From contig CANQUA010000008.1 in NCBI GenBank assembly GCA_947626915.1, positions 135 to 64,134 of the forward strand: a DNA stretch of 64,000 nucleotides. The letters run 5' to 3'. A program made the translations under genes and the position numbers. Shown here in pieces: positions 1-64,000 of this stretch. Origin of the DNA: an uncultured Lachnospiraceae bacterium (GTDB taxonomy: Bacteria > Bacillota > Clostridia > Lachnospirales > Lachnospiraceae). The notes under the pieces were generated by a model. It had not been told where the DNA came from and ran no database searches. It saw only the letters and a program-made list of their open reading frames with translations. Positions within the stretch are counted from its first letter, which is position 1. Each line of letters opens with the position of its first letter.

Positions 1-1
1 G

Positions 2-274
2 CGGCTCGATATGGACGAACGCACGGTGGTTTATGATGACGAGGAAATCCCCCTGACGGCGCGGGAGTTTAATATCATCTACAAGCTGCTGTCCTATCCG
101 GGCAAGACCTTCACCCGCACCCAGCTCATGGACGAGTTTTGGGACGCGGAAACGAACACTGCGCCGCGTGCCGTGGACGTTTATATGACGAAGCTGCGGG
201 GGAAGTTTGAGAAATGTACGGAATTTGAACTCAGGACCGTTCACGGTTTGGGCTACAAGGCGGTGATACTGTGA
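2..274 (+). CDS. OmpR-family response regulator, C-terminal winged helix (5' end outside window)
   Basis: LTAREFNIIYKL...TRTQLMDEFW...AVDVYMTKLR...RTVHGLGYK; frame is open to the window edge. Confidence 0.9.
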   Translation, partial: RLDMDERTVVYDDEEIPLTAREFNIIYKLLSYPGKTFTRTQLMDEFWDAETNTAPRAVDVYMTKLRGKFEKCTEFELRTVHGLGYKAVIL

Positions 275-1371
275 GGCCGGATTCAAGGTTAAGGCGGCTT
301 CTGTTCTCTCTGAGAAGTTATGCTGCCTTTTTTCTGCTGATGTCTTTCGTGATCACCTGCTGTATGCTGCTGTTTCTGAACGCGCTGGCGGGCTCCATGG
401 AAATCGCCTATACTGAGCGCGGGATTCGTCTGGCCGCTGTCACAACATTCGTCAACGTAATCTTTCTGAGTCTGCTGTGTACCGCAATCGACGGCGTGCG
501 CCGGAAATATATGGTGGAACGCCCAGTGCGGCGGATCGTGCAGGGGGCAGAAAAACTCATGCAGGGCGACTTTTCCACACGAATCGAGCCCTATCATGGG
601 ATTGATGAACGATCCGGCTTTGACACGATCATCGACTATTTCAACCGCATGGCGGAAGAGCTTTCCGGCGTGGAGACCTTGCGGACGGATTTCATCGCCA
701 ATGTGTCCCACGAATTAAAAACGCCGCTGGCCGTCATGCAGAATTACGGAACCATGCTCCAAAGTCCCGATCTGACCGAAGCGCAGCGGATGGACTACGC
801 CAGGGCGATCACTGAGCAGTCCCGCCGTTTGGCTGACCTTATTACGAATATCTTGAAACTGAACCGTCTGGAAAACCAGCAGATTTATCCCGCCGCAAAG
901 CGGTACGATCTTGGCGGGCAGCTTGCCGAGTGCCTTCTGAACTTTGAAAGCACCTGGGAGAAAAAGAACATCGGCATTGAGACGGCTCTCGAAGAAGAAG
1001 TATTTGTGAAATCGGACGGCGAGCTTTTGTCCCTCGTCTGGAACAATCTGTTCTCCAACGCCCTGAAATTTACGGAAAGCGGCGGCACGGTGTCCGTGGC
1101 TTTGAAAACGGAGGGAGATTATGCCGCCGTCCGGGTGTCAGACACCGGCTGCGGTATTTCTCCGGAAATCGGCAAGCACATCTTTGAGAAGTTTTATCAG
1201 GGCGATACCTCTCATGCCACACAGGGCAACGGCTTGGGGCTGGCGCTGGTGAAACGGGTGGTGGATATTGTCGGCGGTACCATTTCCGTAGAGAGTGAGG
1301 TCGGAAAAGGCAGTACCTTTACTGTAAGAATCAGGAGGGCGGCGGATGGAGACATTCAAAAGAATCCTTAA
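271..1371 (+). CDS. Sensor histidine kinase (2 TM, HAMP, HisKA, HATPase)
   Basis: ANVSHELKTPL H-box, NLFSNALKF, DTGCGI and GNGLGL boxes; start overlaps regulator stop. Confidence 0.93.
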   Translation: MRPDSRLRRLLFSLRSYAAFFLLMSFVITCCMLLFLNALAGSMEIAYTERGIRLAAVTTFVNVIFLSLLCTAIDGVRRKYMVERPVRRIVQGAEKLMQGDFSTRIEPYHGIDERSGFDTIIDYFNRMAEELSGVETLRTDFIANVSHELKTPLAVMQNYGTMLQSPDLTEAQRMDYARAITEQSRRLADLITNILKLNRLENQQIYPAAKRYDLGGQLAECLLNFESTWEKKNIGIETALEEEVFVKSDGELLSLVWNNLFSNALKFTESGGTVSVALKTEGDYAAVRVSDTGCGISPEIGKHIFEKFYQGDTSHATQGNGLGLALVKRVVDIVGGTISVESEVGKGSTFTVRIRRAADGDIQKNP

Positions 1372-2260
1372 AAAGATATTCTGCCTGCCTCCTCTCCCAA
1401 CGGTTCTGGCAGCGCTTTTCGGCTACGGCTTTGTGATCGCCGTGTTTGCGTTTGATATACAGAACCCAATCCTGCAGTACGCCTCCTACATTGCTTCTGC
1501 CTATGCACTGATCGTCAGCATTACAGGGCTTGTCTATATCAATACGGCGATAGGCGGCGTCAGAAAATTTATCTCCGATCATCCGCTGATGAAAAAATTC
1601 CGCTCCACCAAGATGGGTGAAAAATACATGACCGATGTGCGTTTCCGGGCAGGAGTCTCGCTGTATCAGGGCTTTTTCATCAATCTCCTGTATATCGCCA
1701 TGAAGCTGGTATCCGGCATCGTGTACCGCTCCGCATGGTTTGCCGCGCTGGCGGTCTATTACCTTCTGCTGGCCGTGATGCGCTTTCTTTTAGTACGGCA
1801 GCTGAACATGCAGGACAAAGCGGCGGAACTCAGACGCTACCGGCTGTGCGGGATCCTGCTTTTGTTTATGAACCAGGCGCTCGCGGGAATTGTAATATTC
1901 ATGGTCCACCAGAACCGCGGATTTGAGTATCCGGGGCTGCTGATCTACGCCATGGCCGCCTATTCCTTTTATGCCGTCACCATTGCCATCATCAACATCA
2001 TCAAGACCCGGCGGCACAAAAGCCCGATTCTCTCAGCAGCCAAAGCCATCAGCTTTGTGGCGGCGCTGGTGTCCGTTCTGTCCCTGACCACTGCCATGCT
2101 CTCCCAGTTCGGCGGAGAGGACAACGCGGAATTCAACAGGACCATGACCGGCGCTGTAGGCGGCGGGGTCTGCATCATTGTGATCGGCATGGCAATCTAT
2201 ATGATCGGACGGGCAAATAAAAATCTGAAAAAAATTGAAATTAACAATTCTCGAACATAA
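1346..2260 (+). CDS. Multi-pass membrane protein of unknown function
   Basis: 304 aa, many hydrophobic segments; AGGAGG RBS upstream. Confidence 0.75.
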   Translation: METFKRILKKIFCLPPLPTVLAALFGYGFVIAVFAFDIQNPILQYASYIASAYALIVSITGLVYINTAIGGVRKFISDHPLMKKFRSTKMGEKYMTDVRFRAGVSLYQGFFINLLYIAMKLVSGIVYRSAWFAALAVYYLLLAVMRFLLVRQLNMQDKAAELRRYRLCGILLLFMNQALAGIVIFMVHQNRGFEYPGLLIYAMAAYSFYAVTIAIINIIKTRRHKSPILSAAKAISFVAALVSVLSLTTAMLSQFGGEDNAEFNRTMTGAVGGGVCIIVIGMAIYMIGRANKNLKKIEINNSRT

Positions 2261-2325
2261 CTTGAATATTTTGCAAACGGTTACCTGATACAATAACCGC
2301 GGGATCCTGAAAGGAGCAGAAGATC

Positions 2326-2709
2326 ATGGAAGAAAAGAAAGAGACTTTCACCTATACCTATTCCGCAAAAGAGCAAGAAGAAATCAAAAAGATCCGGGAC
2401 AAATACGCACCCCCGGCAAAAGAGGAAACCCCGATGGAGCAGCTTCGCCGACTTGACGAGAGCGCCACAAAGGGAGCAGCCATCGTCTCTCTGATCGTCG
2501 GGATCATCAGCGCTCTGATTTTGGGGGTTGGGATGTGCTGCACGATGCTGCCCGGCTGGGAGCGGTATTTCGTTCCGGGCATTGTAATCGGCGTGTCCGG
2601 CATCATCGGCATCATCGCGGCCTATCCGATCTACACACACATGGTAAAGCGTAAGAGGGAAAAACTTGCGCCGGAAATCATGCGGCTATCGGATGAGCTG
2701 ATGAAGTGA
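2326..2709 (+). CDS. Small 2-TM membrane protein
   Basis: AAGGAG RBS; charged N-terminus followed by two hydrophobic helices. Confidence 0.75.
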   Translation: MEEKKETFTYTYSAKEQEEIKKIRDKYAPPAKEETPMEQLRRLDESATKGAAIVSLIVGIISALILGVGMCCTMLPGWERYFVPGIVIGVSGIIGIIAAYPIYTHMVKRKREKLAPEIMRLSDELMK

Positions 2710-2720
2710 TTTTGTCAGTC

Positions 2721-2754
2721 AGACCGCTTACTGAAAACGTAGGCGGTCTTTTTC
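2721..2754 (+). terminator. Intrinsic terminator
   Basis: AGACCGCTTAC...GTAGGCGGTCT stem followed by a T-run. Confidence 0.75.
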
Positions 2755-2803
2755 TGTCATATTTATTGAAAACGCATTGATGAGGATACCGTAAAACTTT
2801 CTT

Positions 2804-3288
2804 ATGCCGCCCCACCCTTGGGACGGTCTGCTTTTTCACGGACAAAAAGCGGCTGTTCACGGACATTTCCGCAGGGCGCCCGTTCTTTTGCTATCCTGTT
2901 GTCGTGAGGATGCGCAAAGCGGCACATTGACAGCAGCAGAAAGGCAGTATCGTACTTCTATCTGTCTGCGCGGTATGCAGGGTTCGATAGCCCTTTTGGG
3001 ATAGCGAATAAAACGATCCTGCCGTCCATCGGCGCGGCGCCTTGGGTTATTATTTTTCTGTTTTGCAAAACATGTATCTGGAAACAAATCATGAATGGAG
3101 GGTATCTGATGCGTCATTTTTATTTTCGTCTCATTCTTGGGATCGTCTGGCTGGCCGCGGCGCTGTTTTGTATCACGGGCGCCGATCTCCCCTTTGCGGC
3201 GCTGTACGCCGCGTTGGGCATTCTGTTCCTGTGATCCGCCTGTTTAGTCCGGAAAAAGGTGGGAAGCAGCAAAGATGATCGGGAGTAA
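2804..3288 (+). pseudogene. Decayed membrane-protein genes (frameshift near 3001; in-frame TGA at 3232-3234 in MRHFYFRLILGIVW...)
   Basis: Hydrophobic reading continues across a -1 shift at 3001; ORF from ATG 3109 (GGAGGG RBS) is interrupted by TGA and reads on to TAA 3288. Confidence 0.45.
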
Positions 3289-3589
3289 CGAAAGGAACCG
3301 AACGGAACTTCTGAAAAAGGCTTATCTGATCATGGCGTTCGCCCTGAAACCGAAACTGCTCCTGCTGGACGAGCCTGTGAACGGACTGGATTTTCAAAGC
3401 ACCGAATATCTGTATGAGCAGATCCATCACTACCGACAATGCGGCGCCGCCCTCTTCTCGTCCCACATCCCGGAAAGCATCTGTCTTACATCTGACCGGG
3501 TGCTGGTACTGGAGCAGGGGCAGATCCGGAGAAGGTTTGCGGGACAGGAAATCGAAGCCGCCAGGATCCGGGAGGTGCTGAAAGAATGA
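3275..3589 (+). pseudogene. ABC ATPase C-terminal remnant
   Basis: LLLLDEPVNGLD Walker B/D-loop and FSSH H-loop present; no Walker A or signature motif. Confidence 0.8.
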
Positions 3590-4492
3590 ACATCCTGAAA
3601 GCCCTCTTAAAACAGCTTCTGGGCGCCAGGTATGAGCGCGCCGGAAAGAGCCTGATGGTTTATCCTGTATGTTTCCATCCACGCTGCGGGAATTGAAACC
3701 GAGATTGCTGCTTCGGTTCTCTTTCTGACGGCGGCGGCCGTTTCGGCGGGGATCCTGTGGCAGGCCTTTCATTCTCCGGGGAACGCAGACAGCATGACCG
3801 GGCTGTTTCTGCTGCCGTTTGCGGGCAGAAACATGACGTTTTCCATCGTCCTGGCCTTTACCGGCTACACGCTGGTCACAAAAACGTTTCCTGTATTGAC
3901 GCTGTTCTTTGCGGTCCATGAATGGAGCGCGGCGCAGATCGCCGTGTCACTGCTCTGCGCCTGTCATGGCTGTTTCCTGACCGCCGCCGCTCTGCCGTTT
4001 CTGTTGGGGCAGTTCGACGGGCTCCCCGTCCTGCCGCTGGGATTCGCCATCCTGTGCCTGAATACGCCGGTCTGCATATTGCTGTCCTGCGACCCGGCGC
4101 TGGAGCAGGCGGTCCGGATGCTGCCCGGACAGGCCCTCCGCTTTTGTCCCCGCTATTGCGTCTTCCTTTCTTTCGTCAACGCGGCGGTGAGCGGCGTGTA
4201 TCTGGCGAGCTGGCAATGGCGGTACGGCGGCGTGGACGGTCCGGAAATCGCCGCCGCGCTGCTGATCGCTCTGCAGAGCGCGATCCTGTCTGTCCTGCTG
4301 GAATGGTTTTGCCCGATCCGCAGCTGGAAGATCGAAAGCGATCTGTGGCAACACCCGCGCAAATACGTTGTGCCCGTCGTCATGCTGCTCCTCGCAGGGC
4401 TGATCGGTATCTGGCCCGTAAGCCTATGGATCCTGTTCTGCGCCGTTTTAGCAGAAATTTTAATCTTACCAAAAATCGCAAGGAGGATTTGA
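3586..4492 (+). pseudogene. ABC-type permease, frameshifted near 3660
   Basis: ATG 3586 overlaps the ATPase stop; MNILKALLKQLLGARYERAGKSL shifts frame into ILYVSIHAAG... and joins the 3794-4492 ORF. Confidence 0.65.
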
Positions 4493-4496
4493 ACCC

Positions 4497-4718
4497 ATGA
4501 AAAATACGAAACGCTGCCCAAAGTGCAATTCGCAGAATATTGTCCGCGTCCCCGACAACCAGAACCGCCACGCAAGCGGCAACAACATTTATACCTCAAC
4601 TTTTACGCTGATGAAAAAAATCCCCGTAATACGCTATGTCTGCTGCGACTGCGGCTATGTGGAGAACTGGGTCGAAACCCAGAGCGGACGCATGGAGATC
4701 AAACGCACTTTCGGCTAA
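4497..4718 (+). CDS. Small zinc-ribbon protein
   Basis: CPKC and CCDCGY motifs; AGGAGG RBS. Confidence 0.75.
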   Translation: MKNTKRCPKCNSQNIVRVPDNQNRHASGNNIYTSTFTLMKKIPVIRYVCCDCGYVENWVETQSGRMEIKRTFG

Positions 4719-4763
4719 AATCCCGGCAAAACCGGTTTTCATTCAAAAACCCCCTTCGCGCTG

Positions 4764-4793
4764 TCATAGCGGACCTGCCGCCGCTCATATAGT
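4764..4793 (+). promoter_or_regulatory. sigmaE-like (mother-cell) promoter ahead of the small ORF and LSR1
   Basis: TCATAGC-15 bp-CATATAGT; ATA to CATA spacing 17 bp. Confidence 0.55.
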
Positions 4794-4825
4794 ATACAGC
4801 CATTCTTTGAAAGGAGGCTGCACAT

Positions 4826-4984
4826 TTGAAAAGCAGCGAAAAGCCGGCGGCCGCAGGCGTATGCAAAAGTGTTTTCAAAAGCGGCGAAAACACGATTTCA
4901 GGAGAACAATTCACCCAAATGTGGATCCAGCTGATCAATCAGATTGAAAAGGACAGAGCTCTCCATGCTGCCCGGAAAGAATGA
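4826..4984 (+). CDS. 52-aa small protein not in the ORF track; candidate recombination directionality factor for LSR1
   Basis: AAGGAGG RBS then TTG; MKSSEKPAAAGVCKSVFKSGENTISGEQFTQMWIQLINQIEKDRALHAARKE*; function inferred from position. Confidence 0.6.
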   Translation: MKSSEKPAAAGVCKSVFKSGENTISGEQFTQMWIQLINQIEKDRALHAARKE

Positions 4985-5028
4985 CAAGCCTTTCTCCGCA
5001 GGCCCCTGCCTGCGCGGAAAAGGCTTGT
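4984..5028 (+). other. Stem-loop between the small ORF and LSR1
   Basis: ACAAGCCTTT...GCAGG / CCTGC...AAAGGCTTGT imperfect inverted repeat. Confidence 0.55.
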
Positions 5029-5051
5029 TCCGTCTCTGAGGAGGGCCAAAC

Positions 5052-6605
5052 ATGAAAGCCGCCATTTATTGCCGCTTATCCGAAGAAGACCGAAACAAGC
5101 AGTCCGAAACCGACGACAGCTGCAGCATACAAAATCAGAAGGCCATGCTGCTGCAATACACGATGGAACAGGGGTGGGAACTTTACAACATTTACAGCGA
5201 CGACGACTACACCGGCTCCGACCGGCGGCGTCCGGAGTTTAACCGCCTGCTGCGGGACGCAGAGCAGCGCAAATTTGATATTGTCCTCTGCAAGACCCAG
5301 TCGCGCTTTACCCGCGAATTGGAATTGGTGGAAAAATACATCCATGGGCTGTTCCCAATATGGGGGATCCGCTTCGTCAGCATTGTCGACAACGCGGATA
5401 CCGCAAATAAGGGAAACAAAAAGTCCCGTCAGATCAACGGGCTCGTCAACGAATGGTACCTGGAGGATATGTCTGAGAATATCCGAAGCGTCCTAACAAA
5501 CCGGCGGAAGAACGGTTTTCACATCGGCGCATTCGCCCTTTACGGTTACAGGAAAGACCCCGAACAAAAGGGACACCTGATCGTCGACGAGGAAGCCGCG
5601 GCCGTCGTCCGCGAGGTATTTGCCCTTTTCGCCCAGGGTTACGGAAAAACCGCGATCGCCCGTATGCTCAACGACCGGGGCATACCCAATCCCACGGAAT
5701 ATAAACGCCTGCACGGGCTGCGCTACCGGCAGCCGAAGATGAAAAACAGCACCCTATGGAACTATTCCGCCATTTCGGATATGCTGACCAACGAAATCTA
5801 CATCGGCAATCTGGTCCAGGGCAAATACGGCAGCGTGTCCTACAAAACAAAGCAAAACAAGCCGCGCCCGAGAAGCGAATGGTACATCGTCGAGGGGACG
5901 CACGAGCCGGTCATTGACCGGGAACTGTGGGACAGGGTACAGGCACTGGCCGCCCAGAAAGCCAGGCCTTTTGCCGGCGGCGCCATCGGATTATTCGCCG
6001 GAAAAGCCCGCTGCGCAAACTGCGGTTATGTCATGCGCTCTTCCAAAACCCACAATAAACATTACCTGCAGTGCCCCAGCCGCCATCTGTCGAAAGACGC
6101 CTGCACCGGCTCTTTCATCTCTGTGGAAAAACTGGAACGGCTCGTCCTGGACGAGCTGAACCGTCTGGCAGCGGAGTATCTGGACCAGGACGCGCTCGAA
6201 CAGAACATCCGGCTCTGCGACAATCTGCAGGACCGGAAAGCCCGCCTGCTCTCCGATCTGGCGGCCTATCAGAAAAAGATCGCGGAGTATTCCAAAGGCA
6301 TACGGGAGCTTTACATGGATAAGGTCAGGGGGATCCTGTCCGAAAGCGATTATGCAGCGCTGTCAAAGGATCTTGCCGCGGAACGCAGCCGCCTGGAACG
6401 CGTCGCCGCCGACGCAGAAACGCGGCTGTCCGAACTCGAAGCCGGCATTGCGGCGGGCGGCCATCGCCGCGAGCGAATCGAATCCTATACCCGCCTGGAG
6501 CATCTCACCCGGGAGATCGTGGAAACGCTGATCGGTCACATATCGGTCGGCAGGCGTATCCCCGGCACCAGGGACGTCCCGATCGAGATCCACTGGAACT
6601 TTTGA
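5052..6605 (+). CDS. Large serine recombinase LSR1 (resolvase, recombinase, zinc ribbon, coiled coil; SpoIVCA/CisA-like)
   Basis: YCRLS catalytic motif, DDDYTG, KTQSRFTR, THEPVI, CANCG...C zinc ribbon; uninterrupted 517 aa. Confidence 0.95.
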   Translation: MKAAIYCRLSEEDRNKQSETDDSCSIQNQKAMLLQYTMEQGWELYNIYSDDDYTGSDRRRPEFNRLLRDAEQRKFDIVLCKTQSRFTRELELVEKYIHGLFPIWGIRFVSIVDNADTANKGNKKSRQINGLVNEWYLEDMSENIRSVLTNRRKNGFHIGAFALYGYRKDPEQKGHLIVDEEAAAVVREVFALFAQGYGKTAIARMLNDRGIPNPTEYKRLHGLRYRQPKMKNSTLWNYSAISDMLTNEIYIGNLVQGKYGSVSYKTKQNKPRPRSEWYIVEGTHEPVIDRELWDRVQALAAQKARPFAGGAIGLFAGKARCANCGYVMRSSKTHNKHYLQCPSRHLSKDACTGSFISVEKLERLVLDELNRLAAEYLDQDALEQNIRLCDNLQDRKARLLSDLAAYQKKIAEYSKGIRELYMDKVRGILSESDYAALSKDLAAERSRLERVAADAETRLSELEAGIAAGGHRRERIESYTRLEHLTREIVETLIGHISVGRRIPGTRDVPIEIHWNF

Positions 6606-6636
6606 CCGCAGATCGTTCTTACAGGATCGCCCCATC

Positions 6637-6858
6637 TGCCGCCAGGTCCTCAAACAGATCGGTGATCGGATCACCCTTGGACTGAAACTCGCAGGCGCTG
6701 AAGGGCACGCCGCCCGCCGCCTGGGGCCAGATCCCGGCCGTATGGTCGATATAATAGGGACCCAGACCGGAGGCGGCGATCTGCTCCGCGCTCAGGCCTT
6801 TGGTCAGCTGATGGATGATCGATGCAATGATCTCCATGTGAGCCAGTTCTTCCGTACC
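6637..6858 (-). pseudogene. cotJC: cotJC piece B (middle 74 codons of the manganese-catalase-family spore coat protein)
   Basis: GTEELAHMEIIASIIHQLTKG...YYIDHTAGIWPQAAGGVPFSACEFQSKGDPITDLFEDLAA. Confidence 0.92.
6849..6858. repeat. att core, left junction of the LSR2 element
   Basis: CTTCCGTACC, identical to 12777-12786; followed by arm GAAGCACCGAAAATGCTCCT. Confidence 0.9.
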
Positions 6859-7002
6859 CACAGAAGCACCGAAAATGCTCCTCGGCTCTGCCGGGCAAAG
6901 CGGGACCAGACGTGTGATCTCCTACTAAAATCCCAAGAAAAATCCCTGTTCTTTTACCGGAATGTCCGTTATACTATAAGTAACTTCTGAGGAGGACCGT
7001 TT

Positions 7003-7665
7003 ATGTACCGAAAGATACTGATCATCGACGACGATATCTATATTGGGAACCTGATGGACGATGCTTTGAGCAGGGAGGGCTATCAGATCTTCCACGCGTA
7101 TTCCGGCACGGAGGCGCTGCTGTTTTTGGCGCAGGCCAGGCCGGACCTGATCCTGCTCGACCTGATGCTGCCGGGACTTTCCGGAGAAGAGCTGCTGCCG
7201 CAGATCAAGGGGATCCCCGTCATTGTCGTAAGCGCGAAAGTGGACGTGGACGACAAAGTCAACCTGCTGCTCGGCGGCGCGGCGGACTACATCACCAAAC
7301 CATTTCAGGTCAAAGAGCTTCTGGCCAGGGTCGCCGTGCAGTTCCGCAGGCTCGATCCGGCCTCTCCCGCCCCGGTCCTGGAGTACGGCGGCCTCCGGCT
7401 CGATCCCGTTACCCATATCGTAACCGCCGGCCAAAAGGAACTGAAACCTACCAGAACGGAATACGCGATCCTGAAAATACTCATGCAGAACCCCTCGCAG
7501 ATCGCAACCAAATCGCTGCTTTTAGACCGCATAAGCGCAGATACGCCGGACTGCACAGAAAACTCTCTTAAAATGCACATCAGCAATCTCCGGAAAAAGC
7601 TGCGTGAAGCGGACGGCCAGGATCACATCGAAGCGGTCTGGGGGATCGGGTTCCGGCTGCGCTGA
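7003..7665 (+). CDS. OmpR-family response regulator
   Basis: ILIIDDD, DLILLDLMLP, DYITKPF, AVWGIGFR; GAGGAGG RBS. Confidence 0.95.
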   Translation: MYRKILIIDDDIYIGNLMDDALSREGYQIFHAYSGTEALLFLAQARPDLILLDLMLPGLSGEELLPQIKGIPVIVVSAKVDVDDKVNLLLGGAADYITKPFQVKELLARVAVQFRRLDPASPAPVLEYGGLRLDPVTHIVTAGQKELKPTRTEYAILKILMQNPSQIATKSLLLDRISADTPDCTENSLKMHISNLRKKLREADGQDHIEAVWGIGFRLR

Positions 7666-7671
7666 AAAAAT

Positions 7672-7714
7672 CTTTACGGTTTCTTTACCGGTTCCTTTAC
7701 CGCTTTCTTTACGG
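7672..7714 (+). promoter_or_regulatory. Four CTTTAC(G/C)G direct repeats, probable response-regulator binding site
   Basis: Copies at 7672, 7683, 7695 and 7707, ahead of the ABC ATPase gene. Confidence 0.6.
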
Positions 7715-7758
7715 TTCCATGATACGATACCGGCATCAAATCAAGGAGGTATGCCTTT

Positions 7759-8673
7759 ATGGACTATGTTCTCAGAACAAACGCTTTGACCAAAAGCTAT
7801 AAAGGGGCCAAAGCGCTGGCCGGTCTCACGATGAATGTGCCCAAGGGAGCGATCTACGGGTTCGTGGGGAAAAACGGCGCCGGCAAGACGACGCTGATCC
7901 GCCTGATCTGCGGCCTGCAGGAGCCGGATTCGGGAGACTACACGCTGTACGGCAGAAAAAACGCGGAAAAGGACATTACAAGCTCCCGCCGCCGGATGGG
8001 CGCGGTCGTGGAAACGCCCGCCATTTATCTGGATCTGACGGCGGAGGAAAATCTCAGGCAGCAGTACCGGATCCTGGGACTGCCCTCGTTTGACGGGCTT
8101 TCCGACATTTTAAAACTGGTGGGGCTGGATCAAACCGGGAAAAAGAAAGCGAAAAACTTTTCCCTGGGGATGCGGCAGCGGCTCGGGATCGCCGTCGCTC
8201 TCGCCGGGGATCCGGACTTTCTGGTTCTGGACGAACCCGCCAACGGACTCGACCCCCAGGGGATCATCGAGATCCGGGAACTGATCCTGGAGCTGAACCG
8301 CAGGCAGCAGATCACAGTCCTGATCTCCAGCCATATCCTGGACGAACTGTCAAAGTTCGCGACCCATTACGGTTTCATCGATGGCGGGCGCATGGTAAAA
8401 GAAATCAGCGCCGAAGAACTGGAGGCCGCCTGCCGGAAATGCGTCCGCATGGAGGTCAGCAGCACGAAAGCCCTCGCCCGCGTCCTCGACAAAATGAAGA
8501 TCGACTATACGATCCTGAGCGGCACGACCGCCGACGTCTACGCGAAAGTAAACATCTCCCGCCTGAGCAGCGCGCTTGCAGGGGAGAACTGCGAACTGAT
8601 CTCGGCGCAGGAACGGGATGAAAGTCTGGAAAGCTATTATGTGAGTCTGGTGGGAGGCGGAACGAATGAATAA
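7759..8673 (+). CDS. ABC transporter ATPase (BcrA/lantibiotic-immunity-like)
   Basis: GKNGAGKT, FSLGMRQR, LVLDEPANGLD, ISSH. Confidence 0.93.
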   Translation: MDYVLRTNALTKSYKGAKALAGLTMNVPKGAIYGFVGKNGAGKTTLIRLICGLQEPDSGDYTLYGRKNAEKDITSSRRRMGAVVETPAIYLDLTAEENLRQQYRILGLPSFDGLSDILKLVGLDQTGKKKAKNFSLGMRQRLGIAVALAGDPDFLVLDEPANGLDPQGIIEIRELILELNRRQQITVLISSHILDELSKFATHYGFIDGGRMVKEISAEELEAACRKCVRMEVSSTKALARVLDKMKIDYTILSGTTADVYAKVNISRLSSALAGENCELISAQERDESLESYYVSLVGGGTNE

Positions 8674-9496
8674 ACTGCTGCGGTCAAATTTTTCAAGGCT
8701 CTGGAGAGACAAACTGTTCTGGCTCTGCATGGGAGCCATGCTCATCTATGCGGTCCTGTTCATGTTAAACGGATGCAGGCAGGCGGCCGCGGATATGTCG
8801 GAATATTCGTATTCTATCGATAACTATTATTTCCATTTCGCGTTATCGATCGGACTCTTCTGCTCGGTGTGCAGCAGTATGTTTTTCGGGACGGAATACA
8901 GCGACGGAACGATCCGGAATAAGATCATCGTCGGACACACAAGGACCGACATCTATCTGGCGAGCCTGATCACCACCTTTGCGGCGACGCTGCTGATCAT
9001 GTCGGTGTGGCTCGTCGGAGCGCTCGTCGCCGTCCCTGCGCTTGGCTTCTGGAAAATAGGCGCTTTGCGGCTGCTGAGCTTCCTGCTGATCGCCGTTATG
9101 TTCGTCCTCGCGCTTTCCGCGATCTGTACGGTGATCAATTTGCTGTCGTCCGGCAAGGCCGATGCGTTTCTCATCTCGATCCTGCTGTTCATTGGCCTGC
9201 TGCTTTTGGCAAGCATGATCTACAACGGCCTCAGCGAGCCGGAAATGGTAAGCGGCGTTCAGATCACCCAGAATGGGCTCGATCTAACGGAACCTGCCCC
9301 GAATCCGAACTATGTCACCGGGATGAAGCGGGAGATCTATGATTTCATCGTCGATTTCCTGCCGACGGGACAGGGACTGCGGATGTGGCAGCTGGAGATC
9401 GCGCATCCGGTCCGGATGATCCTCTCCTCGCTGTTTATCACGGCCGTCACGACGGCGGGCGGGATGTTGGCGTTTAAGAGGAAGAATATCCAGTGA
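8666..9496 (+). CDS. ABC-2 type permease
   Basis: Six hydrophobic segments, EYSDGTIRNKIIVG motif; overlaps the ATPase gene. Confidence 0.88.
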   Translation: MNKLLRSNFSRLWRDKLFWLCMGAMLIYAVLFMLNGCRQAAADMSEYSYSIDNYYFHFALSIGLFCSVCSSMFFGTEYSDGTIRNKIIVGHTRTDIYLASLITTFAATLLIMSVWLVGALVAVPALGFWKIGALRLLSFLLIAVMFVLALSAICTVINLLSSGKADAFLISILLFIGLLLLASMIYNGLSEPEMVSGVQITQNGLDLTEPAPNPNYVTGMKREIYDFIVDFLPTGQGLRMWQLEIAHPVRMILSSLFITAVTTAGGMLAFKRKNIQ

Positions 9497-9705
9497 CAGG
9501 AATTCAGTCCGGGGGATGGTTTTCGTTATTCGGCGGATTCTTATTATCGAACAAATGATACTCGTTGCCTGATGGTTTTCGCCGCTTGATGGACGATTCC
9601 ATCATCGGATGGATTTTTGCTGCCTGATAGACGATGCCCGTCACCTGATGGATTTTCGTTACCTGACGCGTAATTCTCATCGTACGATCATAAGGGGGAT
9701 TATTT

Positions 9706-10599
9706 ATGGAAATGTGGTTATGGGCACTGAGCGGTATCATGGCAGCCGCCATTCTTTTACTGCTTCTCAAAATACATGCCCTGCAAACGGCCGCAAAGGA
9801 AATCGAGAGCGCCTTTGCCGACAGGCTCATGACTGATACCAACACGCTGATCGATCTCTCTTCCGCGGACCGGCACATGCGCCGCCTGGCAAACGGCATC
9901 AACGTCCAGCTGAGAAAGCTGCGGGAGGAACGGCGCCGTTTCGAGCAGGGAGATCTGGAACTCAAAAACGCGGTCACAAACATTTCCCACGATCTGCGTA
10001 CCCCTTTGACGGCCATCTGCGGCTACCTGGATCTGCTGGAAGAGGAGGAAACGTCCGAAAAAGCGGCCTATTATCTGCAGATCATCCGGGACCGGGCAGA
10101 GCTTTTAACGCAGCTGACGGAAGAATTGTTCCGATATTCGGTCATCCTTTCCGCCGAAAGCAGCGGGAACTGGGAGCCTGTGAATGTGGGCGGTGTGCTG
10201 GAAGAAAGCATCGCGTCGTTCTACACGGCGCTAAAAGAGCGGGACATTTCGCCAACGATCCGGATCCCGGAAAAGAAAATCGTCCGGACGCTGGACCGCT
10301 CCGCTCTGGCCCGCGTATTCTCCAATCTGCTGAACAACGCAATCAAGTACAGCGACGGCGATCTGGAGATCATCCTATCGGAAACAGGCGCGGTGATCTT
10401 CACGAACACGGCGTCCGGATTAAACGAAGTACAGGTAGGAAGACTGTTCGACCGCTTTTATACGGTCGAAGCCGCCAGGAAATCGACGGGCCTGGGCCTG
10501 GCGATCGCCAGAACGCTGATCGAGCAGATGAACGGGACCATATCCGCCGAATACCAAAATAACCGGCTGAACATTACCATCGCGCTGCCGGACGAGTAA
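9706..10599 (+). CDS. Sensor histidine kinase
   Basis: NISHDLRTPL, NLLNNAIKY, STGLGL. Confidence 0.93.
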   Translation: MEMWLWALSGIMAAAILLLLLKIHALQTAAKEIESAFADRLMTDTNTLIDLSSADRHMRRLANGINVQLRKLREERRRFEQGDLELKNAVTNISHDLRTPLTAICGYLDLLEEEETSEKAAYYLQIIRDRAELLTQLTEELFRYSVILSAESSGNWEPVNVGGVLEESIASFYTALKERDISPTIRIPEKKIVRTLDRSALARVFSNLLNNAIKYSDGDLEIILSETGAVIFTNTASGLNEVQVGRLFDRFYTVEAARKSTGLGLAIARTLIEQMNGTISAEYQNNRLNITIALPDE

Positions 10600-10601
10600 G
10601 G

Positions 10602-10644
10602 GACAACGCCTGCGGGAGTTTGGCAGCTCCTCGCGGGCGTTGTC
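10602..10644 (+). terminator. Stem-loop downstream of the kinase
   Basis: GACAACGCC...GGCGTTGTC stem; weak T tail. Confidence 0.5.
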
Positions 10645-10707
10645 TTATGGGGGCGGACGCCGCGTCTACCTGCGCCCCGTATCGGCCCACCAAAAACGTT
10701 TTCCTCG

Positions 10708-10737
10708 TTATATGGGACAAACACCGGCTCATATATT
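10708..10737 (+). promoter_or_regulatory. sigmaE/sigmaK-like promoter ahead of the small ORF and LSR2
   Basis: TTATATG...CATATATT; ATA to CATA spacing 17 bp. Confidence 0.45.
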
Positions 10738-10812
10738 AGAATACGCCGTCGATCTGCTGTACGGTTCTACACAGCAGATACCGGCTGACTCTTTTGGAAA
10801 ACGAGGGAAACA

Positions 10813-11049
10813 TTGGCTGTGAAAACCAGGGAATTCGTTTATACGGGCGGCCCCGTTCCCGATCTGGACGGACCGGAATACGCGGCGTTCCTTTTGAATC
10901 TGCAAAAAGGGATCCTCCTTTCTCTGGAGCAGAGGAACCTATTGACCGCTTCGCAGCGGGAGCGCTGTCTGGCCATGCTCAAGGATCCGTGCATACAAAA
11001 GGCCAAAGCCACGTCCGCTGGGCCCGCCGGGAAAGGGGGTTCCGCATGA
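10813..11049 (+). CDS. 78-aa helical protein; candidate directionality factor for LSR2
   Basis: GAGGG RBS; stop overlaps the LSR2 ATG (ATGA at 11046-11049); function inferred from position. Confidence 0.65.
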   Translation: MAVKTREFVYTGGPVPDLDGPEYAAFLLNLQKGILLSLEQRNLLTASQRERCLAMLKDPCIQKAKATSAGPAGKGGSA

Positions 11050-12758
11050 ACCGGTATGAGCGCCTGAACCAGAAACAAAAGGCTGTGACCACGAAGAAAA
11101 AAGTTGCGGCGTACTGCCGGGTCTCCACCGACGGCGAGGATCAGGCCAACTCGTTTGAAAGCCAAAAACGGTATTTCCGGCAGTATATCGAGCGCAATCC
11201 CGACTGGGAGCTTTACGAAATATTTGCCGACGAGGGTATCTCCGGCACAAACACCCGGAAGCGAAACGCATTTAACCGCATGATCGCCTGCGCCAAAAAC
11301 GGCGATTTCGATCTGATCATCACCAAAGAGATCTCCCGCTTCGCCAGAAACACACTGGACAGTATCTACTATACCCGGGACCTGAAAAAACATGGAATCG
11401 GCGTGATCTTTCTGAACGACAACATCCATACACTGGACAGCGACGCGGAGCTGCGCCTCGCCATCCTGTCTTCCATCGCGCAGGAGGAAAGCCGAAAGAC
11501 CTCGGAGCGTGTGAAATGGGGACAGAAACGCCGGATGGAACAGGGCGTCGTGTTCGGCAGGGACCTGCTCGGCTACGACGTCCGCGGCGGCAAATTGTAT
11601 ATCAATGAAGAGGGGGCAAAGATCGTCCGCCTTATCTTTCATAAATTTGTGGACGAGAGAAAAGGTACCCACGTCATCGCCCGGGAGCTTCGGGAGGAGG
11701 GGATCCCGCCCTGCCGCGGAAAGGAATGGCAGCATACCGTCATTCTCCGCATACTCCGCAACGAAAAATACTGCGGCGACCTGGTACAGAAAAAGACCTA
11801 TACGCCGGACTTTTTGTCCCACGAAAAGAAATACAACCGCGGACAGGAGGAATTTGTCATCCTGAAAGACCACCATGAGCCGATCGTTTCCCGCGAGCTG
11901 TTCGACGAGGCCAACCGGATCCTGGACGAGCGCTCCCGCACGGCTGCGGGAAAAGCAAGGTACTGCCATCCGGCCGCGCCAAATACAGAGGACGAACGTT
12001 CCTGCACAGTTGCAGGAAAGATCAGGTACTCCAGCCGCCACACGTTCTCCGGGAAGATCCGGTGCGGACAATGCGGCCACAGCTATGTGGCACGATATAA
12101 GACCCGCAGGGACGGGAGCCGGTACAGGGCGTGGCGCTGTCTGGAAGCCGTCCGAAACGGCCCTCCTCGTTCGGATTCGGCAGGCAGTCCGGCCGGCTGC
12201 GCATCTCCCGGTATCCGCAATGAGGATGCCGTCCATCTCATGTGCCTCGTCACAAAGGCGCTGAGATTCGACCGCTCAAAGTTCCAGGACCGTCTGCTCT
12301 CTGTGATCCGAACCGCAATCGCCACGGATGCCGGGGGCGCGGATACCGAAAAGCGAAAGGCGCGGATCCAGGCCATAGAAAACAAACGGGCCCGGCTGAT
12401 CGAACTCTATCTGGCCGGCGATGTGACAAAAGAGGAATTTACAGCCGCCAGCGCAAAATGCGACAGCGAGATCGCCGGGCTGCAGCCGGACACAGCAAAG
12501 ATGGAGCGGCAGCCGGCGCAGCCCCCGCGGAAGCAGCAGGAGCTGATCCGCGCGATGGACGGCGCGGTCTCTGAGCTTTTAAACGGTGTGGAATACGAGG
12601 ATACGTTTTACCGGCAGATCCTGGATCAGATGGTGGTGATAGACCGCGACCATATAGACGTGTATCTGCATTTTCTTCCGGTCAAATGGAGCTACACGGC
12701 CGCGGGATGCGGAAATGCTCCGCGCCGGAGACCCGCTCAACCGAAAAAGAGCCCCTGA
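11046..12758 (+). CDS. Large serine recombinase LSR2 (570 aa; start reassigned from 10794)
   Basis: AAYCRVST, FADEGISG, KEISRFAR, HHEPIVS, CGQCG zinc ribbon, coiled coil; GGGGG RBS before ATG 11046. Confidence 0.94.
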   Translation: MNRYERLNQKQKAVTTKKKVAAYCRVSTDGEDQANSFESQKRYFRQYIERNPDWELYEIFADEGISGTNTRKRNAFNRMIACAKNGDFDLIITKEISRFARNTLDSIYYTRDLKKHGIGVIFLNDNIHTLDSDAELRLAILSSIAQEESRKTSERVKWGQKRRMEQGVVFGRDLLGYDVRGGKLYINEEGAKIVRLIFHKFVDERKGTHVIARELREEGIPPCRGKEWQHTVILRILRNEKYCGDLVQKKTYTPDFLSHEKKYNRGQEEFVILKDHHEPIVSRELFDEANRILDERSRTAAGKARYCHPAAPNTEDERSCTVAGKIRYSSRHTFSGKIRCGQCGHSYVARYKTRRDGSRYRAWRCLEAVRNGPPRSDSAGSPAGCASPGIRNEDAVHLMCLVTKALRFDRSKFQDRLLSVIRTAIATDAGGADTEKRKARIQAIENKRARLIELYLAGDVTKEEFTAASAKCDSEIAGLQPDTAKMERQPAQPPRKQQELIRAMDGAVSELLNGVEYEDTFYRQILDQMVVIDRDHIDVYLHFLPVKWSYTAAGCGNAPRRRPAQPKKSP

Positions 12759-12776
12759 CAAGGAGCATTTCAGGGG

Positions 12777-12786
12777 CTTCCGTACC
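12777..12786. repeat. att core, right junction of the LSR2 element
   Basis: CTTCCGTACC preceded by arm AGGAGCATTTCAGGGGCTTC. Confidence 0.9.
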
Positions 12787-12969
12787 TACATCGGTCAGTA
12801 CCGCCTTTCCGATGTCATAGGGCATCGCGTAACGCTGGGACAGATAGCGCATGGAAGCCGCGCTTTCCCCGTCCGGACCGCCGTACTGGCTGGCAATAAA
12901 CTGGGCCAGCTGCGGATTGGGGTTCGTAATCTTTACCGGGTACTGCAGGCGTTTTTCATATCTCCACAT
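12778..12969 (-). pseudogene. cotJC: cotJC piece A (codons 1-64); reads into att sequence and stops at 12682
   Basis: MWRYEKRLQYPVKI...QYGGPDGESAASMRYLSQRY...LTDVGTE; directly follows cotJB. Confidence 0.93.
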
Positions 12970-12972
12970 ATA

Positions 12973-13230
12973 CTAACGTCCTCCTTCCCAGGGCCAGGGA
13001 CCCTGCGCCCACATCCAATAGCCGCCGGCCGGGCTGACGCTCTCGGCGGTCAGCGGGCCGTAACCGGACTGATACGCGTTCATCGCGTCGCCGCGCATCC
13101 GCACGACCGACTGATAATAGGCCAGCGCCATCTGGTCGCAGGGATGCGTATCCAGAAACAGCGCGGCATCGTCCATGGCGAAACTGGTCTGATCGATGAC
13201 ATTTAAAAGCTGCTTCTCATTCTCAGACAT
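12973..13230 (-). CDS. cotJB: Spore coat protein CotJB
   Basis: LLNVIDQTSFAMDDAALFLDTHP...YGPLT...WMWAQGPWPWE. Confidence 0.93.
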   Translation of the reverse strand: MSENEKQLLNVIDQTSFAMDDAALFLDTHPCDQMALAYYQSVVRMRGDAMNAYQSGYGPLTAESVSPAGGYWMWAQGPWPWEGGR

Positions 13231-13432
13231 GGGCGCACCTCCCTATGACAAACGGATAATCCAGCTCCGGGAAAATGGTTCCCTGTCTCAGGCCCTGCTC
13301 CAGGGTATACGTCTGACGCCACTGCTGCCACGGGACATACCCCATGCCCACGGGAAACTGTTCGATACAGCCGGCTCCGCTATTGGGACAGTTCATGGCC
13401 GCAGGCGACTGGTTCCTGCAAGAACAACTCAT
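13223..13432 (-). CDS. cotJA: Spore coat associated protein CotJA
   Basis: GMGYVPWQQW...LRQGTIFPELDYPF; overlaps cotJB start. Confidence 0.92.
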   Translation of the reverse strand: MSCSCRNQSPAAMNCPNSGAGCIEQFPVGMGYVPWQQWRQTYTLEQGLRQGTIFPELDYPFVIGRCAHV

Positions 13433-13474
13433 GAAAACGACGACTCCTCTCTGACTGAATGTTTTGATATTACT

Positions 13475-13505
13475 AATTTATGAGGGAAGCGCCGTTTCGT
13501 GTATT
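13475..13505 (-). promoter_or_regulatory. sigmaE/sigmaK-like promoter of the cotJ operon
   Basis: Minus strand GAATACAC...CATAAATT. Confidence 0.5.
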
Positions 13506-13520
13506 CACAGAGCCTGTAAA

Positions 13521-14756
13521 TTATGCGTAATTTTTTAAAAATGTCCGGGCCATTTCCACTGTATGGGCCGCGAAATCCTGCCGGTAGCCCGCCGCCGGGT
13601 CCGAATCCCCGTGACTGAATACCCACGCCAGCAGCTGGATACGCCTGGCCATGAAAAACGCGGGGATCTCCCGGCGATCCCGATCGGTCAGGGGCCGCAG
13701 GCTCTCGTAACCCTCCAGCCAGGCCCGCACCCACTGCGGCAGCCGCGGATCATGCTCGATAAAACTGAACGACGCGGCCAGGTCATAGAGAAACCATCCG
13801 TAGCCGCAGTCGTCAAAATCCAGGACGCAAAATCGCCCGCCTCTGCCGCGGAGCAGGTTGGCGGAGCGCAGATCGGCATGGATCAGGCCGTAGTTTTCCC
13901 TGGTCCTGCCGTAGCTTTGCAGACGCCGGCCGATCACGCCGCAGACCGTTTCCAGCAGGTCCCGCGCGGAAGCGTCCAGGTCGCCGCAGGCTCTCCAGTC
14001 CCCGAAAAGCCCGTTCCGGCCTGTCATGGCCTCCATGTCCCAGTGAGGACGACGCAAAGCGCCGCTCTCTCCCCAGCTCATAACCTGCCGGTGAAGCGCC
14101 GCCGCAATCCGTCCGATCTGCCGGAAGTCTGCCGTGTCCTCCGGATGCGCACCCTCCGCATACGCAAACATGACGCAGGGAAAGTCCCTGCCGCCCGCTT
14201 TCGCCATAGTGAGCCGTCCGCCATGCCGGTTTCTCAAAGGCCTTGCGACGGCAAATTCCCTGCTCTCCCCCTCACCCGGACGGGAAATCCCCGTCTGCCG
14301 CGGCTGCGCCTCTCCGCGCCGGTCCGTTTCCGGCGAAAGCGCCGCTTTCCGCAGACCGTTCTCTCCGTTCAGTTCTTCCAGCCAGCGCAGCTCCGCTTCG
14401 ATCTCCGCCGCCGTATGGTACCCCGGCCGGGACACGCGCAGGACCGCGACGGGATATTCCGCCGAACTTCCCGGCTCGTCCTCTCTCCCGCCGCTTCCTC
14501 CGCCCGGCGAAAAACGGCACCCCGCTTCACCCAAACGCGGCCCGGCGTTCCTGGCCCCGGCTTCCCCGTGCAAAAGGAAACGGCTCCCCTTCAGGCCGCC
14601 GTCTCCATCCTTTTCTTCTGTCTGTTTCCGCACCACAGCGAACGTCACATTCTCCGAACGGTAAAGAAGCCGCAGTCCGCAGCCCTCCATCCCGTCATAC
14701 GCGCCGATCACTGCCCGGGCCGCCTCATAAAACGGCCCCATATCCTGAAAATTCAT
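13521..14756 (-). CDS. APH-family phosphotransferase (YerI/homoserine kinase type II-like) with low-complexity insertions
   Basis: LIHADLRSANLL and VLDFDDCGYG motifs; start reassigned to ATG 14756 (GGAGG RBS). Confidence 0.8.
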   Translation of the reverse strand: MNFQDMGPFYEAARAVIGAYDGMEGCGLRLLYRSENVTFAVVRKQTEEKDGDGGLKGSRFLLHGEAGARNAGPRLGEAGCRFSPGGGSGGREDEPGSSAEYPVAVLRVSRPGYHTAAEIEAELRWLEELNGENGLRKAALSPETDRRGEAQPRQTGISRPGEGESREFAVARPLRNRHGGRLTMAKAGGRDFPCVMFAYAEGAHPEDTADFRQIGRIAAALHRQVMSWGESGALRRPHWDMEAMTGRNGLFGDWRACGDLDASARDLLETVCGVIGRRLQSYGRTRENYGLIHADLRSANLLRGRGGRFCVLDFDDCGYGWFLYDLAASFSFIEHDPRLPQWVRAWLEGYESLRPLTDRDRREIPAFFMARRIQLLAWVFSHGDSDPAAGYRQDFAAHTVEMARTFLKNYA

Positions 14757-14764
14757 CCTCCGGT

Positions 14765-15301
14765 CTACGCCTCCAGCTCCCGGGCCGCAGCCGCTTCCTT
14801 TTCCGCGGAGGATCTCAAGCCTGCCATCCCCTGGCGGACCGCAATCACCTTCCATATGCCGTCGTCCGTCTCCCGCTCCGTGCGCGGCTCCGGTTCCTGG
14901 TTCATCAGGCGCGTGTAACAATAGCGGATGATATCCCGCCTGCGGATGATCCCGATGAAGTTTTTCTGATCGTCCACCACCGGCACAAAATTCTGGTTCA
15001 GGGCTTTCTCAATCAGGTCTTCCATGGTCGCGTCCACATGGACCGGCTGATAATCCGTGCGCCGCGGAATCGAAGACACCCGAATCTTCTCCGCATTCTT
15101 CAGGCTCAGATTGTACTGGTTCTTGATGCCCCAGAGCATGTCTCCCTCTGTAATGGAACCTATGTATTTTCCCTTGCGGTTCAGAACCGGCACGGCGGAA
15201 TATTTGTGTCCTTCCATCTTCTCCAGCGCCTGGCGCAGGGAATCGTCATCGAAAATGAACGCTACTTCGCTCTTTGGTGTCAGAAAAAATAATATGTTCA
15301 T
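14765..15301 (-). CDS. CBS-domain protein (YkuL-like)
   Basis: MNILFFLTPKSEVAF, YSAVPVL, GSITEGD, NFVPVVDD. Confidence 0.88.
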   Translation of the reverse strand: MNILFFLTPKSEVAFIFDDDSLRQALEKMEGHKYSAVPVLNRKGKYIGSITEGDMLWGIKNQYNLSLKNAEKIRVSSIPRRTDYQPVHVDATMEDLIEKALNQNFVPVVDDQKNFIGIIRRRDIIRYCYTRLMNQEPEPRTERETDDGIWKVIAVRQGMAGLRSSAEKEAAAARELEA

Positions 15302-15547
15302 CCGTTACCCCCGTAGCAAATATTCTGATCTCTGTTCTGTCAGTATTTATATCATAGCATATGTGTCTAAAGACTCTGTGAACAAATTATTAGGTTTTTA
15401 TAAACTTTCTTACGATATTATGAGCACACTGCACAATTTTTCATTGTGAGCGCATGATTTTCTCGTCAAAACAGAAAATCCGCGGCGGCATCCGGCTCAA
15501 AAACCGGTTCATACCGCCGCAATTTTTCCGCTTAACACGGCCCCGTT

Positions 15548-16417
15548 TTATTCAAAATAGTCCAGCGGGTCCAGCGTACCGTCGCCATGCTGCAGTTCGA
15601 AATACACATTGCTGCCCTCAATGGAGTAATATTTGGTCGGCTCCGCCACATAACCCAGGATCCGGCCCGCCTCCAGATACTCATTTTCCACCACCTGGAT
15701 CTCTTTCAGCTGGCCGCAGGTGACCGAATAATCATTGCCCAGATCCAGTATCACGTAATTTCCGATCTCCTCGTTGGTACCCAGCGCCATGACCCTGGCG
15801 TTGGCCGGCGCCTGGACCGGGTCGCTGACCTCAGCCTGGATTACCACGCCCGGATTGCACTGGTACTGCGCTAACGTCGGGAAATAAATGGTCGTATCCA
15901 TGCTGTAATCCAGCAGGATATTGCCCCGAACCGGCCAGGCCAGACGGCTGGCATCCGAAAAATCCAGGATCAGGGGCGTAGCCGCTTCCAGACCGGTGCC
16001 GGCCTGGGCCGCGTCCGACGCTTCCGCATCCGGCTCTGCGCTCTCCGCCTGCGCCAGTTCCGTTCCCGGCTGTTCGTCGGGGGCCGCCGCTTCCGGCTGC
16101 GTCTCCGAAGCTGCGTAAGCGCTCGGCTCTGCCGCTTCCGTCCTCTCCTCCGTGGCCGCGGCTGTCGTCTGTTCCGGAACGGCCGCGTTGCTGTTTCCGG
16201 CCAGGTAGAACTCCTCCGTCTCCTGCGTCGGATCTTCTTCCGCAATCATCGCTCCCGGATCCTGCATCTGGATGTACGGATTTTCCTCTCCGGGCAGCTT
16301 TCCTCTCTGAATCGTAACAACGCCCGCTGCGGCTACAATAGTCAGCAGGCCCAGCACCAGCATGACAAGAAACAGTTTGTCCTTGAATAACTGATTAAAT
16401 TTCTCTTTCACCTTCAT
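15548..16417 (-). CDS. spoIIQ: M23/LytM peptidase-like membrane protein, SpoIIQ-like
   Basis: N-terminal TM, acidic linker, degenerate LytM domain, adjacent to spoIID; GAGGTG RBS. Confidence 0.7.
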   Translation of the reverse strand: MKVKEKFNQLFKDKLFLVMLVLGLLTIVAAAGVVTIQRGKLPGEENPYIQMQDPGAMIAEEDPTQETEEFYLAGNSNAAVPEQTTAAATEERTEAAEPSAYAASETQPEAAAPDEQPGTELAQAESAEPDAEASDAAQAGTGLEAATPLILDFSDASRLAWPVRGNILLDYSMDTTIYFPTLAQYQCNPGVVIQAEVSDPVQAPANARVMALGTNEEIGNYVILDLGNDYSVTCGQLKEIQVVENEYLEAGRILGYVAEPTKYYSIEGSNVYFELQHGDGTLDPLDYFE

Positions 16418-16480
16418 CACCTCGGTACTATTTTTACCAAAGGAAGGTGACTTATTCATGGATTCCCGCGAAATGCAAAT

Positions 16481-17419
16481 TTATTGAACGATCAGTTCCA
16501 CATCCGCATAATAATAGTGAAGGATCTCCTCGGCGCTCCACCCTTCCGCCGCCAAATGATGGGCCCCGTACTGGCTCATGCCGTAACCGTGCCCCAGACC
16601 TTTGCAGACCACCTGAATCTTTCCCTCGTGGTCCTTAACCGTAAACGCGGAGGACGGCAGGCCCAGATACAGGCGCACCTGTTCCCCCGTATAAATATGG
16701 CTGTCGATCTGAATCTCCTTCACATACCCGGACTTTTCCCTCTCCACTACCTGGATCGTGTCCAAAATCTGCTCCGGCCGGGAAGAAATCCGGGAAGACG
16801 CGCCGTTTTGGTTCATCCTGCTTATAAATTCCTCCGCGTCCCATTCCAGTACCGTCATGTAATTTTCCGCCTCCACGTCGAAACTGCTGTCCACCGACAA
16901 AAGATAGGGATGAAGCGCGTCCCCGTCCCTCGTCGTCCCTGCGCTGGCGCGGTGAAACAGCGGCTCGATCAGCGCTCCGTCCCAGACCAGCACCTGCCCG
17001 GCCGTTCCTTCCACCGCGGACCGTATTTTCTCAAAGTATTCCGCAAAATGGCTCTCGCCCCACAGCTTCGTCAGAGCGGCCTCCCCCGGATAGTCCAGGT
17101 TCAGGCTGCCGGCGGCGATCTCCTCCGCCCCGTCCATCTGCCTGAAGAGACAGGTCCGCGCGGCCACGGCCTGGGCTTTCAGCGCCTCCGGCTCATATTC
17201 TGCCGGTATCTGCCCGGCGACCACGCCGATCAGAAATTCTTCCGCATCCACATACCCGCCCGGTCCCCCGTCCAGATAAATCCGCCTGCCGCTGCCGGGG
17301 CGTTCCTGCTCCCGCACGCCGTAAATTTGTCCGCTCCAGGCCAGCGTCAGCACATAGGGCAGCAAAAGTACCGCCAGAAGACCGATGAAAAAGCGACGCA
17401 ACAAAAAGCCTCCCCTCAT
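16481..17419 (-). CDS. spoIID: Stage II sporulation protein D (SpoIID/LytB)
   Basis: EALKAQAVAART, GLGHGYGMSQYGA, ILHYYY. Confidence 0.88.
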   Translation of the reverse strand: MRGGFLLRRFFIGLLAVLLLPYVLTLAWSGQIYGVREQERPGSGRRIYLDGGPGGYVDAEEFLIGVVAGQIPAEYEPEALKAQAVAARTCLFRQMDGAEEIAAGSLNLDYPGEAALTKLWGESHFAEYFEKIRSAVEGTAGQVLVWDGALIEPLFHRASAGTTRDGDALHPYLLSVDSSFDVEAENYMTVLEWDAEEFISRMNQNGASSRISSRPEQILDTIQVVEREKSGYVKEIQIDSHIYTGEQVRLYLGLPSSAFTVKDHEGKIQVVCKGLGHGYGMSQYGAHHLAAEGWSAEEILHYYYADVELIVQ

Positions 17420-17446
17420 GTCCTGTCCGGAAACCCATCCCGGAAC

Positions 17447-17475
17447 ATTCTATGAAGGGAGGCTGGTTTTTATGT
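17447..17475 (-). promoter_or_regulatory. sigmaE promoter of spoIID
   Basis: Minus strand CATA(ATA)-16 bp-CATAGAAT. Confidence 0.7.
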
Positions 17476-17485
17476 GAAAATTCTC

Positions 17486-19942
17486 TTACAGCTCTACTTT
17501 TACTTTCTGCAGATGCCAGATCTCGTTGACGTACTCCTGAATCGTACGGTCAGAAGAGAACTTGCCGGAGTGAGCCACGTTGAGGATCGCCGCCTTCGCC
17601 CAGCGCTGACGGTCGCGGTAAGCCTGGTCTACCCTCCGGTGCGCTTCCGCATAGGACCAGAAATCTTTCAGGATGAAATACGTATCCGCCCGGTCGCTGG
17701 AGTTGGTATTCAGCAGGGAATCGTAAATATCCCTAAACAGCTCCGGATTCTGGGGAGAATAATAGCCGTTGATCAGCTGCATCAGGATCCGCCGGATCTC
17801 CGGATCGTGGTTGAAGATGTCCATGGGGTAATAGCCGCCGTTCTTCTCGTAGTTGATGACCTCATTGGCCGACATTCCGAAGATAAAGGCGTTCTCCTGC
17901 CCTACTTCTTCCACGATCTCCACGTTGGCGCCGTCCATGGTCCCCAGCGTCAGCGCGCCGTTTAACATAAACTTCATGTTGCCGGTGCCGGAAGCCTCCT
18001 TGCTGGCCGTGGAGATCTGCTCGCTGACGTCCGCCGCCGCAAAAATGATCTCCGCGTTGCTGACGCGGTACTCCTCAATGAACACGACCTTGAGTTTCCC
18101 CTTGATGGACGGGTCGTTGTTGACCACCTCCGCCACGGAATTGATCAGCTTGATGGTCAGCTTCGCCCGCTTGTAGCCTGCCGCCGCTTTCGCGCCGAAG
18201 ATAAAGGTCCTGGGCACCATATCCAGGTCCGGATTATCTTTCAGCTTCGAATACAGGTACATCACATGGAGGATGTTCATCAGCTGCCGCTTGTACTCGT
18301 GCAGACGCTTCACCTGCACGTCGAAAATGGAGTTGGGATCCACGTCGATGTTGTTGTATTTTTTGATGTACGCAGCCAGACGGAGCTTATTCTGGTACTT
18401 GATGTCCATAAACTCCTTCTGGGCCTGTGGATCGTCGGCGTACCAGGCCAGGGCGTTGATCCTGGGCAGGTCGGTGACCCACTCGTCGGTGCCGATCTTT
18501 TTCGTGACCCACTCGGCCAGCAGAGGGTTGCCGTGAAGCAGGAAGCGGCGCTGGGTGATGCCGTTGGTCTTGTTGTTGAATTTCCACGGGGTCATCTGGT
18601 AGAAATCTTTCAGCTCCTGGTTCTCCAGGATCTCTGTGTGGAGCCGGGCCACGCCGTTGACGGAGAAGCTGCCGGCAATGGCCAGATACGCCATGCGCAC
18701 CTGCCCGTTGTAGAGGATCGCCATACGGGCCACCTTGCCCTCGTCGCCGGGATACATCTGGCGAATCTGGTTGACAAAGCGGCGGTTGATCTCCTCCACG
18801 ATCTGGTAGACCCTGGGCAGCAGCCGCTTAAACAGGTCGATGGGCCATTTTTCCAGGGCCTCCGCCATGATCGTATGGTTGGTATAGGCGCAGGTCCTGG
18901 TCGTCACGTCCCAGGCCTCGTCCCAGGTCAGTCCCTCTTCGTCGATCAGGATGCGCATCAGTTCCGGCACGGCCACCGTCGGATGGGTGTCGTTTAACTG
19001 GAATACATTCTTCTCGTGGAAATGGCGCACATCCGCGTGATGCGCCTTATACTTTTTCACCGCCCTCTGGACGCTGGCGGAAATGAAGAAATACTGCTGT
19101 TTCAGACGAAGCTCCTTGCCGGCGATATGATTGTCGTTGGGATACAGGACCTCGCAGATGTTCTTCGCCAGGTTCTCCTGCTCCACGGCCTTCTGATAGT
19201 CGCCCTTGTCGAAGGAATCCAGGTTAAACATATTGATGGGCTGGGCGTCCCAGATCCGCAGGGTATTGACCACGTTGTTGCCGTAGCCGACGATCGGCAT
19301 GTCGTAGGGAACCGCCATAACCGACTGGTAGCCCTCCTGGACGAAGCGCTGCCGGCCGCCCTCCCAGATTTCCTTCACATAGCCGCCGAATTTTACTTCG
19401 GTAGAATACTCGGAGCGGCGCACCTCAAAGGGGTTGCCGTCCACCAGCCACGGATCGGGAACCTCCACCTGGAACCCGTTCTCGATCTTCTGCCGGAACA
19501 TGCCGTAGCGGTAGCGGATGCCGCAGCCGTACGCCGGGTAGCCCAGCGTCGCCAGGGAATCCAGAAAGCAGGCGGCCAGACGGCCCAGACCGCCGTTCCC
19601 CAGCGCTGCGTCCGGTTCCTGGTCCTCGATCACGTTCAGATCGAAGCCCATCTCCTCCAGCGCCTCGCGGATCTGGTCGTGAGCCATCAGATTGATGATA
19701 TTGTTGCCCAGGGCGCGGCCCATCAGAAACTCCATGGACAGATAGTACACGATCTTCGCGTCCTGCTTATCGTATTGCTTGTGGGTGGCGATCCACTCGT
19801 CCACGATGATATCCTTTACTGCGAACGCTACGGCCTGGAATACCTCCTGGGGCGTCGCGTCCTCCACCTGCTTGCGGTACTTGCTCTTCAGCGTATAAAC
19901 GATCCCGCGCTTAAATTCTTCTTTGTCAAATGATGCGTTCAT
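17486..19942 (-). CDS. glgP: Glycogen/starch phosphorylase
   Basis: LGNGGLGRLAAC, QLNDTHP, KRLHEYKRQ, EASGTGNMKF; start at MNASF. Confidence 0.96.
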   Translation of the reverse strand: MNASFDKEEFKRGIVYTLKSKYRKQVEDATPQEVFQAVAFAVKDIIVDEWIATHKQYDKQDAKIVYYLSMEFLMGRALGNNIINLMAHDQIREALEEMGFDLNVIEDQEPDAALGNGGLGRLAACFLDSLATLGYPAYGCGIRYRYGMFRQKIENGFQVEVPDPWLVDGNPFEVRRSEYSTEVKFGGYVKEIWEGGRQRFVQEGYQSVMAVPYDMPIVGYGNNVVNTLRIWDAQPINMFNLDSFDKGDYQKAVEQENLAKNICEVLYPNDNHIAGKELRLKQQYFFISASVQRAVKKYKAHHADVRHFHEKNVFQLNDTHPTVAVPELMRILIDEEGLTWDEAWDVTTRTCAYTNHTIMAEALEKWPIDLFKRLLPRVYQIVEEINRRFVNQIRQMYPGDEGKVARMAILYNGQVRMAYLAIAGSFSVNGVARLHTEILENQELKDFYQMTPWKFNNKTNGITQRRFLLHGNPLLAEWVTKKIGTDEWVTDLPRINALAWYADDPQAQKEFMDIKYQNKLRLAAYIKKYNNIDVDPNSIFDVQVKRLHEYKRQLMNILHVMYLYSKLKDNPDLDMVPRTFIFGAKAAAGYKRAKLTIKLINSVAEVVNNDPSIKGKLKVVFIEEYRVSNAEIIFAAADVSEQISTASKEASGTGNMKFMLNGALTLGTMDGANVEIVEEVGQENAFIFGMSANEVINYEKNGGYYPMDIFNHDPEIRRILMQLINGYYSPQNPELFRDIYDSLLNTNSSDRADTYFILKDFWSYAEAHRRVDQAYRDRQRWAKAAILNVAHSGKFSSDRTIQEYVNEIWHLQKVKVEL

Positions 19943-20087
19943 GTCTGCAATATCTCCTCTACTGGTCTTGATGCACAATGGCGGCGGCTTTTCTGGCTCT
20001 TCCTCTCATAACCGGACGGTTCCTCCCGGCCCCCTGAAATCCCCGGCGTCTCCGCACCGCCTGCGCAGCGGCGCCTTAAGGGAACCC

Positions 20088-23000
20088 TCATCCGCGCCTC
20101 TGCACGCCGAGCGTAACCTCTTCGCCGTTAATATTCCATTCTTTGACATAACCTTCCGTCCGGCCGGACACGATTCCCTCCGCCAGGACCTCTGACCGGA
20201 TCTCTTCGCCATGCTCCGCGAAAATCCGGCTGATCTTCTCATTTTCCTGCTCATAGACCAGAATATGGTCCATGACCTCAAATCCGGCCTCCTTGCGCAT
20301 GGTCTGCAGCTTGCTGACCAGTTCGCGGACAAAGCCTTCCTCGATCAGCTCCGGCGTCAGATTGGCGTCCAGCACCACGGTTACCACGCTGTCCGCCTCG
20401 GACACGTAGCCGGGCTTCTGGGACATATCGATCAGCAGGTCCTCCTCGGTCAGCACAACCGGGCCGCTGCCGAAATCAAAGGTCAGCGCGCCGGAAGCCT
20501 TCAGCGTATCCATCGCCTCATTCCCGTCCGCTTCCGCCAGCGCCTTGCGGATATTTCCCAGCTGTTTCCCGTATTTGGGGCCGACCGTCCTGAGCTGCGG
20601 CTTGAAGGTATAGGACGTAAACTCCCTCACGTCTTCCGTAAACACGGCCTTTTTCACATTCAGTTCATCCTCAATGATCTCCAGATAGAACTGGGAAAGA
20701 GCGGCCGGGGCCTTGATGAACATCTGCCTTAAGGGCTGGCGGTTCTTCAGATTGGCCGTATTTCTGGCCGCGCGGCCCATTACCACCACATGGAGCACCT
20801 CGTCCATGTCGGCTTCCAGCTGCGGGTCGTCGAAGACCTCCTCCGCCGTCGGGAAGTCGCACAGATGGATGCTCTCCGGGGCGGTTTTGTCCACGCTGCA
20901 GACCAGGTTCCGGTAGATCGCCTCGGTCATAAAGGGGATCATGGGAGCGGCGGCCTTGCAGACCGTCACCAGCGCCGTGTAAAGGGTCATGTAAGCGTTC
21001 ACCTTATCCTGCTCCATGCCCTTGGCCCAGAAACGTTCCCGGCTGCGGCGGACGTACCAGTTGCTTAAGTCATCCACAAAATCCTCCAGCATGGCGGCGG
21101 CTTCGGGGACCCGGTACTGATCCAGATTCTCATCCACGCCCCTGACCATCGTATTCATCTTGGCCAGGATCCACCGGTCCATCACTGAGAGCTTCTCATA
21201 CTCCAGCGTATGCTCCAGCGGGTCAAACTCATCAATATTCGCGTACAGCACGAAAAATGCGTAAGTATTCCAAAGGGTCCCCATGAATTTGCGCTGGCCC
21301 TCCTGGACGATCTTGCCGGAGAATCGCTTGGGCAGCCAGGGAGCCCCGCTGGTGTAGAAATACCACCGGATTGCATCCGCGCCATAGGTTTCCAGCGCCT
21401 CAAAGGGATCCACGGCATTGCCCTTGGACTTGCTCATCTTCTGTCCGTTCTCGTCCTGGACATGGCCCAGCACGATGACGTTCTCATAGGGCGATTTGTT
21501 AAACAGCAGCGTAGACTCCGCCATCAGGGAGTGGAACCACCCTCTGGTCTGGTCCACGGCCTCAGAGATAAACTGAGCCGGGAACTGCTGCTCGAACAGA
21601 TCCTGATTTTCAAAAGGATAATGATGCTGGGCAAACGGCATGGCCCCGGAGTCGAACCAGCAGTCGATGACCTCGGGAACCCGGTGCATCGTCTTCCCGC
21701 ACTTCGGGCAGGGGAACGTCACCTCGTCGATATAAGGACGGTGCAGCTCCACTTTCGCCGCCTGCAGGTCGCCGCTCAGATCCGCCAGCTCCTGACGGCT
21801 GCCGACGCAGATCTGATTGCCGCACTCACATTCCCAGATGTTTAAGGGCGTGCCCCAGTAACGGTTCCGGGAGATGGCCCAGTCCTGAATATTTTCCAGC
21901 CAGTTGCCGAAACGTCCCTTGCCGATGGAATCGGGGATCCAGTTGACCGTGTTGTTGTTGCGGATCAGATCGTCCCGGACCGCGGTTTCCTTGATATACC
22001 AGGACTCGCGGGCGTAATAGATCAGAGGCGTGTCGCATCTCCAGCAGTGGGGATAGCTGTGCTCGAATTTGGGCGCGTCAAAAAGCAGGCCCTTCGCGTC
22101 CAGATCCCGCAGGACCATGGGGTCGGCTTTCTTTACGAACACGCCCGCGTAAGGGGTCTCCGCCGTCATATCGCCCTTCGCGTCCACCAGCTGGACGAAC
22201 GGCAGGTCATAGACGCGGCCCACCTTGGCGTCGTCCTCGCCGAAGGCCGGCGCGATATGGACCACGCCGGTGCCGTCGGTCAGCGTGACGTAGGAATCAC
22301 AGACCACATAATAGGCCTTCTTGCCCTGTTTTCTGCAAAGCTCCACCGCGCAGTCAAAAAGCGGCTCATATTCTTTATATTCCAGATCTTTTCCCGTATA
22401 TGTCTCCAGCACCTCATAGGCCGGCTTTCCGTTTTCCTTGTCCGCCAGCTTCCCAAGGACCGTATCCAGAAGCGCCTGGGCCATATAGTAGGTATAACCG
22501 TCCCCCGCTTTTACTTTCGCGTAGGTCTCTGCGGGGTTTACACAGAGCGCCACGTTGCTGGGCAGGGTCCATGGCGTAGTAGTCCACGCCAGGATGTAGG
22601 CGTCCTCGCCTTTCACTTTAAAGCGGGCGATGGCGGAGCGCTCCCTGATGTCCTTATAGCCCTGGGCCACCTCCGCCGTCGAAAGCGGGGTCCCGCAGCG
22701 CGGGCAGTACGGCACGATCTTGAAGCCTTTATAGAGAAGTCCCTTGTCCCAGATGGTCTTTAAGGCCCACCACTCGGACTCGATATAATCGTCGTGATAG
22801 GTCACGTAAGGATGGTCCATGTCCGCCCAGAAACCCACGGTGCCGGAAAAATCTTCCCACATGCCTTTGTATTTCCAGACGCTTTCCTTGCATTTGTCAA
22901 TGAACGGTTCCAGGCCGTATTCCTCGATCTGGTCCTTGCCGTTTAAACCCAGCAGTTTCTCCACCTCGATCTCCACCGGGAGTCCGTGGGTGTCCCATCC

Positions 23001-23255
23001 GGCCTTTCTCGGGACCATATAACCTTTCATGGTCCTGTATCTGGGGATCATATCCTTGATGACGCGGGTCTCCACATGGCCGATATGGGGTTTGCCGTTG
23101 GCGGTCGGCGGGCCGTCGTAAAACGTGTAGGTAGGGCAGCCCTCCCTGAGTTCCATGCTCTTCTCGAAAATTTTTTCATCCTTCCAGAATTTTTCTACTT
23201 CTTTCTCTCGCTCCACAAATTTCAGGTCTGTGGAGACTTTCGCATACTTTGGCAT
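20088..23255 (-). CDS. ileS: Isoleucine--tRNA ligase (type 2, long form)
   Basis: PHIGH, GWDTHGLP, KMSKSKGN; upstream T-box with Ile specifier. Confidence 0.97.
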   Translation of the reverse strand: MPKYAKVSTDLKFVEREKEVEKFWKDEKIFEKSMELREGCPTYTFYDGPPTANGKPHIGHVETRVIKDMIPRYRTMKGYMVPRKAGWDTHGLPVEIEVEKLLGLNGKDQIEEYGLEPFIDKCKESVWKYKGMWEDFSGTVGFWADMDHPYVTYHDDYIESEWWALKTIWDKGLLYKGFKIVPYCPRCGTPLSTAEVAQGYKDIRERSAIARFKVKGEDAYILAWTTTPWTLPSNVALCVNPAETYAKVKAGDGYTYYMAQALLDTVLGKLADKENGKPAYEVLETYTGKDLEYKEYEPLFDCAVELCRKQGKKAYYVVCDSYVTLTDGTGVVHIAPAFGEDDAKVGRVYDLPFVQLVDAKGDMTAETPYAGVFVKKADPMVLRDLDAKGLLFDAPKFEHSYPHCWRCDTPLIYYARESWYIKETAVRDDLIRNNNTVNWIPDSIGKGRFGNWLENIQDWAISRNRYWGTPLNIWECECGNQICVGSRQELADLSGDLQAAKVELHRPYIDEVTFPCPKCGKTMHRVPEVIDCWFDSGAMPFAQHHYPFENQDLFEQQFPAQFISEAVDQTRGWFHSLMAESTLLFNKSPYENVIVLGHVQDENGQKMSKSKGNAVDPFEALETYGADAIRWYFYTSGAPWLPKRFSGKIVQEGQRKFMGTLWNTYAFFVLYANIDEFDPLEHTLEYEKLSVMDRWILAKMNTMVRGVDENLDQYRVPEAAAMLEDFVDDLSNWYVRRSRERFWAKGMEQDKVNAYMTLYTALVTVCKAAAPMIPFMTEAIYRNLVCSVDKTAPESIHLCDFPTAEEVFDDPQLEADMDEVLHVVVMGRAARNTANLKNRQPLRQMFIKAPAALSQFYLEIIEDELNVKKAVFTEDVREFTSYTFKPQLRTVGPKYGKQLGNIRKALAEADGNEAMDTLKASGALTFDFGSGPVVLTEEDLLIDMSQKPGYVSEADSVVTVVLDANLTPELIEEGFVRELVSKLQTMRKEAGFEVMDHILVYEQENEKISRIFAEHGEEIRSEVLAEGIVSGRTEGYVKEWNINGEEVTLGVQRRG

Positions 23256-23396
23256 TTCATTAACCTCCATAAAAATGCTTTTTCCCATGGTACCGCCCCG
23301 TACAGCATCTCCGGCCGCCGCGCCCGCCTTCCGCCCGGGCGCTTCCGGCATCCCATCCGGCTCCGCGCACGTTCCCGCGCAGACCCGCTCTCACAT

Positions 23397-23670
23397 AAAA
23401 AAGCCTTCGTCCCCGTAATGAGGACGAAAGCCTGCGCGTACTTCGTTGTACCACCTATTACCATACCAACATATGTCTCCCTTCTAACGGCGGGAAAACC
23501 GGCAGGACCTACTGGGAAGCATCGGAATGCTCCTCTCTTCGTTTTCAGTCCGCGACTCGGGAGTGATCTTCGCCGTCTGCGCTACTGGTACCGGACTCAC
23601 ACCCTCTCCGGCTCGCTGGAACTCTCACCCAGGACTACTGTCTCCGTCTGCGTCTTTCGGTCTTTGAAAG
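23397..23670 (-). ncRNA. T-box riboswitch (Ile)
   Basis: Specifier GAAG-ATC (ATC at 23567-23565), T-box GGTGGTACAACG (23455-23444), terminator hairpin plus T6 (23431-23397). Confidence 0.9.
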
Positions 23671-23681
23671 ATTTCTTTCTC

Positions 23682-23710
23682 ATTATAATTAGGAGAGCTC
23701 CCGTTGTCAA
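23682..23710 (-). promoter_or_regulatory. sigmaA promoter of ileS
   Basis: TTGACA-17 bp-TATAAT exact consensus. Confidence 0.9.
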
Positions 23711-23746
23711 GAAGATTTTTCAAGGCTGCTTTTTTCCGGAAATTTT

Positions 23747-24319
23747 CTATTTTTTCATCAGACCGGCGCCGCTGTGCCACGCCTGGCCGACCTTTTTCTC
23801 TACCGCGTAATAACCGTTCTGCATCTGGTCAAACGCGAATGCATGGAGCCGGGCGGCGTCGATCTGTCCCTTCTCATCCAGCACCTTTTCGTCTGCCAGC
23901 ACATTGACGATCCGGCCGAGGACCCGCAGACCATAGGGCTCCTCCTCCAGCCTTTCCACCGTACATTCCAGGGTCACCGGATATTCCTCGATCACCGGCG
24001 CATCCACGCGTTTGCTCTTCACCGCATGAAGCCCGGTGCGGGCAAATTTATCCGCCATTTTATTGGACGTGGCGATCCCGAAAAAGTCGGACGCCTCCAG
24101 GGTATCCGTCCCGGGAACCGCCAGGGTGAACGCGCCTCTCGCCCGTATATTGGCCACCGTCTTATGATCCGCTTCCAGATTCAGCGCTGCCATGTTCTCC
24201 GCGCAGATCCCGCCCCAGGCCATCATCATCACATCTACGGTATCGTCCTCATTGTAAGTACCGATCATATAGGTCGGCATGGGAAACAGATACGGCTGTA
24301 CTCCAAAATCTTTCTTCAT
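23747..24319 (-). CDS. Flavin reductase family protein
   Basis: MAWGG, HKTVANI, DAPVIEEYPVTLEC; start at MKKDF. Confidence 0.85.
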   Translation of the reverse strand: MKKDFGVQPYLFPMPTYMIGTYNEDDTVDVMMMAWGGICAENMAALNLEADHKTVANIRARGAFTLAVPGTDTLEASDFFGIATSNKMADKFARTGLHAVKSKRVDAPVIEEYPVTLECTVERLEEEPYGLRVLGRIVNVLADEKVLDEKGQIDAARLHAFAFDQMQNGYYAVEKKVGQAWHSGAGLMKK

Positions 24320-24450
24320 GCTCTTCACTCCTTTTTGATTTTCCAATGACCCCGTATTGACTTTCCGGGTCTCAACGCTATAATTGTAATGGGCGCCCGT
24401 CATGAATACAAGTACGCACATGAAAGATATATACTATCCCGGAGGAAAGT

Positions 24451-24786
24451 ATGATGAGAAAAGAATGTATCGCCGACTGCCGTCTGGAGGACACCGGATT
24501 CAATTACACCATGTCTCTCATACAGGGCAAATATAAAATGTTCATCCTGTATACGCTGATGGAATTTACGGTGGTGCGGTTCAATGAAATGCAGAAATAC
24601 ATCGGAAGCATCACTTACAAGACGCTGAGCGCCACGCTGAAGCAGCTGGAAGCCGACGGTCTGATCAGCCGGAAAGAATATCCGCAGATTCCGCCCAAGG
24701 TGGAATACCGCCTGACGGAGCGCGGAAAATCCCTGATCCCCATTCTCGACCAGATGTGCGAATGGGGCGACCAGAACCGTCTCTGA
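24451..24786 (+). CDS. HxlR-family transcriptional regulator
   Basis: GKYK...RFNEM...KTLSATLKQLE...IPPKVEYRLT; divergent from the flavin reductase gene. Confidence 0.92.
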   Translation: MMRKECIADCRLEDTGFNYTMSLIQGKYKMFILYTLMEFTVVRFNEMQKYIGSITYKTLSATLKQLEADGLISRKEYPQIPPKVEYRLTERGKSLIPILDQMCEWGDQNRL

Positions 24787-24855
24787 ACAAATTCAGGCAG
24801 GGCGCCGCAGGAGATGTCCTCCCGGACGCCCTGATCCTTCTTCCTCTCTCCCGTC

Positions 24856-27522
24856 TCATCCCCGGCAGGGATATTTCACCAGCAGCTGATAGGTTCCTGC
24901 CTCCAGCGCCACATGCCCGTCCGCCGCCCGGCAGGGCCATGGCGCTTTTTCAATCCGGACTTCTCCGCCGCAAAGTTCCGGCGGAATCACAAAATCCGCC
25001 GTTGTGTCAAACGGAACCGTCACGGTAAAGCGTACCCCTTCCTCCGTCCGCTCCCATCTGCTTTCAATCCACCCGTAGGGACTGTTGAAGCGCAGTTTTG
25101 CATGGGAGAACCGGCGGTCCGGCTCCGGTTTAACCGTAAAAGCCTTAAAACCGGCCTGCGTCTCGCCGGGATTCAGTCCGCCCAGCGACCGGTACATCCA
25201 CTCCAGGACGGAGCCATAGGCATAGTGGTTCAGACTGTTCATCCCCGTATCGCTGACGCGGCCGTCCGGCAGCACGGAGTTCCAGCGCTCCCAGACCGTG
25301 GTGGCCCCCAGATTGACCTCATAGAGCCAGCTGGGATAATCTTCATTCAGAAGCAGCGTATACGCGTAATCTGAAAGCCCGTTCTCCGAAAGCGTTTCGC
25401 AGAGATAGGCTGTGCCCACAAAGCCGGTGGTCAGATGGATCCCCTCCTCGTCCAGCTTCCGCTTCAGGGTCTGTACGGTCCGTTCTTTCGCCCATTCCGG
25501 CACGATGCCAAAATGCAGCGCCAATACCAGAGCGGTCTGGCTGTCCGCCGCCAGACGGCCGGTGGGCGTAAAATACTCCTGCTGCATCGCCCGGCGCACC
25601 GATTCGGCCACCTGCCGGTATTCCTCCGCCTCTTCCACTTTTCCCAGCGCCTCCGCCGCCTTCGCCGTCAGCTCCGCCGAATACAGATAATAGGCACTGG
25701 CAATATAATAGGGATCCGTCCCGCCGAAGCTGGAACCCTGGTGGTAATTATCCAGCGCCAGCCAGTCGGCATAATGGAAGCCGTGATCCCAGAGATGCCG
25801 GCTGCCGCAGAAATCCCGGTCCACGCTGCGGATATAATCCGTCCAGAGCTTCATATTCTCATACTGAGCCGCCAGCAGGGTTTTGTCCCCGCTGAACACA
25901 TAAGAGGTCCACGGTATGACCGTCGCCGCGTCGCCCCATGCGCAGGAAGCCCCGTTATGTTCCGGGCTGGAAATATCCCGGCCCAGGATCCGGTCGATCT
26001 GGTTCAACACGTCAGGAACCACAAACGGAACCGCGCCTCTCCGCTCCGGCTGCCGCTGTTCCATGAGCATTTCCGCCAGATAATTCCTGTAAAACGGCGC
26101 GCACTGCATATTGAAGCTGGCCGTGGCGCAGAAAGCCTGGGCGTCTCCCGTCCAGCCCAGCCGCTCGTCGCGCTGGGGGCAGTCGGTAGGAATATCCAGG
26201 AAATTCCCTTTCTGGCCCCAGACCGCGTTCTCAATGAGCCGGTTTACTTTCGTATGATCCGTCGTCAGATACCCGATCCTTTTCAGGTCTGAATGAAGCA
26301 CACAGGCAGTAAAACCGGCCGCCTCCGGATCCGCGATTCCTTCCACCTTCACATATCGGAACCCGTAGAACGTGAAATGGGGCCGCACCCTGGTTTCTTT
26401 CCCATCGGAATAATAGGTAAATTTCTGCTCCGCGCTTCTTAAATTCTCCGTATAGAAATTTCCCTGCTGCAGGATCTCCCCGAACTGCAGCGCGATCTTC
26501 GTATCCCTCGGCGTACGGTTCGTGAACGTCACGATCCCCGTGATCTCCTGTCCGAAATCCAGCACCGTTTCTCCTGCGGGCGTATGGAGGATCTCCTTCG
26601 GGGCCAGGGTCTCCTGCACCGTGACCGGAACGCTCAAACGGGGCTGCAGCCGTCCGGACAGATCCTCGCCCGGTACCGCATGATCCCAGTTTCCCGTGTC
26701 GCATCCGGCCGTCCCGAACCCCTCCGCCTCCAGCCGGCTGTCATAAATTTCTCCGTCGTAGATGCTGTCTGCCAGAACCGGCGACCTGCGGCAAAGAAAG
26801 TCCGTATCCGAACAGACCGAGATCGTCTCCCCCGTCTCCGTTTCGATCTTCAGCTCGCAGATCAGCGTCTGTGTATCTCCGAACAGACAGTCCATCCGGC
26901 CCACATAACCGAATCTTCCCTTGTACCAGCCGTTGCCCAAAAGAACGCCCAGGGCGTTTTCCCCCGCATGCAGCTGCTCCGCCACGTCGTAGCTCTGGTA
27001 CTGGATCCGCCTGCAGTAATTATTGTAATATGGCGTCAGATACTCCTGCGACACCCTTTCGCCGTTTAAATACGCCTCGTACAGTCCCAGTCCGCAGATA
27101 TACAGCCTGGCCTTCCTGATTTTCTTCCCGCTCAGATCGAATTTTCTCAAAAACATGGCGTGTTCTTCTTTATCAAACGGCGCGCGGATCCACATGCCCC
27201 CGATCTTCTCCGGAGCAGTCTCGAAAAAAGCCGCGCCGCTGACCGCCTCGCCGCCTGCGTCGTCGCGGACCGAAGCTCTCCAGTAGTACCGGCTCTCCGG
27301 TTCCGGCACGAACTCCGGCACAAAACACTTGTTGTCGATGTCCGTCCTCCAGCCGGTGTCCAGCACCATCTCCTCAAATCCGGCGTCCCTGGCGATCTCG
27401 ATTCTCTGGAAACTGCTTTTCTTCCCCCGGCTCTCCGTTACCTTGTAGGAAAGGACTGCCGGTTCCAGCCGGTAGCCGATGGGCCCCGCAATGTGATTGG
27501 TCTCCAACTCCACAATTTTCAT
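24856..27522 (-). CDS. Alpha-L-rhamnosidase (GH78)
   Basis: LDFGQE, PTDCPQRDERLGWTGDA, TTVWERWNS, SLNHYAYG; start at MKIVELE. Confidence 0.92.
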   Translation of the reverse strand: MKIVELETNHIAGPIGYRLEPAVLSYKVTESRGKKSSFQRIEIARDAGFEEMVLDTGWRTDIDNKCFVPEFVPEPESRYYWRASVRDDAGGEAVSGAAFFETAPEKIGGMWIRAPFDKEEHAMFLRKFDLSGKKIRKARLYICGLGLYEAYLNGERVSQEYLTPYYNNYCRRIQYQSYDVAEQLHAGENALGVLLGNGWYKGRFGYVGRMDCLFGDTQTLICELKIETETGETISVCSDTDFLCRRSPVLADSIYDGEIYDSRLEAEGFGTAGCDTGNWDHAVPGEDLSGRLQPRLSVPVTVQETLAPKEILHTPAGETVLDFGQEITGIVTFTNRTPRDTKIALQFGEILQQGNFYTENLRSAEQKFTYYSDGKETRVRPHFTFYGFRYVKVEGIADPEAAGFTACVLHSDLKRIGYLTTDHTKVNRLIENAVWGQKGNFLDIPTDCPQRDERLGWTGDAQAFCATASFNMQCAPFYRNYLAEMLMEQRQPERRGAVPFVVPDVLNQIDRILGRDISSPEHNGASCAWGDAATVIPWTSYVFSGDKTLLAAQYENMKLWTDYIRSVDRDFCGSRHLWDHGFHYADWLALDNYHQGSSFGGTDPYYIASAYYLYSAELTAKAAEALGKVEEAEEYRQVAESVRRAMQQEYFTPTGRLAADSQTALVLALHFGIVPEWAKERTVQTLKRKLDEEGIHLTTGFVGTAYLCETLSENGLSDYAYTLLLNEDYPSWLYEVNLGATTVWERWNSVLPDGRVSDTGMNSLNHYAYGSVLEWMYRSLGGLNPGETQAGFKAFTVKPEPDRRFSHAKLRFNSPYGWIESRWERTEEGVRFTVTVPFDTTADFVIPPELCGGEVRIEKAPWPCRAADGHVALEAGTYQLLVKYPCRG

Positions 27523-27666
27523 AAACCGTACCTCCTGTTTTTCCTTTTCCTCTATCTGATACCGCGCTCTTTCCCGGCGCGCAGACCGGCCGCGGCCCCT
27601 GATACGTCCCGGTTCCGGCTGACAGCCCCTGCCGCGGTTCTGACGGCCCGATACCATCCGTCCCGT

Positions 27667-28464
27667 CTACTCCAGAGCCAGATCCGACGGCAGCGCCGGA
27701 TTCGCCAGCCTCCACTCGCAGCCGTCCAGCCCGCGCTCCACCTCAGCCCAGAGCATCCAGGTCGCCATATCGTCTGTCCCGTATTCGGGGACCTCATGCG
27801 ACAATGTAACCGTGACGGTATCGTCTTCTCTGACCGCCGCCTCGATCCCGATCCTGACGGAGCCGCTGTTCACCGTCTCCACCACGATCAGCAGCGCCCG
27901 TTCCGCGAAAAATTTCTCGCCGTATTCCTCCGTCCGCAGCTCGTACGGCAGTTTTTCCGGCGAATCCGCATAGGAAACCGAGTGCCTGCGGCCGATGTAA
28001 GTCAGGCGCATCCTGCCGCGCTCTTCAAAAGGAACCGTCCCTGCCGGGGAAACGCCCTTTTCCGATCCCCAAAACTCTCCCGCCCGGAGCTTCCCCACCG
28101 TGGGTTCTTCTCTCTCCGTTTCCGGAAAACCGGCTGTCTCAGGAGCAGGGCTTTCCGCAGCTTCCGTCCCGGGATTTTCCATCATGCGTTCTTCTTCCGT
28201 TTCCGGAAAACCGGCTGTCTCAGGGGCAGGGCTTTCCGCAGCTTCCGTCCCGGGATTTTCCATCACGCGCTCTTCTCTCTCCGTTTCCGGAAAACCTGCT
28301 GTTTCACCCGCGGTACTTTCTGCCGCTTCCGTCTCAGAATTTTCCATCACACGTTCTTCTCCCTCTGCCTCCGGAAAACCGCCGGCCTCAGGCGCGGGGC
28401 CCGTCAGTTCTCCCGCCCCCAAAGCAAGCGCCGTGCACACGATCACAGCCATCTGTCTCAGCAT
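27667..28464 (-). CDS. Exported acidic repeat protein with a small C-terminal domain (PrcB-C-like)
   Basis: Signal-like MLRQMAVIVCTALALGAG, then about 3.5 copies of GFPETE.EERVMENPGTEAAESPAPET. Confidence 0.65.
   Translation of the reverse strand: MLRQMAVIVCTALALGAGELTGPAPEAGGFPEAEGEERVMENSETEAAESTAGETAGFPETEREERVMENPGTEAAESPAPETAGFPETEEERMMENPGTEAAESPAPETAGFPETEREEPTVGKLRAGEFWGSEKGVSPAGTVPFEERGRMRLTYIGRRHSVSYADSPEKLPYELRTEEYGEKFFAERALLIVVETVNSGSVRIGIEAAVREDDTVTVTLSHEVPEYGTDDMATWMLWAEVERGLDGCEWRLANPALPSDLALE
28100..28390 (-). repeat. Coding tandem repeat, 81-84 bp unit
   Basis: TCCGGAAAAC recurs at 28121, 28202, 28286 and 28370. Confidence 0.9.
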
Positions 28465-28682
28465 TTTATCCCCCCTGACAACGCTCCCGCACCGGCACGC
28501 CCGCCGTCTCCGTCTCCAATCTCCGGACCGGCTCCGGCAAATCCGCCGCATGTCCGGCCGCCGCTCCGACCTATATGCTCCCCGTAAGTATAACATATAC
28601 CGCCGCCGCAGTCCAGCTTACTTTTGCCCCTGTCGCTGCATTGTACTAAAAATACCCGTAAAATCCTTCCGCTTCCATAAAT

Positions 28683-28943
28683 TCAGTCCGCTCCTTCTTT
28701 CGCCTCTACGAACCATCTGCTCCCCTCCTGGTACAAAAAAGATTCCTGTCCCCGGATGACGACCGTGTAGCGGATCCCGCCGCCTCCCACCTTGTCCGAC
28801 GAAGCGCGGCACTTGTAGGCGATCCGGTCGATCGGGAATACCCTGCCGTTCTCCCAGCGGATCAGCCGGGGAAAGACCGTCCCGTCTGCGTCCACATCCA
28901 GATTGACGGACACATACGCTTTCCTGCACAATACGTTCTGCAC
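28683..28943 (-). CDS. 86-aa hypothetical protein divergent from the mutagenesis cassette
   Basis: GGGAGGTG RBS, GTG start, strong sigmaA promoter; ends RWFVEAK. Confidence 0.75.
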   Translation of the reverse strand: MQNVLCRKAYVSVNLDVDADGTVFPRLIRWENGRVFPIDRIAYKCRASSDKVGGGGIRYTVVIRGQESFLYQEGSRWFVEAKEGAD

Positions 28944-28973
28944 GGCAACACCTCCCTGTCAAACCCGTCAAAG

Positions 28974-29115
28974 CACGAACATTTTTTCATGTTCCTGTTG
29001 ACACACGCGTTTTCATGTGGTAAGATGGTTTCACGAACGGGATTTCGTGTCGGCAATGTCAGTATAGCATGAACGTTTTTTCGTGTCAATAAGTTTTTAT
29101 GAAAAAATGTTCGTG
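28974..29115. promoter_or_regulatory. Four palindromic operators (CAYGAA-N6-TTCRTG) over two opposing sigmaA promoters
   Basis: Sites at 28974, 29032, 29068, 29098; plus-strand TTGACA(28998)-17-TAAGAT; minus-strand TTGACA(29089)-17-TATACT. Confidence 0.8.
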
Positions 29116-29139
29116 TCCGTCAAAAGAAAGAGGTGCCTT

Positions 29140-29556
29140 ATGCAGTTCAAAGACAGACTGAGGGAAAAACGTATGGAGGCTGATCTGACCCAGCCGGAGC
29201 TGGCAGAAAAAGCGGGCGTTACCACGCGGACGATCCAGAACTACGAGCTGGGGAACCGCAAACCGGCGAATATGGAAGTGGTTCAGAAGATCGCCGACGC
29301 GCTGCACACCACGACAGAGTATCTCCTCGGCAGCAGCGGCGTCTATGTTGTGGAAGCGCAGGAAAAGGGCGGGGCCAAAGCGGCGCGGGAGATCGACGAG
29401 CTGGTCGGGGAAGTGACCGGACTGTTTGCCGGGGGCGGACTCAGCGACGACGATCTCGAGGGAGCGATGAAGGCCCTGTACGACGCCTACTGGATCGCCA
29501 AGGAGAAGAACCGGAAATACACGCCGAAGAAATATTTGAAGGAAGCCGGAGAATGA
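29140..29556 (+). CDS. XRE-family (ImmR-like) repressor
   Basis: LTQPELAEKAGVTTRTIQNYELGNRKP HTH; GAGGTG RBS before ATG 29140. Confidence 0.92.
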   Translation: MQFKDRLREKRMEADLTQPELAEKAGVTTRTIQNYELGNRKPANMEVVQKIADALHTTTEYLLGSSGVYVVEAQEKGGAKAAREIDELVGEVTGLFAGGGLSDDDLEGAMKALYDAYWIAKEKNRKYTPKKYLKEAGE

Positions 29557-30113
29557 CTCCTCTCCACTCTTCGGATGCCGCTGTCCCGATTGGAGGTGGA
29601 AGGATGCGCGCAGAACAGCTTGCCCGTGTGGGCGGCGGGCTTGTCAGGCGGTGCGGTACGAGAGATCCCTTTGCGATCGCCGCAGACATCGGAGCGGAGG
29701 TTATGTTCCGCGACGATTTCGGCCTGCTGAAAGGGATGTACCGGGTGATCAAACGGAACCGCTTTATCTTTATCAACAGCCGGCTCCCGGAGCCGATGCA
29801 GAGGATCGTCTGCGCCCACGAGCTGGGACACGATCAGCTCCACCGCAGCCTGGCCCAGAACGACGCCCTGCATGAATTTATGCTCTATGATATGAGGACG
29901 AAGCCGGAATACGAGGCGAATATCGTCGCGTCGGAGATCCTGCTGGACAATGATGAGCTGCTGGAACATCTCTACCGTGACCGCTACTCCGCCGAGCAGA
30001 TCGCCCGCGCCATGCATACGGACATCAATCTGGTCGCCCTGAAGATTGCGCACCTCAACGAGCTGGGATACGACCTCAGACCGCTTGAACACCGGAGCGA
30101 TTTCTTAAAATAG
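29553..30113 (+). CDS. ImmA/IrrE-family metallo-endopeptidase
   Basis: CAHELGH (HExxH) and EYEANIVA; overlaps the XRE gene. Confidence 0.92.
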   Translation: MTPLHSSDAAVPIGGGRMRAEQLARVGGGLVRRCGTRDPFAIAADIGAEVMFRDDFGLLKGMYRVIKRNRFIFINSRLPEPMQRIVCAHELGHDQLHRSLAQNDALHEFMLYDMRTKPEYEANIVASEILLDNDELLEHLYRDRYSAEQIARAMHTDINLVALKIAHLNELGYDLRPLEHRSDFLK

Positions 30114-30119
30114 AAATAT

Positions 30120-30166
30120 GACGCGGAGGCTGTCAGGGAGATAAGACGCGGAAGCTGTCAGGGAGA
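30120..30166 (+). repeat. 22-bp direct repeat (1 mismatch) before the polymerase gene
   Basis: GACGCGGA(G/A)GCTGTCAGGGAGA at 30120 and 30145. Confidence 0.85.
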
Positions 30167-30182
30167 AAGGAGGACCCGCGGC

Positions 30183-31688
30183 ATGGAAAAACGGACCTAT
30201 ATCGCGATCGATCTGAAATCATTTTACGCCTCGGTAGAGTGCCGGGAACGCGGACTGGACCCGCTGGACACCAATCTCGTGGTCGCAGACGAGAGCCGGA
30301 CGGACAAAACCATCTGCCTCGCGGTGACGCCGCCTCTCAAAAGCTACGGCATACCCGGGCGGGCGCGGCTGTTTGAGGTGAAGCAGCGGGTCCGGGAAGC
30401 GAACGCCGGACGCAGGCACGACGCGCCGGGGCACCGCCTGACGGGTTCGTCGCATTTTTATTCCGAGCTGGCGTCAAAGCCCGAACTGGCGATCGACTTC
30501 ATTATCGCGCCGCCGCGCATGGCTCACTACATGGCATACAGCACCCGGATCTACGGCATCTATATGAAATACGTCGCCCCGGAAGACATTATCGTTTATT
30601 CCATCGACGAGGTTTTCATGGATGTTACCAATTACCTGAGCGCCTGCCGGCTCACTCCCCGGGATCTGGCGAGGAAGATCATCCTTGACGTGATGGACGA
30701 CACGCGCATCACCGCGGCGGCGGGGATCGGCACGAACCTCTATCTGGCCAAGATCGCCATGGACATCGTGGCGAAACACGTTCCCGCCGACCAATACGGA
30801 GTGCGGATCGCGGAGCTGGACGAGATGAGCTACCGCCGCATCCTCTGGACGCACCAGCCCCTGACCGACTTCTGGAGGCTGGGTCCCGGATACGCCAGGA
30901 AACTGGAAGAAAACGGGATGTTCACGATGGGCGATGTGGCGCGATGTTCCGTCACGGACGAAGACCTGCTCTACCGGCTGTTCGGGAAGAACGCGGAGCT
31001 GCTGATCGACCACGCGTGGGGATGGGAGCCCTGCACCGTCGAAGCGGTCAAGGCATACCGTCCCGAGTCAAACAGTCTGGGATCGGGGCAGGTGCTCCAT
31101 ACCCCCTATGAGGCGGAGAAAGCCAGGCTCGTCCTCCGTGAAATGGCGGACCTGCTTGCGCTGGAGCTGGTCGACAAAAGACTGGTCACCGACCAGATCG
31201 TCGTTACAGTCGGATACGACGTGGAGAACCTCAAGGATCCCAGGCGGAGCCGGGCCTATCACGGGGAAATCGTCACAGACCGCTACGGGCGCAGGATCCC
31301 GAAACACTCCCACGGCACCGTCAGCCTCGGCAGGCCCACCTCGTCCGCGAAACAGATCCTGGAGGCGGCATCGGAACTGTTTGACCGCATCACCGACCGG
31401 GACCTCCTGATCCGCAGGCTGAACATCACGGCGAACCACGTGGTCAGCGAGACCTCGGTCAGACAGGAACCGCAATATGAGCAGCTCGATCTTTTCACCG
31501 ACTACGCCGCCCTGGAAGCCGGGCGGGAACGGGAGCAGGCGGAGCGGGAACGGGAAAAGAAAATGCAGCAGACGATGCTGGCCATCAAGAAAAAATTCGG
31601 GAAAAACGCGATCCTCAAAGGCATGAACCTGGAAGAGGGCGCCACGGCGCGCGACCGCAATTCGCAGATCGGAGGTCACAAGGCATGA
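30183..31688 (+). CDS. Y-family DNA polymerase (UmuC/DinB-like)
   Basis: AIDLKSFYASVE, YSIDEVF, GIGTNLYLAKIA. Confidence 0.93.
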   Translation: MEKRTYIAIDLKSFYASVECRERGLDPLDTNLVVADESRTDKTICLAVTPPLKSYGIPGRARLFEVKQRVREANAGRRHDAPGHRLTGSSHFYSELASKPELAIDFIIAPPRMAHYMAYSTRIYGIYMKYVAPEDIIVYSIDEVFMDVTNYLSACRLTPRDLARKIILDVMDDTRITAAAGIGTNLYLAKIAMDIVAKHVPADQYGVRIAELDEMSYRRILWTHQPLTDFWRLGPGYARKLEENGMFTMGDVARCSVTDEDLLYRLFGKNAELLIDHAWGWEPCTVEAVKAYRPESNSLGSGQVLHTPYEAEKARLVLREMADLLALELVDKRLVTDQIVVTVGYDVENLKDPRRSRAYHGEIVTDRYGRRIPKHSHGTVSLGRPTSSAKQILEAASELFDRITDRDLLIRRLNITANHVVSETSVRQEPQYEQLDLFTDYAALEAGREREQAEREREKKMQQTMLAIKKKFGKNAILKGMNLEEGATARDRNSQIGGHKA

Positions 31689-32107
31689 AGGGACCTTATG
31701 ACGATATCATCCATCTCCCGCACCATGTTTCGGACAAACGGCCGCAGATGCCGATGCAGGACCGAGCGGCCCAGTTCTCGCCGTTTGCCGCCCTGACCGG
31801 CTACAGCGAAGCGGTTGCGGAAACCGCGCGTCTTACCGATGAAAAAATGGAACTTGACGAAACGGAACAGGCGGTCCTTGACAGGAAGCAGCGTATTCTT
31901 ATGGACGCCCTGTCGGAGCATCCGGCGATAACGGTGACGTACTTCCAGAAAGACGAACGGAAGGCCGGCGGCGCATACCGGACCGTCAGCGGAAAGCTGA
32001 AAAAGATCGACGAATTTGAACGCACGCTCATTCTGACAAACGGCGAGCAGATCCGAACCGGCGATATCTGCGATATTGAGAGCGAATTGTTTCAGGGACT
32101 GGAATAA
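31685..32107 (+). CDS. YolD-like accessory protein
   Basis: RAAQFSPFAALTGY motif; directly coupled to the polymerase gene. Confidence 0.8.
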   Translation: MKGPYDDIIHLPHHVSDKRPQMPMQDRAAQFSPFAALTGYSEAVAETARLTDEKMELDETEQAVLDRKQRILMDALSEHPAITVTYFQKDERKAGGAYRTVSGKLKKIDEFERTLILTNGEQIRTGDICDIESELFQGLE

Positions 32108-32125
32108 GACAGGAGGAATCGATTT

Positions 32126-33190
32126 ATGCCGCTGGAAATCATACGGAACGATATCACGAAAATGAAGGTGGACGCGATTGTGAACGCCGCCAACCAAACC
32201 CTGCTGGGAGGCGGCGGGGTCGACGGGGCCATCCATGACGCCGCGGGACCGAAGCTTCTGGCCGAGTGCCGGAAACTGGGCGGCTGTGAAACCGGCAGCG
32301 CAAAGCTCACCGGCGCGTACCGTCTGCCCTGCCGGTATGTGATCCACGCCGTCGGGCCCGTCTGGCGCGGAGGCGGCCACGGAGAGCGCGACCAGCTGAT
32401 TTCCTGCTACCGCACCTCTCTCGCGCTTGCCAAACAAAAAAGGTGCAAAACCGTGGCGTTTCCCCTGATCTCCTCCGGCGCCTACGGCTATCCGAAGGAT
32501 AAAGCCCTGAAGGTCGCCATCGATACGATCAGCGATTTCCTTTTCGACAACGAGATGACCGTCTATATCGTGATCTTCGATAAGGCCGCCTATCAGATCA
32601 GCGAAAAGCTGTTCAAAGATATTGCCGAGTACATCGACGATCACTATGCGGCGGAACATTTCGACCTCTACCGGAGGCAGTCGCAGACCCTGCTCCCCGA
32701 CGAATACGGAAAGCGTGCCGCCGGCACACTTTCTGCATGGAAATACGAGACGGCGGACGGTTTTTCCGAAAACGCGGCGCCGCCCGCGCCCCTTGCAAAG
32801 GCCGTTCGGAAAGCGCCCGCCGCCTCACTGGATGAAGCGGTCGGCATGATCGACGAGAGTTTCTCCGAGATGCTTCTCCGGAAGATCGACGAACACGGCA
32901 TCACAGACGTCCAGTGCTACAAGAAAGCGAACGTGGACCGAAAGCTGTTCTCCAAAATACGGAGCGACAAACTCTACAAACCGAGCAAGCCCACGGTCCT
33001 GGCTTTTGCGATCGCCCTCGAACTCCCGCTCAGCGAGACGCGGGAGTTGCTGATGAAAGCAGGGTTCGCCCTCTCCCACAGCAACAAGTTTGACATTATC
33101 GTCGAGTATTTTATCAGCCGCGGAAACTACAATATTTTTGAGATCAATGAGGCGCTGTTCGCTTTTGATCAGAGCCTTCTGGGGGTATGA
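32126..33190 (+). CDS. Macrodomain (O-acetyl-ADP-ribose deacetylase-like) fused to an XRE-like HTH domain
   Basis: DAIVNAAN..LLGGGGVDGAIH, AFPLISSGAYG; C-terminal CYKKANVDRKLFSKIR...TVLAFAIAL. Confidence 0.88.
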   Translation: MPLEIIRNDITKMKVDAIVNAANQTLLGGGGVDGAIHDAAGPKLLAECRKLGGCETGSAKLTGAYRLPCRYVIHAVGPVWRGGGHGERDQLISCYRTSLALAKQKRCKTVAFPLISSGAYGYPKDKALKVAIDTISDFLFDNEMTVYIVIFDKAAYQISEKLFKDIAEYIDDHYAAEHFDLYRRQSQTLLPDEYGKRAAGTLSAWKYETADGFSENAAPPAPLAKAVRKAPAASLDEAVGMIDESFSEMLLRKIDEHGITDVQCYKKANVDRKLFSKIRSDKLYKPSKPTVLAFAIALELPLSETRELLMKAGFALSHSNKFDIIVEYFISRGNYNIFEINEALFAFDQSLLGV

Positions 33191-33226
33191 GCGATTCCCC
33201 GGAGGTCCCGCCCGCGGCCCCTGTCC

Positions 33227-34417
33227 CTATTTCAGCTTCTCCAGCAGGGAATATCCGATGGTTCCCTCCGGCATCGCCGTTCCGAAATTATCCGCGACGG
33301 TGGCCCCTATGACCGCAAAGGTATCCGCATCCGGCAGCTTCCCGTGCCCTTCCATAGACGGAGAATAGGCCAGAAACGGCACCATCTCTTTTGTATGGTC
33401 GGTCCCCGTATGAGTCGGGTCGTTGCCGTGGTCCGCCGTGATGATCAGCAGATCGTCCGCGTGCAGCCTGGGAAGCAGCTCCCCCAGCTTCACGTCGAAG
33501 CGCTCCAGCTCCTGTCCGTAACCGATCGGGTCCCTCCGATGTCCCCACAGGGCGTCGAAATCCACCAGGTTCACGAAGCAGAGACCGCGGAACTCCTTGT
33601 CCGCCAGTTCAATGGTCTGTTCCATGCCGTGGACGCTGCTTTTTGATTTATAAGCTTCCGTGATGCCTTCGCCGTCAAAAATATCCCGGATCTTTCCGAC
33701 GCTGATCACATCGCAGCCATGCTCCTTCAAGGCGTCCAGCACCGTCTTCCCGTAAGGCTTCAGCGCATAGTCGTGGCGGTTGGCGGTGCGTTTAAATTCG
33801 CCCCGTTTCTTCCCCACATAGGGCCTGGCGATCACGCGCCCCACTTTCCACTCGTCGCGCATCGTCAGCTCCCTGGCGATGGCGCAGCAGCGGTAAAGCT
33901 CCTCCAGCCCGAAGGTTTCCTCGTTGCCGCAGATCTGCAGCACCGAATCCGCCGACGTATAAACGATCATATCGCCCGTGGCGATCTCGTGCTCTCCCAG
34001 TTCGTCCAGGATCTCCGTCCCGCTGGCCGCTTTGTTGCCCACGATCTTATGTCCGGTGCGGCGGCTCAGCTCATCCAGAAGCTCCTGCGGGAACCCGGTT
34101 TCCGTAAAGGTCTTAAACGGCTGCGTGATCCGCAGGCCCATCATCTCCCAGTGTCCGGTCATGGTATCTTTCCCCACGCTGGCTTCCAGCAGCCGTCCAT
34201 AATAGCCCATGGGCCTCTCCGCCGCCTTCACGTGGGTCAGGGGATGGAGATTCGCCATCCCCAGCCCGGCCAGATTCGGAATCACCAACTGTTCCGCCCG
34301 TTCGTCGATATGTCCCAGCGTATCCGTGCCGGCGTCCCCGTATTCGGCGGCGTTGGGCATGGCCCCGATCCCCAGTGAATCGATCACAATTACAAAAATG
34401 CGCTTATATGGTCCCAT
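33227..34417 (-). CDS. deoB: Phosphopentomutase
   Basis: [40 protein letters not shown]. Confidence 0.95.
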
Positions 34418-34562
34418 AAATCCATACTCCTTTCCTGTGCCGGCTTTCCGTTTCTCTGCGCAAAGCCCGGTTCCCTGCTTTCCGTCCGTCACTCCGGGAC
34501 AATCCGCCTGTTTTCCGCCCGCGCCGTCCGGTCCCTCTCCTGCGGTCCGGACATTTCCCGGT

Positions 34563-35123
34563 TCAGACTTCCCAAAGCTCTTCCTTCGTCGTGGACACGG
34601 CGTCCGCCCCGGCCTGCAGCGCCGCCATGATATCCTGCTTATCCGACAAAAGTCCGCCCGCCACCAGGATCACCGGCGTGTCCTCCCTCACCTTTTTCAG
34701 TACCTTCGGCATGACTCCCGGCATGATCTCCATAAAATCCGGCTGGAAAACGGTCAGCTGCTTGCGGACGTTCTCAAGGGCGATGGAATCGATCAGAAAC
34801 GCCCTCTGCCCGCCGATCAGCCCCAGCTCCATCGCGTATTTCACCAGGGCCGGTTTCGTGCTGATGATGCCGTCCGCGTCGGTATGATCCTTAATATAAT
34901 CCACCGCTACTTCCCGGGAACTGAGCCCCGCGATCAGATCCACATGCACGATTGCCAGCTTCCCCCGCTCTTTGACCCTCTCAACAATCTTCCCCACATT
35001 GCAGACCGTGCCAAAAAGAATAAATACCATGGCGCAGTCCTTTTCCAGGGCATGCTCCAGCCCCTCTTCATCCTTTACCGCCGTGATCACCGGCGAGTAC
35101 GCAAAAATATCCTCCAGCTTCAA
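34563..35123 (-). CDS. glpP: Glycerol-3-phosphate-responsive antiterminator
   Basis: [26 protein letters not shown]. Confidence 0.9.
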
Positions 35124-35404
35124 GGCAACCCCCTATTTGCGCAGAGATACGTCCGGCCGCTCTTCAGACCGTTTTCCCTCTGCTGCGCCATATACCCGGC
35201 TGAAATTTCACAGCCTGATCTGTTTTGTCAATTATACTACACAATATCGGGCGCTTCAATCCTTTTTCCATGAATTTCTCTTTTGCCCCGTCCGCAGAAT
35301 CCGGTCGGAGCAATCGCAACCGTTCAGCCGCGCCATTCGCGAAGCCGCGCTTACGCGCTCTCCGCCGCCGCGCGGCTATCTCTGCTCATAAAACGGCGCT
35401 CCCT

Positions 35405-35465
35405 CAGCCGCCGGACATGATGGAAAATTCGTGCAGGCACGGTTTTCCATCATGTCCGGCGGCTG
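35405..35465. repeat. Perfect 23-bp inverted repeat with 15-bp spacer
   Basis: CAGCCGCCGGACATGATGGAAAA / TTTTCCATCATGTCCGGCGGCTG. Confidence 0.9.
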
Positions 35466-35564
35466 GCCAAACTGTTGCAGGAAATAACTTTTTCGCTTCC
35501 GTACACTTGAAAATTCCAGATAAATCCGATATAGTAGAGATAGATTACACGTAAAGGAGTCCTT

Positions 35565-36596
35565 ATGAAAAACAAGATCACGATTCAGGACATTGCCGAT
35601 TCCCTGCATCTGTCCAGGGCGACCGTGTCCAAGGTATTAAACAATTCCTCCGGCGTCGCGGACGATACGAGGCAGATCGTACTGTCCAAAATGCAGGAGC
35701 TGAATTATAAAAATCCAGGCCGCGCCCTCAAAAGCAGAGCCCGATCGGAACAGCGTCTGCGGCATAACTTTGCATTCCTGATGCACATGATGCCGGGTGA
35801 TCTTCATGTGGGTTCCACGATTCTGACGCAGCTGGAGCAGGAGATCCGGAAAAAAGGCTATTCCCTGACCATCCACACCATCACCGACGACGATTACCAC
35901 CGCAGGGTGCTGCCGCCCAACCTTTACATCGATCAGACCGTGGCGTTCGTATGTCTCGAACTGTTCGACAGCGGCTACACCCAGCTTCTGTGCTCCCAGG
36001 ATGTCCCGGTTCTTTTGGTGGACGCCTGCTCCGATTTTCATGAATTAGGCCTCCGGTGCGATCTTCTGATGATGGAAAACCGCTCAAGCGTTTATCGGAT
36101 GCTTTCCGCTTTGTGCAAAAGGCATCCGATCAAAACCATGGGATTTTTCGGCGACATACGCCATTGTCTCAGTTTCAGGGAACGTTACGAAGGATTTCAG
36201 CTGGCGGCGCAGGATCTGGGTCTTGAAACCGAACGGTTTCAGATCATAGACCACGATTCCCTTTTCTGGAACCCGGAATGGATCCTGCAGCGGATTCAGA
36301 AGCTGGAAACGCTTCCCGACCTTTTCTTCTGCGCCAACGATGTGCTGGCCCAGAATCTGATCCTGCGGCTTTCGGATCTGGGATACCGCGTCCCCGAAGA
36401 CGTTCTGGTCTGCGGGTTTGACGGCATCCCGACCAACGAGCCTATTATCTCCGGCCTGACGACCGTCTGCACGCCCAGCACCGAACTCGGCGTCACGGCC
36501 GCCCAGATCCTGATGAACAAAATACAGAATCCCAGGGGCTCTTCCACCAGCACCTATCTGCACACAGATATCCTTTTCCGCCATACGGCGCCTTAG
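35565..36596 (+). CDS. LacI-family regulator
   Basis: ITIQDIADSLHLSRATVSKVLN, FCANDVLA, VCGFDG. Confidence 0.93.
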   Translation: MKNKITIQDIADSLHLSRATVSKVLNNSSGVADDTRQIVLSKMQELNYKNPGRALKSRARSEQRLRHNFAFLMHMMPGDLHVGSTILTQLEQEIRKKGYSLTIHTITDDDYHRRVLPPNLYIDQTVAFVCLELFDSGYTQLLCSQDVPVLLVDACSDFHELGLRCDLLMMENRSSVYRMLSALCKRHPIKTMGFFGDIRHCLSFRERYEGFQLAAQDLGLETERFQIIDHDSLFWNPEWILQRIQKLETLPDLFFCANDVLAQNLILRLSDLGYRVPEDVLVCGFDGIPTNEPIISGLTTVCTPSTELGVTAAQILMNKIQNPRGSSTSTYLHTDILFRHTAP

Positions 36597-37633
36597 CTCT
36601 GTATCAGCGAGGTCTTCCGGTAAATGATCCTGGAATCAACGTAAATCACATTGCGCGCCCTTCCGGGGCTGGCCATGCGCTGCATAAGGCAGCCGATCAC
36701 ATTCTGGACCAGCTCCTCCCGGTCGCTCCCCACCGTCGTAAGCGGCGGATCGACCACAGCCCCTTCTCTCAGATTATCAAACGACACGATCTGCACCTGC
36801 CGCGGTACCTGAACGCCCCGCTCCTTTAAAACCGCGAGCAGGGCAAGCGCAATCTTATCGCTGGCGGCGACAAAAGCGTCCGGAAGCTCCCGCAAACTGT
36901 CCAGAAATTCCCGCAGCCTTTCCTCCGGGTTCCCCCGGTCCAGTTCCGCATCCTCCAGACAGCAGGCATTCTCCGGCGAAAGCCCGTATTCCCGCATCGC
37001 GCTGCCGTATCCCCTGTACCGCTCATAATTTCCTCTGCAGAGACGGGCGTTGCCGACAAAGCCGATTCGTTTGCAGCCGTTCTCCAGAAGACCGGCAGTC
37101 AAACGGTGGGCCGGATACTCATTATTCATCAGCACCACGTCGTACCTGCCCGGAACGTCCCACAGATCGCGGCAAAATTCCAGGAACACGGTAGGGATCC
37201 CGCACCGGAGAAGCTTTTCGATGTAAGCCCTGTGATACAGTTCGATACAGACGATTCCATCCACCTTGTCCTCCTCCACCATCTGAGGAAGCTGCTGCCG
37301 TTCCATTTCCTCCTGCAAAACTCCGTAAAATACCAGGACATAGCCTCTGGATTCCACGTTCTGCTGAATCTCATTCACCAGCGGAAGAAAGAAATTGGAC
37401 TGGTCCATTTCGCCGTTGCACAGCAAAAGAAGGGTTTTGACGCCGTCCCGTTCCTCGGCCTCCTCCACCTGTCCCAGCCCTTTATAGTTATTCTCCCGCA
37501 AAACCGTAATGACCCGGTTCCGAATCTGGGCGGAACCGGTATAACGCCCGTTCACAATCTTGGACACCGTATTTCTGGATACCCCCACCATGTCCGCGAT
37601 TTCCTGCAGAGTGATCTTCTCCCTCACTGCCAT
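36593..37633 (-). CDS. LacI-family regulator
   Basis: ITLQEIADMVGVSRNTVSKIVN, IVSFDN, PPLTTV. Confidence 0.93.
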   Translation of the reverse strand: MAVREKITLQEIADMVGVSRNTVSKIVNGRYTGSAQIRNRVITVLRENNYKGLGQVEEAEERDGVKTLLLLCNGEMDQSNFFLPLVNEIQQNVESRGYVLVFYGVLQEEMERQQLPQMVEEDKVDGIVCIELYHRAYIEKLLRCGIPTVFLEFCRDLWDVPGRYDVVLMNNEYPAHRLTAGLLENGCKRIGFVGNARLCRGNYERYRGYGSAMREYGLSPENACCLEDAELDRGNPEERLREFLDSLRELPDAFVAASDKIALALLAVLKERGVQVPRQVQIVSFDNLREGAVVDPPLTTVGSDREELVQNVIGCLMQRMASPGRARNVIYVDSRIIYRKTSLIQS

Positions 37634-37644
37634 ACTGCTCCTTC

Positions 37645-39288
37645 TCAGGGCACACAGGCCCGGATATCTTCAAACGTTACGTCAGCCCCGCTGGCGTAAA
37701 TCCCCCAGTTCATGCCCCCAACCGATTTATAGATCCGGTTGCTGAGCGCTTTCGTATCATCTACATACAGAATCACAATTTCATTTTCCATGACGGCCTT
37801 GATGTGGTAAGGCTTCCCCGGCTCGAACGTAAAATTCGTCGTTATGAGCGGATCCACATACTGGATCCGGGAAAGCACGCAGCCTTCATAGTGGACGCTC
37901 TGATTACTGGCGTCCAGCACGATCCCGGTGTATCTCCCGTACTCCTCCTGCGGGCCGAACGCAATACCGGCGTAGCCCCCTTCGGAGAACGTTACCGTGA
38001 ACTCAGCCGTCATCGTCGGCTTCCTCATGCCGAAATTCACCACGGACACTTCTCCCTTATCCGCCGTCAGCCGATAGCCGTTTCCGGTATCCTCCGCCGT
38101 CCCCTGCGTCCCGGCCGCCGTCAGTTCCACTTCCTGCGCAAAATATTCGCTCAGGCTCTCCGGCTCCCGGACGCCCAGGGTCCCGTCTTCCTTCTGCACC
38201 AGCTCGTGGATCAGCAGCGAACCGGCCCAGTCATAGGCCGTGGTATCCACAGCCTCTTTCCGGCGGCCGATCCAGCCGCACAGATACCGCTTGCCGTTTA
38301 CCTCCGCCGTCTTCGCCGCGTAGAAGCAGAACCCGGTCCCATCCAGCACATTGTCGGCCGGCGCCTCAAACGGCCCGTTGATGGACCGGCTCCTCGCGTA
38401 ATACGTCACACAGTCCCAGCTGTAGAACAGATAGTACCAGTCTCCCATCTGAAACAGATCCGGGCACTCCAGCATGTACTGCTTCTGGGGCGCGTACAAC
38501 GGCTCCGCCAGCGTCCACTCTTTCAGATCCGCGGAGGTGAACCGGGCCACGATCCCGCCAAGCTTCTCATCTCTGGCGGCGATCAGCAGCCAGTAACACT
38601 GCTCCTCTTCATTCCAGAATACGAACGGATCGCGGAAATCGTCTCCGGAATACCCCTCCGGCGCATAAAACGTATCCTCCGGAAGCTTGGTCCAGGTCTG
38701 ATTGTCCGTACTGACCGCGTGCATCACACATTCCTTATCCTTGCCCTTTTCCGGGAATGTGTCGTTGTGCCCCGTGTAAAAGCAGTGGTACAGGCCGTCC
38801 TGCCCGACCAGCACGCTTCCTGTCCCGATCGCCAGATCCGGGTCGTCAGCGGACTTTCCGTAATCCACCGCCAGGCCGTCATCCTGATATTCGTAAAGAT
38901 TAGTTGTTGAAAACTTGTGAATCGGATGATATCCCGTCCCGTTGTGATCCGTATCGTACAGATAATAAAGATGAAGCGTATCTTCTTCCGCCATCGGCAT
39001 CACGTCCCCTACCCAGGCGTTCGGCGACGTGGGGTACAGCCGGTACGGCACACTTTCATATACTTCCATAGCGTCTCCCGCCCCGGCAGGCTCCTCCGCC
39101 TGTTGTCCGGACGCCGTCTCTTCCGCCGGCGCCGGGGGCACGGTTTCCGCGGCGGACGTCGCAGATGACGTCTGGCTGTCCGCGGAGCTTTCCTGTTTCC
39201 CTGCCGGGGTATCCCCCTGCCTTGCGCAGGCACAGACCAGCGCAAGGCAAAGGAACATCACCCATATCCATCTTGTTTTTTTAATCAT
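37645..39288 (-). CDS. GH32-family glycoside hydrolase lipoprotein (fructanase-like)
   Basis: WVGDVMP, DFRDPF and MLECPDL catalytic motifs; lipobox-like LVCAC. Confidence 0.85.
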   Translation of the reverse strand: MIKKTRWIWVMFLCLALVCACARQGDTPAGKQESSADSQTSSATSAAETVPPAPAEETASGQQAEEPAGAGDAMEVYESVPYRLYPTSPNAWVGDVMPMAEEDTLHLYYLYDTDHNGTGYHPIHKFSTTNLYEYQDDGLAVDYGKSADDPDLAIGTGSVLVGQDGLYHCFYTGHNDTFPEKGKDKECVMHAVSTDNQTWTKLPEDTFYAPEGYSGDDFRDPFVFWNEEEQCYWLLIAARDEKLGGIVARFTSADLKEWTLAEPLYAPQKQYMLECPDLFQMGDWYYLFYSWDCVTYYARSRSINGPFEAPADNVLDGTGFCFYAAKTAEVNGKRYLCGWIGRRKEAVDTTAYDWAGSLLIHELVQKEDGTLGVREPESLSEYFAQEVELTAAGTQGTAEDTGNGYRLTADKGEVSVVNFGMRKPTMTAEFTVTFSEGGYAGIAFGPQEEYGRYTGIVLDASNQSVHYEGCVLSRIQYVDPLITTNFTFEPGKPYHIKAVMENEIVILYVDDTKALSNRIYKSVGGMNWGIYASGADVTFEDIRACVP

Positions 39289-39289
39289 T

Positions 39290-40663
39290 TTACTGTCCCA
39301 GCGTGATGGCCGCGCCCTCCGCGATCTGCTCGTTGGCGTTCTGCGTGAATGTGCTGACCGGAGTTCCTTCTACCATGCCGGAGTAAACCGTCCAGTTGGC
39401 ATCCCAGTATTTCTCAATACCGATGGGAGCGAACTTGATGTGCTCGGCCATGGTGTTCATCAGATCCACCTGATCCTGTCCGTAGGTCTCGATCAGAGCG
39501 CCCTCGTCATTCTCATGCTTCAGCTCATACGCCATGCGGATGAACGCCGCCGCGCCTTCCGGATTGGTGCTGGTGATCGGGATCGCGAAGCCCGTCAGAG
39601 AGCCGCCGCAGTCATATTTCTGGCCGGAGGGACCCTGGGGAAGCGGAGCCCAGCCAATCTCATAGTCGCAGGCATAAGCCGTGATCGCCGCGAAACCGTA
39701 TTCGCAGGTCATCGCCAGGTTGCCGCTCTTGAACGCGTTGATGAAATTGTCGCCGTCCGGAATCATGATAAATTTGTCCGTGATATAGCCGTTCTGCAGG
39801 AACGTGAACGTCTCCTGCGCCGCCTGGGTCTGATAGTTGCCGGTGATGCTGCCGTCCGCGCCGTAGTTCAGATGCGTGGTTCCGTTGGTCGCCAGCATCT
39901 GCACATAGAAGCTGTCCCACCAGCCGAAGCCGTAAACGTCGTTATTGCCGTCGCCGTCCGTATCGGCGGTCAGCTGCATCGCCACTTCACGGAACGTATC
40001 CCAGGTCCAGTTGCCTTCCTGGAAATACTCCATCGGGGTTTTGACGCCGTTCTGCTCGAACAGGGTCTTGTTGTAAGCGATGACAACCGGGGTCGCCGCG
40101 GAACCTGCCGCATAGGGCACGCCGCCGTAGGTGAACGCGCTGGTTACGCTGTCATACCAGAAATCGTCGTTTAAGTCGATGTACTGAGAAATGTCCTGCA
40201 CGATGTTCTTCGCGCCGTAAACCGGGAAGTTCTGGTCATGAGCTTCCGCCAGGTCGCAGGGCTCGCCGGCGTTTACCTTGGCGATGACCGTGCTGGCCTG
40301 ATCGCCCCAGCCCACGCCTTCTACCGTTACCGTGCCGCCGTATTTCTCTTCAAACGCCTTCTTCGTGGACCATACCAGGTCGAACGCCTTGGGGTTATCC
40401 GCCAGGGTCTGGTTCCAGCTCTCTTCCGTCGTGTTCCACACGATCAGCAGATTCGGGTTCGCCAGCGTATCCGGCAGGACGCTCGCTTCCGCCTGGGCTG
40501 CCGTCGTCTCAGCAGCAGCTGTCGTTTGGGCCTCCGTGGCTCCTGCGGCCGTCGTCCCGGCCGCTGTCGTCTGATTGGAACCGCTTCCCGATCCGCACGC
40601 AGACAGGGACATCGCGCAAAGCGTTCCCGCCATCAGAATAGATAAAGCTCTTTTTTTCATAAT
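39290..40663 (-). CDS. Carbohydrate ABC transporter solute-binding lipoprotein
   Basis: LSACGSG lipobox, Thr/Ala linker, IAYNKTLF, WAPLPQGP. Confidence 0.88.
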   Translation of the reverse strand: MMKKRALSILMAGTLCAMSLSACGSGSGSNQTTAAGTTAAGATEAQTTAAAETTAAQAEASVLPDTLANPNLLIVWNTTEESWNQTLADNPKAFDLVWSTKKAFEEKYGGTVTVEGVGWGDQASTVIAKVNAGEPCDLAEAHDQNFPVYGAKNIVQDISQYIDLNDDFWYDSVTSAFTYGGVPYAAGSAATPVVIAYNKTLFEQNGVKTPMEYFQEGNWTWDTFREVAMQLTADTDGDGNNDVYGFGWWDSFYVQMLATNGTTHLNYGADGSITGNYQTQAAQETFTFLQNGYITDKFIMIPDGDNFINAFKSGNLAMTCEYGFAAITAYACDYEIGWAPLPQGPSGQKYDCGGSLTGFAIPITSTNPEGAAAFIRMAYELKHENDEGALIETYGQDQVDLMNTMAEHIKFAPIGIEKYWDANWTVYSGMVEGTPVSTFTQNANEQIAEGAAITLGQ

Positions 40664-40802
40664 ATCTCCTTTCTTTGCCTGTGCCTTTTGCATCAGTGCC
40701 TATCATAATCGCCCTTGGGCGTATGATGCTGTTTTTTCTGCTTCATTTCCGCCGTTTCCCGCGCTCCCGCGGACCGGCGGCGGTCCGCGGAAGGCCAAAG
40801 CT

Positions 40803-41753
40803 TTATTTAATGCCCATATGCTCGATGCTGTCCGCCAGTTTCCTCTGGGCGACCATATACAGCAGGAACATGGGCAGGATCGTCAGCAGACAGCCCGCCT
40901 GGATCCTGGTCTGGATCCGCAGCGGATCCGTCGTCGTCTGTCCTCCGATCAAAGCGGCCAGATCCACACGCAGGGAGGACAGAGCCACGATCAGCGTTCT
41001 TCTGGTCGTACCCAGAAGCTGCTTCGACAGATAATAGTCGTTGAAATGCCACACAAAAGAGAACAAAAATACCGTTACCACCGCGTTCTTCGCATTGGGC
41101 AGCATGATGTAGAGGAAGGTCCTGAGCGGTCCGCTGCCGTCTACGTAGGCGGATTCCTCCAGCGCGGAGGACATCCCCTCGAAGAACTGCTTGAAAATGT
41201 AAATATACAGACCGGAGCGGATACCCGCGCCCAAAGCGGACGGGATATAAAACGCCATATTGGAGCCCACCAGATTGACCGACAGCTCCCTGCCCGTAAT
41301 CTTGCCGATCAGCCCCAGAATCCCCGCCGGATTGAAATACCGCATGTTCAGGTAATACGGCAGGATGATCGTCTGTGTCGGAACCATCAGCGTCAGGATC
41401 ACGCACACGAAGAATACATTCTTAAACGGGAACTGGTACCTGGCAAAGCCGTAGCCGGCCAGCGCGCTGGAAACCACGTCCAGCACCGCGCACCCGAGGC
41501 CGATCTGAAAGCTTCCCAGCAGCGCCTGCATATATTTCATCGAACGGAACGCGTCCATGAAACCTACGCTGGACAGATGCTTCGGGATCCAGATTACGCT
41601 GGGATCGTAGGTATCCAGCGGATCCTTGATGGAAGCGCTGACCATATACAGGACCGGATACAGCAGCTGGTAAGCCAGCAGGATCAGGATCGCATATTTG
41701 CAGATGGTCCAAAACCATTTTCCGCTTTTCAGCTTATAAACTATCGTTCCCAT
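40803..41753 (-). CDS. Carbohydrate ABC permease
   Basis: LEESAYVDG EAA motif, GYGFARYQFP. Confidence 0.92.
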   Translation of the reverse strand: MGTIVYKLKSGKWFWTICKYAILILLAYQLLYPVLYMVSASIKDPLDTYDPSVIWIPKHLSSVGFMDAFRSMKYMQALLGSFQIGLGCAVLDVVSSALAGYGFARYQFPFKNVFFVCVILTLMVPTQTIILPYYLNMRYFNPAGILGLIGKITGRELSVNLVGSNMAFYIPSALGAGIRSGLYIYIFKQFFEGMSSALEESAYVDGSGPLRTFLYIMLPNAKNAVVTVFLFSFVWHFNDYYLSKQLLGTTRRTLIVALSSLRVDLAALIGGQTTTDPLRIQTRIQAGCLLTILPMFLLYMVAQRKLADSIEHMGIK

Positions 41754-41763
41754 AATCTCCCTC

Positions 41764-42651
41764 CTAATCTTCCGCGTGGACGATGAACCGCTTCATCGCC
41801 AGATACAGCACCACGAGTACCACCGCTACCATCAGGAAATACAGGATGGACAGGGCGCTGGCGTATCCGAACCGCACGTTCGTAAACGCCGTATTGTAGA
41901 TCATCTGGATGATCGCGTTGCCGTAGTCCGAAAAGATATCGATCACGCTGTATACCGCGTTCAGCAGGATCATGGGAGTCAGCATCGGCAGGGTGATCTT
42001 GAAAAACTGCTCCAGCGCGTTGGCGCCCTCAATATCCGCCGCCTCGTAGACGTAGGAGGGGATATTGTGGAGTCCGGCCAGGAACAAAAGGATCTGCACG
42101 CCGCTCCGCCAGGTCAGGTCGAAAATCTTGCTGATCACATTATTGATAAAACCGATCAGTCCCGCCGACAGACCCATGGACTCGAAGAATCCCGTCAGGC
42201 CGCTTGCGGAGAACAGATAGGTGGTCTCCGAGCTGTTCATGCTGGTGGAAAATACATCCGTCTTCATGATGTCCATCAGAACGCCGGAACCGATGATAAC
42301 CGGCAGGAACGCGATGGCTCTCATCAGGGTTCTGCCCGGATACTCTTTCTTTAGGAGCAGCGCGAAGCAGAGACTGTATACCAGGATCAGGGGTACCGTG
42401 ATCAGATCCCGCAGGGAGCCTGCGCACTGGATGATGAACTGGGTGTCCCTGAAAAGCGCGTACGAGAAATTGCTCAAACCGACCCAGGTGCCTTCCATGC
42501 CCGATACGGTCGTCTTCAGGTCCTGGAACCCGTAAACGCAAGACTGAACAAAGGGAACCGCGAAAAACAGCAGGAATCCCACAAGCCAGGGAGTAATGAA
42601 TAAAAACCCGTAAATTTTCTTTTTTGTATGATACGGCAGTTTCTTAAACAT
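41764..42651 (-). CDS. Carbohydrate ABC permease
   Basis: YGFLFITPW, VYEAADIEGA, FGYASA. Confidence 0.92.
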   Translation of the reverse strand: MFKKLPYHTKKKIYGFLFITPWLVGFLLFFAVPFVQSCVYGFQDLKTTVSGMEGTWVGLSNFSYALFRDTQFIIQCAGSLRDLITVPLILVYSLCFALLLKKEYPGRTLMRAIAFLPVIIGSGVLMDIMKTDVFSTSMNSSETTYLFSASGLTGFFESMGLSAGLIGFINNVISKIFDLTWRSGVQILLFLAGLHNIPSYVYEAADIEGANALEQFFKITLPMLTPMILLNAVYSVIDIFSDYGNAIIQMIYNTAFTNVRFGYASALSILYFLMVAVVLVVLYLAMKRFIVHAED

Positions 42652-44904
42652 TTATCTCGCTCCTTTCCTGGCAAACCCCATCGCCGGAACCGTCAGATCC
42701 CCGACCGCCGCCGGTTCATCCGCGTAATTCACATAAACTTCTGTTCCGTCTTCATAGGTGGTCACGTATACCTGACTGCTTTCCTGCCTGTGACCCACGA
42801 TCCTCTGCCCCAATACGCCTTCCAGCTGCTGCAGCTCGGAGAGGATTCCGCGGATCTCGTCGTCCCATTCGTCATAGGCGACGGAATAATAATTGCTCAT
42901 ATCCGTATCCAGCAGGGTCTGCGCGTCCGCGGTCATCAGCAGGAACGACGGGCTCACCCCGTATTCCACCGCGTGAAGCAGGCTCTCCCGCACGTCGCCG
43001 CTCAGATTCACCGGCGTGCTGTAAAGGGCCGCGCTGCCGCTCATTACCATCTGATAGAACGGAACCGCCTCATCTTCCACGTCGAACTGGCTGGAATACA
43101 CCGGCACATCGGTGATCACATCCGCGTAGGGGAAGGCGTAAGCGTAAGCTCCCGCGCACAGAAGCTGGTCCGTGCTGCCGGCCGCGGCGGAAAGCGCGTT
43201 CTCCCAATAAGTACCGGCCTGATCGCGGGAAACGCTGTCCTTGCGGAAATCGGAATACATCTTTTTCGTGATCCCCGTCAGACCCAGGTTTGTGATGCCT
43301 TTCTTGGAGGCGCTGGACAAAAGTTTATTTGTGATCTCCTCCACGTATGGGGGCGAGATCAGGTAATCCGGCGAGGTCCCGCTGTCACGGGCACCGGAGG
43401 TCAGCAGGTACACGTACTGAGGCGAGGTGGACCGGGATACATTTCTGGCTGCTTTCAGCGTGCTGTATCCGTTCCCGCTGCTCTGCATGGTCACGGGGTC
43501 GTAGATCGGATAGAACTGGATCCCCGCGCCGGCCAGAGCGGACGCCATATTCTTGTAGCCGCGCTCGCCGCCGAGCGCTCCCTCAAACGTCACCTTGGTG
43601 GGCAGCTTGCTTTCGTTTCCGCCCTTCTCCATCTTAATCATGCTGACCTGGAACGTTCCCTCCTCGTTTGCAAGGGCCAGGACCGCATCCTGCAGGCTCT
43701 TAAACGGGGTCAGGGGCTCTACCGTATGGTACGGAACGCCGAGCAGGGTCTTCCGGACCCGGACGCCGCCCAGGAACGTAAGGTTCATATCGGTCTGGCC
43801 GGCGGTCTGCTGCTGCATGCCCTTCTCTTCCATCAGGTACTGACGGTACCTGGCGGCCATCTCTCCGTAGCCGGAGCCTTTTTCCAGGAAATAATAGCTC
43901 ACTTCATAGTAGGGGGACGGCATCTGCTGGGGCGACATCATGACGACCGTTTCCTCGTCGCTGCTGTTCGCCAGAAGCGTGTTGTTCTCGCTTTCAATCA
44001 ATACGACGCTGCTGTATACGGAATTGCAGCCGGTCACCTTTCTGGACACCTCGGCGCGGATCTCGGACTGATATTCGTCCTCGGTCACCACGGCCAGCAT
44101 CGCGTCGTCGTTTTTGCGGATACCGAACAGCGGCATCGTCGCGTCCTGCGTTACCTGGACGCTGCTCTGCAGATTCAGCGCCAGGTTCCTGCCGTATACG
44201 GTCTGGGCGTAGGACTGATAGGACTGTTTCTGATTATTGAAGCGGATCATCGCTCCGGAGCCGTCCGGCACGATCATATAGCCCTCGTCCTCCAGGGAAC
44301 CGGCTCCGAAATACGGCAGCAGGGAAATTCTGGAAACCTGCATGCCGCCGTGCTGGACGATCTGTTCCGTCAGCACCCTGGCCTCGAAGCGGTCGCCGTC
44401 GATCCCGAACCAGCAGGGGATCTCCAGTCCCACGTCTCCGAACATCCAGTTGACCATGACGCCGTTCTCCTGGTAGGCGTATGTATACGTGTTTTTCTGC
44501 ACGGAACCCTGGAAGCTGTTCATGGTGTAGGAATTGCTCTGCTCATTGACATAGCTGATATTCAGCAGGGACTGCACCAGGGTCTTGTTCTGCCCGAACG
44601 CCACGGGATCCGCCGCCGCGTTCTCCGGGTTGCTTCTCCACTCCGTCCCCGTCTTCTTATCCTTCACGAGGACCTGCGTCGTGGACGGCTGGAACCAGAG
44701 CTCAAGGCTGTCGCTCTCGCCCGCCTTTTCCCAGGCGTCCGTGTATCCCTCCGCCACCGGCGGCTGCCAGCTCATGACTTCTTTCGTTTCCGTGCCGCTT
44801 TCGCTGTTCAAATATGCCAGAAGACCTGCAAACACGCCGAGCACAGCCACGAACAGCACGCCCTGCGCCAGCATTTTCAAAATATTTTTCTTCATCTTCC
44901 GCAC
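42652..44904 (-). CDS. Large membrane-anchored extracellular protein (DUF5696-like)
   Basis: N-terminal TM, ISLLPYFGAG, IVPDGSGAMIRF; typical position in NHL/Yip1 clusters. Confidence 0.75.
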   Translation of the reverse strand: MRKMKKNILKMLAQGVLFVAVLGVFAGLLAYLNSESGTETKEVMSWQPPVAEGYTDAWEKAGESDSLELWFQPSTTQVLVKDKKTGTEWRSNPENAAADPVAFGQNKTLVQSLLNISYVNEQSNSYTMNSFQGSVQKNTYTYAYQENGVMVNWMFGDVGLEIPCWFGIDGDRFEARVLTEQIVQHGGMQVSRISLLPYFGAGSLEDEGYMIVPDGSGAMIRFNNQKQSYQSYAQTVYGRNLALNLQSSVQVTQDATMPLFGIRKNDDAMLAVVTEDEYQSEIRAEVSRKVTGCNSVYSSVVLIESENNTLLANSSDEETVVMMSPQQMPSPYYEVSYYFLEKGSGYGEMAARYRQYLMEEKGMQQQTAGQTDMNLTFLGGVRVRKTLLGVPYHTVEPLTPFKSLQDAVLALANEEGTFQVSMIKMEKGGNESKLPTKVTFEGALGGERGYKNMASALAGAGIQFYPIYDPVTMQSSGNGYSTLKAARNVSRSTSPQYVYLLTSGARDSGTSPDYLISPPYVEEITNKLLSSASKKGITNLGLTGITKKMYSDFRKDSVSRDQAGTYWENALSAAAGSTDQLLCAGAYAYAFPYADVITDVPVYSSQFDVEDEAVPFYQMVMSGSAALYSTPVNLSGDVRESLLHAVEYGVSPSFLLMTADAQTLLDTDMSNYYSVAYDEWDDEIRGILSELQQLEGVLGQRIVGHRQESSQVYVTTYEDGTEVYVNYADEPAAVGDLTVPAMGFARKGAR

Positions 44905-44907
44905 CTC

Positions 44908-45534
44908 CTAGCTCACCCGCAGCAGAATCTCGCGGACGACGGTCGCCACGAATCCGTAAAAATCCGACGCAAGGCTTCCCACCAGCATGATGGCGAATAA
45001 CAGGATGAACATTACAAATACCGTACACGCACAGCTGAACACGTTCCGGACGAAATTGTACTCATGCATCACCATCAGTCCGATGAACAGGGCCACCAGG
45101 CTCCATCCTGCTCCGAACACCTGCGCGTAATTGGCAAAGGGCTCTTCCATGACCAGAATGTTGCTCAGAAGCACCGCGCCGATGTTCCCCAGAATGAAGG
45201 GGACCAGGCAGTAGGCCGTGTAGATCCAGATGTCCCGCATACGTCCCGTGCCGTTCAACAGCATGGCTACGATCCAGTTGGCGATCACAAACAGCAGAAA
45301 CGGCAGGATCGCGGTCGCGAACTGCATAAATACGTTCAGATCGCTCAGCTTATTATAATTGAAGATATATCCCGTATTCTGCCTCTGGAAGATCGTCGTC
45401 AGGAACAGAACGGCCAGGATGATCACCGAGATCGCGGCGCTTCCCTGTCCTTTGAAGCGGATATCGTAGGACGCGTCAAAGGGGTGCCGCACGGTATGGA
45501 ATGGATTGGTTGCCGATTTTCGATCAAATTTCAT
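44908..45534 (-). CDS. Yip1-like membrane protein
   Basis: Five hydrophobic segments; follows the NHL-repeat gene. Confidence 0.75.
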   Translation of the reverse strand: MKFDRKSATNPFHTVRHPFDASYDIRFKGQGSAAISVIILAVLFLTTIFQRQNTGYIFNYNKLSDLNVFMQFATAILPFLLFVIANWIVAMLLNGTGRMRDIWIYTAYCLVPFILGNIGAVLLSNILVMEEPFANYAQVFGAGWSLVALFIGLMVMHEYNFVRNVFSCACTVFVMFILLFAIMLVGSLASDFYGFVATVVREILLRVS

Positions 45535-46985
45535 TGCTTCGCCCTCCTTTTCAACCGTCCGATCAGCCGAAACGCCACAATCAGCACAATGAGTATCCCC
45601 ACGAACGCCGGGCCGTACTGCCGTACCAGCACCAGACGGTTCTTGCCGAAGGACCGGGAATAACTGTACCGGTCTCCGCTGTGGCTGAGATAATCCAGCG
45701 CGTCCGTATATTCCTCTTCCTGAGCGTACACCTTGCCCAGTCCGTTATAGGCCAGCGTGTAGTTGGCGTTTCTGGAAAGGACCTGCTCCCAGACCTGGCC
45801 GGCTTCCTCGTAGAATCCTCCGTCGTACAGGACGATGGCTCTCTCCACCAGCGCGCCGTACTCGGTCGGTTCAAAAACCGTGATATTGTTTTTCAGACGG
45901 TCCAGCACGTAGACCTTATGTCCGTAAACCTCGACTGCCACCGGCGTTGTGAAGGTGCCCAGCTGGCTGCCCATGCCTCCGAATACCGAAACCAGATTGC
46001 CTTCCTGGTCCCGCTCGAAGATTCTGCCGCTGGTCAGATCCACGCCGAAGATGAAATCCTCGCTGTTGACCTTCACATCGATGAAGGACGGATAGCTGGC
46101 GTTTCCTCTGGTATACGCGAACTCTTCGTCTCCGAAATTCACCTCGGCGTTGCCGACGCCGAAATAAATGTTGTTTCCCTGCGGGTTCAGCTTCTTGATC
46201 TGGCTCTTGGGAAGCTGGGTGCCGACGGTGGAGGTGTAGACGAAACCGTCCTTGCTGCAGTCGATGTTGGAATACTCGATCGGCAGGATGCTGGTCATGG
46301 CCGCTCTCTGTTCATCCGAGAGGAGGCTCTTCCACATGTAGTTAAACAGAACGTCCGCGGTCACCTCAACTTTGTTGGCTCCGAAGAAGCCCATGAAGCT
46401 CCCGTCCAGATCGAACTGCAGCAGACCGCTGTAGCAGCCTCTGGACAGCACATAGATCCTGCCGTACATATCCACTCCCACCTTTGTGGGCGCGAACACG
46501 AAATCCTCGGCGATCAGGTTGCTGACCGGCTTCACGACCGTTTCCTCCACGACGCCGTCGCGGATGACCAGGACCCGCCCTTCGGAGGTCTGGGCCGCGT
46601 AGATCGTGCCGTCCGCCGCCACGTAAAGTCCTTCCACATCGGTCAGGGGGATCTCCTCCCCGTTCATCAGAACGGTCTCGATGGTTCCGAGGAAATTCAG
46701 TTCCTCGTCCATCAGGACGATCCGGTTATTGCCGGTGTCCGCCAGATACAGGGTGCCGTTCTCGTCCATAAAGAAATCCTGCGGGACATTGAACGCGCCG
46801 GCCCCGATCTGCAGGCCGTTTAAGGCCATGGTCGGCTGATAGCTGGGCGGCGCCGCCACGGAACCGTCCCATTCATCATAGGAATAACTGTTGAAATTGG
46901 ACTGGGCGTATGCCGGAAGCGGCAGCCCCAGCGCCGCCAAAAGTCCCAGTCCGGCGCATAATCCGCGAATCTGATGCTTTTTCAT
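45531..46985 (-). CDS. Secreted NHL-repeat/TPR protein with C-terminal anchor
   Basis: Signal peptide, LYLADTGNNRI repeats, TPR-like LAYNGLGK, C-terminal TM. Confidence 0.82.
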   Translation of the reverse strand: MKKHQIRGLCAGLGLLAALGLPLPAYAQSNFNSYSYDEWDGSVAAPPSYQPTMALNGLQIGAGAFNVPQDFFMDENGTLYLADTGNNRIVLMDEELNFLGTIETVLMNGEEIPLTDVEGLYVAADGTIYAAQTSEGRVLVIRDGVVEETVVKPVSNLIAEDFVFAPTKVGVDMYGRIYVLSRGCYSGLLQFDLDGSFMGFFGANKVEVTADVLFNYMWKSLLSDEQRAAMTSILPIEYSNIDCSKDGFVYTSTVGTQLPKSQIKKLNPQGNNIYFGVGNAEVNFGDEEFAYTRGNASYPSFIDVKVNSEDFIFGVDLTSGRIFERDQEGNLVSVFGGMGSQLGTFTTPVAVEVYGHKVYVLDRLKNNITVFEPTEYGALVERAIVLYDGGFYEEAGQVWEQVLSRNANYTLAYNGLGKVYAQEEEYTDALDYLSHSGDRYSYSRSFGKNRLVLVRQYGPAFVGILIVLIVAFRLIGRLKRRAKQ

Positions 46986-46986
46986 A

Positions 46987-47868
46987 TCATCCCTCCTTCA
47001 GTCCCGCAAAGGTCATCGTTTCCACCACGTGTCTCTGCAGCAGGATGAATACGACGATGGGCGGAATCATGAGCAGTACGGAGCCCGCCATGCCGGAACC
47101 CATTCTGGCGTAAGCGTTGGATGCGCTGATCTGCTCCAGGGCCACCTTCACGACCTTCAGCTGCTCGTCGTAAACCAGCTCCTTGGACAGGCCGTTCCAG
47201 ATGTTGACGAACTGGAAGATGAACACCGTCAGCGTCGCCGGCTTCACGTTCGGGAACACGATCTGGAAATAAATCTTCCACTCGTTTGCGCCGTCGATCC
47301 TGGCCGCCTCGATCAGGGAATCCGGAAGCTGCTCGATGAACTGCTTCATCAGGAACAGTCCCAGAGACACGCCGATGTTCGGCAGGATGTAGGCCCAGTA
47401 TGTATTCAGAAGCTTCAGCTTCGAAATGATGATGAAGGACGGCAGGAACGTAACCTGGCCCACAAACATCAGGCCCAGGAGGATGATCGCGAACAGCGCG
47501 TCCTTGCCGGGGAAATTGTGCTTGGCCAGCGGATAAGCCGCCATGCCGGCCAGGATCACATGCAGCAGCGTTCCCAGGATGGAAACGAACAGCGTATTGA
47601 ACAGATACCTGGAAAACGGCACCCACAGGTTGGACATCAGCTGGAACAGCTCCGTATAATGCTCGCCGGTAGGCCGGAGTACATAGAGCCTGGGCGGAAA
47701 CTGGAACAGTTCCTCTGACGGCTTGATGGACTGGATCAGCGTATAGTACAGCGGGAACGCCATGAACGCGCCCAGCACCAGCAGCAGGAAAATCACCAGA
47801 CCGTTGCCGATCTTCGACCGCCGGTTATCGATTCCCAGTTTTTTCTTTCTCTTTTTCATCTTAATCAT
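46987..47868 (-). CDS. Carbohydrate ABC permease
   Basis: LIEAARIDGA EAA motif. Confidence 0.92.
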   Translation of the reverse strand: MIKMKKRKKKLGIDNRRSKIGNGLVIFLLLVLGAFMAFPLYYTLIQSIKPSEELFQFPPRLYVLRPTGEHYTELFQLMSNLWVPFSRYLFNTLFVSILGTLLHVILAGMAAYPLAKHNFPGKDALFAIILLGLMFVGQVTFLPSFIIISKLKLLNTYWAYILPNIGVSLGLFLMKQFIEQLPDSLIEAARIDGANEWKIYFQIVFPNVKPATLTVFIFQFVNIWNGLSKELVYDEQLKVVKVALEQISASNAYARMGSGMAGSVLLMIPPIVVFILLQRHVVETMTFAGLKEG

Positions 47869-47881
47869 GGTTTTCGCCCTC

Positions 47882-48802
47882 CTAATGTCCCATCCGGCCG
47901 ATGAGCCAGGTCACGAATTTCTTGGAATACTGCATCATCACGACCAGCACCACGCCCATGGCGCAGGCATAGCCGAATTCGTACCGCAGGTTGCCGTAGT
48001 CCATGATGTGGGTCACGATGGTCTCGCCCGCGTACCCGGTGCTGGGAAGTCCCGCCAGCGTAGCGGATACGTCGCCTACGGCAAAGCAGTTGACGATCTG
48101 CATGACCGCGCCGAAGATCATCTGGTTGGCCATAGAGGGGATCGTGATGTACCACAATTCCTGGAAGCGGTTCTTCACGCCGTCCATCATACCGGCCTCA
48201 TACAGGGTCTTATCCACGTTCTGGAAGCCGGCGATAAAGGTCAGGAAGCTGATACCCATGCTCATCCAGAGCTGCACAATGATCAGCACCGGCATGATAT
48301 AGGCCTCGTCGGTCAGCCATCCGATGGGCTCGTTCAGCAGGCCGAACTTCATCAGGAAGCCGTTGATCAGTCCGTACTGGTCGGAGCTGAAGATCAGACG
48401 CCATACGCTCCAGCCGGCGGCGCCGACGATGGTCGGGATGTAAAACAGCGCCGTCACCAGGGCCCTGGGGAGGGGCTTCAGCTCATTGATCAGCCACGCC
48501 ACCAGGAAACAGATCACATAGCTGGCCGGCCCGATGATGATGGAGAAGATCAGCGTGTTCTTCAGCGCGACGATGAAATATTCGTCGTTTAAGAACACCT
48601 GCAGGTAATTCTCCACCCCCACGAAGATCGGGGCCTGCACCATATCGTAGTCCGTAAAGCTCAGTATCACAGACAGCACGACCGGAAAGATGGTAAATAT
48701 GATAAAGAAGATCAGGAAAGGCACCATCATCAGCCAGCTCGTCCGGTATCGCTTGAAATAATCCGCTATGCGGTTTGGTATGCTCATTTTTTTCGCCTGC
48801 AT
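47882..48802 (-). CDS. Carbohydrate ABC permease
   Basis: LYEAGMMDG, FGYACA. Confidence 0.92.
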   Translation of the reverse strand: MQAKKMSIPNRIADYFKRYRTSWLMMVPFLIFFIIFTIFPVVLSVILSFTDYDMVQAPIFVGVENYLQVFLNDEYFIVALKNTLIFSIIIGPASYVICFLVAWLINELKPLPRALVTALFYIPTIVGAAGWSVWRLIFSSDQYGLINGFLMKFGLLNEPIGWLTDEAYIMPVLIIVQLWMSMGISFLTFIAGFQNVDKTLYEAGMMDGVKNRFQELWYITIPSMANQMIFGAVMQIVNCFAVGDVSATLAGLPSTGYAGETIVTHIMDYGNLRYEFGYACAMGVVLVVMMQYSKKFVTWLIGRMGH

Positions 48803-48805
48803 CGC

Positions 48806-51643
48806 TTACTCTCCTTTCCGGGCTTCCAGCTGCGCCTGCTTGCGCAGAAGCTCCTCGTCCACCGCGTTCATCCAATAATGCAACGTATCCCTGGCGTTCT
48901 CTCCGTTGTAGTAGACCTGGCGGAACGCGTTGTCCACGTTGCGGGATACATAGTAGCCGCCCGGGATCTCCGGAACTTCCACCACGTTGTTCCACTGCTC
49001 CAGCAGAAGCTCTTTCTCCTCGTCGGTCCAGTAGCTGTTCTTAAACGCTTCCAGGTTCGCCGGAGTATGGCGTCCCAGCGTGCTCAGCTCCGCCTCGATC
49101 TCGGCCGAATACATCTGCTGCGTTTCCGCGCTGCTCCACCATTTTACGAACTCCCAGGCCGCGTCCTTGTCCTCGCAGTTTTTAAGGATAATGCTGCAGG
49201 TGCCGCTGGCGCTGGTGGCGCGGTTCAGATTGCCGTTTGCGTCCGGCGTTCCGGGAATCGGGGTCATGATCCACTGTCCCGCAATCTCCGGCGCTGCCTC
49301 CGAAAGGTTGTTGTATAAACCGTAGGTCGAAATAATAATCGGCATTTCGCCTGTACGGAATCGGTTGAAATCGTCCTTATACAGTTCGAAATCATACTGT
49401 ACGTAGAAATTCACCCACTGCTCAAACGCTTCAAACGCCTCGGAATCCTTCAGGCTCGTCACCGTTCCTTCTTCCGTATCCCGGTAGATCGGAATGTTTC
49501 TCTGGGCCAGAAGCGTCGGCAGCAGATTGATGGTGCCGATACCGTTGTTCATGGTCGCGTAGCCGTCAGTATAAGGAAGACCGATGGACAGACTGTTGGA
49601 CTGCAGAATCGGAAGCAGCGCCATCAGTTCATCCCAGGTATTGGGAACCTCGATGCCCAGGTCCTCAAACACGTCCGTCCGCACGTACATGACGTAGAAC
49701 TCCTGGGTCTCCGGGATCGCGTAGGTGGAACCGTCATATTCATACGGAACGAACGCGCTGCCGGAATACTCCGTGCGGAGCGAATCGAAGCCCTCCATCT
49801 CATTCACGGGCGTCACAGCGCCGCGGAACGCCAGGTTCATGGCCTCGCCTCTGGACGTGAAGATGTTCACATCAGGTCCCTGGCCCGCCAGAGTCGCTTT
49901 CACCAGCGCGCCCTCCACCAGACTGATGTTGACGCCGATGCCGCTCTGGGGCGTGAAATAAACGTCGATCAGACGCTTCATAACATTGGCCTGATCACGG
50001 CCCTTGCCCATCCAGATCGTAAGCGCCCGGGTCTGGCCGCCGTCGGAGGAGGACATTTCATTGTAAGAGTGGGAGAAGGAACCCACAAAGGTCCGGATCT
50101 CATGTCCGATCCGTCCCAAAAATCCGCTCTCCGCCTTCGGGTTCTCCGCCCCAGCCCCGGTCAGGTACAGATAGTCGATCTGCAGGGACTGCTCTTCAAA
50201 TTCCAGGATCCACTCTGCCAGCGCCTCGATGTTCGTCTTAAATACCGACAGACGGTTGGCGATGGTATAGGGTTTATCCAAAAATGACACAATCTGCGTT
50301 TCCATCTGGGACAGGATACGGGAGGAATAGCAGCCCTCTCCATACCGGGATTCCAGATATTCTATGTAGCCGCGGATCTCATCCAGGCTCTTCTGCAGCT
50401 TCTGGGACAGATCCGGGATCGCCGTCTCCAGCGCGTAATCGCGGTAGATATCCGGCGACGTACCGGTGATCATGATGATCTCCCGGTAAAGAGAGTTGAC
50501 ATCATAGAGCGTCGCTTCCATCTGCGTCGCTACCTGCCTGGCCGCTCCCATGACAACCTCCAGACGCAGGTCGTGGGTGCCGGCTGTCAGATAAAAACGA
50601 TACGGGTCCTCCCCCCCGCCCAGGAAGCGGGTCTGCCAGTCCACGTCATAGTCGAAGGAAAGCTCTTTCGCTTCCTCGAACGGAACGGTCCCGTCGATCT
50701 CCAGGCGACGCAGGCTGCTCTGCCCTTTGTTCTCGTTCTGCCGGTAGCGAAGGCCCAGCTGATAGAAGCCGTCCTGCGGGACCTCTACCTGCCATTCGAT
50801 CCACTGGCCGCTGTCGGACCAGTTGCTGCCTCCCACCGTATTGTAGCGGAGGCAGGTCGAATGATAGGGCAGCGTGTAGGGACTGGACCGGTCGTAAATC
50901 GCGTACAGCTGCGAGGATGATTTTAACGCCGGCGTCTCGCCCTCGATCTGCAGGTAATAATCTCCGCCTGCATCCGCGCCGCTGTGGGCCGCCAGATATT
51001 CACTGTAGGACGGAAGCTGCTCCCTGTAGCACCTCACATAGCTTAAAATGACCGGCTGACCGTTGCTGGCCAGCGAAAGGCTGTGCTCTCCCGCTTCCAG
51101 CGTGACCGAGATGCGGTCCTTTTTGCCCAGACGGAACGGTTCCTCCATCCAGATGCACGTCTCAGACTGCGACGGCCGGACCTCGTCTCCCGCTGCCGTT
51201 CTCTCGAAGATCCCGGAGTCGGTCCAGATCCTGGTCAGCGTCACCGCGGCTTCGGAATCCACCGCTTTCTGCCCGTCGATCAGAACCTCAAATTCCAGCT
51301 CCTGGCCGTTCCCTTCCGGGGCCATATAACCGGCTCCCAGATAGTACTCGCCGCTCTCGTCGATCCGGAACATCCACTCTGCGCTCCCGGAACCTTTTTC
51401 CAGGACGATGGAGCCGTCATCTCCCACGCCGGCTTCCGCCGCGGTCTGTGTATATACCGCGTCTTTTGCCGCCAGAAAGAGACCGCCCGGATCCTTGTAC
51501 CGGTTCCCCTCCAGAATCCTGGAGGCGCTGTCGCGGTTAAAATCCTCTCCATGCGGGGCCAGCAACGCGCCGATTATGACGATTACCAGCGCCGCCGCAA
51601 GCAGGATTGCCGCGGTCAGCTTGATTTTTTGCTTTTTCTCCAT
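48806..51643 (-). CDS. Large (945 aa) extracellular solute-binding protein with N-terminal beta-sandwich/CBM-like domains
   Basis: N-terminal TM, NTVGGSNW...QWIEW module, C-terminal SBP (YAIPET, AAWEFVKWW). Confidence 0.85.
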   Translation of the reverse strand: MEKKQKIKLTAAILLAAALVIVIIGALLAPHGEDFNRDSASRILEGNRYKDPGGLFLAAKDAVYTQTAAEAGVGDDGSIVLEKGSGSAEWMFRIDESGEYYLGAGYMAPEGNGQELEFEVLIDGQKAVDSEAAVTLTRIWTDSGIFERTAAGDEVRPSQSETCIWMEEPFRLGKKDRISVTLEAGEHSLSLASNGQPVILSYVRCYREQLPSYSEYLAAHSGADAGGDYYLQIEGETPALKSSSQLYAIYDRSSPYTLPYHSTCLRYNTVGGSNWSDSGQWIEWQVEVPQDGFYQLGLRYRQNENKGQSSLRRLEIDGTVPFEEAKELSFDYDVDWQTRFLGGGEDPYRFYLTAGTHDLRLEVVMGAARQVATQMEATLYDVNSLYREIIMITGTSPDIYRDYALETAIPDLSQKLQKSLDEIRGYIEYLESRYGEGCYSSRILSQMETQIVSFLDKPYTIANRLSVFKTNIEALAEWILEFEEQSLQIDYLYLTGAGAENPKAESGFLGRIGHEIRTFVGSFSHSYNEMSSSDGGQTRALTIWMGKGRDQANVMKRLIDVYFTPQSGIGVNISLVEGALVKATLAGQGPDVNIFTSRGEAMNLAFRGAVTPVNEMEGFDSLRTEYSGSAFVPYEYDGSTYAIPETQEFYVMYVRTDVFEDLGIEVPNTWDELMALLPILQSNSLSIGLPYTDGYATMNNGIGTINLLPTLLAQRNIPIYRDTEEGTVTSLKDSEAFEAFEQWVNFYVQYDFELYKDDFNRFRTGEMPIIISTYGLYNNLSEAAPEIAGQWIMTPIPGTPDANGNLNRATSASGTCSIILKNCEDKDAAWEFVKWWSSAETQQMYSAEIEAELSTLGRHTPANLEAFKNSYWTDEEKELLLEQWNNVVEVPEIPGGYYVSRNVDNAFRQVYYNGENARDTLHYWMNAVDEELLRKQAQLEARKGE

Positions 51644-51847
51644 ATTATCAGCCCTCCTGAGCCTTTTCTTATGTTAGATTCATTATACTATCATTTTACA
51701 TTTTTGCAATATGTATTTTATCTACAAATGATTTTTGTAAATTATGTAAAATTTTTATTGATATTTTTGTTAATAATATCCAATAAATCCGGGTTGTATT
51801 AAGCAGTATTGCCTATTATCTCCCTTTATCGCCTTCCAAAAACGCAT

Positions 51848-51943
51848 TTTACATTTTTAAATGTAAATTTACATTATCCCATATTATTTTACATTTGATT
51901 GAACCATGCTTTTACATTTACACGAGTCAGCTTTTACATTTAC
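51848..51943. promoter_or_regulatory. Phased TTTACATT array including perfect palindrome AATGTAAATTTACATT
   Basis: Copies at 51848, 51868, 51888, 51911, 51933; palindrome at 51860-51875. Confidence 0.65.
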
Positions 51944-52172
51944 GTTTCCACGCTTCCTTTTCCGCCGGCTTCTCCGCCCTGTAAAATCCCGAGCCAAAAA
52001 CTCCAAAAAGGGACTGCGGGAAACAGGGCTTTCAGCCCTATTTCTCACAATCCCTCGTATTCTAAAGCAGCAGTGTCTATAGAACATCTCCAAGGTCTGT
52101 ATTTCAGACTTGACTTTTAATCAGCTCGCCTTTTATAAGGAACTTTTTCAGAGGAACATCTTTCCCTCCGTC

Positions 52173-52219
52173 AAAAAAGGAACGCCTCCCGCCGCACATT
52201 CCCCGGCAGGGGGCGTTCC
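52173..52219 (-). terminator. Intrinsic terminator
   Basis: GGAACGCC..CGCCG / CGGCA..GGCGTTCC stem with A6 on the plus strand. Confidence 0.7.
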
Positions 52220-52305
52220 CGTTTCAGCATTTCTTCACAACCGTTTCTTCACGGCCGCCCAGGACCGGCGGCCTCCCAAACGTCGGGGACACGGTCCGCC
52301 GCGGA

Positions 52306-53325
52306 TCAGACCCCGGCGCGTTTTCTGCTGCTTGCATAGAATCCGCCGATCGCCAGCAGGAACGCTCCCGCCAGCCAGAGCGCGCCGCCGTCGCCCGTCT
52401 TCGGATTCGAGGCCATGCCGGCCGCAGCCTCTCCCGCCGCAGCCTGGGTTCCCGCATCAGCTGCCCCCGCGTCAGCTGCTTCCGTCTCAGCTGCTCCCGC
52501 GTCAGCCGCTTCCGTCTCAGCTGCTCCCTCATCAGCCGCTCCCGCATTCAGGAACGCCCCGAGAGATTCCTTCTGGGCATCGGTGAGGACGCCGAGCTGG
52601 ATCCCGTCCGCCGAATACTCGATCTCCGTCATCTGACGGACGCCGTCAAAGCCGTAGACCAGGATGCCGTTGTTGATGCAGGGATGCGCCGCGTCGTCAA
52701 ACACGACCACGCAGTAGGATTCGCCCTGCTCATAGGTCGTCTCCTTGAGCACCATGGGAACGTCGTTCCGGATGATGCCGTAGGTGGCGCTCTTGCTGTT
52801 CTTTAAATTGAAATTCGTCGTGCTTTCGCCTTCATTGGTACCGTCGAAATAAACGATGCGGACCGATTCCGGAATGTTCCAGAAATCGCGCAGGTCCTGA
52901 TCGGTCAGCGCCGGGGCCTTCTCCACATTGTCAGCGGTGATGACCCAGACCACAGCGACCTCGCCGGGCGCCATGATGAATTCATCGGGATTGGACGGCA
53001 TTACATCCAGCGTGTAGTTGGTCTCGTCCCGGAAGTCGCCTGCCTTGAACGGCGTGTAGCGCGTCACCGTGCCGAAGGTCTTGTGCGTGTCCGGATTTCC
53101 GTTGTAGAACACGGTGTAATCGTAAAGATTCAGCTCCTTGCCGGAGGTATTGACGATCTCAAAGGCTTCGACGGGATCCCCGCCGCCCGGCCAGTCCGGA
53201 TTCGGAGAAATCTTGGTAATCACGATCTCCGGGCGGAAAGCGCCCTCTTCCTCGGCGCTCGCCGTCATCATGAAAAGCGAAGAAAACAGTACGACTGTCA
53301 GAACCATAGATAAAAATCTACGCAT
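52306..53325 (-). CDS. Cell-surface protein (lamin-tail-like N-terminus, Ala/Glu repeats, NPKTG sorting signal)
   Basis: Signal peptide, IVITKISPN..EAFEIVNTS, DAGAAETEAA repeats, NPKTG then TM and RKR tail. Confidence 0.75.
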   Translation of the reverse strand: MRRFLSMVLTVVLFSSLFMMTASAEEEGAFRPEIVITKISPNPDWPGGGDPVEAFEIVNTSGKELNLYDYTVFYNGNPDTHKTFGTVTRYTPFKAGDFRDETNYTLDVMPSNPDEFIMAPGEVAVVWVITADNVEKAPALTDQDLRDFWNIPESVRIVYFDGTNEGESTTNFNLKNSKSATYGIIRNDVPMVLKETTYEQGESYCVVVFDDAAHPCINNGILVYGFDGVRQMTEIEYSADGIQLGVLTDAQKESLGAFLNAGAADEGAAETEAADAGAAETEAADAGAADAGTQAAAGEAAAGMASNPKTGDGGALWLAGAFLLAIGGFYASSRKRAGV

Positions 53326-53400
53326 AATTTCCCATTCCTTTCTTTGGTTTTGCTTGTTTATAAATCGCTGCCCTGGTTCTCCCGGCGTTTCGCAGCCCGT

Positions 53401-54534
53401 TCAGTTCATCCAGCTGTCAAACTGGTCGATCACCTCATAATTGCCCTGATCGTCCAGGATCACCTTAATGATCCCGTCTACCAGCGTAAAATGATACTCT
53501 CCGCCCTCTTTCAGGTACCGGTTATACGCGTCCATACTGACCATTTCGTCTCCCATGGCGGCTACGATGCGGGGATGCACGGTCCGGATCCATTTGTTGC
53601 TGTTGGAGGTATCCTTGCCGTGATGATTGGCTTTCGCCAGATCCACGGCCAGCTCCTCTCCGTACAGCTCGACATATTCTCTTTCCTGGCTCGTATAGAG
53701 ATCTCCGCCGAACAGAGCCGTCGTCTCCCCGAAATGGAACTTCATAAGCACAGAATGATCGTTCAGAAACTGCGTGCTGCTCTGCGGGAATCCCTCCGGA
53801 TATTCGATCTCTTCCTCCGGTCCCAGGATCTCGATCTGCATCTGCTCGCCGAAATCGATCACATCTCCCGTCTTTACCTGCGTAACCGGGATCCCTGCCT
53901 TCTCCAGCGCATTGATGTAGTTATTAAATGTCTGCGTCGTATAATCCACATACGAGCGGTAAGCCATCCCTACCGGGAACTTCTCCACGACGGCCGGGAT
54001 CCCGCCGATATGATCGATATGCGGATGGGACGCCACCAGATAATCGATGGTTTCAATCCCCAGATCCTCCAGCACCTGGATCACCATATCCGCGGCGTCC
54101 GGGTGGCCTGCGTCCAGAAGCATCACCTTGCCGTCCGGGGAGATCAGGATTGTGGAGTCGCCGGATTTGTCCGTTGCGTCCGGTCCCACCTCCAGATCCA
54201 GAAAATACACGACGAACTTTCCGTCGTCCCCGCTGCGGTCGATGATCTCCTCATAACGGTCGACCGCGGCTTCCGTCTCCGCGGCCGTTGCCTCCTCCGC
54301 CTCCGTCTCTGCGGCCGTCGTCTCCGCAGCTTCGGTCTGCGCGGCTGTCGCCGCCTCCTGGGTCGTCTCTGCCGGAACCGTCTCCGGGGCCGCAGTCGTC
54401 TCCGCCGGAGCCGCGGTAGTCTGCGCAGTCGCCGCAGCCGGGGTCTGCCCGCCCTTTCCGGCGCAGGCCGTCAGGATCGCCGCCAGCAGAAGCCATGCTG
54501 TCAGCAGACGGAACTGTTTCTTTCTCTTCATCAA
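53401..54534 (-). CDS. ComEC/Pce-like metallo-beta-lactamase-fold hydrolase lipoprotein
   Basis: LTAC lipobox, SHPHIDHIGG, FGGD, KANHHG. Confidence 0.85.
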   Translation of the reverse strand: MMKRKKQFRLLTAWLLLAAILTACAGKGGQTPAAATAQTTAAPAETTAAPETVPAETTQEAATAAQTEAAETTAAETEAEEATAAETEAAVDRYEEIIDRSGDDGKFVVYFLDLEVGPDATDKSGDSTILISPDGKVMLLDAGHPDAADMVIQVLEDLGIETIDYLVASHPHIDHIGGIPAVVEKFPVGMAYRSYVDYTTQTFNNYINALEKAGIPVTQVKTGDVIDFGEQMQIEILGPEEEIEYPEGFPQSSTQFLNDHSVLMKFHFGETTALFGGDLYTSQEREYVELYGEELAVDLAKANHHGKDTSNSNKWIRTVHPRIVAAMGDEMVSMDAYNRYLKEGGEYHFTLVDGIIKVILDDQGNYEVIDQFDSWMN

Positions 54535-55283
54535 TCCTCAACCCTTCCCTTGTAATCCAGCCAGACCTTACATACTTCGGGATAATTGGTGATCACCCCG
54601 TCGCAGTCCCAGGCAAGCGCCTGCTCCAGCTCCGACATCTGATTCACGGTCCAGACATTGATCCCCACGCCGTATTCCTTGCAGTTTGCTACGATCTCGT
54701 CCGTCAGGCCGCCGAACCCCGGATGGTAATACTCAAACCCGTACCTGCTGCAGTAATAACCTGCGTTTCCGATCCCTTTGCTGCCGATCAGGGCGCCGCA
54801 GGGAATCTCCGGGGCCAGTTCCTTCGCTTTCAGCAGCGACACATGGTTGAACGAAGAAAACATCGTCTGCTTTTCGAGGCCGAACGCCCGGATGATTTCG
54901 ATGGTGCTTTTTTCCAGCTCTTCATAATAATAATTGCCTGTTTTTAATTCAATGTTCGTACAGATTCCTTCCGCGGACGCCCACCGGCAGTATTCCTCAA
55001 ACGTCGGGATATGCTCCGCGCAGGCGATTCCCGGAAACAGTGCGGACGCGTTCAGTTTTTTCAGTTCTTCATAGGTAAAATCCCTCACGTTCCCGCTTCC
55101 GTCCGTCGTGCGGTCTGTTTTCTCGTCGTGAATGACTACCACTACGCCGTCTTTGGTCTTCTGCACGTCCAGTTCCATCCACCGGCACCCGGTTTCCGCG
55201 GCCTTCTGAAATGCCAGCATCGTATTCTCCGGATATCTGCCGCTGTATCCTCTGTGAGCCATCACTACCATTTTTTCTACCAC
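54531..55283 (-). CDS. Glycerophosphodiester phosphodiesterase
   Basis: AHRGYSGRYPENT, ELDVQ, IHD, NIELK, WTVN. Confidence 0.93.
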   Translation of the reverse strand: MVEKMVVMAHRGYSGRYPENTMLAFQKAAETGCRWMELDVQKTKDGVVVVIHDEKTDRTTDGSGNVRDFTYEELKKLNASALFPGIACAEHIPTFEEYCRWASAEGICTNIELKTGNYYYEELEKSTIEIIRAFGLEKQTMFSSFNHVSLLKAKELAPEIPCGALIGSKGIGNAGYYCSRYGFEYYHPGFGGLTDEIVANCKEYGVGINVWTVNQMSELEQALAWDCDGVITNYPEVCKVWLDYKGRVED

Positions 55284-55341
55284 TCTCTCTTTCTGAATTT
55301 CCCGCCCGCAGGCCGGACGCCCCGGACGGGTGGCGCGGCCG

Positions 55342-56229
55342 TTACTTCATCGCCGCTTTGGAATACCCGGTCAGCATGTACTTCTGGAAAATGAAGAACA
55401 AAATCACCACCGGCAGGATCGCAACCACCGCGCCTGCCATGATCTCATGGTTGTTCATCGTGCCCTGGCCCGCGAACGTATTCTTCAGCATGGCCAGTCC
55501 GATCGTCAGCACGCGCCGTTTCTCGTTCTTGGCGATGATCTTGGGCCAGAAGTAACTGTTCCAGCCGTTGGTAAACGTCACCAGCGTGACCGTGAACAGG
55601 GTCGAGCGGCACATGGGCGCCAGGATCTTGGTGATGATGCCGACCCGCCCCAGCCCGTCCACCTTGGCCGCGTCCACATAGCTGTCGTCGATCGCCTTAA
55701 AGGTCTGGCGCAGCATGAAGATGTAGTAAGGCGAAACCAGCGACGGCAGGATCAGTCCCAAAAACGTATCGGACAGGCCCCAGTTGGCGCACATGATGTA
55801 GATCGGGATAAACGTAACCTGGCTGGGGATCATCAGCGCGCCGAGAACGAAGATAAAGCAGGCGTTCTGTCCTTTAAACGCGCCTTTCGAAAATCCGTAA
55901 GCCCCGAAAATACCCGTAACGATCTGGGAGACCAGGATTCCCACCGTCATCACGATAGTATTATAATAATATTTTGCAAAATTGCCTCTCCGGAACACGC
56001 TGATATAGTTCTCCGGATGGAATTCCTTCGGCCACAGGGTCGGAATCGGCAAAAGGATCTCTTCCTGTGACTTGAACGAGGAACTGATCATCCAGTAAAG
56101 CGGGAACAGGATGATTACCGTGACCGTGACCGCAAGCACATACTGGACGATCATCACGATCTTCTTTTTCCGCCTGGCGTTCCGATCCCGCTCCAGACGG
56201 GCTTCTCTCGCAGTTTTTGCTTTTGCCAT
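55342..56229 (-). CDS. ABC permease (UgpE-like)
   Basis: YVDAAKVDG EAA motif. Confidence 0.9.
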   Translation of the reverse strand: MAKAKTAREARLERDRNARRKKKIVMIVQYVLAVTVTVIILFPLYWMISSSFKSQEEILLPIPTLWPKEFHPENYISVFRRGNFAKYYYNTIVMTVGILVSQIVTGIFGAYGFSKGAFKGQNACFIFVLGALMIPSQVTFIPIYIMCANWGLSDTFLGLILPSLVSPYYIFMLRQTFKAIDDSYVDAAKVDGLGRVGIITKILAPMCRSTLFTVTLVTFTNGWNSYFWPKIIAKNEKRRVLTIGLAMLKNTFAGQGTMNNHEIMAGAVVAILPVVILFFIFQKYMLTGYSKAAMK

Positions 56230-56244
56230 ACTCTCCCCCCATCT

Positions 56245-57153
56245 CTATGAATCGTAGTGAACGTTTTTATTGGAAACCTTAAACGTAGACGCAGTCACGA
56301 CCAAAAGCAGGATAAAGAACGCGATCGCCATGACCGAAGCCCTGTCCATACGGAAGTCCACCATCGCGTACGAATAAATCTTATACACGAACACCTCGGT
56401 AGAACGGTACGGGCCGCCGCCTGTCAGAATATCAACAGACTGGAACACTTTCATGGATGAGAGGAACGTGGTGACGAACAAAAACAGCGTCGTCGGGGAA
56501 AGCATCGGCAGCGTGATCTTGAAGAACCGCTGGGCGGCGGAAGCTCCGTCCAGCGCGGCCGCTTCATAATAATCGCTGGAAATGCTGATCATAGCCGACA
56601 GGTAGATCATCATGCCGTAACCCACGGCCCTCCAGCCGGTCAGCAGCAGAACGGAAATCATCGCGGTGCCGCGGCTGCCGATCCAGTCTACGGCCGGAAG
56701 CCCAACCAGGCTGAACAGATAATTGACGATGCCGTGTTCCTTGTCCAGGATCCACAAAAAAACCACGGCCGCCGACGACATGGCCACGTATTTCGGCACG
56801 AAGACGACGGCCCTCATGATGGAAAACGCCCGGTTGAAGCGGTTGAAGATCAGCGCCAGCGCCATGCCGCCGATCAGCGTGATGCTCAGCTCGCCGACCG
56901 TATAGATCGCCGTCACTTTCAGAGAGTTCAGCAGGTACTTGGTGCCGGAACCGTTGAACAGCCAGATCCAGTTCTTCAGCCCGACATACTTCCAGGTCTC
57001 GTTGATCAGGTTCCAGTCGGTGAAGCTGATCTGCACCAGCTTGCAGATCGGGTAATAGGTAAACACAACCAGAAAGATCAGCGCCGGCACTACGCAGACA
57101 AAATCTTTGACCGCCGACATTGTTCTGGGTTTAATCAGAGGTTTTTTCTCCAC
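56245..57153 (-). CDS. ABC permease (UgpA-like)
   Basis: YYEAAALDGA, ITLPMLSPT. Confidence 0.9.
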   Translation of the reverse strand: MEKKPLIKPRTMSAVKDFVCVVPALIFLVVFTYYPICKLVQISFTDWNLINETWKYVGLKNWIWLFNGSGTKYLLNSLKVTAIYTVGELSITLIGGMALALIFNRFNRAFSIMRAVVFVPKYVAMSSAAVVFLWILDKEHGIVNYLFSLVGLPAVDWIGSRGTAMISVLLLTGWRAVGYGMMIYLSAMISISSDYYEAAALDGASAAQRFFKITLPMLSPTTLFLFVTTFLSSMKVFQSVDILTGGGPYRSTEVFVYKIYSYAMVDFRMDRASVMAIAFFILLLVVTASTFKVSNKNVHYDS

Positions 57154-57298
57154 GTATTTTCCTCCTTATTTTAATGCGGTCTTTGTTTCGGACGCGCGGC
57201 CGGCAGAAAGCCGGACAGGCTCCCTGCGCCGCGTCGCCTTTAGAAAGACGCCTCCGGCTGAAAAACGCCGGAGGCTTTCGGTTGCTGCCATCAGGCCC

Positions 57299-58726
57299 TT
57301 ATGAATCCTCCAGAACCTCGTTGATCTCTTCCACCATATCCTCGATCTTGCTCTCGATGTCCACGTCCTCGATCATGATCTCAGACATGTAGCTCTTCCA
57401 GATGGAGGTCATCTGCGACCAGCCCGGATGCTGGATCTTCGGATAAATGATGTCCAGGTTCTTAAAGATGTTTTCAAATTCCGGCTTTCTCTCCAGGAAT
57501 TTCACGCCCTCGTCGGTCTTCAGCACGGAGTTTCTGGTGGGCAGATAGCCGGTCTCGTCGGCCCATTTCATGTTCACGTCCTTGCCGCAGAGGAACATTA
57601 AGAACTGCCATGCCGCGTTCTTCGTCGCCTGATCGTTCTTGGACGGGATGATCAGAAGGCTGCCGCCGATCTCCTGGTTCTTCGTGTCGCCGCCCGGGAG
57701 CCACGCCATGCCGACCTCGAAATCGCAGCGGTCCACATAGGTGTCATACAGAGACGTGGTATGGAACACGGAGAACGCTTCCTTATCGATGAAATGCTGT
57801 CTCATGATCGAGGAGGCGTTGGTGCCGCTGGCCCAGTAGATATAGCCCTTCTCGCACCATTCTTTGATCTTCTTCACGATCTCGATGCCTTTTTCGCTGC
57901 CGAGATCCGTGCTGATCTGGTCGTCGTTGACCAGCTTCAGGCCCTGGTTCTGGAACAGCGTCTCGAAATAGTTGTTGTCCCAGCCGGGAATGATGGCGCC
58001 GTACCGCTTGGTGGTGCCGTCTGCGTTGAACTCCGTCGTCGCTTCCAGGAACGCGTCCATGTCCTCAAATTTCTCCGGGACCGTCACGTTCAGCTCTTTC
58101 GCCAGATCCTTGTTATAGTAAACCGTCTGGGTGGAGATCAAAAACGGAAGCGCGAACCGGGTGCCCTGGTAGGTGCAGGCGTCGATCATGCCTTTCGCAA
58201 AATCGTCCACATCATAGCCGCTGTCCGCGATATAGGGCTCCAGGTTCTCCGGCAGCCCGCCTTCCGCGTAAGTAGCCAGGTTCGGTCCGTTGGCCACGGT
58301 GATGGCCGGAAGTCCGGTGCCCGCCGCGTGGGCCGCAACCAGCGCCTCATTGACTGCGGAATAGTTGCCGATATACACCGCTTCTACCGTGATCAGGTCC
58401 TGGGATTTGTTAAATTCATCCACTACATCTGCAACCGTCTGGCTGTACTGATCTTCCAGCGCATGCCACCACTGGATCGTGATCGGCTCCGTTACCGCGT
58501 ACTGGGAAGACGCCGCCGGGGCTTCCGTGGCTGCTGCCGTCGTGTCCGACGATGCCGCCGCTGCCGTCGTGGCCGCCGCGGTCGTGGCTGCTGCCGTTGT
58601 GGCCGCCGCGGTCGTAGCCGCCGCCGTCGTGGTCTTCCCGCCGCCGGTTGAACCGCCGCCGCTGCACCCGCCCAAAAGGGAAACGGCCATCGCGCCTGTC
58701 AGTAAAATGGCTAACGTTTTCTTCAT
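57299..58726 (-). CDS. ABC solute-binding lipoprotein (UgpB-like)
   Basis: LGGC lipobox, WWHAL, YYNKDL, ETGYLPTR; start at MKKTLAI. Confidence 0.88.
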   Translation of the reverse strand: MKKTLAILLTGAMAVSLLGGCSGGGSTGGGKTTTAAATTAAATTAAATTAAATTAAAASSDTTAAATEAPAASSQYAVTEPITIQWWHALEDQYSQTVADVVDEFNKSQDLITVEAVYIGNYSAVNEALVAAHAAGTGLPAITVANGPNLATYAEGGLPENLEPYIADSGYDVDDFAKGMIDACTYQGTRFALPFLISTQTVYYNKDLAKELNVTVPEKFEDMDAFLEATTEFNADGTTKRYGAIIPGWDNNYFETLFQNQGLKLVNDDQISTDLGSEKGIEIVKKIKEWCEKGYIYWASGTNASSIMRQHFIDKEAFSVFHTTSLYDTYVDRCDFEVGMAWLPGGDTKNQEIGGSLLIIPSKNDQATKNAAWQFLMFLCGKDVNMKWADETGYLPTRNSVLKTDEGVKFLERKPEFENIFKNLDIIYPKIQHPGWSQMTSIWKSYMSEIMIEDVDIESKIEDMVEEINEVLEDS

Positions 58727-58754
58727 AAATACTTCTCCTCCTTCTCTGCTACAC

Positions 58755-59681
58755 TTACACTGCCTGTTTTTGTCTCTCTTTTGCTTCGTCAAACAGCCGG
58801 CACACGGCGCCTGCCGCTTCGTATGCCGCTCTCGCCACGGTATTCTGGACCTGCCGCGGCGCTCTCTGGATGGACGGACCGACTTCGAGCGAACATTCGC
58901 CCTCATATCCGATCTCGGCCAGAACCGGGATCACGGACAGCCAGTCCACCGTACCGACGAACGGGATCACATGATGATCGCCGGTACCGTAATTGTCATT
59001 GACGTGCAGGCAGGCCAGGCGTTTCCCTACCTTCCGCAGCGCCGCCGCCTGATCCAGCCCCGTCAGGTTCGCATGACCGAAATCCCAGCAGATGCGGACC
59101 ATCGGGTCATGAAAACTGTCCACGAACTCGATCAGATCGTCGTAACGGGCCGTGAACCGCATATGTACCGGCGGTTTGCCGTGCTGGATCATATTCTCAA
59201 AGCAGGTCCCTATTCCATGCCTGATCCCCAGCTCCACATAACGGTCATAATACGCGTGGTTGCCGGCCATCGACGCCTCCCTGTCATAACATAAGGGATA
59301 ATTGTCGCAGTGGGCCACCGCCCACGGCGCTCCTACCATTCCGCCTGCGATGTACGCGCGGCGCATACATTCGTCATAATGCTCCGCGTAGCCGGGCTTC
59401 TGAAAATCCGCGTCCGTTTCCCGGACGCCTCTGCGGACAAAAGGAACATGGATCTGTGAAAACTTCATCCCCAGCTTCGCAGCCGTTTCCGCGATCTCAT
59501 CCACCCGTTTCTGCCAGTCGTCCTGACAAAGGAAATACTCCGGACGGTAAATCGGAAACATGCTCAGATCCGCTCTCCTGAATCCGATCTCGTGCAGACG
59601 TCGGAGTACCTCCGTCTCCTCCAGCAGATTCGGATCTCCTGCCGCCGCCCTGAATACCCCTGTGTCTGTTCCTGCCTGCAT
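58755..59681 (-). CDS. Sugar phosphate isomerase/epimerase (xylose-isomerase-like TIM barrel)
   Basis: FENM, CWDFGH, LHVNDN, HVIPFVG. Confidence 0.85.
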   Translation of the reverse strand: MQAGTDTGVFRAAAGDPNLLEETEVLRRLHEIGFRRADLSMFPIYRPEYFLCQDDWQKRVDEIAETAAKLGMKFSQIHVPFVRRGVRETDADFQKPGYAEHYDECMRRAYIAGGMVGAPWAVAHCDNYPLCYDREASMAGNHAYYDRYVELGIRHGIGTCFENMIQHGKPPVHMRFTARYDDLIEFVDSFHDPMVRICWDFGHANLTGLDQAAALRKVGKRLACLHVNDNYGTGDHHVIPFVGTVDWLSVIPVLAEIGYEGECSLEVGPSIQRAPRQVQNTVARAAYEAAGAVCRLFDEAKERQKQAV

Positions 59682-60040
59682 CGTCTTTCCTCTCCATTCG
59701 TTTCCTCTGGTTTATGGGCCCTCAAGATGTCTCTTCTTTCTCTCCGCCAGTGTTCAAATTTCTGTTAATTTTTGTTAAATTTTGGTTAAATAGGTTCAAT
59801 CATTTTCACCGGTTAAAATGATTTTCTATTCAGCCAACTCGCCGGGGTTTGTGAAAACAGCACATCTTATGCTTATAAATTAGCACACTTTTGGGGTATT
59901 TGTCAAGAGTTATGTTTAAATATTTTTAATCATTTAGCATTTTTAACATTATCGCTGTTAAATGTTTATTTTTGTTTAATTTTAACTGTTGCATTTTTTG
60001 TTAAAAAGTGTTAAACTTAAAAAAAGGAGGCATTTTGCAC

Positions 60041-61162
60041 ATGAAAAAACCGACCATCAAAGACATCGCCGCGCGCGCGGGTGTTTCCACCGCCTGCGTT
60101 TCCATGATATTGAACAGGAAGAATCTCTCCCGCTTTTCAGAGGAGACCATTGCCAACGTCTACAGGGCCAGCCAGGAATACGGCTATACGCCCCGCAGCC
60201 AGCAGTTCCATAAGAACCCGAAGAAGCTGATTTTGATCATCTGCCCTTCGGTCATGAACCCCTACTACGCCACCCTGGTCCAGGGGATGGAGCAGGAGGC
60301 CTGGCTCCGCGGCTATATGACGCTCATTTTCACCACCTACTGGGATACGAAAGCCGAAAGCGAGGCGCTGAAGCTGGCGGAAGAACCGTTTATCGCCGGC
60401 GTGATCTTCGCCATGTTCCCCCAGCAGCCGCCCCAGGCGGAGGAGATCGCCCACCGCATCCCCATGGTAACCGTAGGCGACCGGAATATTTCGATCCAGA
60501 TCGATACGGTTGACATAAACAATTTCGAAGCGGGCCGCATGATCGCCATGCACCTGATCAGCCTCGGCCATAAACACATCGCCTATATCTCCACCACGCT
60601 GACCGCGGACCATTCCTCCCGCGTCAACCGCTGCCGGGGGCTTCAGGACGAATACCAGAACTCCTGCCCGTCAGGCTCCGTCACGATCCTCAGCGAGGAC
60701 GTTTCCTCCGACAAGGAGCGGAACGTGGTGGACGTAGAGCAGAAAGTCGGCTATTCTCTGGCCCTGCGCTGTCTGGAGGAAGCGCCCCAGGTGACGGCGA
60801 TCGTCGCGATCAACGATATGGTCGCTTACGGCGTGCGGCAGGCGCTGATCGACGCGGGCAAAAAAATACCCGACGACATCAGCCTCTGCGGATTTGACAA
60901 CATCTATCCGTCCCGTTTTCACGGGATCGAGCTGACCACCATCGAGCATTCGATCGTGGAACGCGGCCGGAACAGCGTCCGCCTGCTGGCGGAAAAACTG
61001 AACGGTCTGTCGGACGCCTGGACGTCCCAGGCCATTACCCGAGTGGAATACCAGAGCCGGCTGATCGTCGGAAATACCACCGGCATCGCCAGGGAATCCG
61101 CTCCTATTCCTCCGGATTCTCCGAAGCAGCCGGTTCCCCCGGCTCCTGACGGTAACGATTGA
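60041..61162 (+). CDS. LacI-family regulator
   Basis: TIKDIAARAGVSTACVSMILN, AINDMVA, CGFDN; AGGAGG RBS. Confidence 0.93.
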   Translation: MKKPTIKDIAARAGVSTACVSMILNRKNLSRFSEETIANVYRASQEYGYTPRSQQFHKNPKKLILIICPSVMNPYYATLVQGMEQEAWLRGYMTLIFTTYWDTKAESEALKLAEEPFIAGVIFAMFPQQPPQAEEIAHRIPMVTVGDRNISIQIDTVDINNFEAGRMIAMHLISLGHKHIAYISTTLTADHSSRVNRCRGLQDEYQNSCPSGSVTILSEDVSSDKERNVVDVEQKVGYSLALRCLEEAPQVTAIVAINDMVAYGVRQALIDAGKKIPDDISLCGFDNIYPSRFHGIELTTIEHSIVERGRNSVRLLAEKLNGLSDAWTSQAITRVEYQSRLIVGNTTGIARESAPIPPDSPKQPVPPAPDGND

Positions 61163-61748
61163 ACACCGACCGGAAAAAATAGGAACTGACAAAGGCGGCC
61201 AGGGCCATCCAGATCGGAAACAGGATCGTAATATAATAGGTCAGGACCCCAAAAACCACGTAAATGACCAGGATCGTGACCGACACATACAGATTTCCCA
61301 TGGCCGTGATGAACGCGTGCTTCACAATGGTTTTCACGCCCATATGGAAACGGGCCAGGATCGGGAACAGATAGAGAACCGTCATGGAAACGATCAGGAT
61401 CAGGCACATCAGCAGACCGAAGCTGGCAATCCGGATCGGACCGCCGACCGTCATATGCAGGCAGGCCCACAGATCCGCCGCCAGGAACGCGGCGGCCGCC
61501 AGCGTCATGAGCCATAACGCCGTGGCAGGAAGGAAATTCCGGCGGAACGCGTTCCAGAAGCTCCGCCAGACGTACCCTTCTTCGTCGTCCGTCTGCTTCA
61601 GCGTAAACTGATACAGGGCCGTTGTGGCCGCGCCCATCGTGATAACGGGCAGGGAAAACAGAAACCACAGGACTCCGATCATGCATACGTCCATGATCTT
61701 ATTCATAAAGTTCCAGAAACGATTTTCCGGATTAAACCATTGCAGCAT
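61104..61748 (-). CDS. YesL/DUF624-family membrane protein
   Basis: FSLPVITMGAATTALY motif. Confidence 0.85.
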   Translation of the reverse strand: MLQWFNPENRFWNFMNKIMDVCMIGVLWFLFSLPVITMGAATTALYQFTLKQTDDEEGYVWRSFWNAFRRNFLPATALWLMTLAAAAFLAADLWACLHMTVGGPIRIASFGLLMCLILIVSMTVLYLFPILARFHMGVKTIVKHAFITAMGNLYVSVTILVIYVVFGVLTYYITILFPIWMALAAFVSSYFFRSVFNRYRQEPGEPAASENPEE

Positions 61749-61900
61749 AAAGGCCCCTCCTCCGTGGATTTATCGCAGACCGCCTGCTTTCCGGACAGCC
61801 GCAGAACCGGTTCCCGGCCGCGATCCGCAGGCATGCTTCAGCCGAAGCGCAAACGTTCTACCTGGATTATATCACAAATCAGAAATGTGGGGGATATTTT

Positions 61901-62560
61901 ATGAAATTTTTACATAACTTTCGTCAAAAATTTGCAGAGGACCGCCAAACACTTAAATCTCTGCCTTTTCGTCAGAAGATTCGCTTCGTGATCGATTATT
62001 ACAAAGGCTACGCGTTCCTGTTCCTGTGCCTGTGTCTGGCCCTGTTCTATATCGGGGACGCCGTCCTGGAGATGCGCCGGGAAACCGTTCTGGAAGGATT
62101 TTTCTCCAACGACGACGAAAACGCCTTTCCGGCCGGAAAGATCACGAAAGAGTTCTCGCCTCTGCTCGGCCTCTCGCCCATGCAGCAGGTGATCTTTGAC
62201 GACAGCCTCTACGTGATCCCCGATTCCTCGGCAGACTACAACACGGCCAGCCAGGGAAAAATCGTGGCCTACGTATCGGCCAGAGAACTGGATTTTCTGG
62301 TAACGACAAAGGATCTGATGGAGTCCTATGTGCCCAGCTTCCCCATCTGCGACCTGGACGGACTGCTGCCGGAGGACCTGCGCGCGCGGCTGGAGGGACA
62401 AATCTACTACGCCGCGGACGGCTCCGGAACCTATAAGGCCTGCGCGGTTTCCATGCAGAATTCGCGGTTCCGAAGCTCCCATTATCTTATGGTATTTTCC
62501 TACACAACGCATCGGGAAAACATGGTGAAATTCCTGCGCTGGGCCTTTGAAACAGAGTGA
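61901..62560 (+). CDS. Hypothetical membrane-anchored protein
   Basis: KIRFVIDYYK then one TM; 219-aa ORF with plausible codon use. Confidence 0.7.
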   Translation: MKFLHNFRQKFAEDRQTLKSLPFRQKIRFVIDYYKGYAFLFLCLCLALFYIGDAVLEMRRETVLEGFFSNDDENAFPAGKITKEFSPLLGLSPMQQVIFDDSLYVIPDSSADYNTASQGKIVAYVSARELDFLVTTKDLMESYVPSFPICDLDGLLPEDLRARLEGQIYYAADGSGTYKACAVSMQNSRFRSSHYLMVFSYTTHRENMVKFLRWAFETE

Positions 62561-62710
62561 GGCGCGTTCCGGAGCATGAAACGCGCTGCACAAATTTATA
62601 CGCGGACGCCGCGGCTGCCGGAGTCGATTTCCGGCAGCCGCGGCGTTTCTCTCTTCCGCCAGGGAAGCAAACCATTCCCAGAAGCACATCCGTTCCCGGA
62701 GAGCAGGACG

Positions 62711-63994
62711 TTACGGTTCCAGCGGCACGATGCAGAACCGGTCCTCCGGCGCGGCGTCGGGGCCGGCAAGCGGGTTCAGAAAGAGCAGCGCGTCGGCCTC
62801 AGCGGGGTCGATGATGCGGCTGAGGGAATAGAAAAGCGTAAGCGGTTCCTCCTCTCCCTCCGCATAAGTCACCCGTCCGCCGTCGGTAATATAAGGAAGC
62901 ATGGTCCCGTCTTTCAGACGGATTCCGCTGACCTTCAGGTTCATTTCTTCCCTCGCTTCCTCCGATTCCGGCGTCCGGAAGGACAGATGCGCTTTCACGG
63001 ACACGGGCGTCAGCTCCGCCCGGCAAAGCACGGCTCCGCTGTCCCCGATCTCCGCGTCTGAACGGCAGATCCTGGCTTCAGCGCTGCCGGTCAGCGGAAG
63101 CGTAAATTCCCAGACGCCCGTCCGATCCGGCGTATAGGCCGCGCGGCCGACGGTTCCCAGGTTTTCAAAACGGACATGGAGCGTCTGATCCGCCAGACTG
63201 CCGCCGGACACCGGGAACAGATACAGCACATATTCCAGCGTCCCGTTTTCGTCCGCATAACGTTCCATCGTCCGGCCGTCCGGCGTATGCTTTAACGGCG
63301 TCCCGTCGTCATAGACCGGGGATCCGCCGGCGTCCATGACGATCCCGTCGTAAAACCCGAAGTTCGCGTTGACCTGTCCGCTTTCGGCCTCCGGATCGTC
63401 GCCCAGATAAAGCGTCACTTCCTCAAAATCCGGCTGCTCCCCTTCCACCGGCACATAACCGTCCACCGAAAAGGAAATCCACGCACAGTCATCCGTCATG
63501 ACCGCCATCTGCGGACGGACCGTCACTCCCCCGTCGGTCACGGCCGCAAATTCCTGCGCCGTCCCGTCTCCTGTCAGGCGGGCTTCTTCTCCGTCAGAAC
63601 CGCCGTTCCAGGCAACGGCCATGCCGCTTTCCTCCAGCATCCTCTGCTGCTTCGGCGACCCCTGCAGCTCCCCGCTCATCGACCGGCTCCATTGTCCGTA
63701 TACCGCCGCCGCCGCGGTAAACACCCCCGCAGCCAGCAGGGCGGCGCAGGCAGCCGCAGCCGCGGTCTTCCTCACGCGCCCGTTCCTGTGCGCAGACGGG
63801 AAACGCACAATCTTCCCGGTCTGCCGCACCTGCAAAAAAGCCGCGTCCATTTTCTTCCGGACGATTTCCGGTACTTCCAGTTCTTCCCCGAAAACAGGAA
63901 ATTCCCGGCTGTCCGCAGCCGCTCCTCTCTCCGCGCCGAATTCCCAATCTTCCACTACAAAGTCCCTCTCTGTATTAAACTTCTGATCCTTCAT
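62711..63994 (-). CDS. DUF4179-like membrane-anchored protein (possible anti-sigma factor)
   Basis: Cytoplasmic N-terminus, TM AAAACAALLAAG, acidic extracellular part. Confidence 0.65.
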   Translation of the reverse strand: MKDQKFNTERDFVVEDWEFGAERGAAADSREFPVFGEELEVPEIVRKKMDAAFLQVRQTGKIVRFPSAHRNGRVRKTAAAAACAALLAAGVFTAAAAVYGQWSRSMSGELQGSPKQQRMLEESGMAVAWNGGSDGEEARLTGDGTAQEFAAVTDGGVTVRPQMAVMTDDCAWISFSVDGYVPVEGEQPDFEEVTLYLGDDPEAESGQVNANFGFYDGIVMDAGGSPVYDDGTPLKHTPDGRTMERYADENGTLEYVLYLFPVSGGSLADQTLHVRFENLGTVGRAAYTPDRTGVWEFTLPLTGSAEARICRSDAEIGDSGAVLCRAELTPVSVKAHLSFRTPESEEAREEMNLKVSGIRLKDGTMLPYITDGGRVTYAEGEEEPLTLFYSLSRIIDPAEADALLFLNPLAGPDAAPEDRFCIVPLEP

Positions 63995-64000
63995 AAATAA

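Follow-up and report, generated by a model that had tools for sequence, protein, structure and literature searches.

A 5,928-bp element encoding a large serine recombinase (LSR2) splits the spore-coat gene cotJC in the 64,000-nucleotide stretch of Lachnospiraceae DNA analyzed here (the window), and the reading that we favor, with fair confidence, is that LSR2 integrated it as a non-phage, non-conjugative island that would be excised in the mother cell with a small-ORF product acting as the directionality factor. Across Lachnospiraceae, Oscillospiraceae, and their relatives, more than 60 related recombinase elements interrupt cotJC at the Gly codon that is split here.

Attachment sites and predicted crossover

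The element is bounded by two copies of a 10-bp sequence, as claimed in an earlier note on this DNA, and these are the only copies on either strand of the window. The chance expectation was 0.04, and two copies occurred in 0 of 100 shuffles.

6859 to 12786, plus strand: integrated element, 5,928 bp including one 10-bp core
6849 to 6858: left core copy CTTCCGTACC, 10 bp, predicted crossover CC at 6857-6858
12777 to 12786: right core copy CTTCCGTACC, 10 bp, 5,928 bp from the left copy, predicted crossover CC at 12785-12786
6833 to 6882: left hybrid att site, made up of cotJC half-site 6833-6856, CC, and element half-site 6859-6882 (CACAGAAGCACCGAAAATGCTCCT)
12761 to 12810: right hybrid att site, made up of element half-site 12761-12784 (AGGAGCATTTCAGGGGCTTCCGTA), CC, and cotJC half-site 12787-12810

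The attP sites of large serine recombinases span about 50 bp and are quasi-palindromes around a central dinucleotide. Joining the two ends of the element gives a 50-bp circular junction, AGGAGCATTTCAGGGGCTTCCGTA CC CACAGAAGCACCGAAAATGCTCCT, in which the arms about CC are symmetric at 19 of 24 positions, all of the outer 10 included, against a window background of 6.1 ± 2.2 (maximum, 16; 8,568 positions). A repeat search recovered the same inverted repeat independently, and the symmetry of attB was 7/24. The imperfect inverted repeat with a perfect outer 10 bp and a CC center that was described earlier is thus present, but not as 20-bp arms around a 10-bp spacer; because the symmetry almost reaches CC, a description as two 24-bp half-sites flanking a central dinucleotide fits better. 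Both element arms correspond to the family consensus, the left (6859-6882) to GGAACATTTCCGATGCTTCTCTG read on the opposite strand and the right (12761-12784) to TAGAGAAGCCYCTGAAATGTTCC in the cotJC sense, and the consensus arms GGAACATTTCCGATGCTTCTCTG-GG-TAGAGAAGCCYCTGAAATGTTCC are symmetric at 21 of 25 positions.

From the attP center of symmetry and the comparative limits of the core, we infer that the exchange takes place at CC on the plus strand of the window (GG in the cotJC sense), a dinucleotide inside the 10-bp core that is common to attL and attR. This crossover, which the earlier note had also predicted, is supported by the junctions of other genomes, where identity to cotJC always ends at GG (53 N-side junctions, 12 C-side junctions, and a further 11 from the same family), and all 53 further N-junctions break directly after ...GAT ATx, that is, before GG. 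At loci with both ends available, the core in the cotJC sense always starts with GG and varies in length, with GG only in G293 and G167, GGT in G253, GGTA in G089, GGGA in G098, and 10 bp here.

Restoration of cotJC and the second element

12787 to 12969, minus strand: cotJC piece 1 (codons 1-61), Pfam Mn_catalase positions 1-65
6637 to 6858, minus strand: cotJC piece 2 (codons about 62-135), Pfam Mn_catalase positions 63-150
12973 to 13230, minus strand: cotJB, directly upstream of cotJC, Pfam CotJB 1.3e-28

Deletion of 6859-12786 fuses the two minus-strand pieces in frame (...LTDVGTEELAHMEII...), and the rejoined gene reads GAT GTA GGT ACG GAA GAA CTG GCT CAC (DVGTEELAH). The in-frame junction given in the earlier note is therefore correct, but the restoration is only local, since a second LSR element (element 1, with LSR1) still cuts cotJC at 6635-6636, where piece 2 ends at its crossover, leaving a left host flank of only 222 bp. 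Element 1 runs off the contig and the third cotJC piece is found on another contig (C29), so that assembling the complete 216-aa CotJC additionally requires removing element 1 at 6635-6636 and joining the sequence to C29. All three pieces are free of lesions (dN to genome G168, 0.11; dS saturated), and the middle and C-terminal pieces jointly have their best match in a same-genus cotJC (81%). A search of related genomes for an empty cotJC allele found the uninterrupted site in G168, of the same genus, as GAT ATC GGT ACA GAA GAA CTG GCT CAC.

The cotJ operon is expressed in the mother cell (PMC3789822), and upstream of cotJA, on the minus strand at about 13474-13500, there is a sigmaK-like sequence match, AC-N16-CATAAATTA. 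A second cotJ operon, intact and with a CotJC 63% identical, is present on contig C11, so restoring the split copy may not be needed. Other elements strike cotJC at several other sites.

Cargo and recombination module

7003 to 7665, plus strand: OmpR-family response regulator, cargo (Pfam Response_reg and Trans_reg_C)
7759 to 8673, plus strand: ABC transporter ATPase, lantibiotic-protection-like, cargo (Pfam ABC_tran)
8666 to 9496, plus strand: ABC-2 family permease, cargo (Pfam ABC2_membrane_2; weak MutG-like match)
9706 to 10599, plus strand: small VanS-like histidine kinase, cargo (Pfam HisKA and HATPase_c)
10600 to 10646, plus strand: strong hairpin at the boundary between cargo and recombination module (-36.2 kcal/mol, z = -6.0)
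10710 to 10737, plus strand: sigmaE-type promoter-like site, ATA-N17-CATATATT (sequence match)
10819 to 11049, plus strand: small ORF, candidate recombination directionality factor (76 aa from GTG at 10819; 78 aa from TTG at 10813)
11046 to 12758, plus strand: LSR2, 570-aa large serine recombinase (Pfam Resolvase, Recombinase, and Zn_ribbon_recom)
12741 to 12774, minus strand: terminator-like hairpin and U-run in the cotJC sense (terminator scan), overlapping the LSR2 stop and the element half-site

The island is a recombination module (hairpin, sigmaE-type promoter, small ORF, LSR, and att half-site) with swappable cargo. The cargo is a predicted two-component system with a lantibiotic-protection-like ABC transporter of the antimicrobial-peptide type. 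The NCBIfam matches of the response regulator were below the curated cut-offs, as were the best match of the ATPase (TIGR03740 galliderm_ABC, 4.5e-65) and that of the kinase (HK_VanS, 1.4e-45). Searches of the element's six ORFs against Pfam, NCBIfam, and PHROG returned no virion structure, packaging, or lysis genes and no relaxase, coupling protein, or type IV secretion genes, in agreement with the earlier note, and the sole PHROG phage-category match was the integrase. We therefore rejected a prophage identity and did not class the element as integrative conjugative or mobilizable.

LSR2 has the expected domains of its class in Pfam (Resolvase, 5.8e-33; Recombinase, 1.5e-26; Zn_ribbon_recom, 9.6e-9), matches phrog_95 integrase at 4e-132, and carries the catalytic motif YCRVST with S27, which is invariant in 11 homologues. 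A 654-aa LSR2 ORF from 10794 was discarded as over-extended, and the 570-aa frame from 11046 was adopted. Counterparts of the hairpin at 10600-10646 are kept in G245 and G167. The hairpin at 12741-12774 has a fold energy of -17.9 kcal/mol and a weak z (-1.1), and the same hairpin and T-run occur at most related junctions.

The stop codon of the small ORF overlaps the LSR2 start (ATGA), and LSR2 has no separate intergenic promoter region here. A conserved ORF of 60 to 76 aa precedes the LSR directly in 68/68 loci with upstream flank, which supports the earlier proposal that ORF 10813-11049 may be the partner of LSR2. A terminator and a gap separate the small ORF from the LSR in 58 of the 68 related loci, which would fit separate expression of the LSR. 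The AF2 model of the small protein is helical (pLDDT, 82). It had no match in Pfam, NCBIfam, PHROG, or PDB and no detectable similarity to known directionality factors or solved folds; its fold search against PDB gave no significant match, and a profile search of PDB chains with the family missed the SprA-SprB (YokA-YotN) fusion chain 9dxd.

The window contains just two matches to the promoter motif ATA-N16-18-CATA[CT]ANT, one ahead of the small ORF that precedes LSR2 and the other ahead of the one that precedes LSR1; genome-wide there are 41, among them those before spoIVA and yabP. In 45/67 related loci, the motif stands at a fixed 20 to 24 nt before the small ORF (0.09 expected), and its consensus agrees with mother-cell promoters (PMC3789822). 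The sigmaE-type promoter points to sporulation control, and because the motif that precedes the small ORF likewise precedes spoIVA and yabP, mother-cell excision is the best reading. On these grounds we infer when excision takes place and that the small ORF acts in directionality; the elements of the family probably excise in the sporulating mother cell.

Related elements in other genomes

Conservation of the site extends across genera: among the 15 family genomes that we examined further, 11 have an LSR2 homologue (45 to 85% identity) beside a cotJC fragment broken at residues 61 to 64, as do 71 of the best 80 public loci. The element is not minimal, as it had been called, since relatives of only 3.9 kb (G045) and 2.9 kb (G293) exist, and the cargo of the family varies from 2.9 to 24 kb. 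Between species with flanks of about 72% identity, LSR-att modules share 95 to 99% identity, and related LSRs also reside on real prophages. By these comparisons the family moves horizontally between species and rides prophages, and excision could mainly serve transfer. The suggestion in the earlier note that the element is domesticated holds insofar as the sigmaE-type promoter points to sporulation control, but it does not fit the horizontal mobility and the prophage-borne relatives.

Proposed mechanism and alternatives

LSR2 would have integrated the island by attP × attB recombination at the GG of the Gly codon in the TD(I/V)-G-TEE segment of cotJC. During sporulation, RNA polymerase with sigmaE would transcribe the small ORF in the mother cell and, in this copy, also the translationally coupled LSR2; with the small protein as the directionality factor, LSR2 would then recombine both hybrid sites, freeing a 5.9-kb circle and rejoining cotJC in frame, and the spore would retain the integrated copy. 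A full cotJC would also require the second, independent excision by LSR1 at 6635-6636. More tentatively, and at somewhat less than even chances, a 216-codon coat gene would be rebuilt from three pieces during sporulation by two unrelated LSRs with unrelated partners under the same sigmaE-type promoter. If this is true, the small ORF defines a new, widespread family of directionality factors, and the module of hairpin, sigmaE promoter, small ORF, LSR, and att is a cassette, traded horizontally, with which prophages and cargo islands (2.9 to 47 kb) can park at no cost in a spore-coat gene of gut Clostridia.

The element could instead be an ordinary integrative element for which cotJC is a conserved, dispensable "safe harbor," excising for transfer without a tie to sporulation while the C11 cotJ operon supplies the coat. 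The intact paralogue, the near-identical LSR-att modules in species with divergent flanks, the variable cargo, the prophage-borne LSRs, and the other sites at which cotJC is struck would all fit such an element. We nevertheless consider it unlikely, since a sigmaE-type promoter stands before the small ORF here and in 45/67 relatives and recurs on the unrelated element 1 and at spoIVA and yabP of this genome, the LSR2 start overlaps the small-ORF stop with no separate intergenic promoter region, and every cotJC piece is intact.

That intactness also bears on a fixed, dead insertion, in which cotJC would be a three-piece pseudogene and neither element would still excise. Two independent insertions in one gene, the existence of the cotJ paralogue, and the lack of any observed excision product, with no empty-site contig found when metagenomes were scanned, are compatible with it, but LSR2, the small ORF, both att sites, and the three cotJC pieces are free of lesions and the attP arms still fit the family consensus, making it quite improbable. 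Least probable of all, to the point that we give it hardly any weight, is an assembly artefact joining two organisms within a shared recombinase gene. The draft genome is in 107 contigs, little host sequence flanks the element on the left, and element 1 runs off its contig; however, no relative is near enough to identical with LSR2 to have seeded a chimeric join (best, 73 to 74% aa identity), the cotJB-cotJC'-LSR2 3' junction recurs on an independent 761-bp metagenome contig, both ends of the element have the 10-bp core with matching half-sites, and the middle and C-terminal cotJC pieces jointly fit the same-genus gene best. An island excised by LSR2 and the small ORF in the mother cell accordingly remains the reading that we prefer.

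Comparison with known intervening elements

Like skin, which interrupts sigK in B. subtilis and uses SpoIVCA and Skr, the cotJC element is an LSR element inside a mother-cell sporulation gene, and in both a small gene overlaps the recombinase start behind a sigmaE or sigmaE-type promoter: skr overlaps the 5' end of spoIVCA and is sigmaE controlled (PMC6957869), as the small ORF overlaps LSR2 here. Skin, however, is a defective prophage of 48 kb, and the sporulation sigma-factor gene that it interrupts is essential, whereas the cotJC element has 5.9 kb, no phage genes, a coat gene with a paralogue as its target, an LSR that is only distantly related, and an excision that is predicted. The gin element in gerE of Bacillus cereus ATCC 10987 (GirC and GirX) is a non-prophage intervening element whose LSR requires a small accessory factor; its attP is an imperfect inverted repeat, its attB has no symmetry, and the dinucleotide that ends its 9-bp shared core is the predicted crossover (PMC5595907). 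The 10-bp core with a predicted crossover at its end and the low attB symmetry of the cotJC element resemble this arrangement, but gin is 28.6 kb long, has three recombinase genes, was shown experimentally to excise, and differs in target gene, host order, and cargo.

SPbeta in spsM (SprA and SprB) and skinCd of Clostridioides difficile (CD1231 and CD1234) likewise combine an LSR with a small factor behind a sporulation-specific promoter, and sprB and CD1234 are sporulation controlled (PMC5595907). Unlike in those systems, the small ORF and LSR2 are fused into one operon in this copy, and LSR2 matches SprA at only 2e-11, over the catalytic and recombinase domains. One preprint, with reference to Abe et al. 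2013, names cotJC among the targets of integrations related to phages or transposons (bioRxiv 10.1101/2021.11.22.469490), and a second preprint mentions a skin-like element in cotJC of Laceyella sacchari (bioRxiv 10.1101/2022.02.25.481979); these mentions of cotJC take one line each, and those lines give no att sites, crossover, directionality factor, or regulation. The element described here is a member of a large, already noticed family of cotJC elements of gut Clostridia.

Attachment sites and reading frame of the split gene

The 10-bp direct repeat CTTCCGTACC, which the earlier note had correctly placed at both ends of the island, has exactly two copies in the window, both strands considered, at 6849-6858 and 12777-12786, with 0.04 copies expected by chance. 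The island (6859-12786) splits the spore-coat gene cotJC, which has cotJB immediately upstream of it, into the following flanking pieces.

12969-12787, minus strand: cotJC codons 1-61, matching Pfam Mn_catalase profile positions 1-65
6858-6637, minus strand: the next piece of cotJC, matching profile positions 63-150

In-silico deletion of 6859-12786 fused these pieces in frame (...LTDVGTEELAHMEII...), and the predicted junction of attB, the empty cotJC site, is GCCAGTTCTTCCGTACCTACATCGGTCAGT. Joining the island ends gave the circular junction AGGAGCATTTCAGGGGCTTCCGTA-CC-CACAGAAGCACCGAAAATGCTCCT, with GGGGCTTCCGTACCCACAGAAGCACC as the predicted attP junction. The 24-nt arms of attP were symmetric at 19 of 24 positions, compared with a background of 6.1 ± 2.2 and a maximum of 16 at 8,568 other window positions, and the symmetry of the reconstituted attB (7/24) was at the background level. 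The inverted repeat proposed for attP is thus present, but because its symmetry runs nearly up to the CC, two 24-bp half-sites describe it better than 20-bp arms around a 10-bp spacer. Likewise, the expected restoration of cotJC held for the in-frame junction but not for the whole gene, which is still cut by a second insertion (element 1, carrying the recombinase LSR1). All three cotJC pieces were free of lesions, and a comparison with the orthologue of the same-genus genome G168 gave a dN of 0.11 with saturated dS.

Gene content of the island

The island has six genes, all on the plus strand.

Plus strand: OmpR-type response regulator
Plus strand: ABC ATPase, closest to lantibiotic-protection ATPases, below the curated cut-off
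Plus strand: ABC-2 permease
Plus strand: small VanS-like kinase
10819-11049 (alternative start 10813), plus strand: small ORF of 76-78 aa
11046-12758, plus strand: LSR2, a 570-aa large serine recombinase with Resolvase, Recombinase, and Zn-ribbon domains

A 654-aa version of the LSR2 ORF was rejected as over-extended; LSR2 in fact starts at position 11046 with an ATG that overlaps the stop of the small ORF (ATGA). None of the six is a phage structural, replication, or conjugation gene, as the earlier note had claimed for phage and conjugation functions, and all are accounted for otherwise. A DNA search with the cargo recovered regulator-ABC-permease-kinase cassettes of 64 to 77% identity in 74 of 401 family genomes; no near-identical copy was found in this set, and recent spread of the island in the window is therefore not supported. 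A strong hairpin (10600-10646; -36 kcal/mol, z = -6) lies between the cargo and the recombination module. Additionally, a similar cassette was observed in the family genome G219 (C4, 43242-43896), about 3.5 kb upstream of a cotJC-element recombinase.

In the cotJC sense, the element half-site beside the LSR2 stop (12741-12774, minus strand) contains a hairpin and then a T-run, GCCCCTGA...TCAGGGGC TCTTTTT, with a weak fold z-score (-1.1). The same arrangement was seen at the LSR-side half-site in most related junctions, and the hairpin could terminate cotJ transcripts running into the island. For the cotJ operon, a sigmaK-like promoter match, AC-N16-CATAAATTA, was also noted at about 13474-13500 on the minus strand, where it precedes the start of cotJA by some 40 nt.

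Comparative mapping of the crossover

Among 301 genomes sampled from the same family, about one-third had LSR2 homologues (45 to 85% identity), and in 11 of the genomes with the closest homologues the recombinase adjoins a cotJC fragment broken at residues 61-64. A scan of species-representative genomes yielded at least 580 LSR2 relatives, and 71 of the best 80 had a cotJC fragment broken at those residues no more than 3 kb from the recombinase. The taxa were Lachnospiraceae, Oscillospiraceae, Acutalibacteraceae, and Ruminococcaceae, represented by isolates as well as MAGs. Cultured relatives in which an LSR of this family adjoins a split cotJC include Lachnospiraceae bacterium M18-1 and JLR.KK009. 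All N-side junctions (53/53) break right after ...GAT ATx and before GG, and the identity between attL and attR, the hybrid sites at the island edges, starts at GG in every locus with both ends known.

Core shared by attL and attR in the island and in elements of related family genomes
G293 and G167: GG only
G253: GGT
G089: GGTA
G098: GGGA
G045: 8 bp
Island in the window: 10 bp

The element half-site consensus is GGAACATTTCCGATGCTTCTCTG-GG-TAGAGAAGCCYCTGAAATGTTCC, with arms symmetric at 21 of 25 positions. GG was the sole dinucleotide common to all cores and stands at the symmetry centre. Its equivalent is CC at 6857-6858 and 12785-12786, where comparative mapping supports the predicted crossover. 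The placement proposed earlier is thus borne out by the relatives' cores, down to GG alone, and by the consensus arms, that is, independently of the window sequence. Our results demonstrate both the att sites and the element family.

A transposase target-site duplication was ruled out as the origin of the repeats, since no transposase is present and the repeats differ in length (2 to 10 bp) from one relative to another. A chimeric assembly join inside a shared recombinase also is unlikely to have produced this arrangement: we found no near-identical relative of the LSR2 copy from which such a join could have been seeded, an independent metagenome contig has the same right junction, and core and half-sites match at both island ends.

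A minority layout was observed in which the small ORF-LSR module is at the opposite end of the element, adjoins the C-terminal cotJC piece, and reads in the cotJC direction (family genomes G217 [locus L048] and G230 [L049] and public loci L086, L102, L106, L115, L116, and L123). The orientation of the att arms relative to cotJC was unchanged in these elements.

The small ORF and its promoter

The small ORF immediately precedes the recombinase in all 11 family loci and was detected by profile search in 68 of the best 80 public loci; in at least several of the other 12, the contig stops immediately 5' of the recombinase. It had no significant match in Pfam, NCBIfam, PHROGs, the PDB sequence profile, or the PDB fold search, and its AF2 model (pLDDT 82) consists of an extended N terminus followed by three helices. 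The two genes overlap or abut, as in the window, in 10 of the 68 relatives and are separated by a gap in the other 58, with a hairpin in the gap in all four intergenic sequences read.

Upstream of the small ORF, at 10710-10737, is a sigmaE-type match, ATA-N17-CATATATT. The pattern ATA-N16-18-CATA[CT]ANT matched twice in the 64-kb window, the second time before an unrelated 52-aa ORF preceding LSR1, and 41 times in the 3.18-Mb genome, including sites before spoIVA and yabP, which belong to the sigmaE regulon in B. subtilis. The -10 motif was found 20 to 24 nt before the small ORF in 45 of 67 related loci (0.09 expected), and most of the remaining 22 were one mismatch away. In the consensus described for C. 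difficile mother-cell promoters, sigmaE and sigmaK share a -10 element like CATATTAT or CATATAAT at a spacing of 16 to 18 bp, with ATA at -35 for sigmaE and AC for sigmaK (PMC3789822), and the small ORF motif agrees with this consensus. A sigmaK promoter was rejected for the small ORF, as the spacing to the -10 box is only 11 nt for the nearest AC and 17 nt for ATA. The sigma70 alternative from a generic scan (GGGACA-17-TAGAAT, 10714-10742, 9/12 matches) was considered weaker than the sigmaE-type promoter, because the positions kept in relatives are those of ATA...CATAYANT.

We propose that the island was integrated by its LSR and that the small ORF acts as a directionality factor timed to sporulation, so that the island would excise in the mother cell and the cotJC pieces it separates would be rejoined; the excision timing and the directionality role are what we infer. 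Established intervening elements in sporulation genes with an LSR and a small directionality factor are skin, skinCd, SPbeta, vfbin, gin, and yin. The small ORF-LSR2 arrangement parallels that of skin, in which skr overlaps spoIVCA and is under sigmaE (PMC6957869), with further parallels in sprB and CD1234 (PMC6957869, PMC5595907). cotJC has already been named as an integration target (bioRxiv 10.1101/2021.11.22.469490), and a skin-like element was noted in Laceyella cotJC (bioRxiv 10.1101/2022.02.25.481979). Thus, the intervening-element strategy at cotJC is not new in kind. We found no description in the literature of the att sites, crossover, partner gene, or regulation of cotJC elements, and the comparatively mapped crossover, the consensus attP, the conserved candidate directionality-factor family, and the sigmaE-type promoter are useful additions. 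Already documented for sigK, spsM, and gerE in Bacilli and C. difficile, the strategy is common at cotJC in gut commensal Clostridia, where it bears adaptive cargo (in the window, a peptide-antibiotic-type transporter) and spreads between species. Genetic manipulation of gut Lachnospiraceae and Oscillospiraceae is difficult; the locus offers a defined recombinase, 50-bp attP/attB sites, a mapped central dinucleotide, and a candidate directionality factor. Dozens of natural variants, whose half-sites have diverged, form a panel of candidates for orthogonality.

Size and mobility of related elements

Related elements range up to 24 kb, and the island is not minimal, as had been suggested: the G045 version is 3.9 kb, and that of G293 is 2.9 kb and comprises the small ORF, the LSR, and one more ORF. 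LSR-att modules were 95 to 99% identical at the nucleotide level over 1.8 kb in different species (L057 versus L060, L128 versus L129, L063 versus L064, and others), with cotJB-cotJC flanks about 70 to 75% identical or unalignable, which indicates recent horizontal transfer of the module. Related recombinases (45 to 71% identity) also were found at the ends of 33- to 47-kb proviruses with portal proteins (IMG/VR loci L144, L147, and L157). One of these, L157, adjoins a cotJC N-fragment (residues 1-62), so the same site is also used by real prophages. The term domesticated, earlier applied to the island, therefore is only partly apt; the near-identity across species and the provirus relatives argue for a traded cassette, in line with what has been proposed for "SSR units" (PMC6957869).

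Empty site and other insertions in cotJC

Among related genomes, G168 has no element at the attB position, where it reads GAT ATC GGT ACA GAA GAA CTG GCT CAC; the break in its own cotJC lies elsewhere, near residue 30. Scanning metagenome contigs for an exact 30-nt attB revealed no same-species empty site, and a CotJB identity look-up led to one other metagenome contig, which has the insertion as well. The host genome carries a second, intact cotJ operon (contig C11, 32315-32923) with cotJB and a 203-aa CotJC that shares 63% identity with the product rebuilt from the split gene; the need for restoring the split cotJC is therefore uncertain. At the attB position this copy reads GAC ATC GGC ACC GAG GAG CTG GCC, which has 7 mismatches to the target in 24 bases.

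Element 1 cuts cotJC after codon ~135, at TC 6635-6636, and spans window positions 1-6636 and then 35886-38955 of host contig C29 (at least 9.7 kb, broken by contig ends). C29 also carries the last cotJC piece, on the minus strand at about 35739-35885. The element has the shared core TCTGC, its best attP symmetry (17/24) is about TC 6635-6636, and LSR1 (5052-6605) has a DUF4368 tail. Just upstream of LSR1, ATA-N17-CATATAGT (4766-4793) precedes the 52-aa ORF (4826-4984), a promoter geometry like that of the LSR2 small ORF. Kinship of the two small ORFs was rejected, as the 52-aa ORF fails to match the small-ORF profile.

Besides residues 61-64, recurrent cotJC breaks were observed near residues 24-36, ~133, and ~170-186, making the gene a multi-site target (family genomes G168, G230, G022, G293, G227, and G133; public loci L066, L091, L094, L097, L118, L119, L130, and L131). 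In G022, cotJC is apparently in four pieces.

Follow-up and report, generated by a model that had tools for sequence, protein, structure and literature searches.

The window analysed here is a stretch of 64,000 nt from an uncultured Lachnospiraceae bacterium (GCA_947626915.1, contig CANQUA010000008.1, positions 135-64,134, forward strand), and the genome searched is a 3.18-Mb, 99%-complete assembly. The spore-coat gene cotJC is interrupted in the window by a 5.9-kb non-phage element, element 2, at 6859-12786. The predicted att cores are an exact 10-bp direct repeat, CTTCCGTACC; the left copy (6849-6858) forms the junction with the middle piece of cotJC and the right copy (12777-12786) the junction with the 5' piece. 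Both pieces were located on the minus strand by tblastn, the 5' piece (aa 1-64, with a match to Pfam Mn_catalase) at 12778-12969 and the middle piece (about aa 62-135) at 6634-6858, and the 5' piece lies downstream of cotJA and cotJB, which were identified by Pfam (CotJA, CotJB) on the same strand. Three groups of genes occupy the plus strand of the element: a cargo of response regulator, ABC ATPase, ABC-2 permease and histidine kinase (7003-10599; Pfam), a small open reading frame (ORF) at 10819-11049 that is a candidate recombination directionality factor (RDF), and LSR2 (11046-12758), a large serine recombinase (LSR) of 570 aa with Resolvase, Recombinase and Zn_ribbon_recom domains (Pfam). 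The small ORF lies inside the att-bounded 5,928 bp, as does LSR2, and the cargo, a two-component system and an ABC transporter, is absent from other family members.

In silico removal of the 5,928 bp between the cores joins ...LTDVGTE to ELAHMEII... in frame; the rejoined cotJC reads ...LTDVGTEELAHMEII..., and its product is continuous through DVGTEELAH. The predicted junctions are ...GTAGGTACGGAAGAACTGGC... for the rejoined gene and ...CAGGGGCTTCCGTACCCACAGAAG... for the excised circle. Scans of metagenome contigs for exact circle junctions of this element and of the commoner L019-type returned none, a result that we grade as uninformative. A second element, which carries LSR1, cuts cotJC again at about codon 135, and the third piece of the split gene (aa 126-189) is found on contig C29 (35718-35909). 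The assembly also contains an intact cotJC paralogue of 189 aa (C11:32315-32884), so selection to rebuild the split copy is possibly not strong and the split copy may be dispensable. Upstream of cotJA, at 13474-13500 on the minus strand, AC-N16-CATAAATTA matches the sigmaK-type consensus; if genuine, it would place transcription of the cotJ operon later than sigmaE-timed excision.

The preliminary description of this DNA had noted that the stop of the small ORF overlaps the start of LSR2, and the TGA at 11047-11049 and the ATG at 11046 do share the sequence ATGA (11046-11049). It had also given the ORF 78 aa; the gene is real, but its length is most likely 76 aa, from GTG 10819, the longer form requiring a start at TTG 10813. 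We regard GTG 10819 as the likeliest start because it matches the position of the start codon in the family, directly 5' of K-x-R-E-F, and is retained in the closest relative (L133, 88% identity), in which TTG 10813 is lost. The Shine-Dalgarno (SD) sequence of the small ORF, GAGGG (10803-10807), is homologous to the family's GAGGGAGGTG. LSR2 has its SD, GGAAAGGGGG (11030-11039), inside the 3' end of the small ORF, the tail of which passes through it, and this SD is homologous to the GGGAAAGGAG that precedes the LSR in relatives. A 654-aa frame opening at TTG 10794 had been called over-extended, correctly: dozens of LSR2 homologues start to align by tblastn at residue 1, MNRYERL..., of the protein that opens at 11046, and the sequence 5' of this ATG shows purifying selection in the frame of the small ORF.

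The model of an LSR2 homologue has its best match in the SPbeta integrase (9dxd, E 7.5e-22), with the phiC31 and Bxb1 integrases also matching, and contains long helices at 498-600, after the zinc ribbon. LSR1 and LSR2 are 29% identical over their first ~350 residues. The LSRs of five other loci (L001, L019, L022, L069 and L077) lack about 70-78 residues, equivalent to positions 429-506 of LSR2, where the coiled-coil region starts; the small ORF beside these shortened LSRs is intact.

The small ORF is a conserved gene under purifying selection. Over 50 ungapped core codons the median pairwise dN/dS is 0.125 at a dS of about 1. Beyond 34 close homologues, a profile search of 1.84 billion representatives yields a family of 252 clusters at 50% identity, nearly all of 55-90 aa, with the (nearly) invariant pattern K-x-R-E-F-x-Y-x-G ... 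F-L-x-N-x-Q-x-x-I-L-x-S-L-E-K-R-N-L-L-T-x-x-Q-R-E-R-C; F26, Q31, S37, L38, R41, L44, T45, Q48 and C52 of the protein are invariant. No match was obtained in Pfam, NCBIfam or, by tblastn, phage genomes, and none that was informative in PHROGs (best E 0.0096, in 1-2 of 45 members). The profile retrieved no RDF from all PDB chains at E<=10, the lone match being an unrelated kinase (E 1.2), and Foldseek with the predicted structure found nothing in PDB or BFVD at E<=0.001. The AF2 model of the protein (pLDDT 79) consists of an extended N-terminal segment (1-19), a helical hairpin (helices at 20-40 and 46-57) and a disordered tail, with no helix-turn-helix or other DNA-binding fold. The absence of any likeness to the 52-aa ORF of element 1, remarked on earlier, holds to the extent that BLASTP gives no alignment at E<=100.

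With the small protein as query, species-level genomes yielded 77 loci, most of them from Lachnospiraceae, in which an LSR2 homologue (58-74% identity) follows the ORF and, contig permitting, the cotJC 5' piece comes directly after the LSR. A class-wide search with a profile of the most divergent members located the family in 25 of 399 genomes (20 genera); of the 20 distant loci that were fetched, 18 have an LSR of 45-57% identity directly downstream and 14 a cotJC fragment alongside. In the reverse test, LSR2 alone was the query and found 419 relatives in species-level genomes, the best 80 of which were kept. Within these best 80 of 419, the small ORF is just upstream in 72 of the 74 loci with enough upstream DNA, and the cotJC 5' piece lies within 500 nt in 63 of the 75 with enough downstream DNA. 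L001-type loci, seemingly without the 5' piece, were rejected as exceptions: there it sits 11.6 kb off, with the cargo between the LSR and the att site. The pairing persists to about 45% LSR identity, and small-ORF distances track LSR distances with a Mantel rho of 0.79, compared with 0.43 for those of the host cotJC. Occurrence is patchy, with 3 of 25 genomes of the genus carrying the family and the other 22 lacking it. Beyond the LSR, the small ORF is the sole gene common to elements whose cargo is unrelated, namely a Phd/ParE pair only in the 3.3-kb L059 element, a membrane protein and two other unrelated ORFs in the L049 element (about 5.3 kb), and an ABC transporter with a glycyl-radical enzyme in the 11.6-kb L001/L019 element. 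Judged from this comparative evidence, the small ORF and an LSR2-type recombinase are a fixed two-gene module.

Additional recombinases occur at cotJC in relatives. L030 (14500-16281) and L038 (15108-16900) have a second LSR, 44-46% identical to LSR2, beside the cotJC 5' piece and downstream of the LSR2-type module. It is preceded by its own, different small ORF, the motif of which, LKRGIY-EL--R--LSD-QL (L-x-R-x-x-L-S-x-x-Q), recalls the helix SLEKRNLLT--Q of the family. A third kind of LSR, 26-32% identical to LSR2 and on the opposite strand, splits the cotJC 5' piece at codons about 11-31 in L023, L025, L062 and L079; given its presence in several species, cotJC has at least three distinct LSR insertion sites. 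In two distant loci (L117:6249-8218 and L121:4048-6007) the 3' end of the LSR abuts the 3' part of cotJC (aa about 58-189) on the same strand, and the element appears to have a different orientation or arrangement.

The region spanning the promoter motif of the small ORF reads cgTTATATGGGACAAACACCGGCTCATATATTAG. A motif at 10730 with ATA 17 bp upstream had been reported, and the spacing is exactly 17 nt, from the ATA at 10710-10712, within the -35 region GTTATAT (10707-10713), to the -10 box CATATATT at 10730-10737 (family consensus CATACATT), a sigmaE-type arrangement. The spacer contains the block GGGACAA (10714-10720), GGTACAA in most relatives, which has high information content in the promoter alignment. 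Searched on both strands with the strict pattern ATA-N16-18-CATA[CT]ANT, the 64-kb window contains two occurrences only, at 10710 and at 4766, the latter preceding the 52-aa ORF in element 1. Of 79 related loci, 70 have the strict motif in the 120 nt upstream of the small ORF, the background rate being 0.0047 per 120 nt. Relatives have a fixed 24-30 nt between the end of the -10 box and the K codon; in the window this distance is 84 nt. Conservation in 32 non-redundant promoters peaks at GTTATA, at the GGTACAA block and at TCATACATT, and drops over the hexamer needed for a sigmaA reading. The more divergent LSR-seeded set (best 80 of 419 relatives) keeps the strict motif in 29 of 65 distinct upstream regions, and the remainder mostly have one-mismatch variants at the same spacing, such as AATACATT. 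Genome-wide the strict motif occurs 41 times, in 8 cases with an SD and an ORF after it; these include the classical sigmaE genes spoIVA (TIGR02836, 657.7 bits) and yabP (TIGR02892, 86.3 bits) as well as both small ORFs that adjoin LSR1 and LSR2. The sigE gene is present in the genome. A strict sigmaE-type motif with SD is also found on the minus strand of contig C6 (motif at 20701), before an 83-aa ORF (MERRHRRTRKEKLEDELKK...) that has no family match.

A clear spoIIID gene was not found in the assembly, which yields only a weak 25-residue match (25.7 bits), a fragment within a 34-aa open frame at C37:1498-1572; spoIIID may here be absent, very divergent or interrupted. The GG(G/T)ACAA block was considered as a SpoIIID box and set aside, since it is a resemblance only and the assembly has just that weak match. 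A sigmaK reading of the promoter was likewise rejected, as no AC stands at the proper spacing and the family -10 box lacks TA.

A 58-nt hairpin-containing repeat (10739-10796) is inserted in the 5'UTR and is absent from other family members except L133. It has a folding energy of -24.6 kcal/mol (z -2.3) and holds a 9-bp perfect hairpin, ATCTGCTGT...ACAGCAGAT; a second hairpin pairs with the SD. Further copies lie at C77:2401-2455, at C32:5203-5251 (two in tandem) and at L133:1-150 (at least two in tandem). Because copies are dispersed through the genome, we do not regard the hairpin as a specific regulator, and a dedicated riboregulator was rejected in favour of a dispersed intergenic genomic repeat. 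Placed between the -10 box and the SD, and combined with the weaker SD, the insertion could impair expression here.

The translational coupling proposed earlier agrees with the ATGA overlap in the window, but it does not describe the family, of which it is a local, derived minority state. Overlap occurs at about 9 loci only, and most relatives have a gap of 33-376 nt between the small ORF and the LSR. Of 38 distinct gaps, 28 contain a terminator-like hairpin, typically at their start, with a U-run after it (-14.5 kcal/mol, z -4.7), and 19 have a sigmaA-like promoter, TCGACA-N17-TATACT (10/12), before the LSR. The majority layout runs from the sigmaE-type promoter through the small ORF, the terminator-like hairpin and the sigmaA-like promoter to the LSR. 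The junction of the two genes in the window looks as if terminator and promoter had been deleted, and LSR2 would here depend on the same sigmaE-type promoter as the small ORF, a dependence comparable to that of spoIVCA in B. subtilis. Such an arrangement fits an element that still excises and for which integration is no longer needed. It is unclear how a copy with this shared transcript could integrate, which counts against the reading of the ORF that we favour below.

Several known systems share parts of this organisation. In skinCd of C. difficile, an LSR element that likewise splits a sporulation gene of the mother cell, all cells transcribe the LSR CD1231 from a sigmaA promoter, and the RDF CD1234 (72 aa), produced in the mother cell only from a sigmaE/SpoIIID-dependent promoter, triggers excision (PMC5025042). 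The likeness extends to a small, acidic-to-neutral protein of about 70 aa without database family (the RDF there, the candidate RDF here), to a sigmaE-type promoter and short 5'UTR of its gene, and to an LSR with a sigmaA promoter, sigmaA-like in the majority layout of the present family. The target, however, is sigK there and cotJC here, the small gene is here directly upstream of the LSR, and LSR2 of the window lacks its own promoter and overlaps the small ORF. SprA/SprB of SPbeta in B. subtilis resembles the LSR2-type module in that it provides the best structural match of the LSR fold (9dxd). Excision timing in SPbeta is set by expression of the RDF, not of the LSR (PMC4191935, PMC5499854, PMC11722253), as would be the case here on the model given below. 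Its RDF is small, with helices and a strand, and binds DBD2 and the coiled-coil hinge (PMC11722253). In contrast, SPbeta is a functional prophage in spsM and the cotJC elements have no phage genes (no phage homologue); the PDB-wide profile search with the small protein, moreover, retrieved no RDF at E<=10. The gin element of Bacillus cereus, with GirC/GirX in gerE, is another non-phage gene-intervening element; its excision needs the LSR and a very small unannotated protein conserved among the elements, although GirX has 42 aa and lies elsewhere in the element, and the target gene and host class are different (PMC5595907). A skin-like element of Laceyella sacchari is likewise a recombinase element that targets cotJC, but it is mentioned in passing, with no RDF described, and its host belongs to the Bacilli (bioRxiv 10.1101/2022.02.25.481979).

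Known RDFs have no common sequence or fold; they are small proteins that bind DBD2 close to the coiled-coil base and redirect the coiled coil (PMC12286644, PMC11722253). We consider it probable that the ORF at 10819-11049 is the cognate RDF of LSR2 and that the pair is the recombination module of the element. Sequence comparison leads us to infer that the small protein binds LSR2 and acts as its RDF, that it is orthogonal to LSR1, and that its expression depends on sigmaE and is confined to the mother cell. That this is a second, unrelated directionality-factor candidate with mother-cell timing had been put forward in the preliminary description, and comparative genomics supports it through the 72/74 pairing and the conserved sigmaE-type motif. 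On this model, LSR2 alone would carry out integration only (attP x attB). During sporulation, sigmaE-RNA polymerase in the mother cell would transcribe the small gene from ATA-N17-CATATATT, and the small protein would bind LSR2 at the junction of zinc-ribbon domain and coiled coil. The coiled coil would thereby be redirected to attL x attR recombination at the CTTCCGTACC cores, so that the element is excised and the cotJC codons ...GTE|ELAH... are rejoined; the forespore chromosome would retain the element. In most relatives, where the LSR appears to have its own sigmaA-like promoter, the small gene would be the sole developmental switch. In the window, where intergenic terminator and promoter seem to have been lost, LSR2 would be read from the small-ORF transcript.

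A structural hint on docking comes from a natural read-through fusion of the homologous pair in L006, which we folded in AF2 as a single chain with the stop read as Gly and a 41-codon in-frame spacer (alignment of 19 paired and 71 unpaired rows; output pLDDT and DSSP). In this fusion model, the LSR part of which resembles the SPbeta integrase (9dxd, E 7.5e-22), the conserved F-V-Y segment is a three-residue beta-strand (N-terminal pLDDT about 70; pLDDT/DSSP only). The strand has no partner inside the small protein, and the segment is unstructured in the monomer model. Its formation in the fusion may point to docking on the LSR.

Four other explanations of the ORF were weighed against an RDF with mother-cell timing. 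That it is an accidental open frame, or a mere leader of the LSR2 mRNA, would suit its shortness, its non-ATG start and its lack of a database family. This explanation has practically no probability left, since the conservation pattern already refutes it: dN/dS of 0.125 at saturated synonymous divergence, 252 clusters at 50% identity, and the invariant residues F26, Q31, S37, L38, R41, L44, T45, Q48 and C52. It is also highly improbable that the product is a cargo protein that serves sporulation or the host, has no part in recombination and only happens to neighbour the LSR. A sporulation-type promoter would equally suit a small mother-cell protein, but the ORF co-varies with the LSR and not with the host gene, is kept even in the 3.3-kb element, is missing in 22 of 25 congeners, and accompanies 72 of the 74 LSR-seeded loci among the best 80 of 419.

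Two objections carry more weight, and we consider each of them unlikely. The protein could be an accessory other than an RDF, such as a regulator that acts on transcription or translation of the LSR, or a cofactor that bends DNA or binds att; the strict LSR linkage implies co-function without saying which, and the protein is unlike any solved RDF. To our knowledge, however, no LSR excises without an RDF, and the elements have no further gene in common. The model also has no helix-turn-helix or other DNA-binding fold, and in its regulation the module has the same layout as a proven RDF/LSR pair. With a similarly small probability, the protein would be an RDF that is not specific to the mother cell, its promoter being used by sigmaA or by a sigma factor of the forespore that has a similar -10 box, and the timing of excision being set by something else. 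This would accord with a weak sigmaA-like match in the window, GGGACA-N17-TAGAAT (9/12, sigma-70-type), which overlaps the sigmaE motif and counts against our preferred reading, with the presence of the strict motif in only 29 of 65 LSR-seeded regions (best 80 of 419) and the many variants such as AATACATT, and with the lack of a clear spoIIID gene in the assembly. Against it, information in the 32 promoters is highest on GTTATA and CATACATT and low on the sigmaA -10, the strict motif marks spoIVA and yabP in the same genome, and the -10 box does not fit what we take to be the sigmaG and sigmaK consensus. The cognate RDF of LSR2, expressed in the mother cell, remains the reading that we prefer.

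More tentatively, the observations can be combined into a single proposal, which we hold to be possible and rather doubtful as a whole: a new structural class of RDF, a two-pair AND gate on one gene, and a domesticated switch that serves excision only. Docking could proceed by beta-strand addition of the N-terminal K-x-R-E-F-x-Y, together with the SLEKRNLLTxxQ helix. The two orthogonal LSR/RDF pairs would form a developmental AND gate on cotJC, and loss of the LSR promoter would leave a mother-cell-only, excision-only copy for which integration is no longer possible.

The principle is not new, being already known from skinCd, SPbeta and gin. What is new is the small-protein family, previously unnamed and widespread, which on sequence grounds very probably provides the RDF of LSR2-type cotJC elements. 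For large serine integrases to serve as reversible tools of genome engineering, RDFs are the bottleneck, as they are not recognisable by sequence. Since the RDF candidate is syntenic with the LSR in this family, genome sequences directly yield candidate cognate pairs together with their short att sites, on a scale of 252 clusters (50% identity) and, among species-level genomes, 419 LSR relatives. For the organisms themselves, the predicted function would add cotJC, in gut Lachnospiraceae and Oscillospiraceae, to the genes that are reconstituted in connection with sporulation, and the locus described here would be a natural case in which two unrelated LSR/RDF pairs must both fire to rebuild one gene.

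Follow-up and report, generated by a model that had tools for sequence, protein, structure and literature searches.

A translesion polymerase cassette with a putative XRE-ImmA repressor-protease switch, retained from a mobilizable element on a Lachnospiraceae chromosome

Introduction

Some mutagenesis operons of mobile elements have their own repressor. Examples are rumAB of SXT/R391, regulated by SetR, and the hdiR-umuC operon of Streptococcus uberis; RecA activates SetR and HdiR, which are S24 repressors of the LexA/CI type that cleave themselves. A separate peptidase is found in ICEBs1 of B. subtilis, where the gene for ImmR, a short XRE protein that oligomerizes through its C-terminal domain, precedes that for ImmA, a single-domain COG2856/M78 peptidase of ~170 aa, and the autoregulated pair heads the operons of the element; a repressor and an ImmA homologue are also known from phi105. 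In Deinococcus, the XRE protein DdrO and the COG2856 peptidase IrrE (PprI) control DNA repair genes independently of LexA. These two are encoded by unlinked chromosomal genes, IrrE has an extra C-terminal GAF-like domain, and DdrO governs a dispersed regulon via the RDRM motif. [quoted passage not shown] At the head of CBASS and other defence operons stand the HTH repressor CapH and the zinc peptidase CapP, a GAF-domain protein that is stimulated by ssDNA and induced by DNA damage; polymerase operons are not among the associated CapH/CapP cargo listed in that study (10.1101/2022.04.27.489752).

The pairs UvrX-YolD of SPbeta and YqjW-YqjX of B. subtilis have been proposed as the Gram-positive counterpart of Pol V; their polymerases carry a clamp motif, a RecA-N-terminus-like motif and a conserved tail, are coupled to a YolD gene and often reside on mobile elements (PMC6511836, PMC12926913). 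UvrX/YqjW-YolD pairs are under LexA control in Bacillus and Staphylococcus, and the role of YolD in mutagenesis itself is unproven (PMC6511836). Here we describe a locus combining both kinds of components in a 64,000-nucleotide stretch of DNA (the window) from an uncultured Lachnospiraceae bacterium.

Results

Gene content of the cassette

Six intact genes lie at positions 28683-33190, one divergent gene for an 86-aa protein and five co-directional genes encoding, in order, an XRE repressor, an ImmA-type M78 peptidase, a UvrX-like Y-family polymerase, YolD and a protein that joins a MacroD-type macrodomain to a helical C-terminal domain (Table 1). All six open reading frames of the preliminary description were present at their coordinates, intact and with good ribosome-binding sites, and family matches were obtained for the five rightward genes. 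The tight spacing it had claimed was borne out as well. XRE and ImmA overlap by 4 nt or are 47 nt apart, depending on the start chosen, and gaps of 69 nt and 18 nt separate ImmA from the polymerase and yolD from the macrodomain gene, respectively. A 4-nt overlap joins the polymerase to yolD, and YolD is, to judge from the sequence, translationally coupled to the polymerase. No terminator-grade fold was found between ImmA and the polymerase (z = -0.5); the tandem duplication in this spacer gave no significant fold, and the spacer of relatives measures 11-40 nt.

Table 1. Features of the cassette in window coordinates
Feature	Position	Strand	Details
Small gene, 86 aa	28683..28943	-	no assigned family; RBS GGAGGTG; first gene of leftward unit
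Operator O1 (predicted)	28974..28991		CACGAACATTTTTTCATG; 7 bp upstream of P_R -35
Rightward promoter P_R (predicted)	28998..29026	+	TTGACA, 17 nt, TG-n-TAAGAT; promoter scan 10/12, extended -10
Operator O2 (predicted)	29032..29049		CACGAACGGGATTTCGTG; over predicted P_R start site and early P_L leader
Leftward promoter P_L (predicted)	29061..29089	-	TTGACA, 17 nt, TG-n-TATACT; promoter scan 11/12
Operator O3 (predicted)	29068..29085		CATGAACGTTTTTTCGTG; fills P_L spacer
Operator O4 (predicted)	29098..29115		TATGAAAAAATGTTCGTG; inverted, upstream of P_L -35, inside P_R leader
XRE-family repressor, 138 aa	29140..29556	+	Pfam HTH_3, E 5e-13
ImmA-type M78/COG2856 metallopeptidase	29553..30113	+	Peptidase_M78 PF06114, E 7.5e-16; phrog_87 metallo-protease
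Tandem 25-nt duplication	30113..30162	+	ImmA-polymerase spacer; repeat family D3, 88% identity
UvrX/YqjW-like Y-family DNA polymerase, 501 aa	30183..31688	+	IMS + IMS_C (Pfam)
YolD-family protein, 140 aa	31685..32107	+	PF08863, 30.3 bits vs cut-off 27.5
Macrodomain + C-terminal helical domain	32126..33190	+	PF01661, E 1e-45; NF001664 206.7 bits vs cut-off 200

The true start of XRE is the ATG at 29140 behind GAGGTG, not the GTG at 29083. Its HTH_3 domain is N-terminal and is followed by a C-terminal domain of ~70 aa, present in XRE at 35 of the 38 sampled loci, with the invariant motifs GLFAGG and AYW-AK-NKKYTPKKY. The top PDB sequence match of XRE is the N-terminal domain of ICEBs1 ImmR (7t8i, E 3e-6), and GLFAGG sits at the position matching the ImmR/DdrO cut loop. 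ImmA probably starts at ATG 29604 behind GGAGGTG, which gives 169 aa as in relatives. The peptidase retains the full signature of HExxH (HELGH, residues 89-93) and a downstream Glu (in the Glu-rich EYEAN). A Pfam domain search revealed no GAF domain in it, and against PDB its identity to ICEBs1 ImmA was too low for a sequence match to be detected.

In the polymerase, for which 598 relatives were found in species genomes, acidic residues are present in DLKSFYASVE (residue 10) and SIDEVF (residue 140), and the alignment to REV1 and Pol IV spans the SxDE motif. It also carries the clamp motif QLDLF at 434, a RecA-N-terminus-like motif, LAIKKKFGKNAI, at 466 and the C-terminal tail IGGHKA. A YolD gene lies 3′ of the polymerase at 79 of 80 loci by tblastn and at 78 by profile.

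The divergent gene, treated at first as incidental, belongs to the core and is conserved: in 19/19 metagenome places it is transcribed away from XRE-ImmA, and in four other loci it lies 3′ of a polymerase. The protein has no Pfam, NCBIfam or PHROG match; it is represented by >500 protein clusters at 70-80% identity, with 34 invariant columns. Its AF2 model (pLDDT 82) is all-beta with seven strands and has no PDB fold match.

Residues 1-165 of the last gene product form a MacroD/YmdB-type macrodomain, with Foldseek matches to MacroD2 and YmdB at 45-49% identity, and residues 236-350 a conserved helical domain found in at least 8000 clusters. The C-terminal 110 residues gave no Pfam or PDB sequence match and are predicted with confidence to form a helical bundle (pLDDT 80-92). 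This part of the protein can be aligned in register with the HTH of XRE (hhalign P = 1e-4, probability 56%), and both match the same stretch of phrog_4031. The domain is thus probably HTH-like, which lends moderate support to the HTH first suggested for this protein. The proposed link to ADP-ribose turnover is loose: macro-HTH is a frequent cargo gene, but a movable one, absent from most polymerase loci (present in 6/80).

Promoters and candidate operators

The divergent region of 196 bp holds two near-consensus, face-to-face sigma-A-like promoters under four 18-bp sites with the candidate consensus CAYGAAC-N4-TTTCRTG. P_R, whose hexamers are conserved in relatives, would drive XRE-ImmA-PolY-YolD-Macro, and P_L, whose layout every related switch region retains, would drive the gene for the 86-aa protein; because P_L faces P_R, the predicted transcripts would overlap by ~20 nt. 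Operator positions are conserved in L209, L214, L008, L010 and L041, that of O1 in the first three, and the asymmetric GAAC-N4-TTTC core is kept in all 18 sites tabulated from the window and these five relatives. A window scan with YAYGAA-N6-TTCRTG gave four sites vs. 0.07 expected, and the 3.18-Mb genome has none beyond these four. Operator sequence co-varies with the recognition helix of XRE: RTIQNYE pairs with CACGAA-N6-TTCGTG, RRVICSYE with GGAAGTT..AACTTCC and RRSIVYYE with GAGAAC-N4-GTTCAC. As LexA is conserved, such change is not predicted by LexA control.

Each operator equals CGAAC-N4-GTTCG bar one core base, and no canonical LexA box was found within the cassette. Two relatives, L014 and L016, have the same scaffold and small gene without XRE-ImmA, and carry canonical boxes (GAAC-N4-GTTC) at the counterparts of O2 and O3. 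Across the window, the five XRE-bearing relatives and these two loci, the canonical inner G occurs only where XRE-ImmA is missing. With operators one base per site off the host LexA box, the cassette appears uncoupled from host SOS, or never coupled to it.

Distribution, origin and selection

Among 399 sampled Clostridia genomes, 35 had a member of the XRE-ImmA clade. The gene-neighbourhood survey called for in the preliminary description placed a Y-family polymerase, from either of two subfamilies, next to XRE-ImmA in 24 of 38 loci (16 divergent, 8 co-directional); of the 14 members without a nearby polymerase, 4 lie on short contigs or where a contig ends. Some XRE-ImmA/polymerase loci sit among housekeeping genes, and purely chromosomal three-gene modules exist.

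No integrase, relaxase or att-like repeat was found in or beside the cassette, and the sole recombinases in the window are >16 kb away and part of other elements. To this extent the earlier statement that such features are lacking nearby holds, but what the cassette preserves is the core of an integrative mobilizable element. Its closest relative, a mobilizable element, has a relaxase arm and a recombinase arm and is 80.6% identical at the DNA level over 28677-31803 only; the similarity ends at the stop codon of the small gene and inside yolD. The arm genes tested (243-aa, 86-aa and 155-aa proteins, NikA/MobC, relaxase) have no homologue in this genome. The peptidase is absent from 24 same-genus genomes, and these comparisons indicate that the cassette is acquired. 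Full-length relatives have the same switch at the head of their mobilization and recombination genes as well, so the polymerase may be cargo rather than the switch's purpose. The five shared genes are under purifying selection, with dN/dS of 0.02-0.10 (XRE 0.016, small gene 0.09). Three different sites carry compact chromosomal copies, each with the small gene and XRE-ImmA-PolY, and in other taxa the trimmed core was seen at two chromosomal sites besides that of the window.

Discussion

We consider it probable that the retained core is a self-contained translesion cassette gated by its own repressor and protease. XRE-ImmA would be an ImmR/ImmA-type switch derepressing translesion synthesis genes, probably after DNA damage. 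At rest, XRE dimers or higher oligomers would sit on the four operators over both promoters, blocking the rightward operon, presumed to be co-transcribed, and the leftward small gene, so that XRE would also be autoregulated through the same sites. On a signal, the ImmA-type zinc peptidase would inactivate XRE, presumably by cleavage; by analogy with ImmA, IrrE/PprI and CapP, the likeliest signal is DNA damage sensed via RecA filaments or single-stranded DNA. P_R and P_L would then both fire, yielding the UvrX-like polymerase with its clamp- and RecA-binding motifs and YolD partner, the polymerase-associated 86-aa beta protein and a macrodomain protein that removes ADP-ribose, with a mutagenic outcome expected. 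The earlier suggestion of a translesion module with its own switch, possibly independent of LexA, is thus supported by sequence comparison, namely by the recurrent neighbourhood of polymerases of two subfamilies, operators unique in the genome, the lack of a canonical LexA box in the cassette, and genuine LexA boxes at matching places in the promoters of XRE-less relatives.

An unlikely alternative is that the host SOS regulon simply includes the cassette, with the operators serving as weak or variant LexA boxes and XRE-ImmA being a vestige of the mobile element or a second control layer. The genome encodes LexA, and the boxes upstream of its own lexA carry single mismatches too, so LexA may bind the cassette operators, each one core base off the consensus. 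Canonical GAAC-N4-GTTC cores also occur in the switch regions of L156, L173 and L174, LexA-type boxes lie directly upstream in about 14 of 80 related polymerase loci, and the UvrX/YqjW-YolD pairs are LexA-controlled (PMC6511836). Yet the same inner-position change is present in 18/18 tabulated sites and the canonical G only where XRE-ImmA is missing; the conserved flanking CAY/RTG lies outside the LexA box, in other subclades the operator sequence changes along with the XRE helix, the cassette has no canonical box, and XRE and ImmA are both under strong purifying selection.

We regard as similarly improbable that the switch works but answers something other than DNA damage (cell-cell signalling, new-host entry, phage, redox or zinc), or that ImmA binds without cutting. 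ICEBs1 ImmA also answers RapI, and IrrE answers zinc or redox status (10.1101/2022.04.27.489752; PMC7907104), Rir blocks Crh without cleavage (PMC6868357), and full elements place transfer genes under the switch. Against this, the peptidase keeps its full signature, no Rap-like gene was found nearby among the window ORFs, and the partner that recurs under its control is a translesion polymerase, in purely chromosomal modules as well, which makes a damage signal the economical reading. Very improbable, finally, is an inert remnant of a decayed element without current function: both arms are missing, similarity to the closest element breaks off at the small gene's end and within yolD, and the ImmA-polymerase spacer contains a duplication, but six intact frames with good ribosome-binding sites, low dN/dS, intact promoters and all four operators, and recurrence of the trimmed core elsewhere speak against decay.

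With ICEBs1, the gated cassette proposed here shares the short XRE protein with C-terminal domain, the single-domain peptidase and, as predicted, an autoregulated pair heading operons that is mobile-element-borne in its relatives. In contrast to ICEBs1, it has no excision and transfer genes, its cargo being polymerase, YolD, macrodomain and small beta protein, its promoters face each other instead of diverging, and its operator resembles a LexA box. Control of repair genes independent of LexA would recall DdrO/IrrE, but the pair is linked and mobile, has its candidate operators at its own locus only, and has no GAF-like domain; CapH/CapP, likewise at the operon head, differs in its GAF domain and anti-phage cargo. 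The polymerase belongs to the subfamily of UvrX and YqjW and shares their motifs, tail and coupled YolD gene; unlike those LexA-controlled operons, the cassette has its own repressor-protease pair and adds the conserved 86-aa and macro-HTH genes. As for rumAB/SetR and hdiR-umuC, a mobile error-prone polymerase operon would be under an element-encoded damage-sensitive repressor, here without an S24 domain and with a separate metallopeptidase. The XRE-ImmA/polymerase pairing apparently recurs in many Clostridia in place of the usual LexA control, and in this case it is found on a gut Clostridia chromosome as the stripped-down core of a mobile element with a phage-type repressor.

Organization of the cassette

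All six genes listed in the preliminary description of the region are present, and its limits proved exact, running from the stop codon of the minus-strand small gene to that of the final gene on the plus strand (28683-33190). Searches of Pfam and NCBIfam assigned five of the six products to families. The genes are tightly spaced, with 69 nt separating the ImmA and polymerase genes; in relatives this spacer measures 11-40 nt. It is stretched here by a 25-nt tandem duplication in perfect register (30113-30162; GAAATATGACGCGGAGGCTGTCAGG / GAGATAAGACGCGGAAGCTGTCAGG). An attenuator or terminator in the spacer was ruled out, as no terminator-grade fold was found (z = -0.5). The COG2856-Xre three-component toxin-antitoxin system (Makarova 2009) was likewise rejected, there being no RelE, PIN or other toxin family among the six proteins.

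Directly downstream of the small gene and on the same (minus) strand lies a 309-aa ORF (27667-28596), whose N-terminus resembles a signal peptide and which contains three to four acidic repeats of ~29 aa (ETAGFPETEREERVMENPGTEAAESPAP). The ORF lacks a Pfam match and was not found in the related loci. Read-through from P_L, the predicted leftward promoter, could reach it.

Genes, predicted promoters and candidate operators of the cassette (positions in the window)
Feature	Position	Strand	Description
Small gene, divergent	28683 (stop)	-	86 aa; family unassigned in Pfam, NCBIfam and PHROGs
O1 candidate operator	28974		abuts the -35 element of P_R
P_R, predicted promoter	28998-29026	+	TTGACA-17-TAAGAT
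O2 candidate operator	29032		over the P_R start site
O3 candidate operator	29068		fills the P_L spacer
P_L, predicted promoter	29089-29061	-	TTGACA-17-TATACT
O4 candidate operator	29098		abuts the -35 element of P_L
XRE repressor	ATG 29140, behind GAGGTG	+	138 aa; HTH_3, E 5e-13
ImmA peptidase	probable start ATG 29604, behind GGAGGTG	+	169 aa, same as relatives; M78/COG2856, PF06114 E 7.5e-16
Y-family polymerase		+	501 aa; IMS and IMS_C domains
YolD protein		+	PF08863, 30.3 bits vs. cut-off 27.5; overlaps the polymerase gene by 4 nt
Macro protein		+	PF01661 E 1e-45; NF001664, 206.7 bits vs. cut-off 200; 190-residue extension

The XRE-ImmA pair forms a putative ImmR/ImmA-type switch

The small gene is separated from the XRE gene by an intergenic region of 196 bp with two near-consensus sigma-A-type promoters set face to face, the predicted transcripts of which overlap by ~20 nt. 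Four 18-bp sites in this region (O1-O4) match YAYGAA-N6-TTCRTG, where 0.07 matches are expected per window, and they are the only matches across the whole 3.18-Mb genome. When read in one orientation, each contains CGAAC-N4-TTTCG, which differs from the Firmicute LexA box at one inner base. Repeated candidate operators at the repressor's own promoter region are what an ImmR/ImmA-type switch would be expected to show.

The best PDB sequence match of the XRE N-terminal domain was the N-terminal domain of ICEBs1 ImmR. In 35 of the 38 loci sampled from the XRE-ImmA clade, a conserved C-terminal domain of ~70 aa with the motifs GLFAGG and AYW-AK-NKKYTPKKY is present, and the protein has the make-up of an XRE repressor with a separate, putatively oligomerizing C-terminal domain. 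The peptidase carries HELGH at residues 89-93 with EYEAN afterwards, an intact HExxH motif, and its gene is immediately preceded by the XRE gene in 37/38 loci, the exception (L169) beginning at a contig edge. Only an M78 domain (residues 60-153) was detected in this protein of 169-186 aa, and no GAF-like C-terminal sensor. Since IrrE and CapP have a GAF domain, the peptidase is classed as ImmA-like, and assignment to the IrrE/DdrO or CapP/CapH subtype was rejected.

By analogy with ImmR/ImmA, the repressor would autoregulate and keep both promoters closed until inactivated by the peptidase in response to DNA damage. ImmA is reported to need RecA filaments, and the ImmA-like peptidase of the cassette may require such filaments instead of sensing ssDNA directly. 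We infer cleavage of XRE, the damage signal and co-transcription of the genes. The cut sites of ImmR and DdrO are F95/M96 and L106/R107, respectively (PMC6868357); the invariant G94-L-F-A-G-G99 loop of XRE is found at the same location, and cleavage is therefore predicted there.

XRE is favoured over LexA as the binder of the candidate operators

As each candidate operator differs from a LexA box by one inner base, the sites could be read as targets of either protein. The host genome encodes its own LexA, the boxes at the lexA promoter having the form CGAAC-N4-GTTY. The canonical LexA box (GAAC-N4-GTTC) that a LexA-regulon member would carry was not found in 28400-33500. The scaffold positions of the operators are conserved in five related loci (L209, L214, L008, L010 and L041), and the asymmetric GAAC-N4-TTTC core is kept in 18 of the 18 sites tabulated from these loci and the window, with O4 inverted in every case. 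The operators also vary together with the recognition helix of the XRE protein: RTIQNYE is paired with CACGAA-N6-TTCGTG, RRVICSYE with GGAAGTT..AACTTCC, and RRSIVYYE with GAGAAC-N4-GTTCAC. Two further loci (L014, L016) have the same promoters, small gene and polymerase-YolD pair without XRE-ImmA, and these carry canonical GAAC-N4-GTTC at the positions homologous to O2 and O3; a single base per site therefore divides the LexA-type from the XRE-type version of the promoter. Conservation of the scaffold and core, co-variation of operator and helix, and LexA boxes in the XRE-less loci together favour XRE rather than LexA as the putative binder. It can be argued against this that LexA may also bind the sites of the window, perhaps weakly, as genuine LexA boxes tolerate single mismatches and canonical cores are kept in some XRE-ImmA subclades.

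Canonical LexA-type cores (CGAACATATGTTC, GAGAACGTAAGTTCAC) were seen in the switch regions of L156, L173 and L174, which suggests either that these loci are under dual control or that their XRE subclade recognises a genuine LexA-like site.

The polymerase is of the UvrX/YqjW type and is paired with YolD

The polymerase has D10, D142 and E143 within conserved motifs (DLKSFYASVE, SIDEVF) and is predicted to be catalytically competent. Its C-terminal part holds a clamp motif (QLDLF at 434), a RecA-N-terminus-like motif (LAIKKKFGKNAI at 466) and the tail IGGHKA at 496, all three being described features of UvrX/YqjW-type enzymes (PMC6511836); the tail is conserved also in the related loci L125, L158 and L160. 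We confirmed 598 relatives of the polymerase in species genomes, chiefly of Oscillospiraceae and Lachnospiraceae. A YolD gene follows the polymerase gene in 79 of 80 loci by tblastn and in 78 by profile search, and the cassette has the adjacent YolD gene typical of UvrX/YqjW-YolD pairs, a pairing already described (PMC6511836, PMC12926913). The RefSeq label for this polymerase subfamily is "DNA methylase" (L125, which is NZ_AP023416.1, and the plasmid matches H2, H3 and H6), a systematic misannotation that conceals such cassettes from keyword searches.

The second Y-family polymerase of the genome is DinB-like and 404 aa long (G000 contig C20, 7803-8246, L002). Its gene lies directly behind an ORF that by eye resembles Tag glycosylase, and no LexA box was found in the 300 bp upstream of it.

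Switch and polymerase are linked across the clade

A survey of gene neighbourhoods had been proposed with the preliminary description. The ImmA protein was searched against 399 evenly drawn Clostridia genomes with a clade cut-off of E <= 1e-25. Clade members were found in 35 of the genomes, and all 38 loci were fetched. A Y-family polymerase adjoins XRE-ImmA in 24/38 loci, divergent from the same intergenic region in 16 and co-directional downstream in 8; of the 14 loci that lack a polymerase, four come from short contigs or abut a contig edge. Given that a genome carries one to three polymerase genes, the expected rate of adjacency by chance is well under 1%. The switch-linked polymerases fall into two groups, the UvrX-like enzymes with YolD and a distinct group of 410-460 aa, which is ~30% identical to the genome's DinB-like enzyme and shows a RecA-like motif and a tail of its own. 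Several of the divergent modules are found among housekeeping genes, e.g., metF/metH, glmS and mrp. In one related operon (L010, 3947-5905) an ABC-F type ATPase with two ABC_tran domains and an ABC_tran_CTD is placed between ImmA and the polymerase.

The proposal that the cassette is a translesion-synthesis module with its own switch was partly borne out: the link between switch and polymerase is real at the family level, and the origin of the cassette from a mobile element was missed. COG2856/XRE switches are known on mobile elements, with Deinococcus repair genes and in defence operons (PMC2701414, PMC6868357, 10.1101/2022.04.27.489752). In the literature covered, which did not extend to subscription journals, no paper was found connecting COG2856/XRE pairs with Y-family polymerases.

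Origin from a mobilizable element and selection

Twenty-four other species of the genus lack a close homologue of the peptidase. A search of genomes of the genus gave no empty site; deoB alone is conserved there, and the loss of synteny around it left no way to draw insertion boundaries. As a whole, the unit is most closely related to L209, a metagenome contig, which on one strand encodes a relaxase, NikA/MobC, YolD, polymerase, ImmA and XRE, and on the other the small gene, a second, M78-like protein of 243 aa, more small genes and serine recombinases. Similarity of the window to L209 (80.6% identity) is confined to 28677-31803, i.e., from the stop codon of the small gene into the start of yolD. 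For the 243-aa, 86-aa and 155-aa arm proteins, NikA/MobC and the relaxase, a search of the whole genome gave no homologue, and the genome's serine-recombinase and integrase matches sit elsewhere, in other elements. The cassette contains no integrase, excisionase or relaxase, and hence no excision or transfer genes for the switch to control; relatives with such genes under the switch are L209, L125 and L223. In longer versions, cargo amounting to 10-16 kb separates ImmA from MobC and includes flavodoxin, SDR, GNAT, ClbS, SIMPL, GmrSD, macro-HTH and the polymerase-YolD pair. An annotated long example is pMM35_01 of Vescimonas fastidiosa, where RefSeq applies the methylase label to the polymerase; in the plasmid and phage collections it is the sole informative annotated record, the other matches being unannotated faecal contigs. 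The limits of similarity to L209, the missing arm genes and the long cargo versions together mark the window's cassette as an integrative mobilizable element trimmed down to its core.

Chromosomal copies trimmed to the same extent occur at different sites in other taxa, beside rpsB-tsf (L041) and beside lepA-rpsT-holA (L228-L232), and both retain the small gene. The dN/dS values against L209 are 0.016 for XRE, 0.065 for ImmA, 0.067 for the polymerase, 0.10 for YolD and 0.088 for the small gene, by which measure the cassette is not decaying.

The 243-aa protein has a divergent M78-like HExxH motif (HECAHQ / HEGSHQ; L209, 7258-7989). Its gene always comes after the small gene in full-length elements, overlapping the stop codon, and occurs in L209, L213-L217, L219, L223-L227 and L193/L201/L208. 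With this protein, the switch may possess a second protease.

The macro-HTH protein and the 86-aa beta protein

The macro motifs NAAN, GGGVDGAIH and SSGxYG are found at residues 20, 28 and 116, as in MacroD/YmdB-type proteins, and in Foldseek the macrodomain matched MacroD2 and YmdB with 45-49% identity. The C-terminal domain, common to at least 8000 clusters, had no match in a PDB sequence search; the AF2 model of the whole protein is poor (pLDDT 58), and a fold search with it gave macrodomains only. Macro-HTH recurs as cargo of these operons in variable position, and we also observed it outside them, beside an ADP_ribosyl_GH gene and a GmrSD nuclease (L218, 7001-12224). Because its position varies and it occurs elsewhere, the gene content indicates that the macro-polymerase link is shared regulation in some elements and not a fixed partnership. 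A tie of the cassette to ADP-ribose turnover, as suggested earlier, is weak. In another locus (L195, 200-1549), a 449-aa ORF behind a switch-linked polymerase was by eye ADP-ribosylglycohydrolase-like.

For the 86-aa protein, scans of Pfam, NCBIfam and PHROG gave nothing credible at E up to 5, and no PDB neighbour was found by sequence profile or fold. Its family comprises >500 clusters that are 70-80% identical; 34 positions are invariant, among them two cysteines and the stretch KVGGGGIRYT. The protein is modelled confidently as a seven-strand beta structure. In all 19 metagenome places the gene and XRE-ImmA are divergently oriented; in four loci it comes immediately after a polymerase of the second type, and every trimmed chromosomal copy keeps it. 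A distant homologue of the protein (E 7e-4 in a search of ~7000 ORFs) is encoded in L155 by a 142-aa ORF (3876-4304), which follows a DinB-like polymerase at the position of YolD. The protein would be either a polymerase accessory factor or a component of the switch. A role as a standalone ImuB-C-like factor is possible by analogy, since ImuB-C is likewise a beta-barrel reported to have no PDB relative (PMC12926913).

Significance

Taken together, the sequence data describe the cassette as a putative switch of the ImmR/ImmA type whose remaining output is a set of translesion genes. A wider reading, which we put forward tentatively and regard as unlikely to hold as a whole, would make the XRE-ImmA switch a portable "mini-SOS" of gut Clostridia. 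It would serve at least two error-prone polymerase subfamilies, move between mobile elements and chromosomes, and swap with LexA control via single-base operator changes (GAAC-N4-TTTC vs. GAAC-N4-GTTC) in one conserved scaffold; the 86-aa beta protein would be an unrecognised polymerase partner or switch component, and macro-HTH would strip ADP-ribose from DNA or repair proteins alongside lesion bypass. The system is directly testable, as it offers a short switch region, four defined candidate operators and a predicted cleavage loop, and the naturally occurring LexA-box forms of this scaffold provide ready-made controls.

The cassette also gives a regulatory context to two very common, uncharacterised families of gut metagenomes, the 86-aa beta protein and the macro-HTH fusion. 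Error-prone polymerases drive stress-induced mutation, and in the textbook view LexA and RecA hold them off. If a separate, transferable switch rules such polymerases in about one in eleven of the sampled Clostridia species, induced mutagenesis in gut anaerobes would not depend solely on the host SOS response, and it would be acquirable as a unit.
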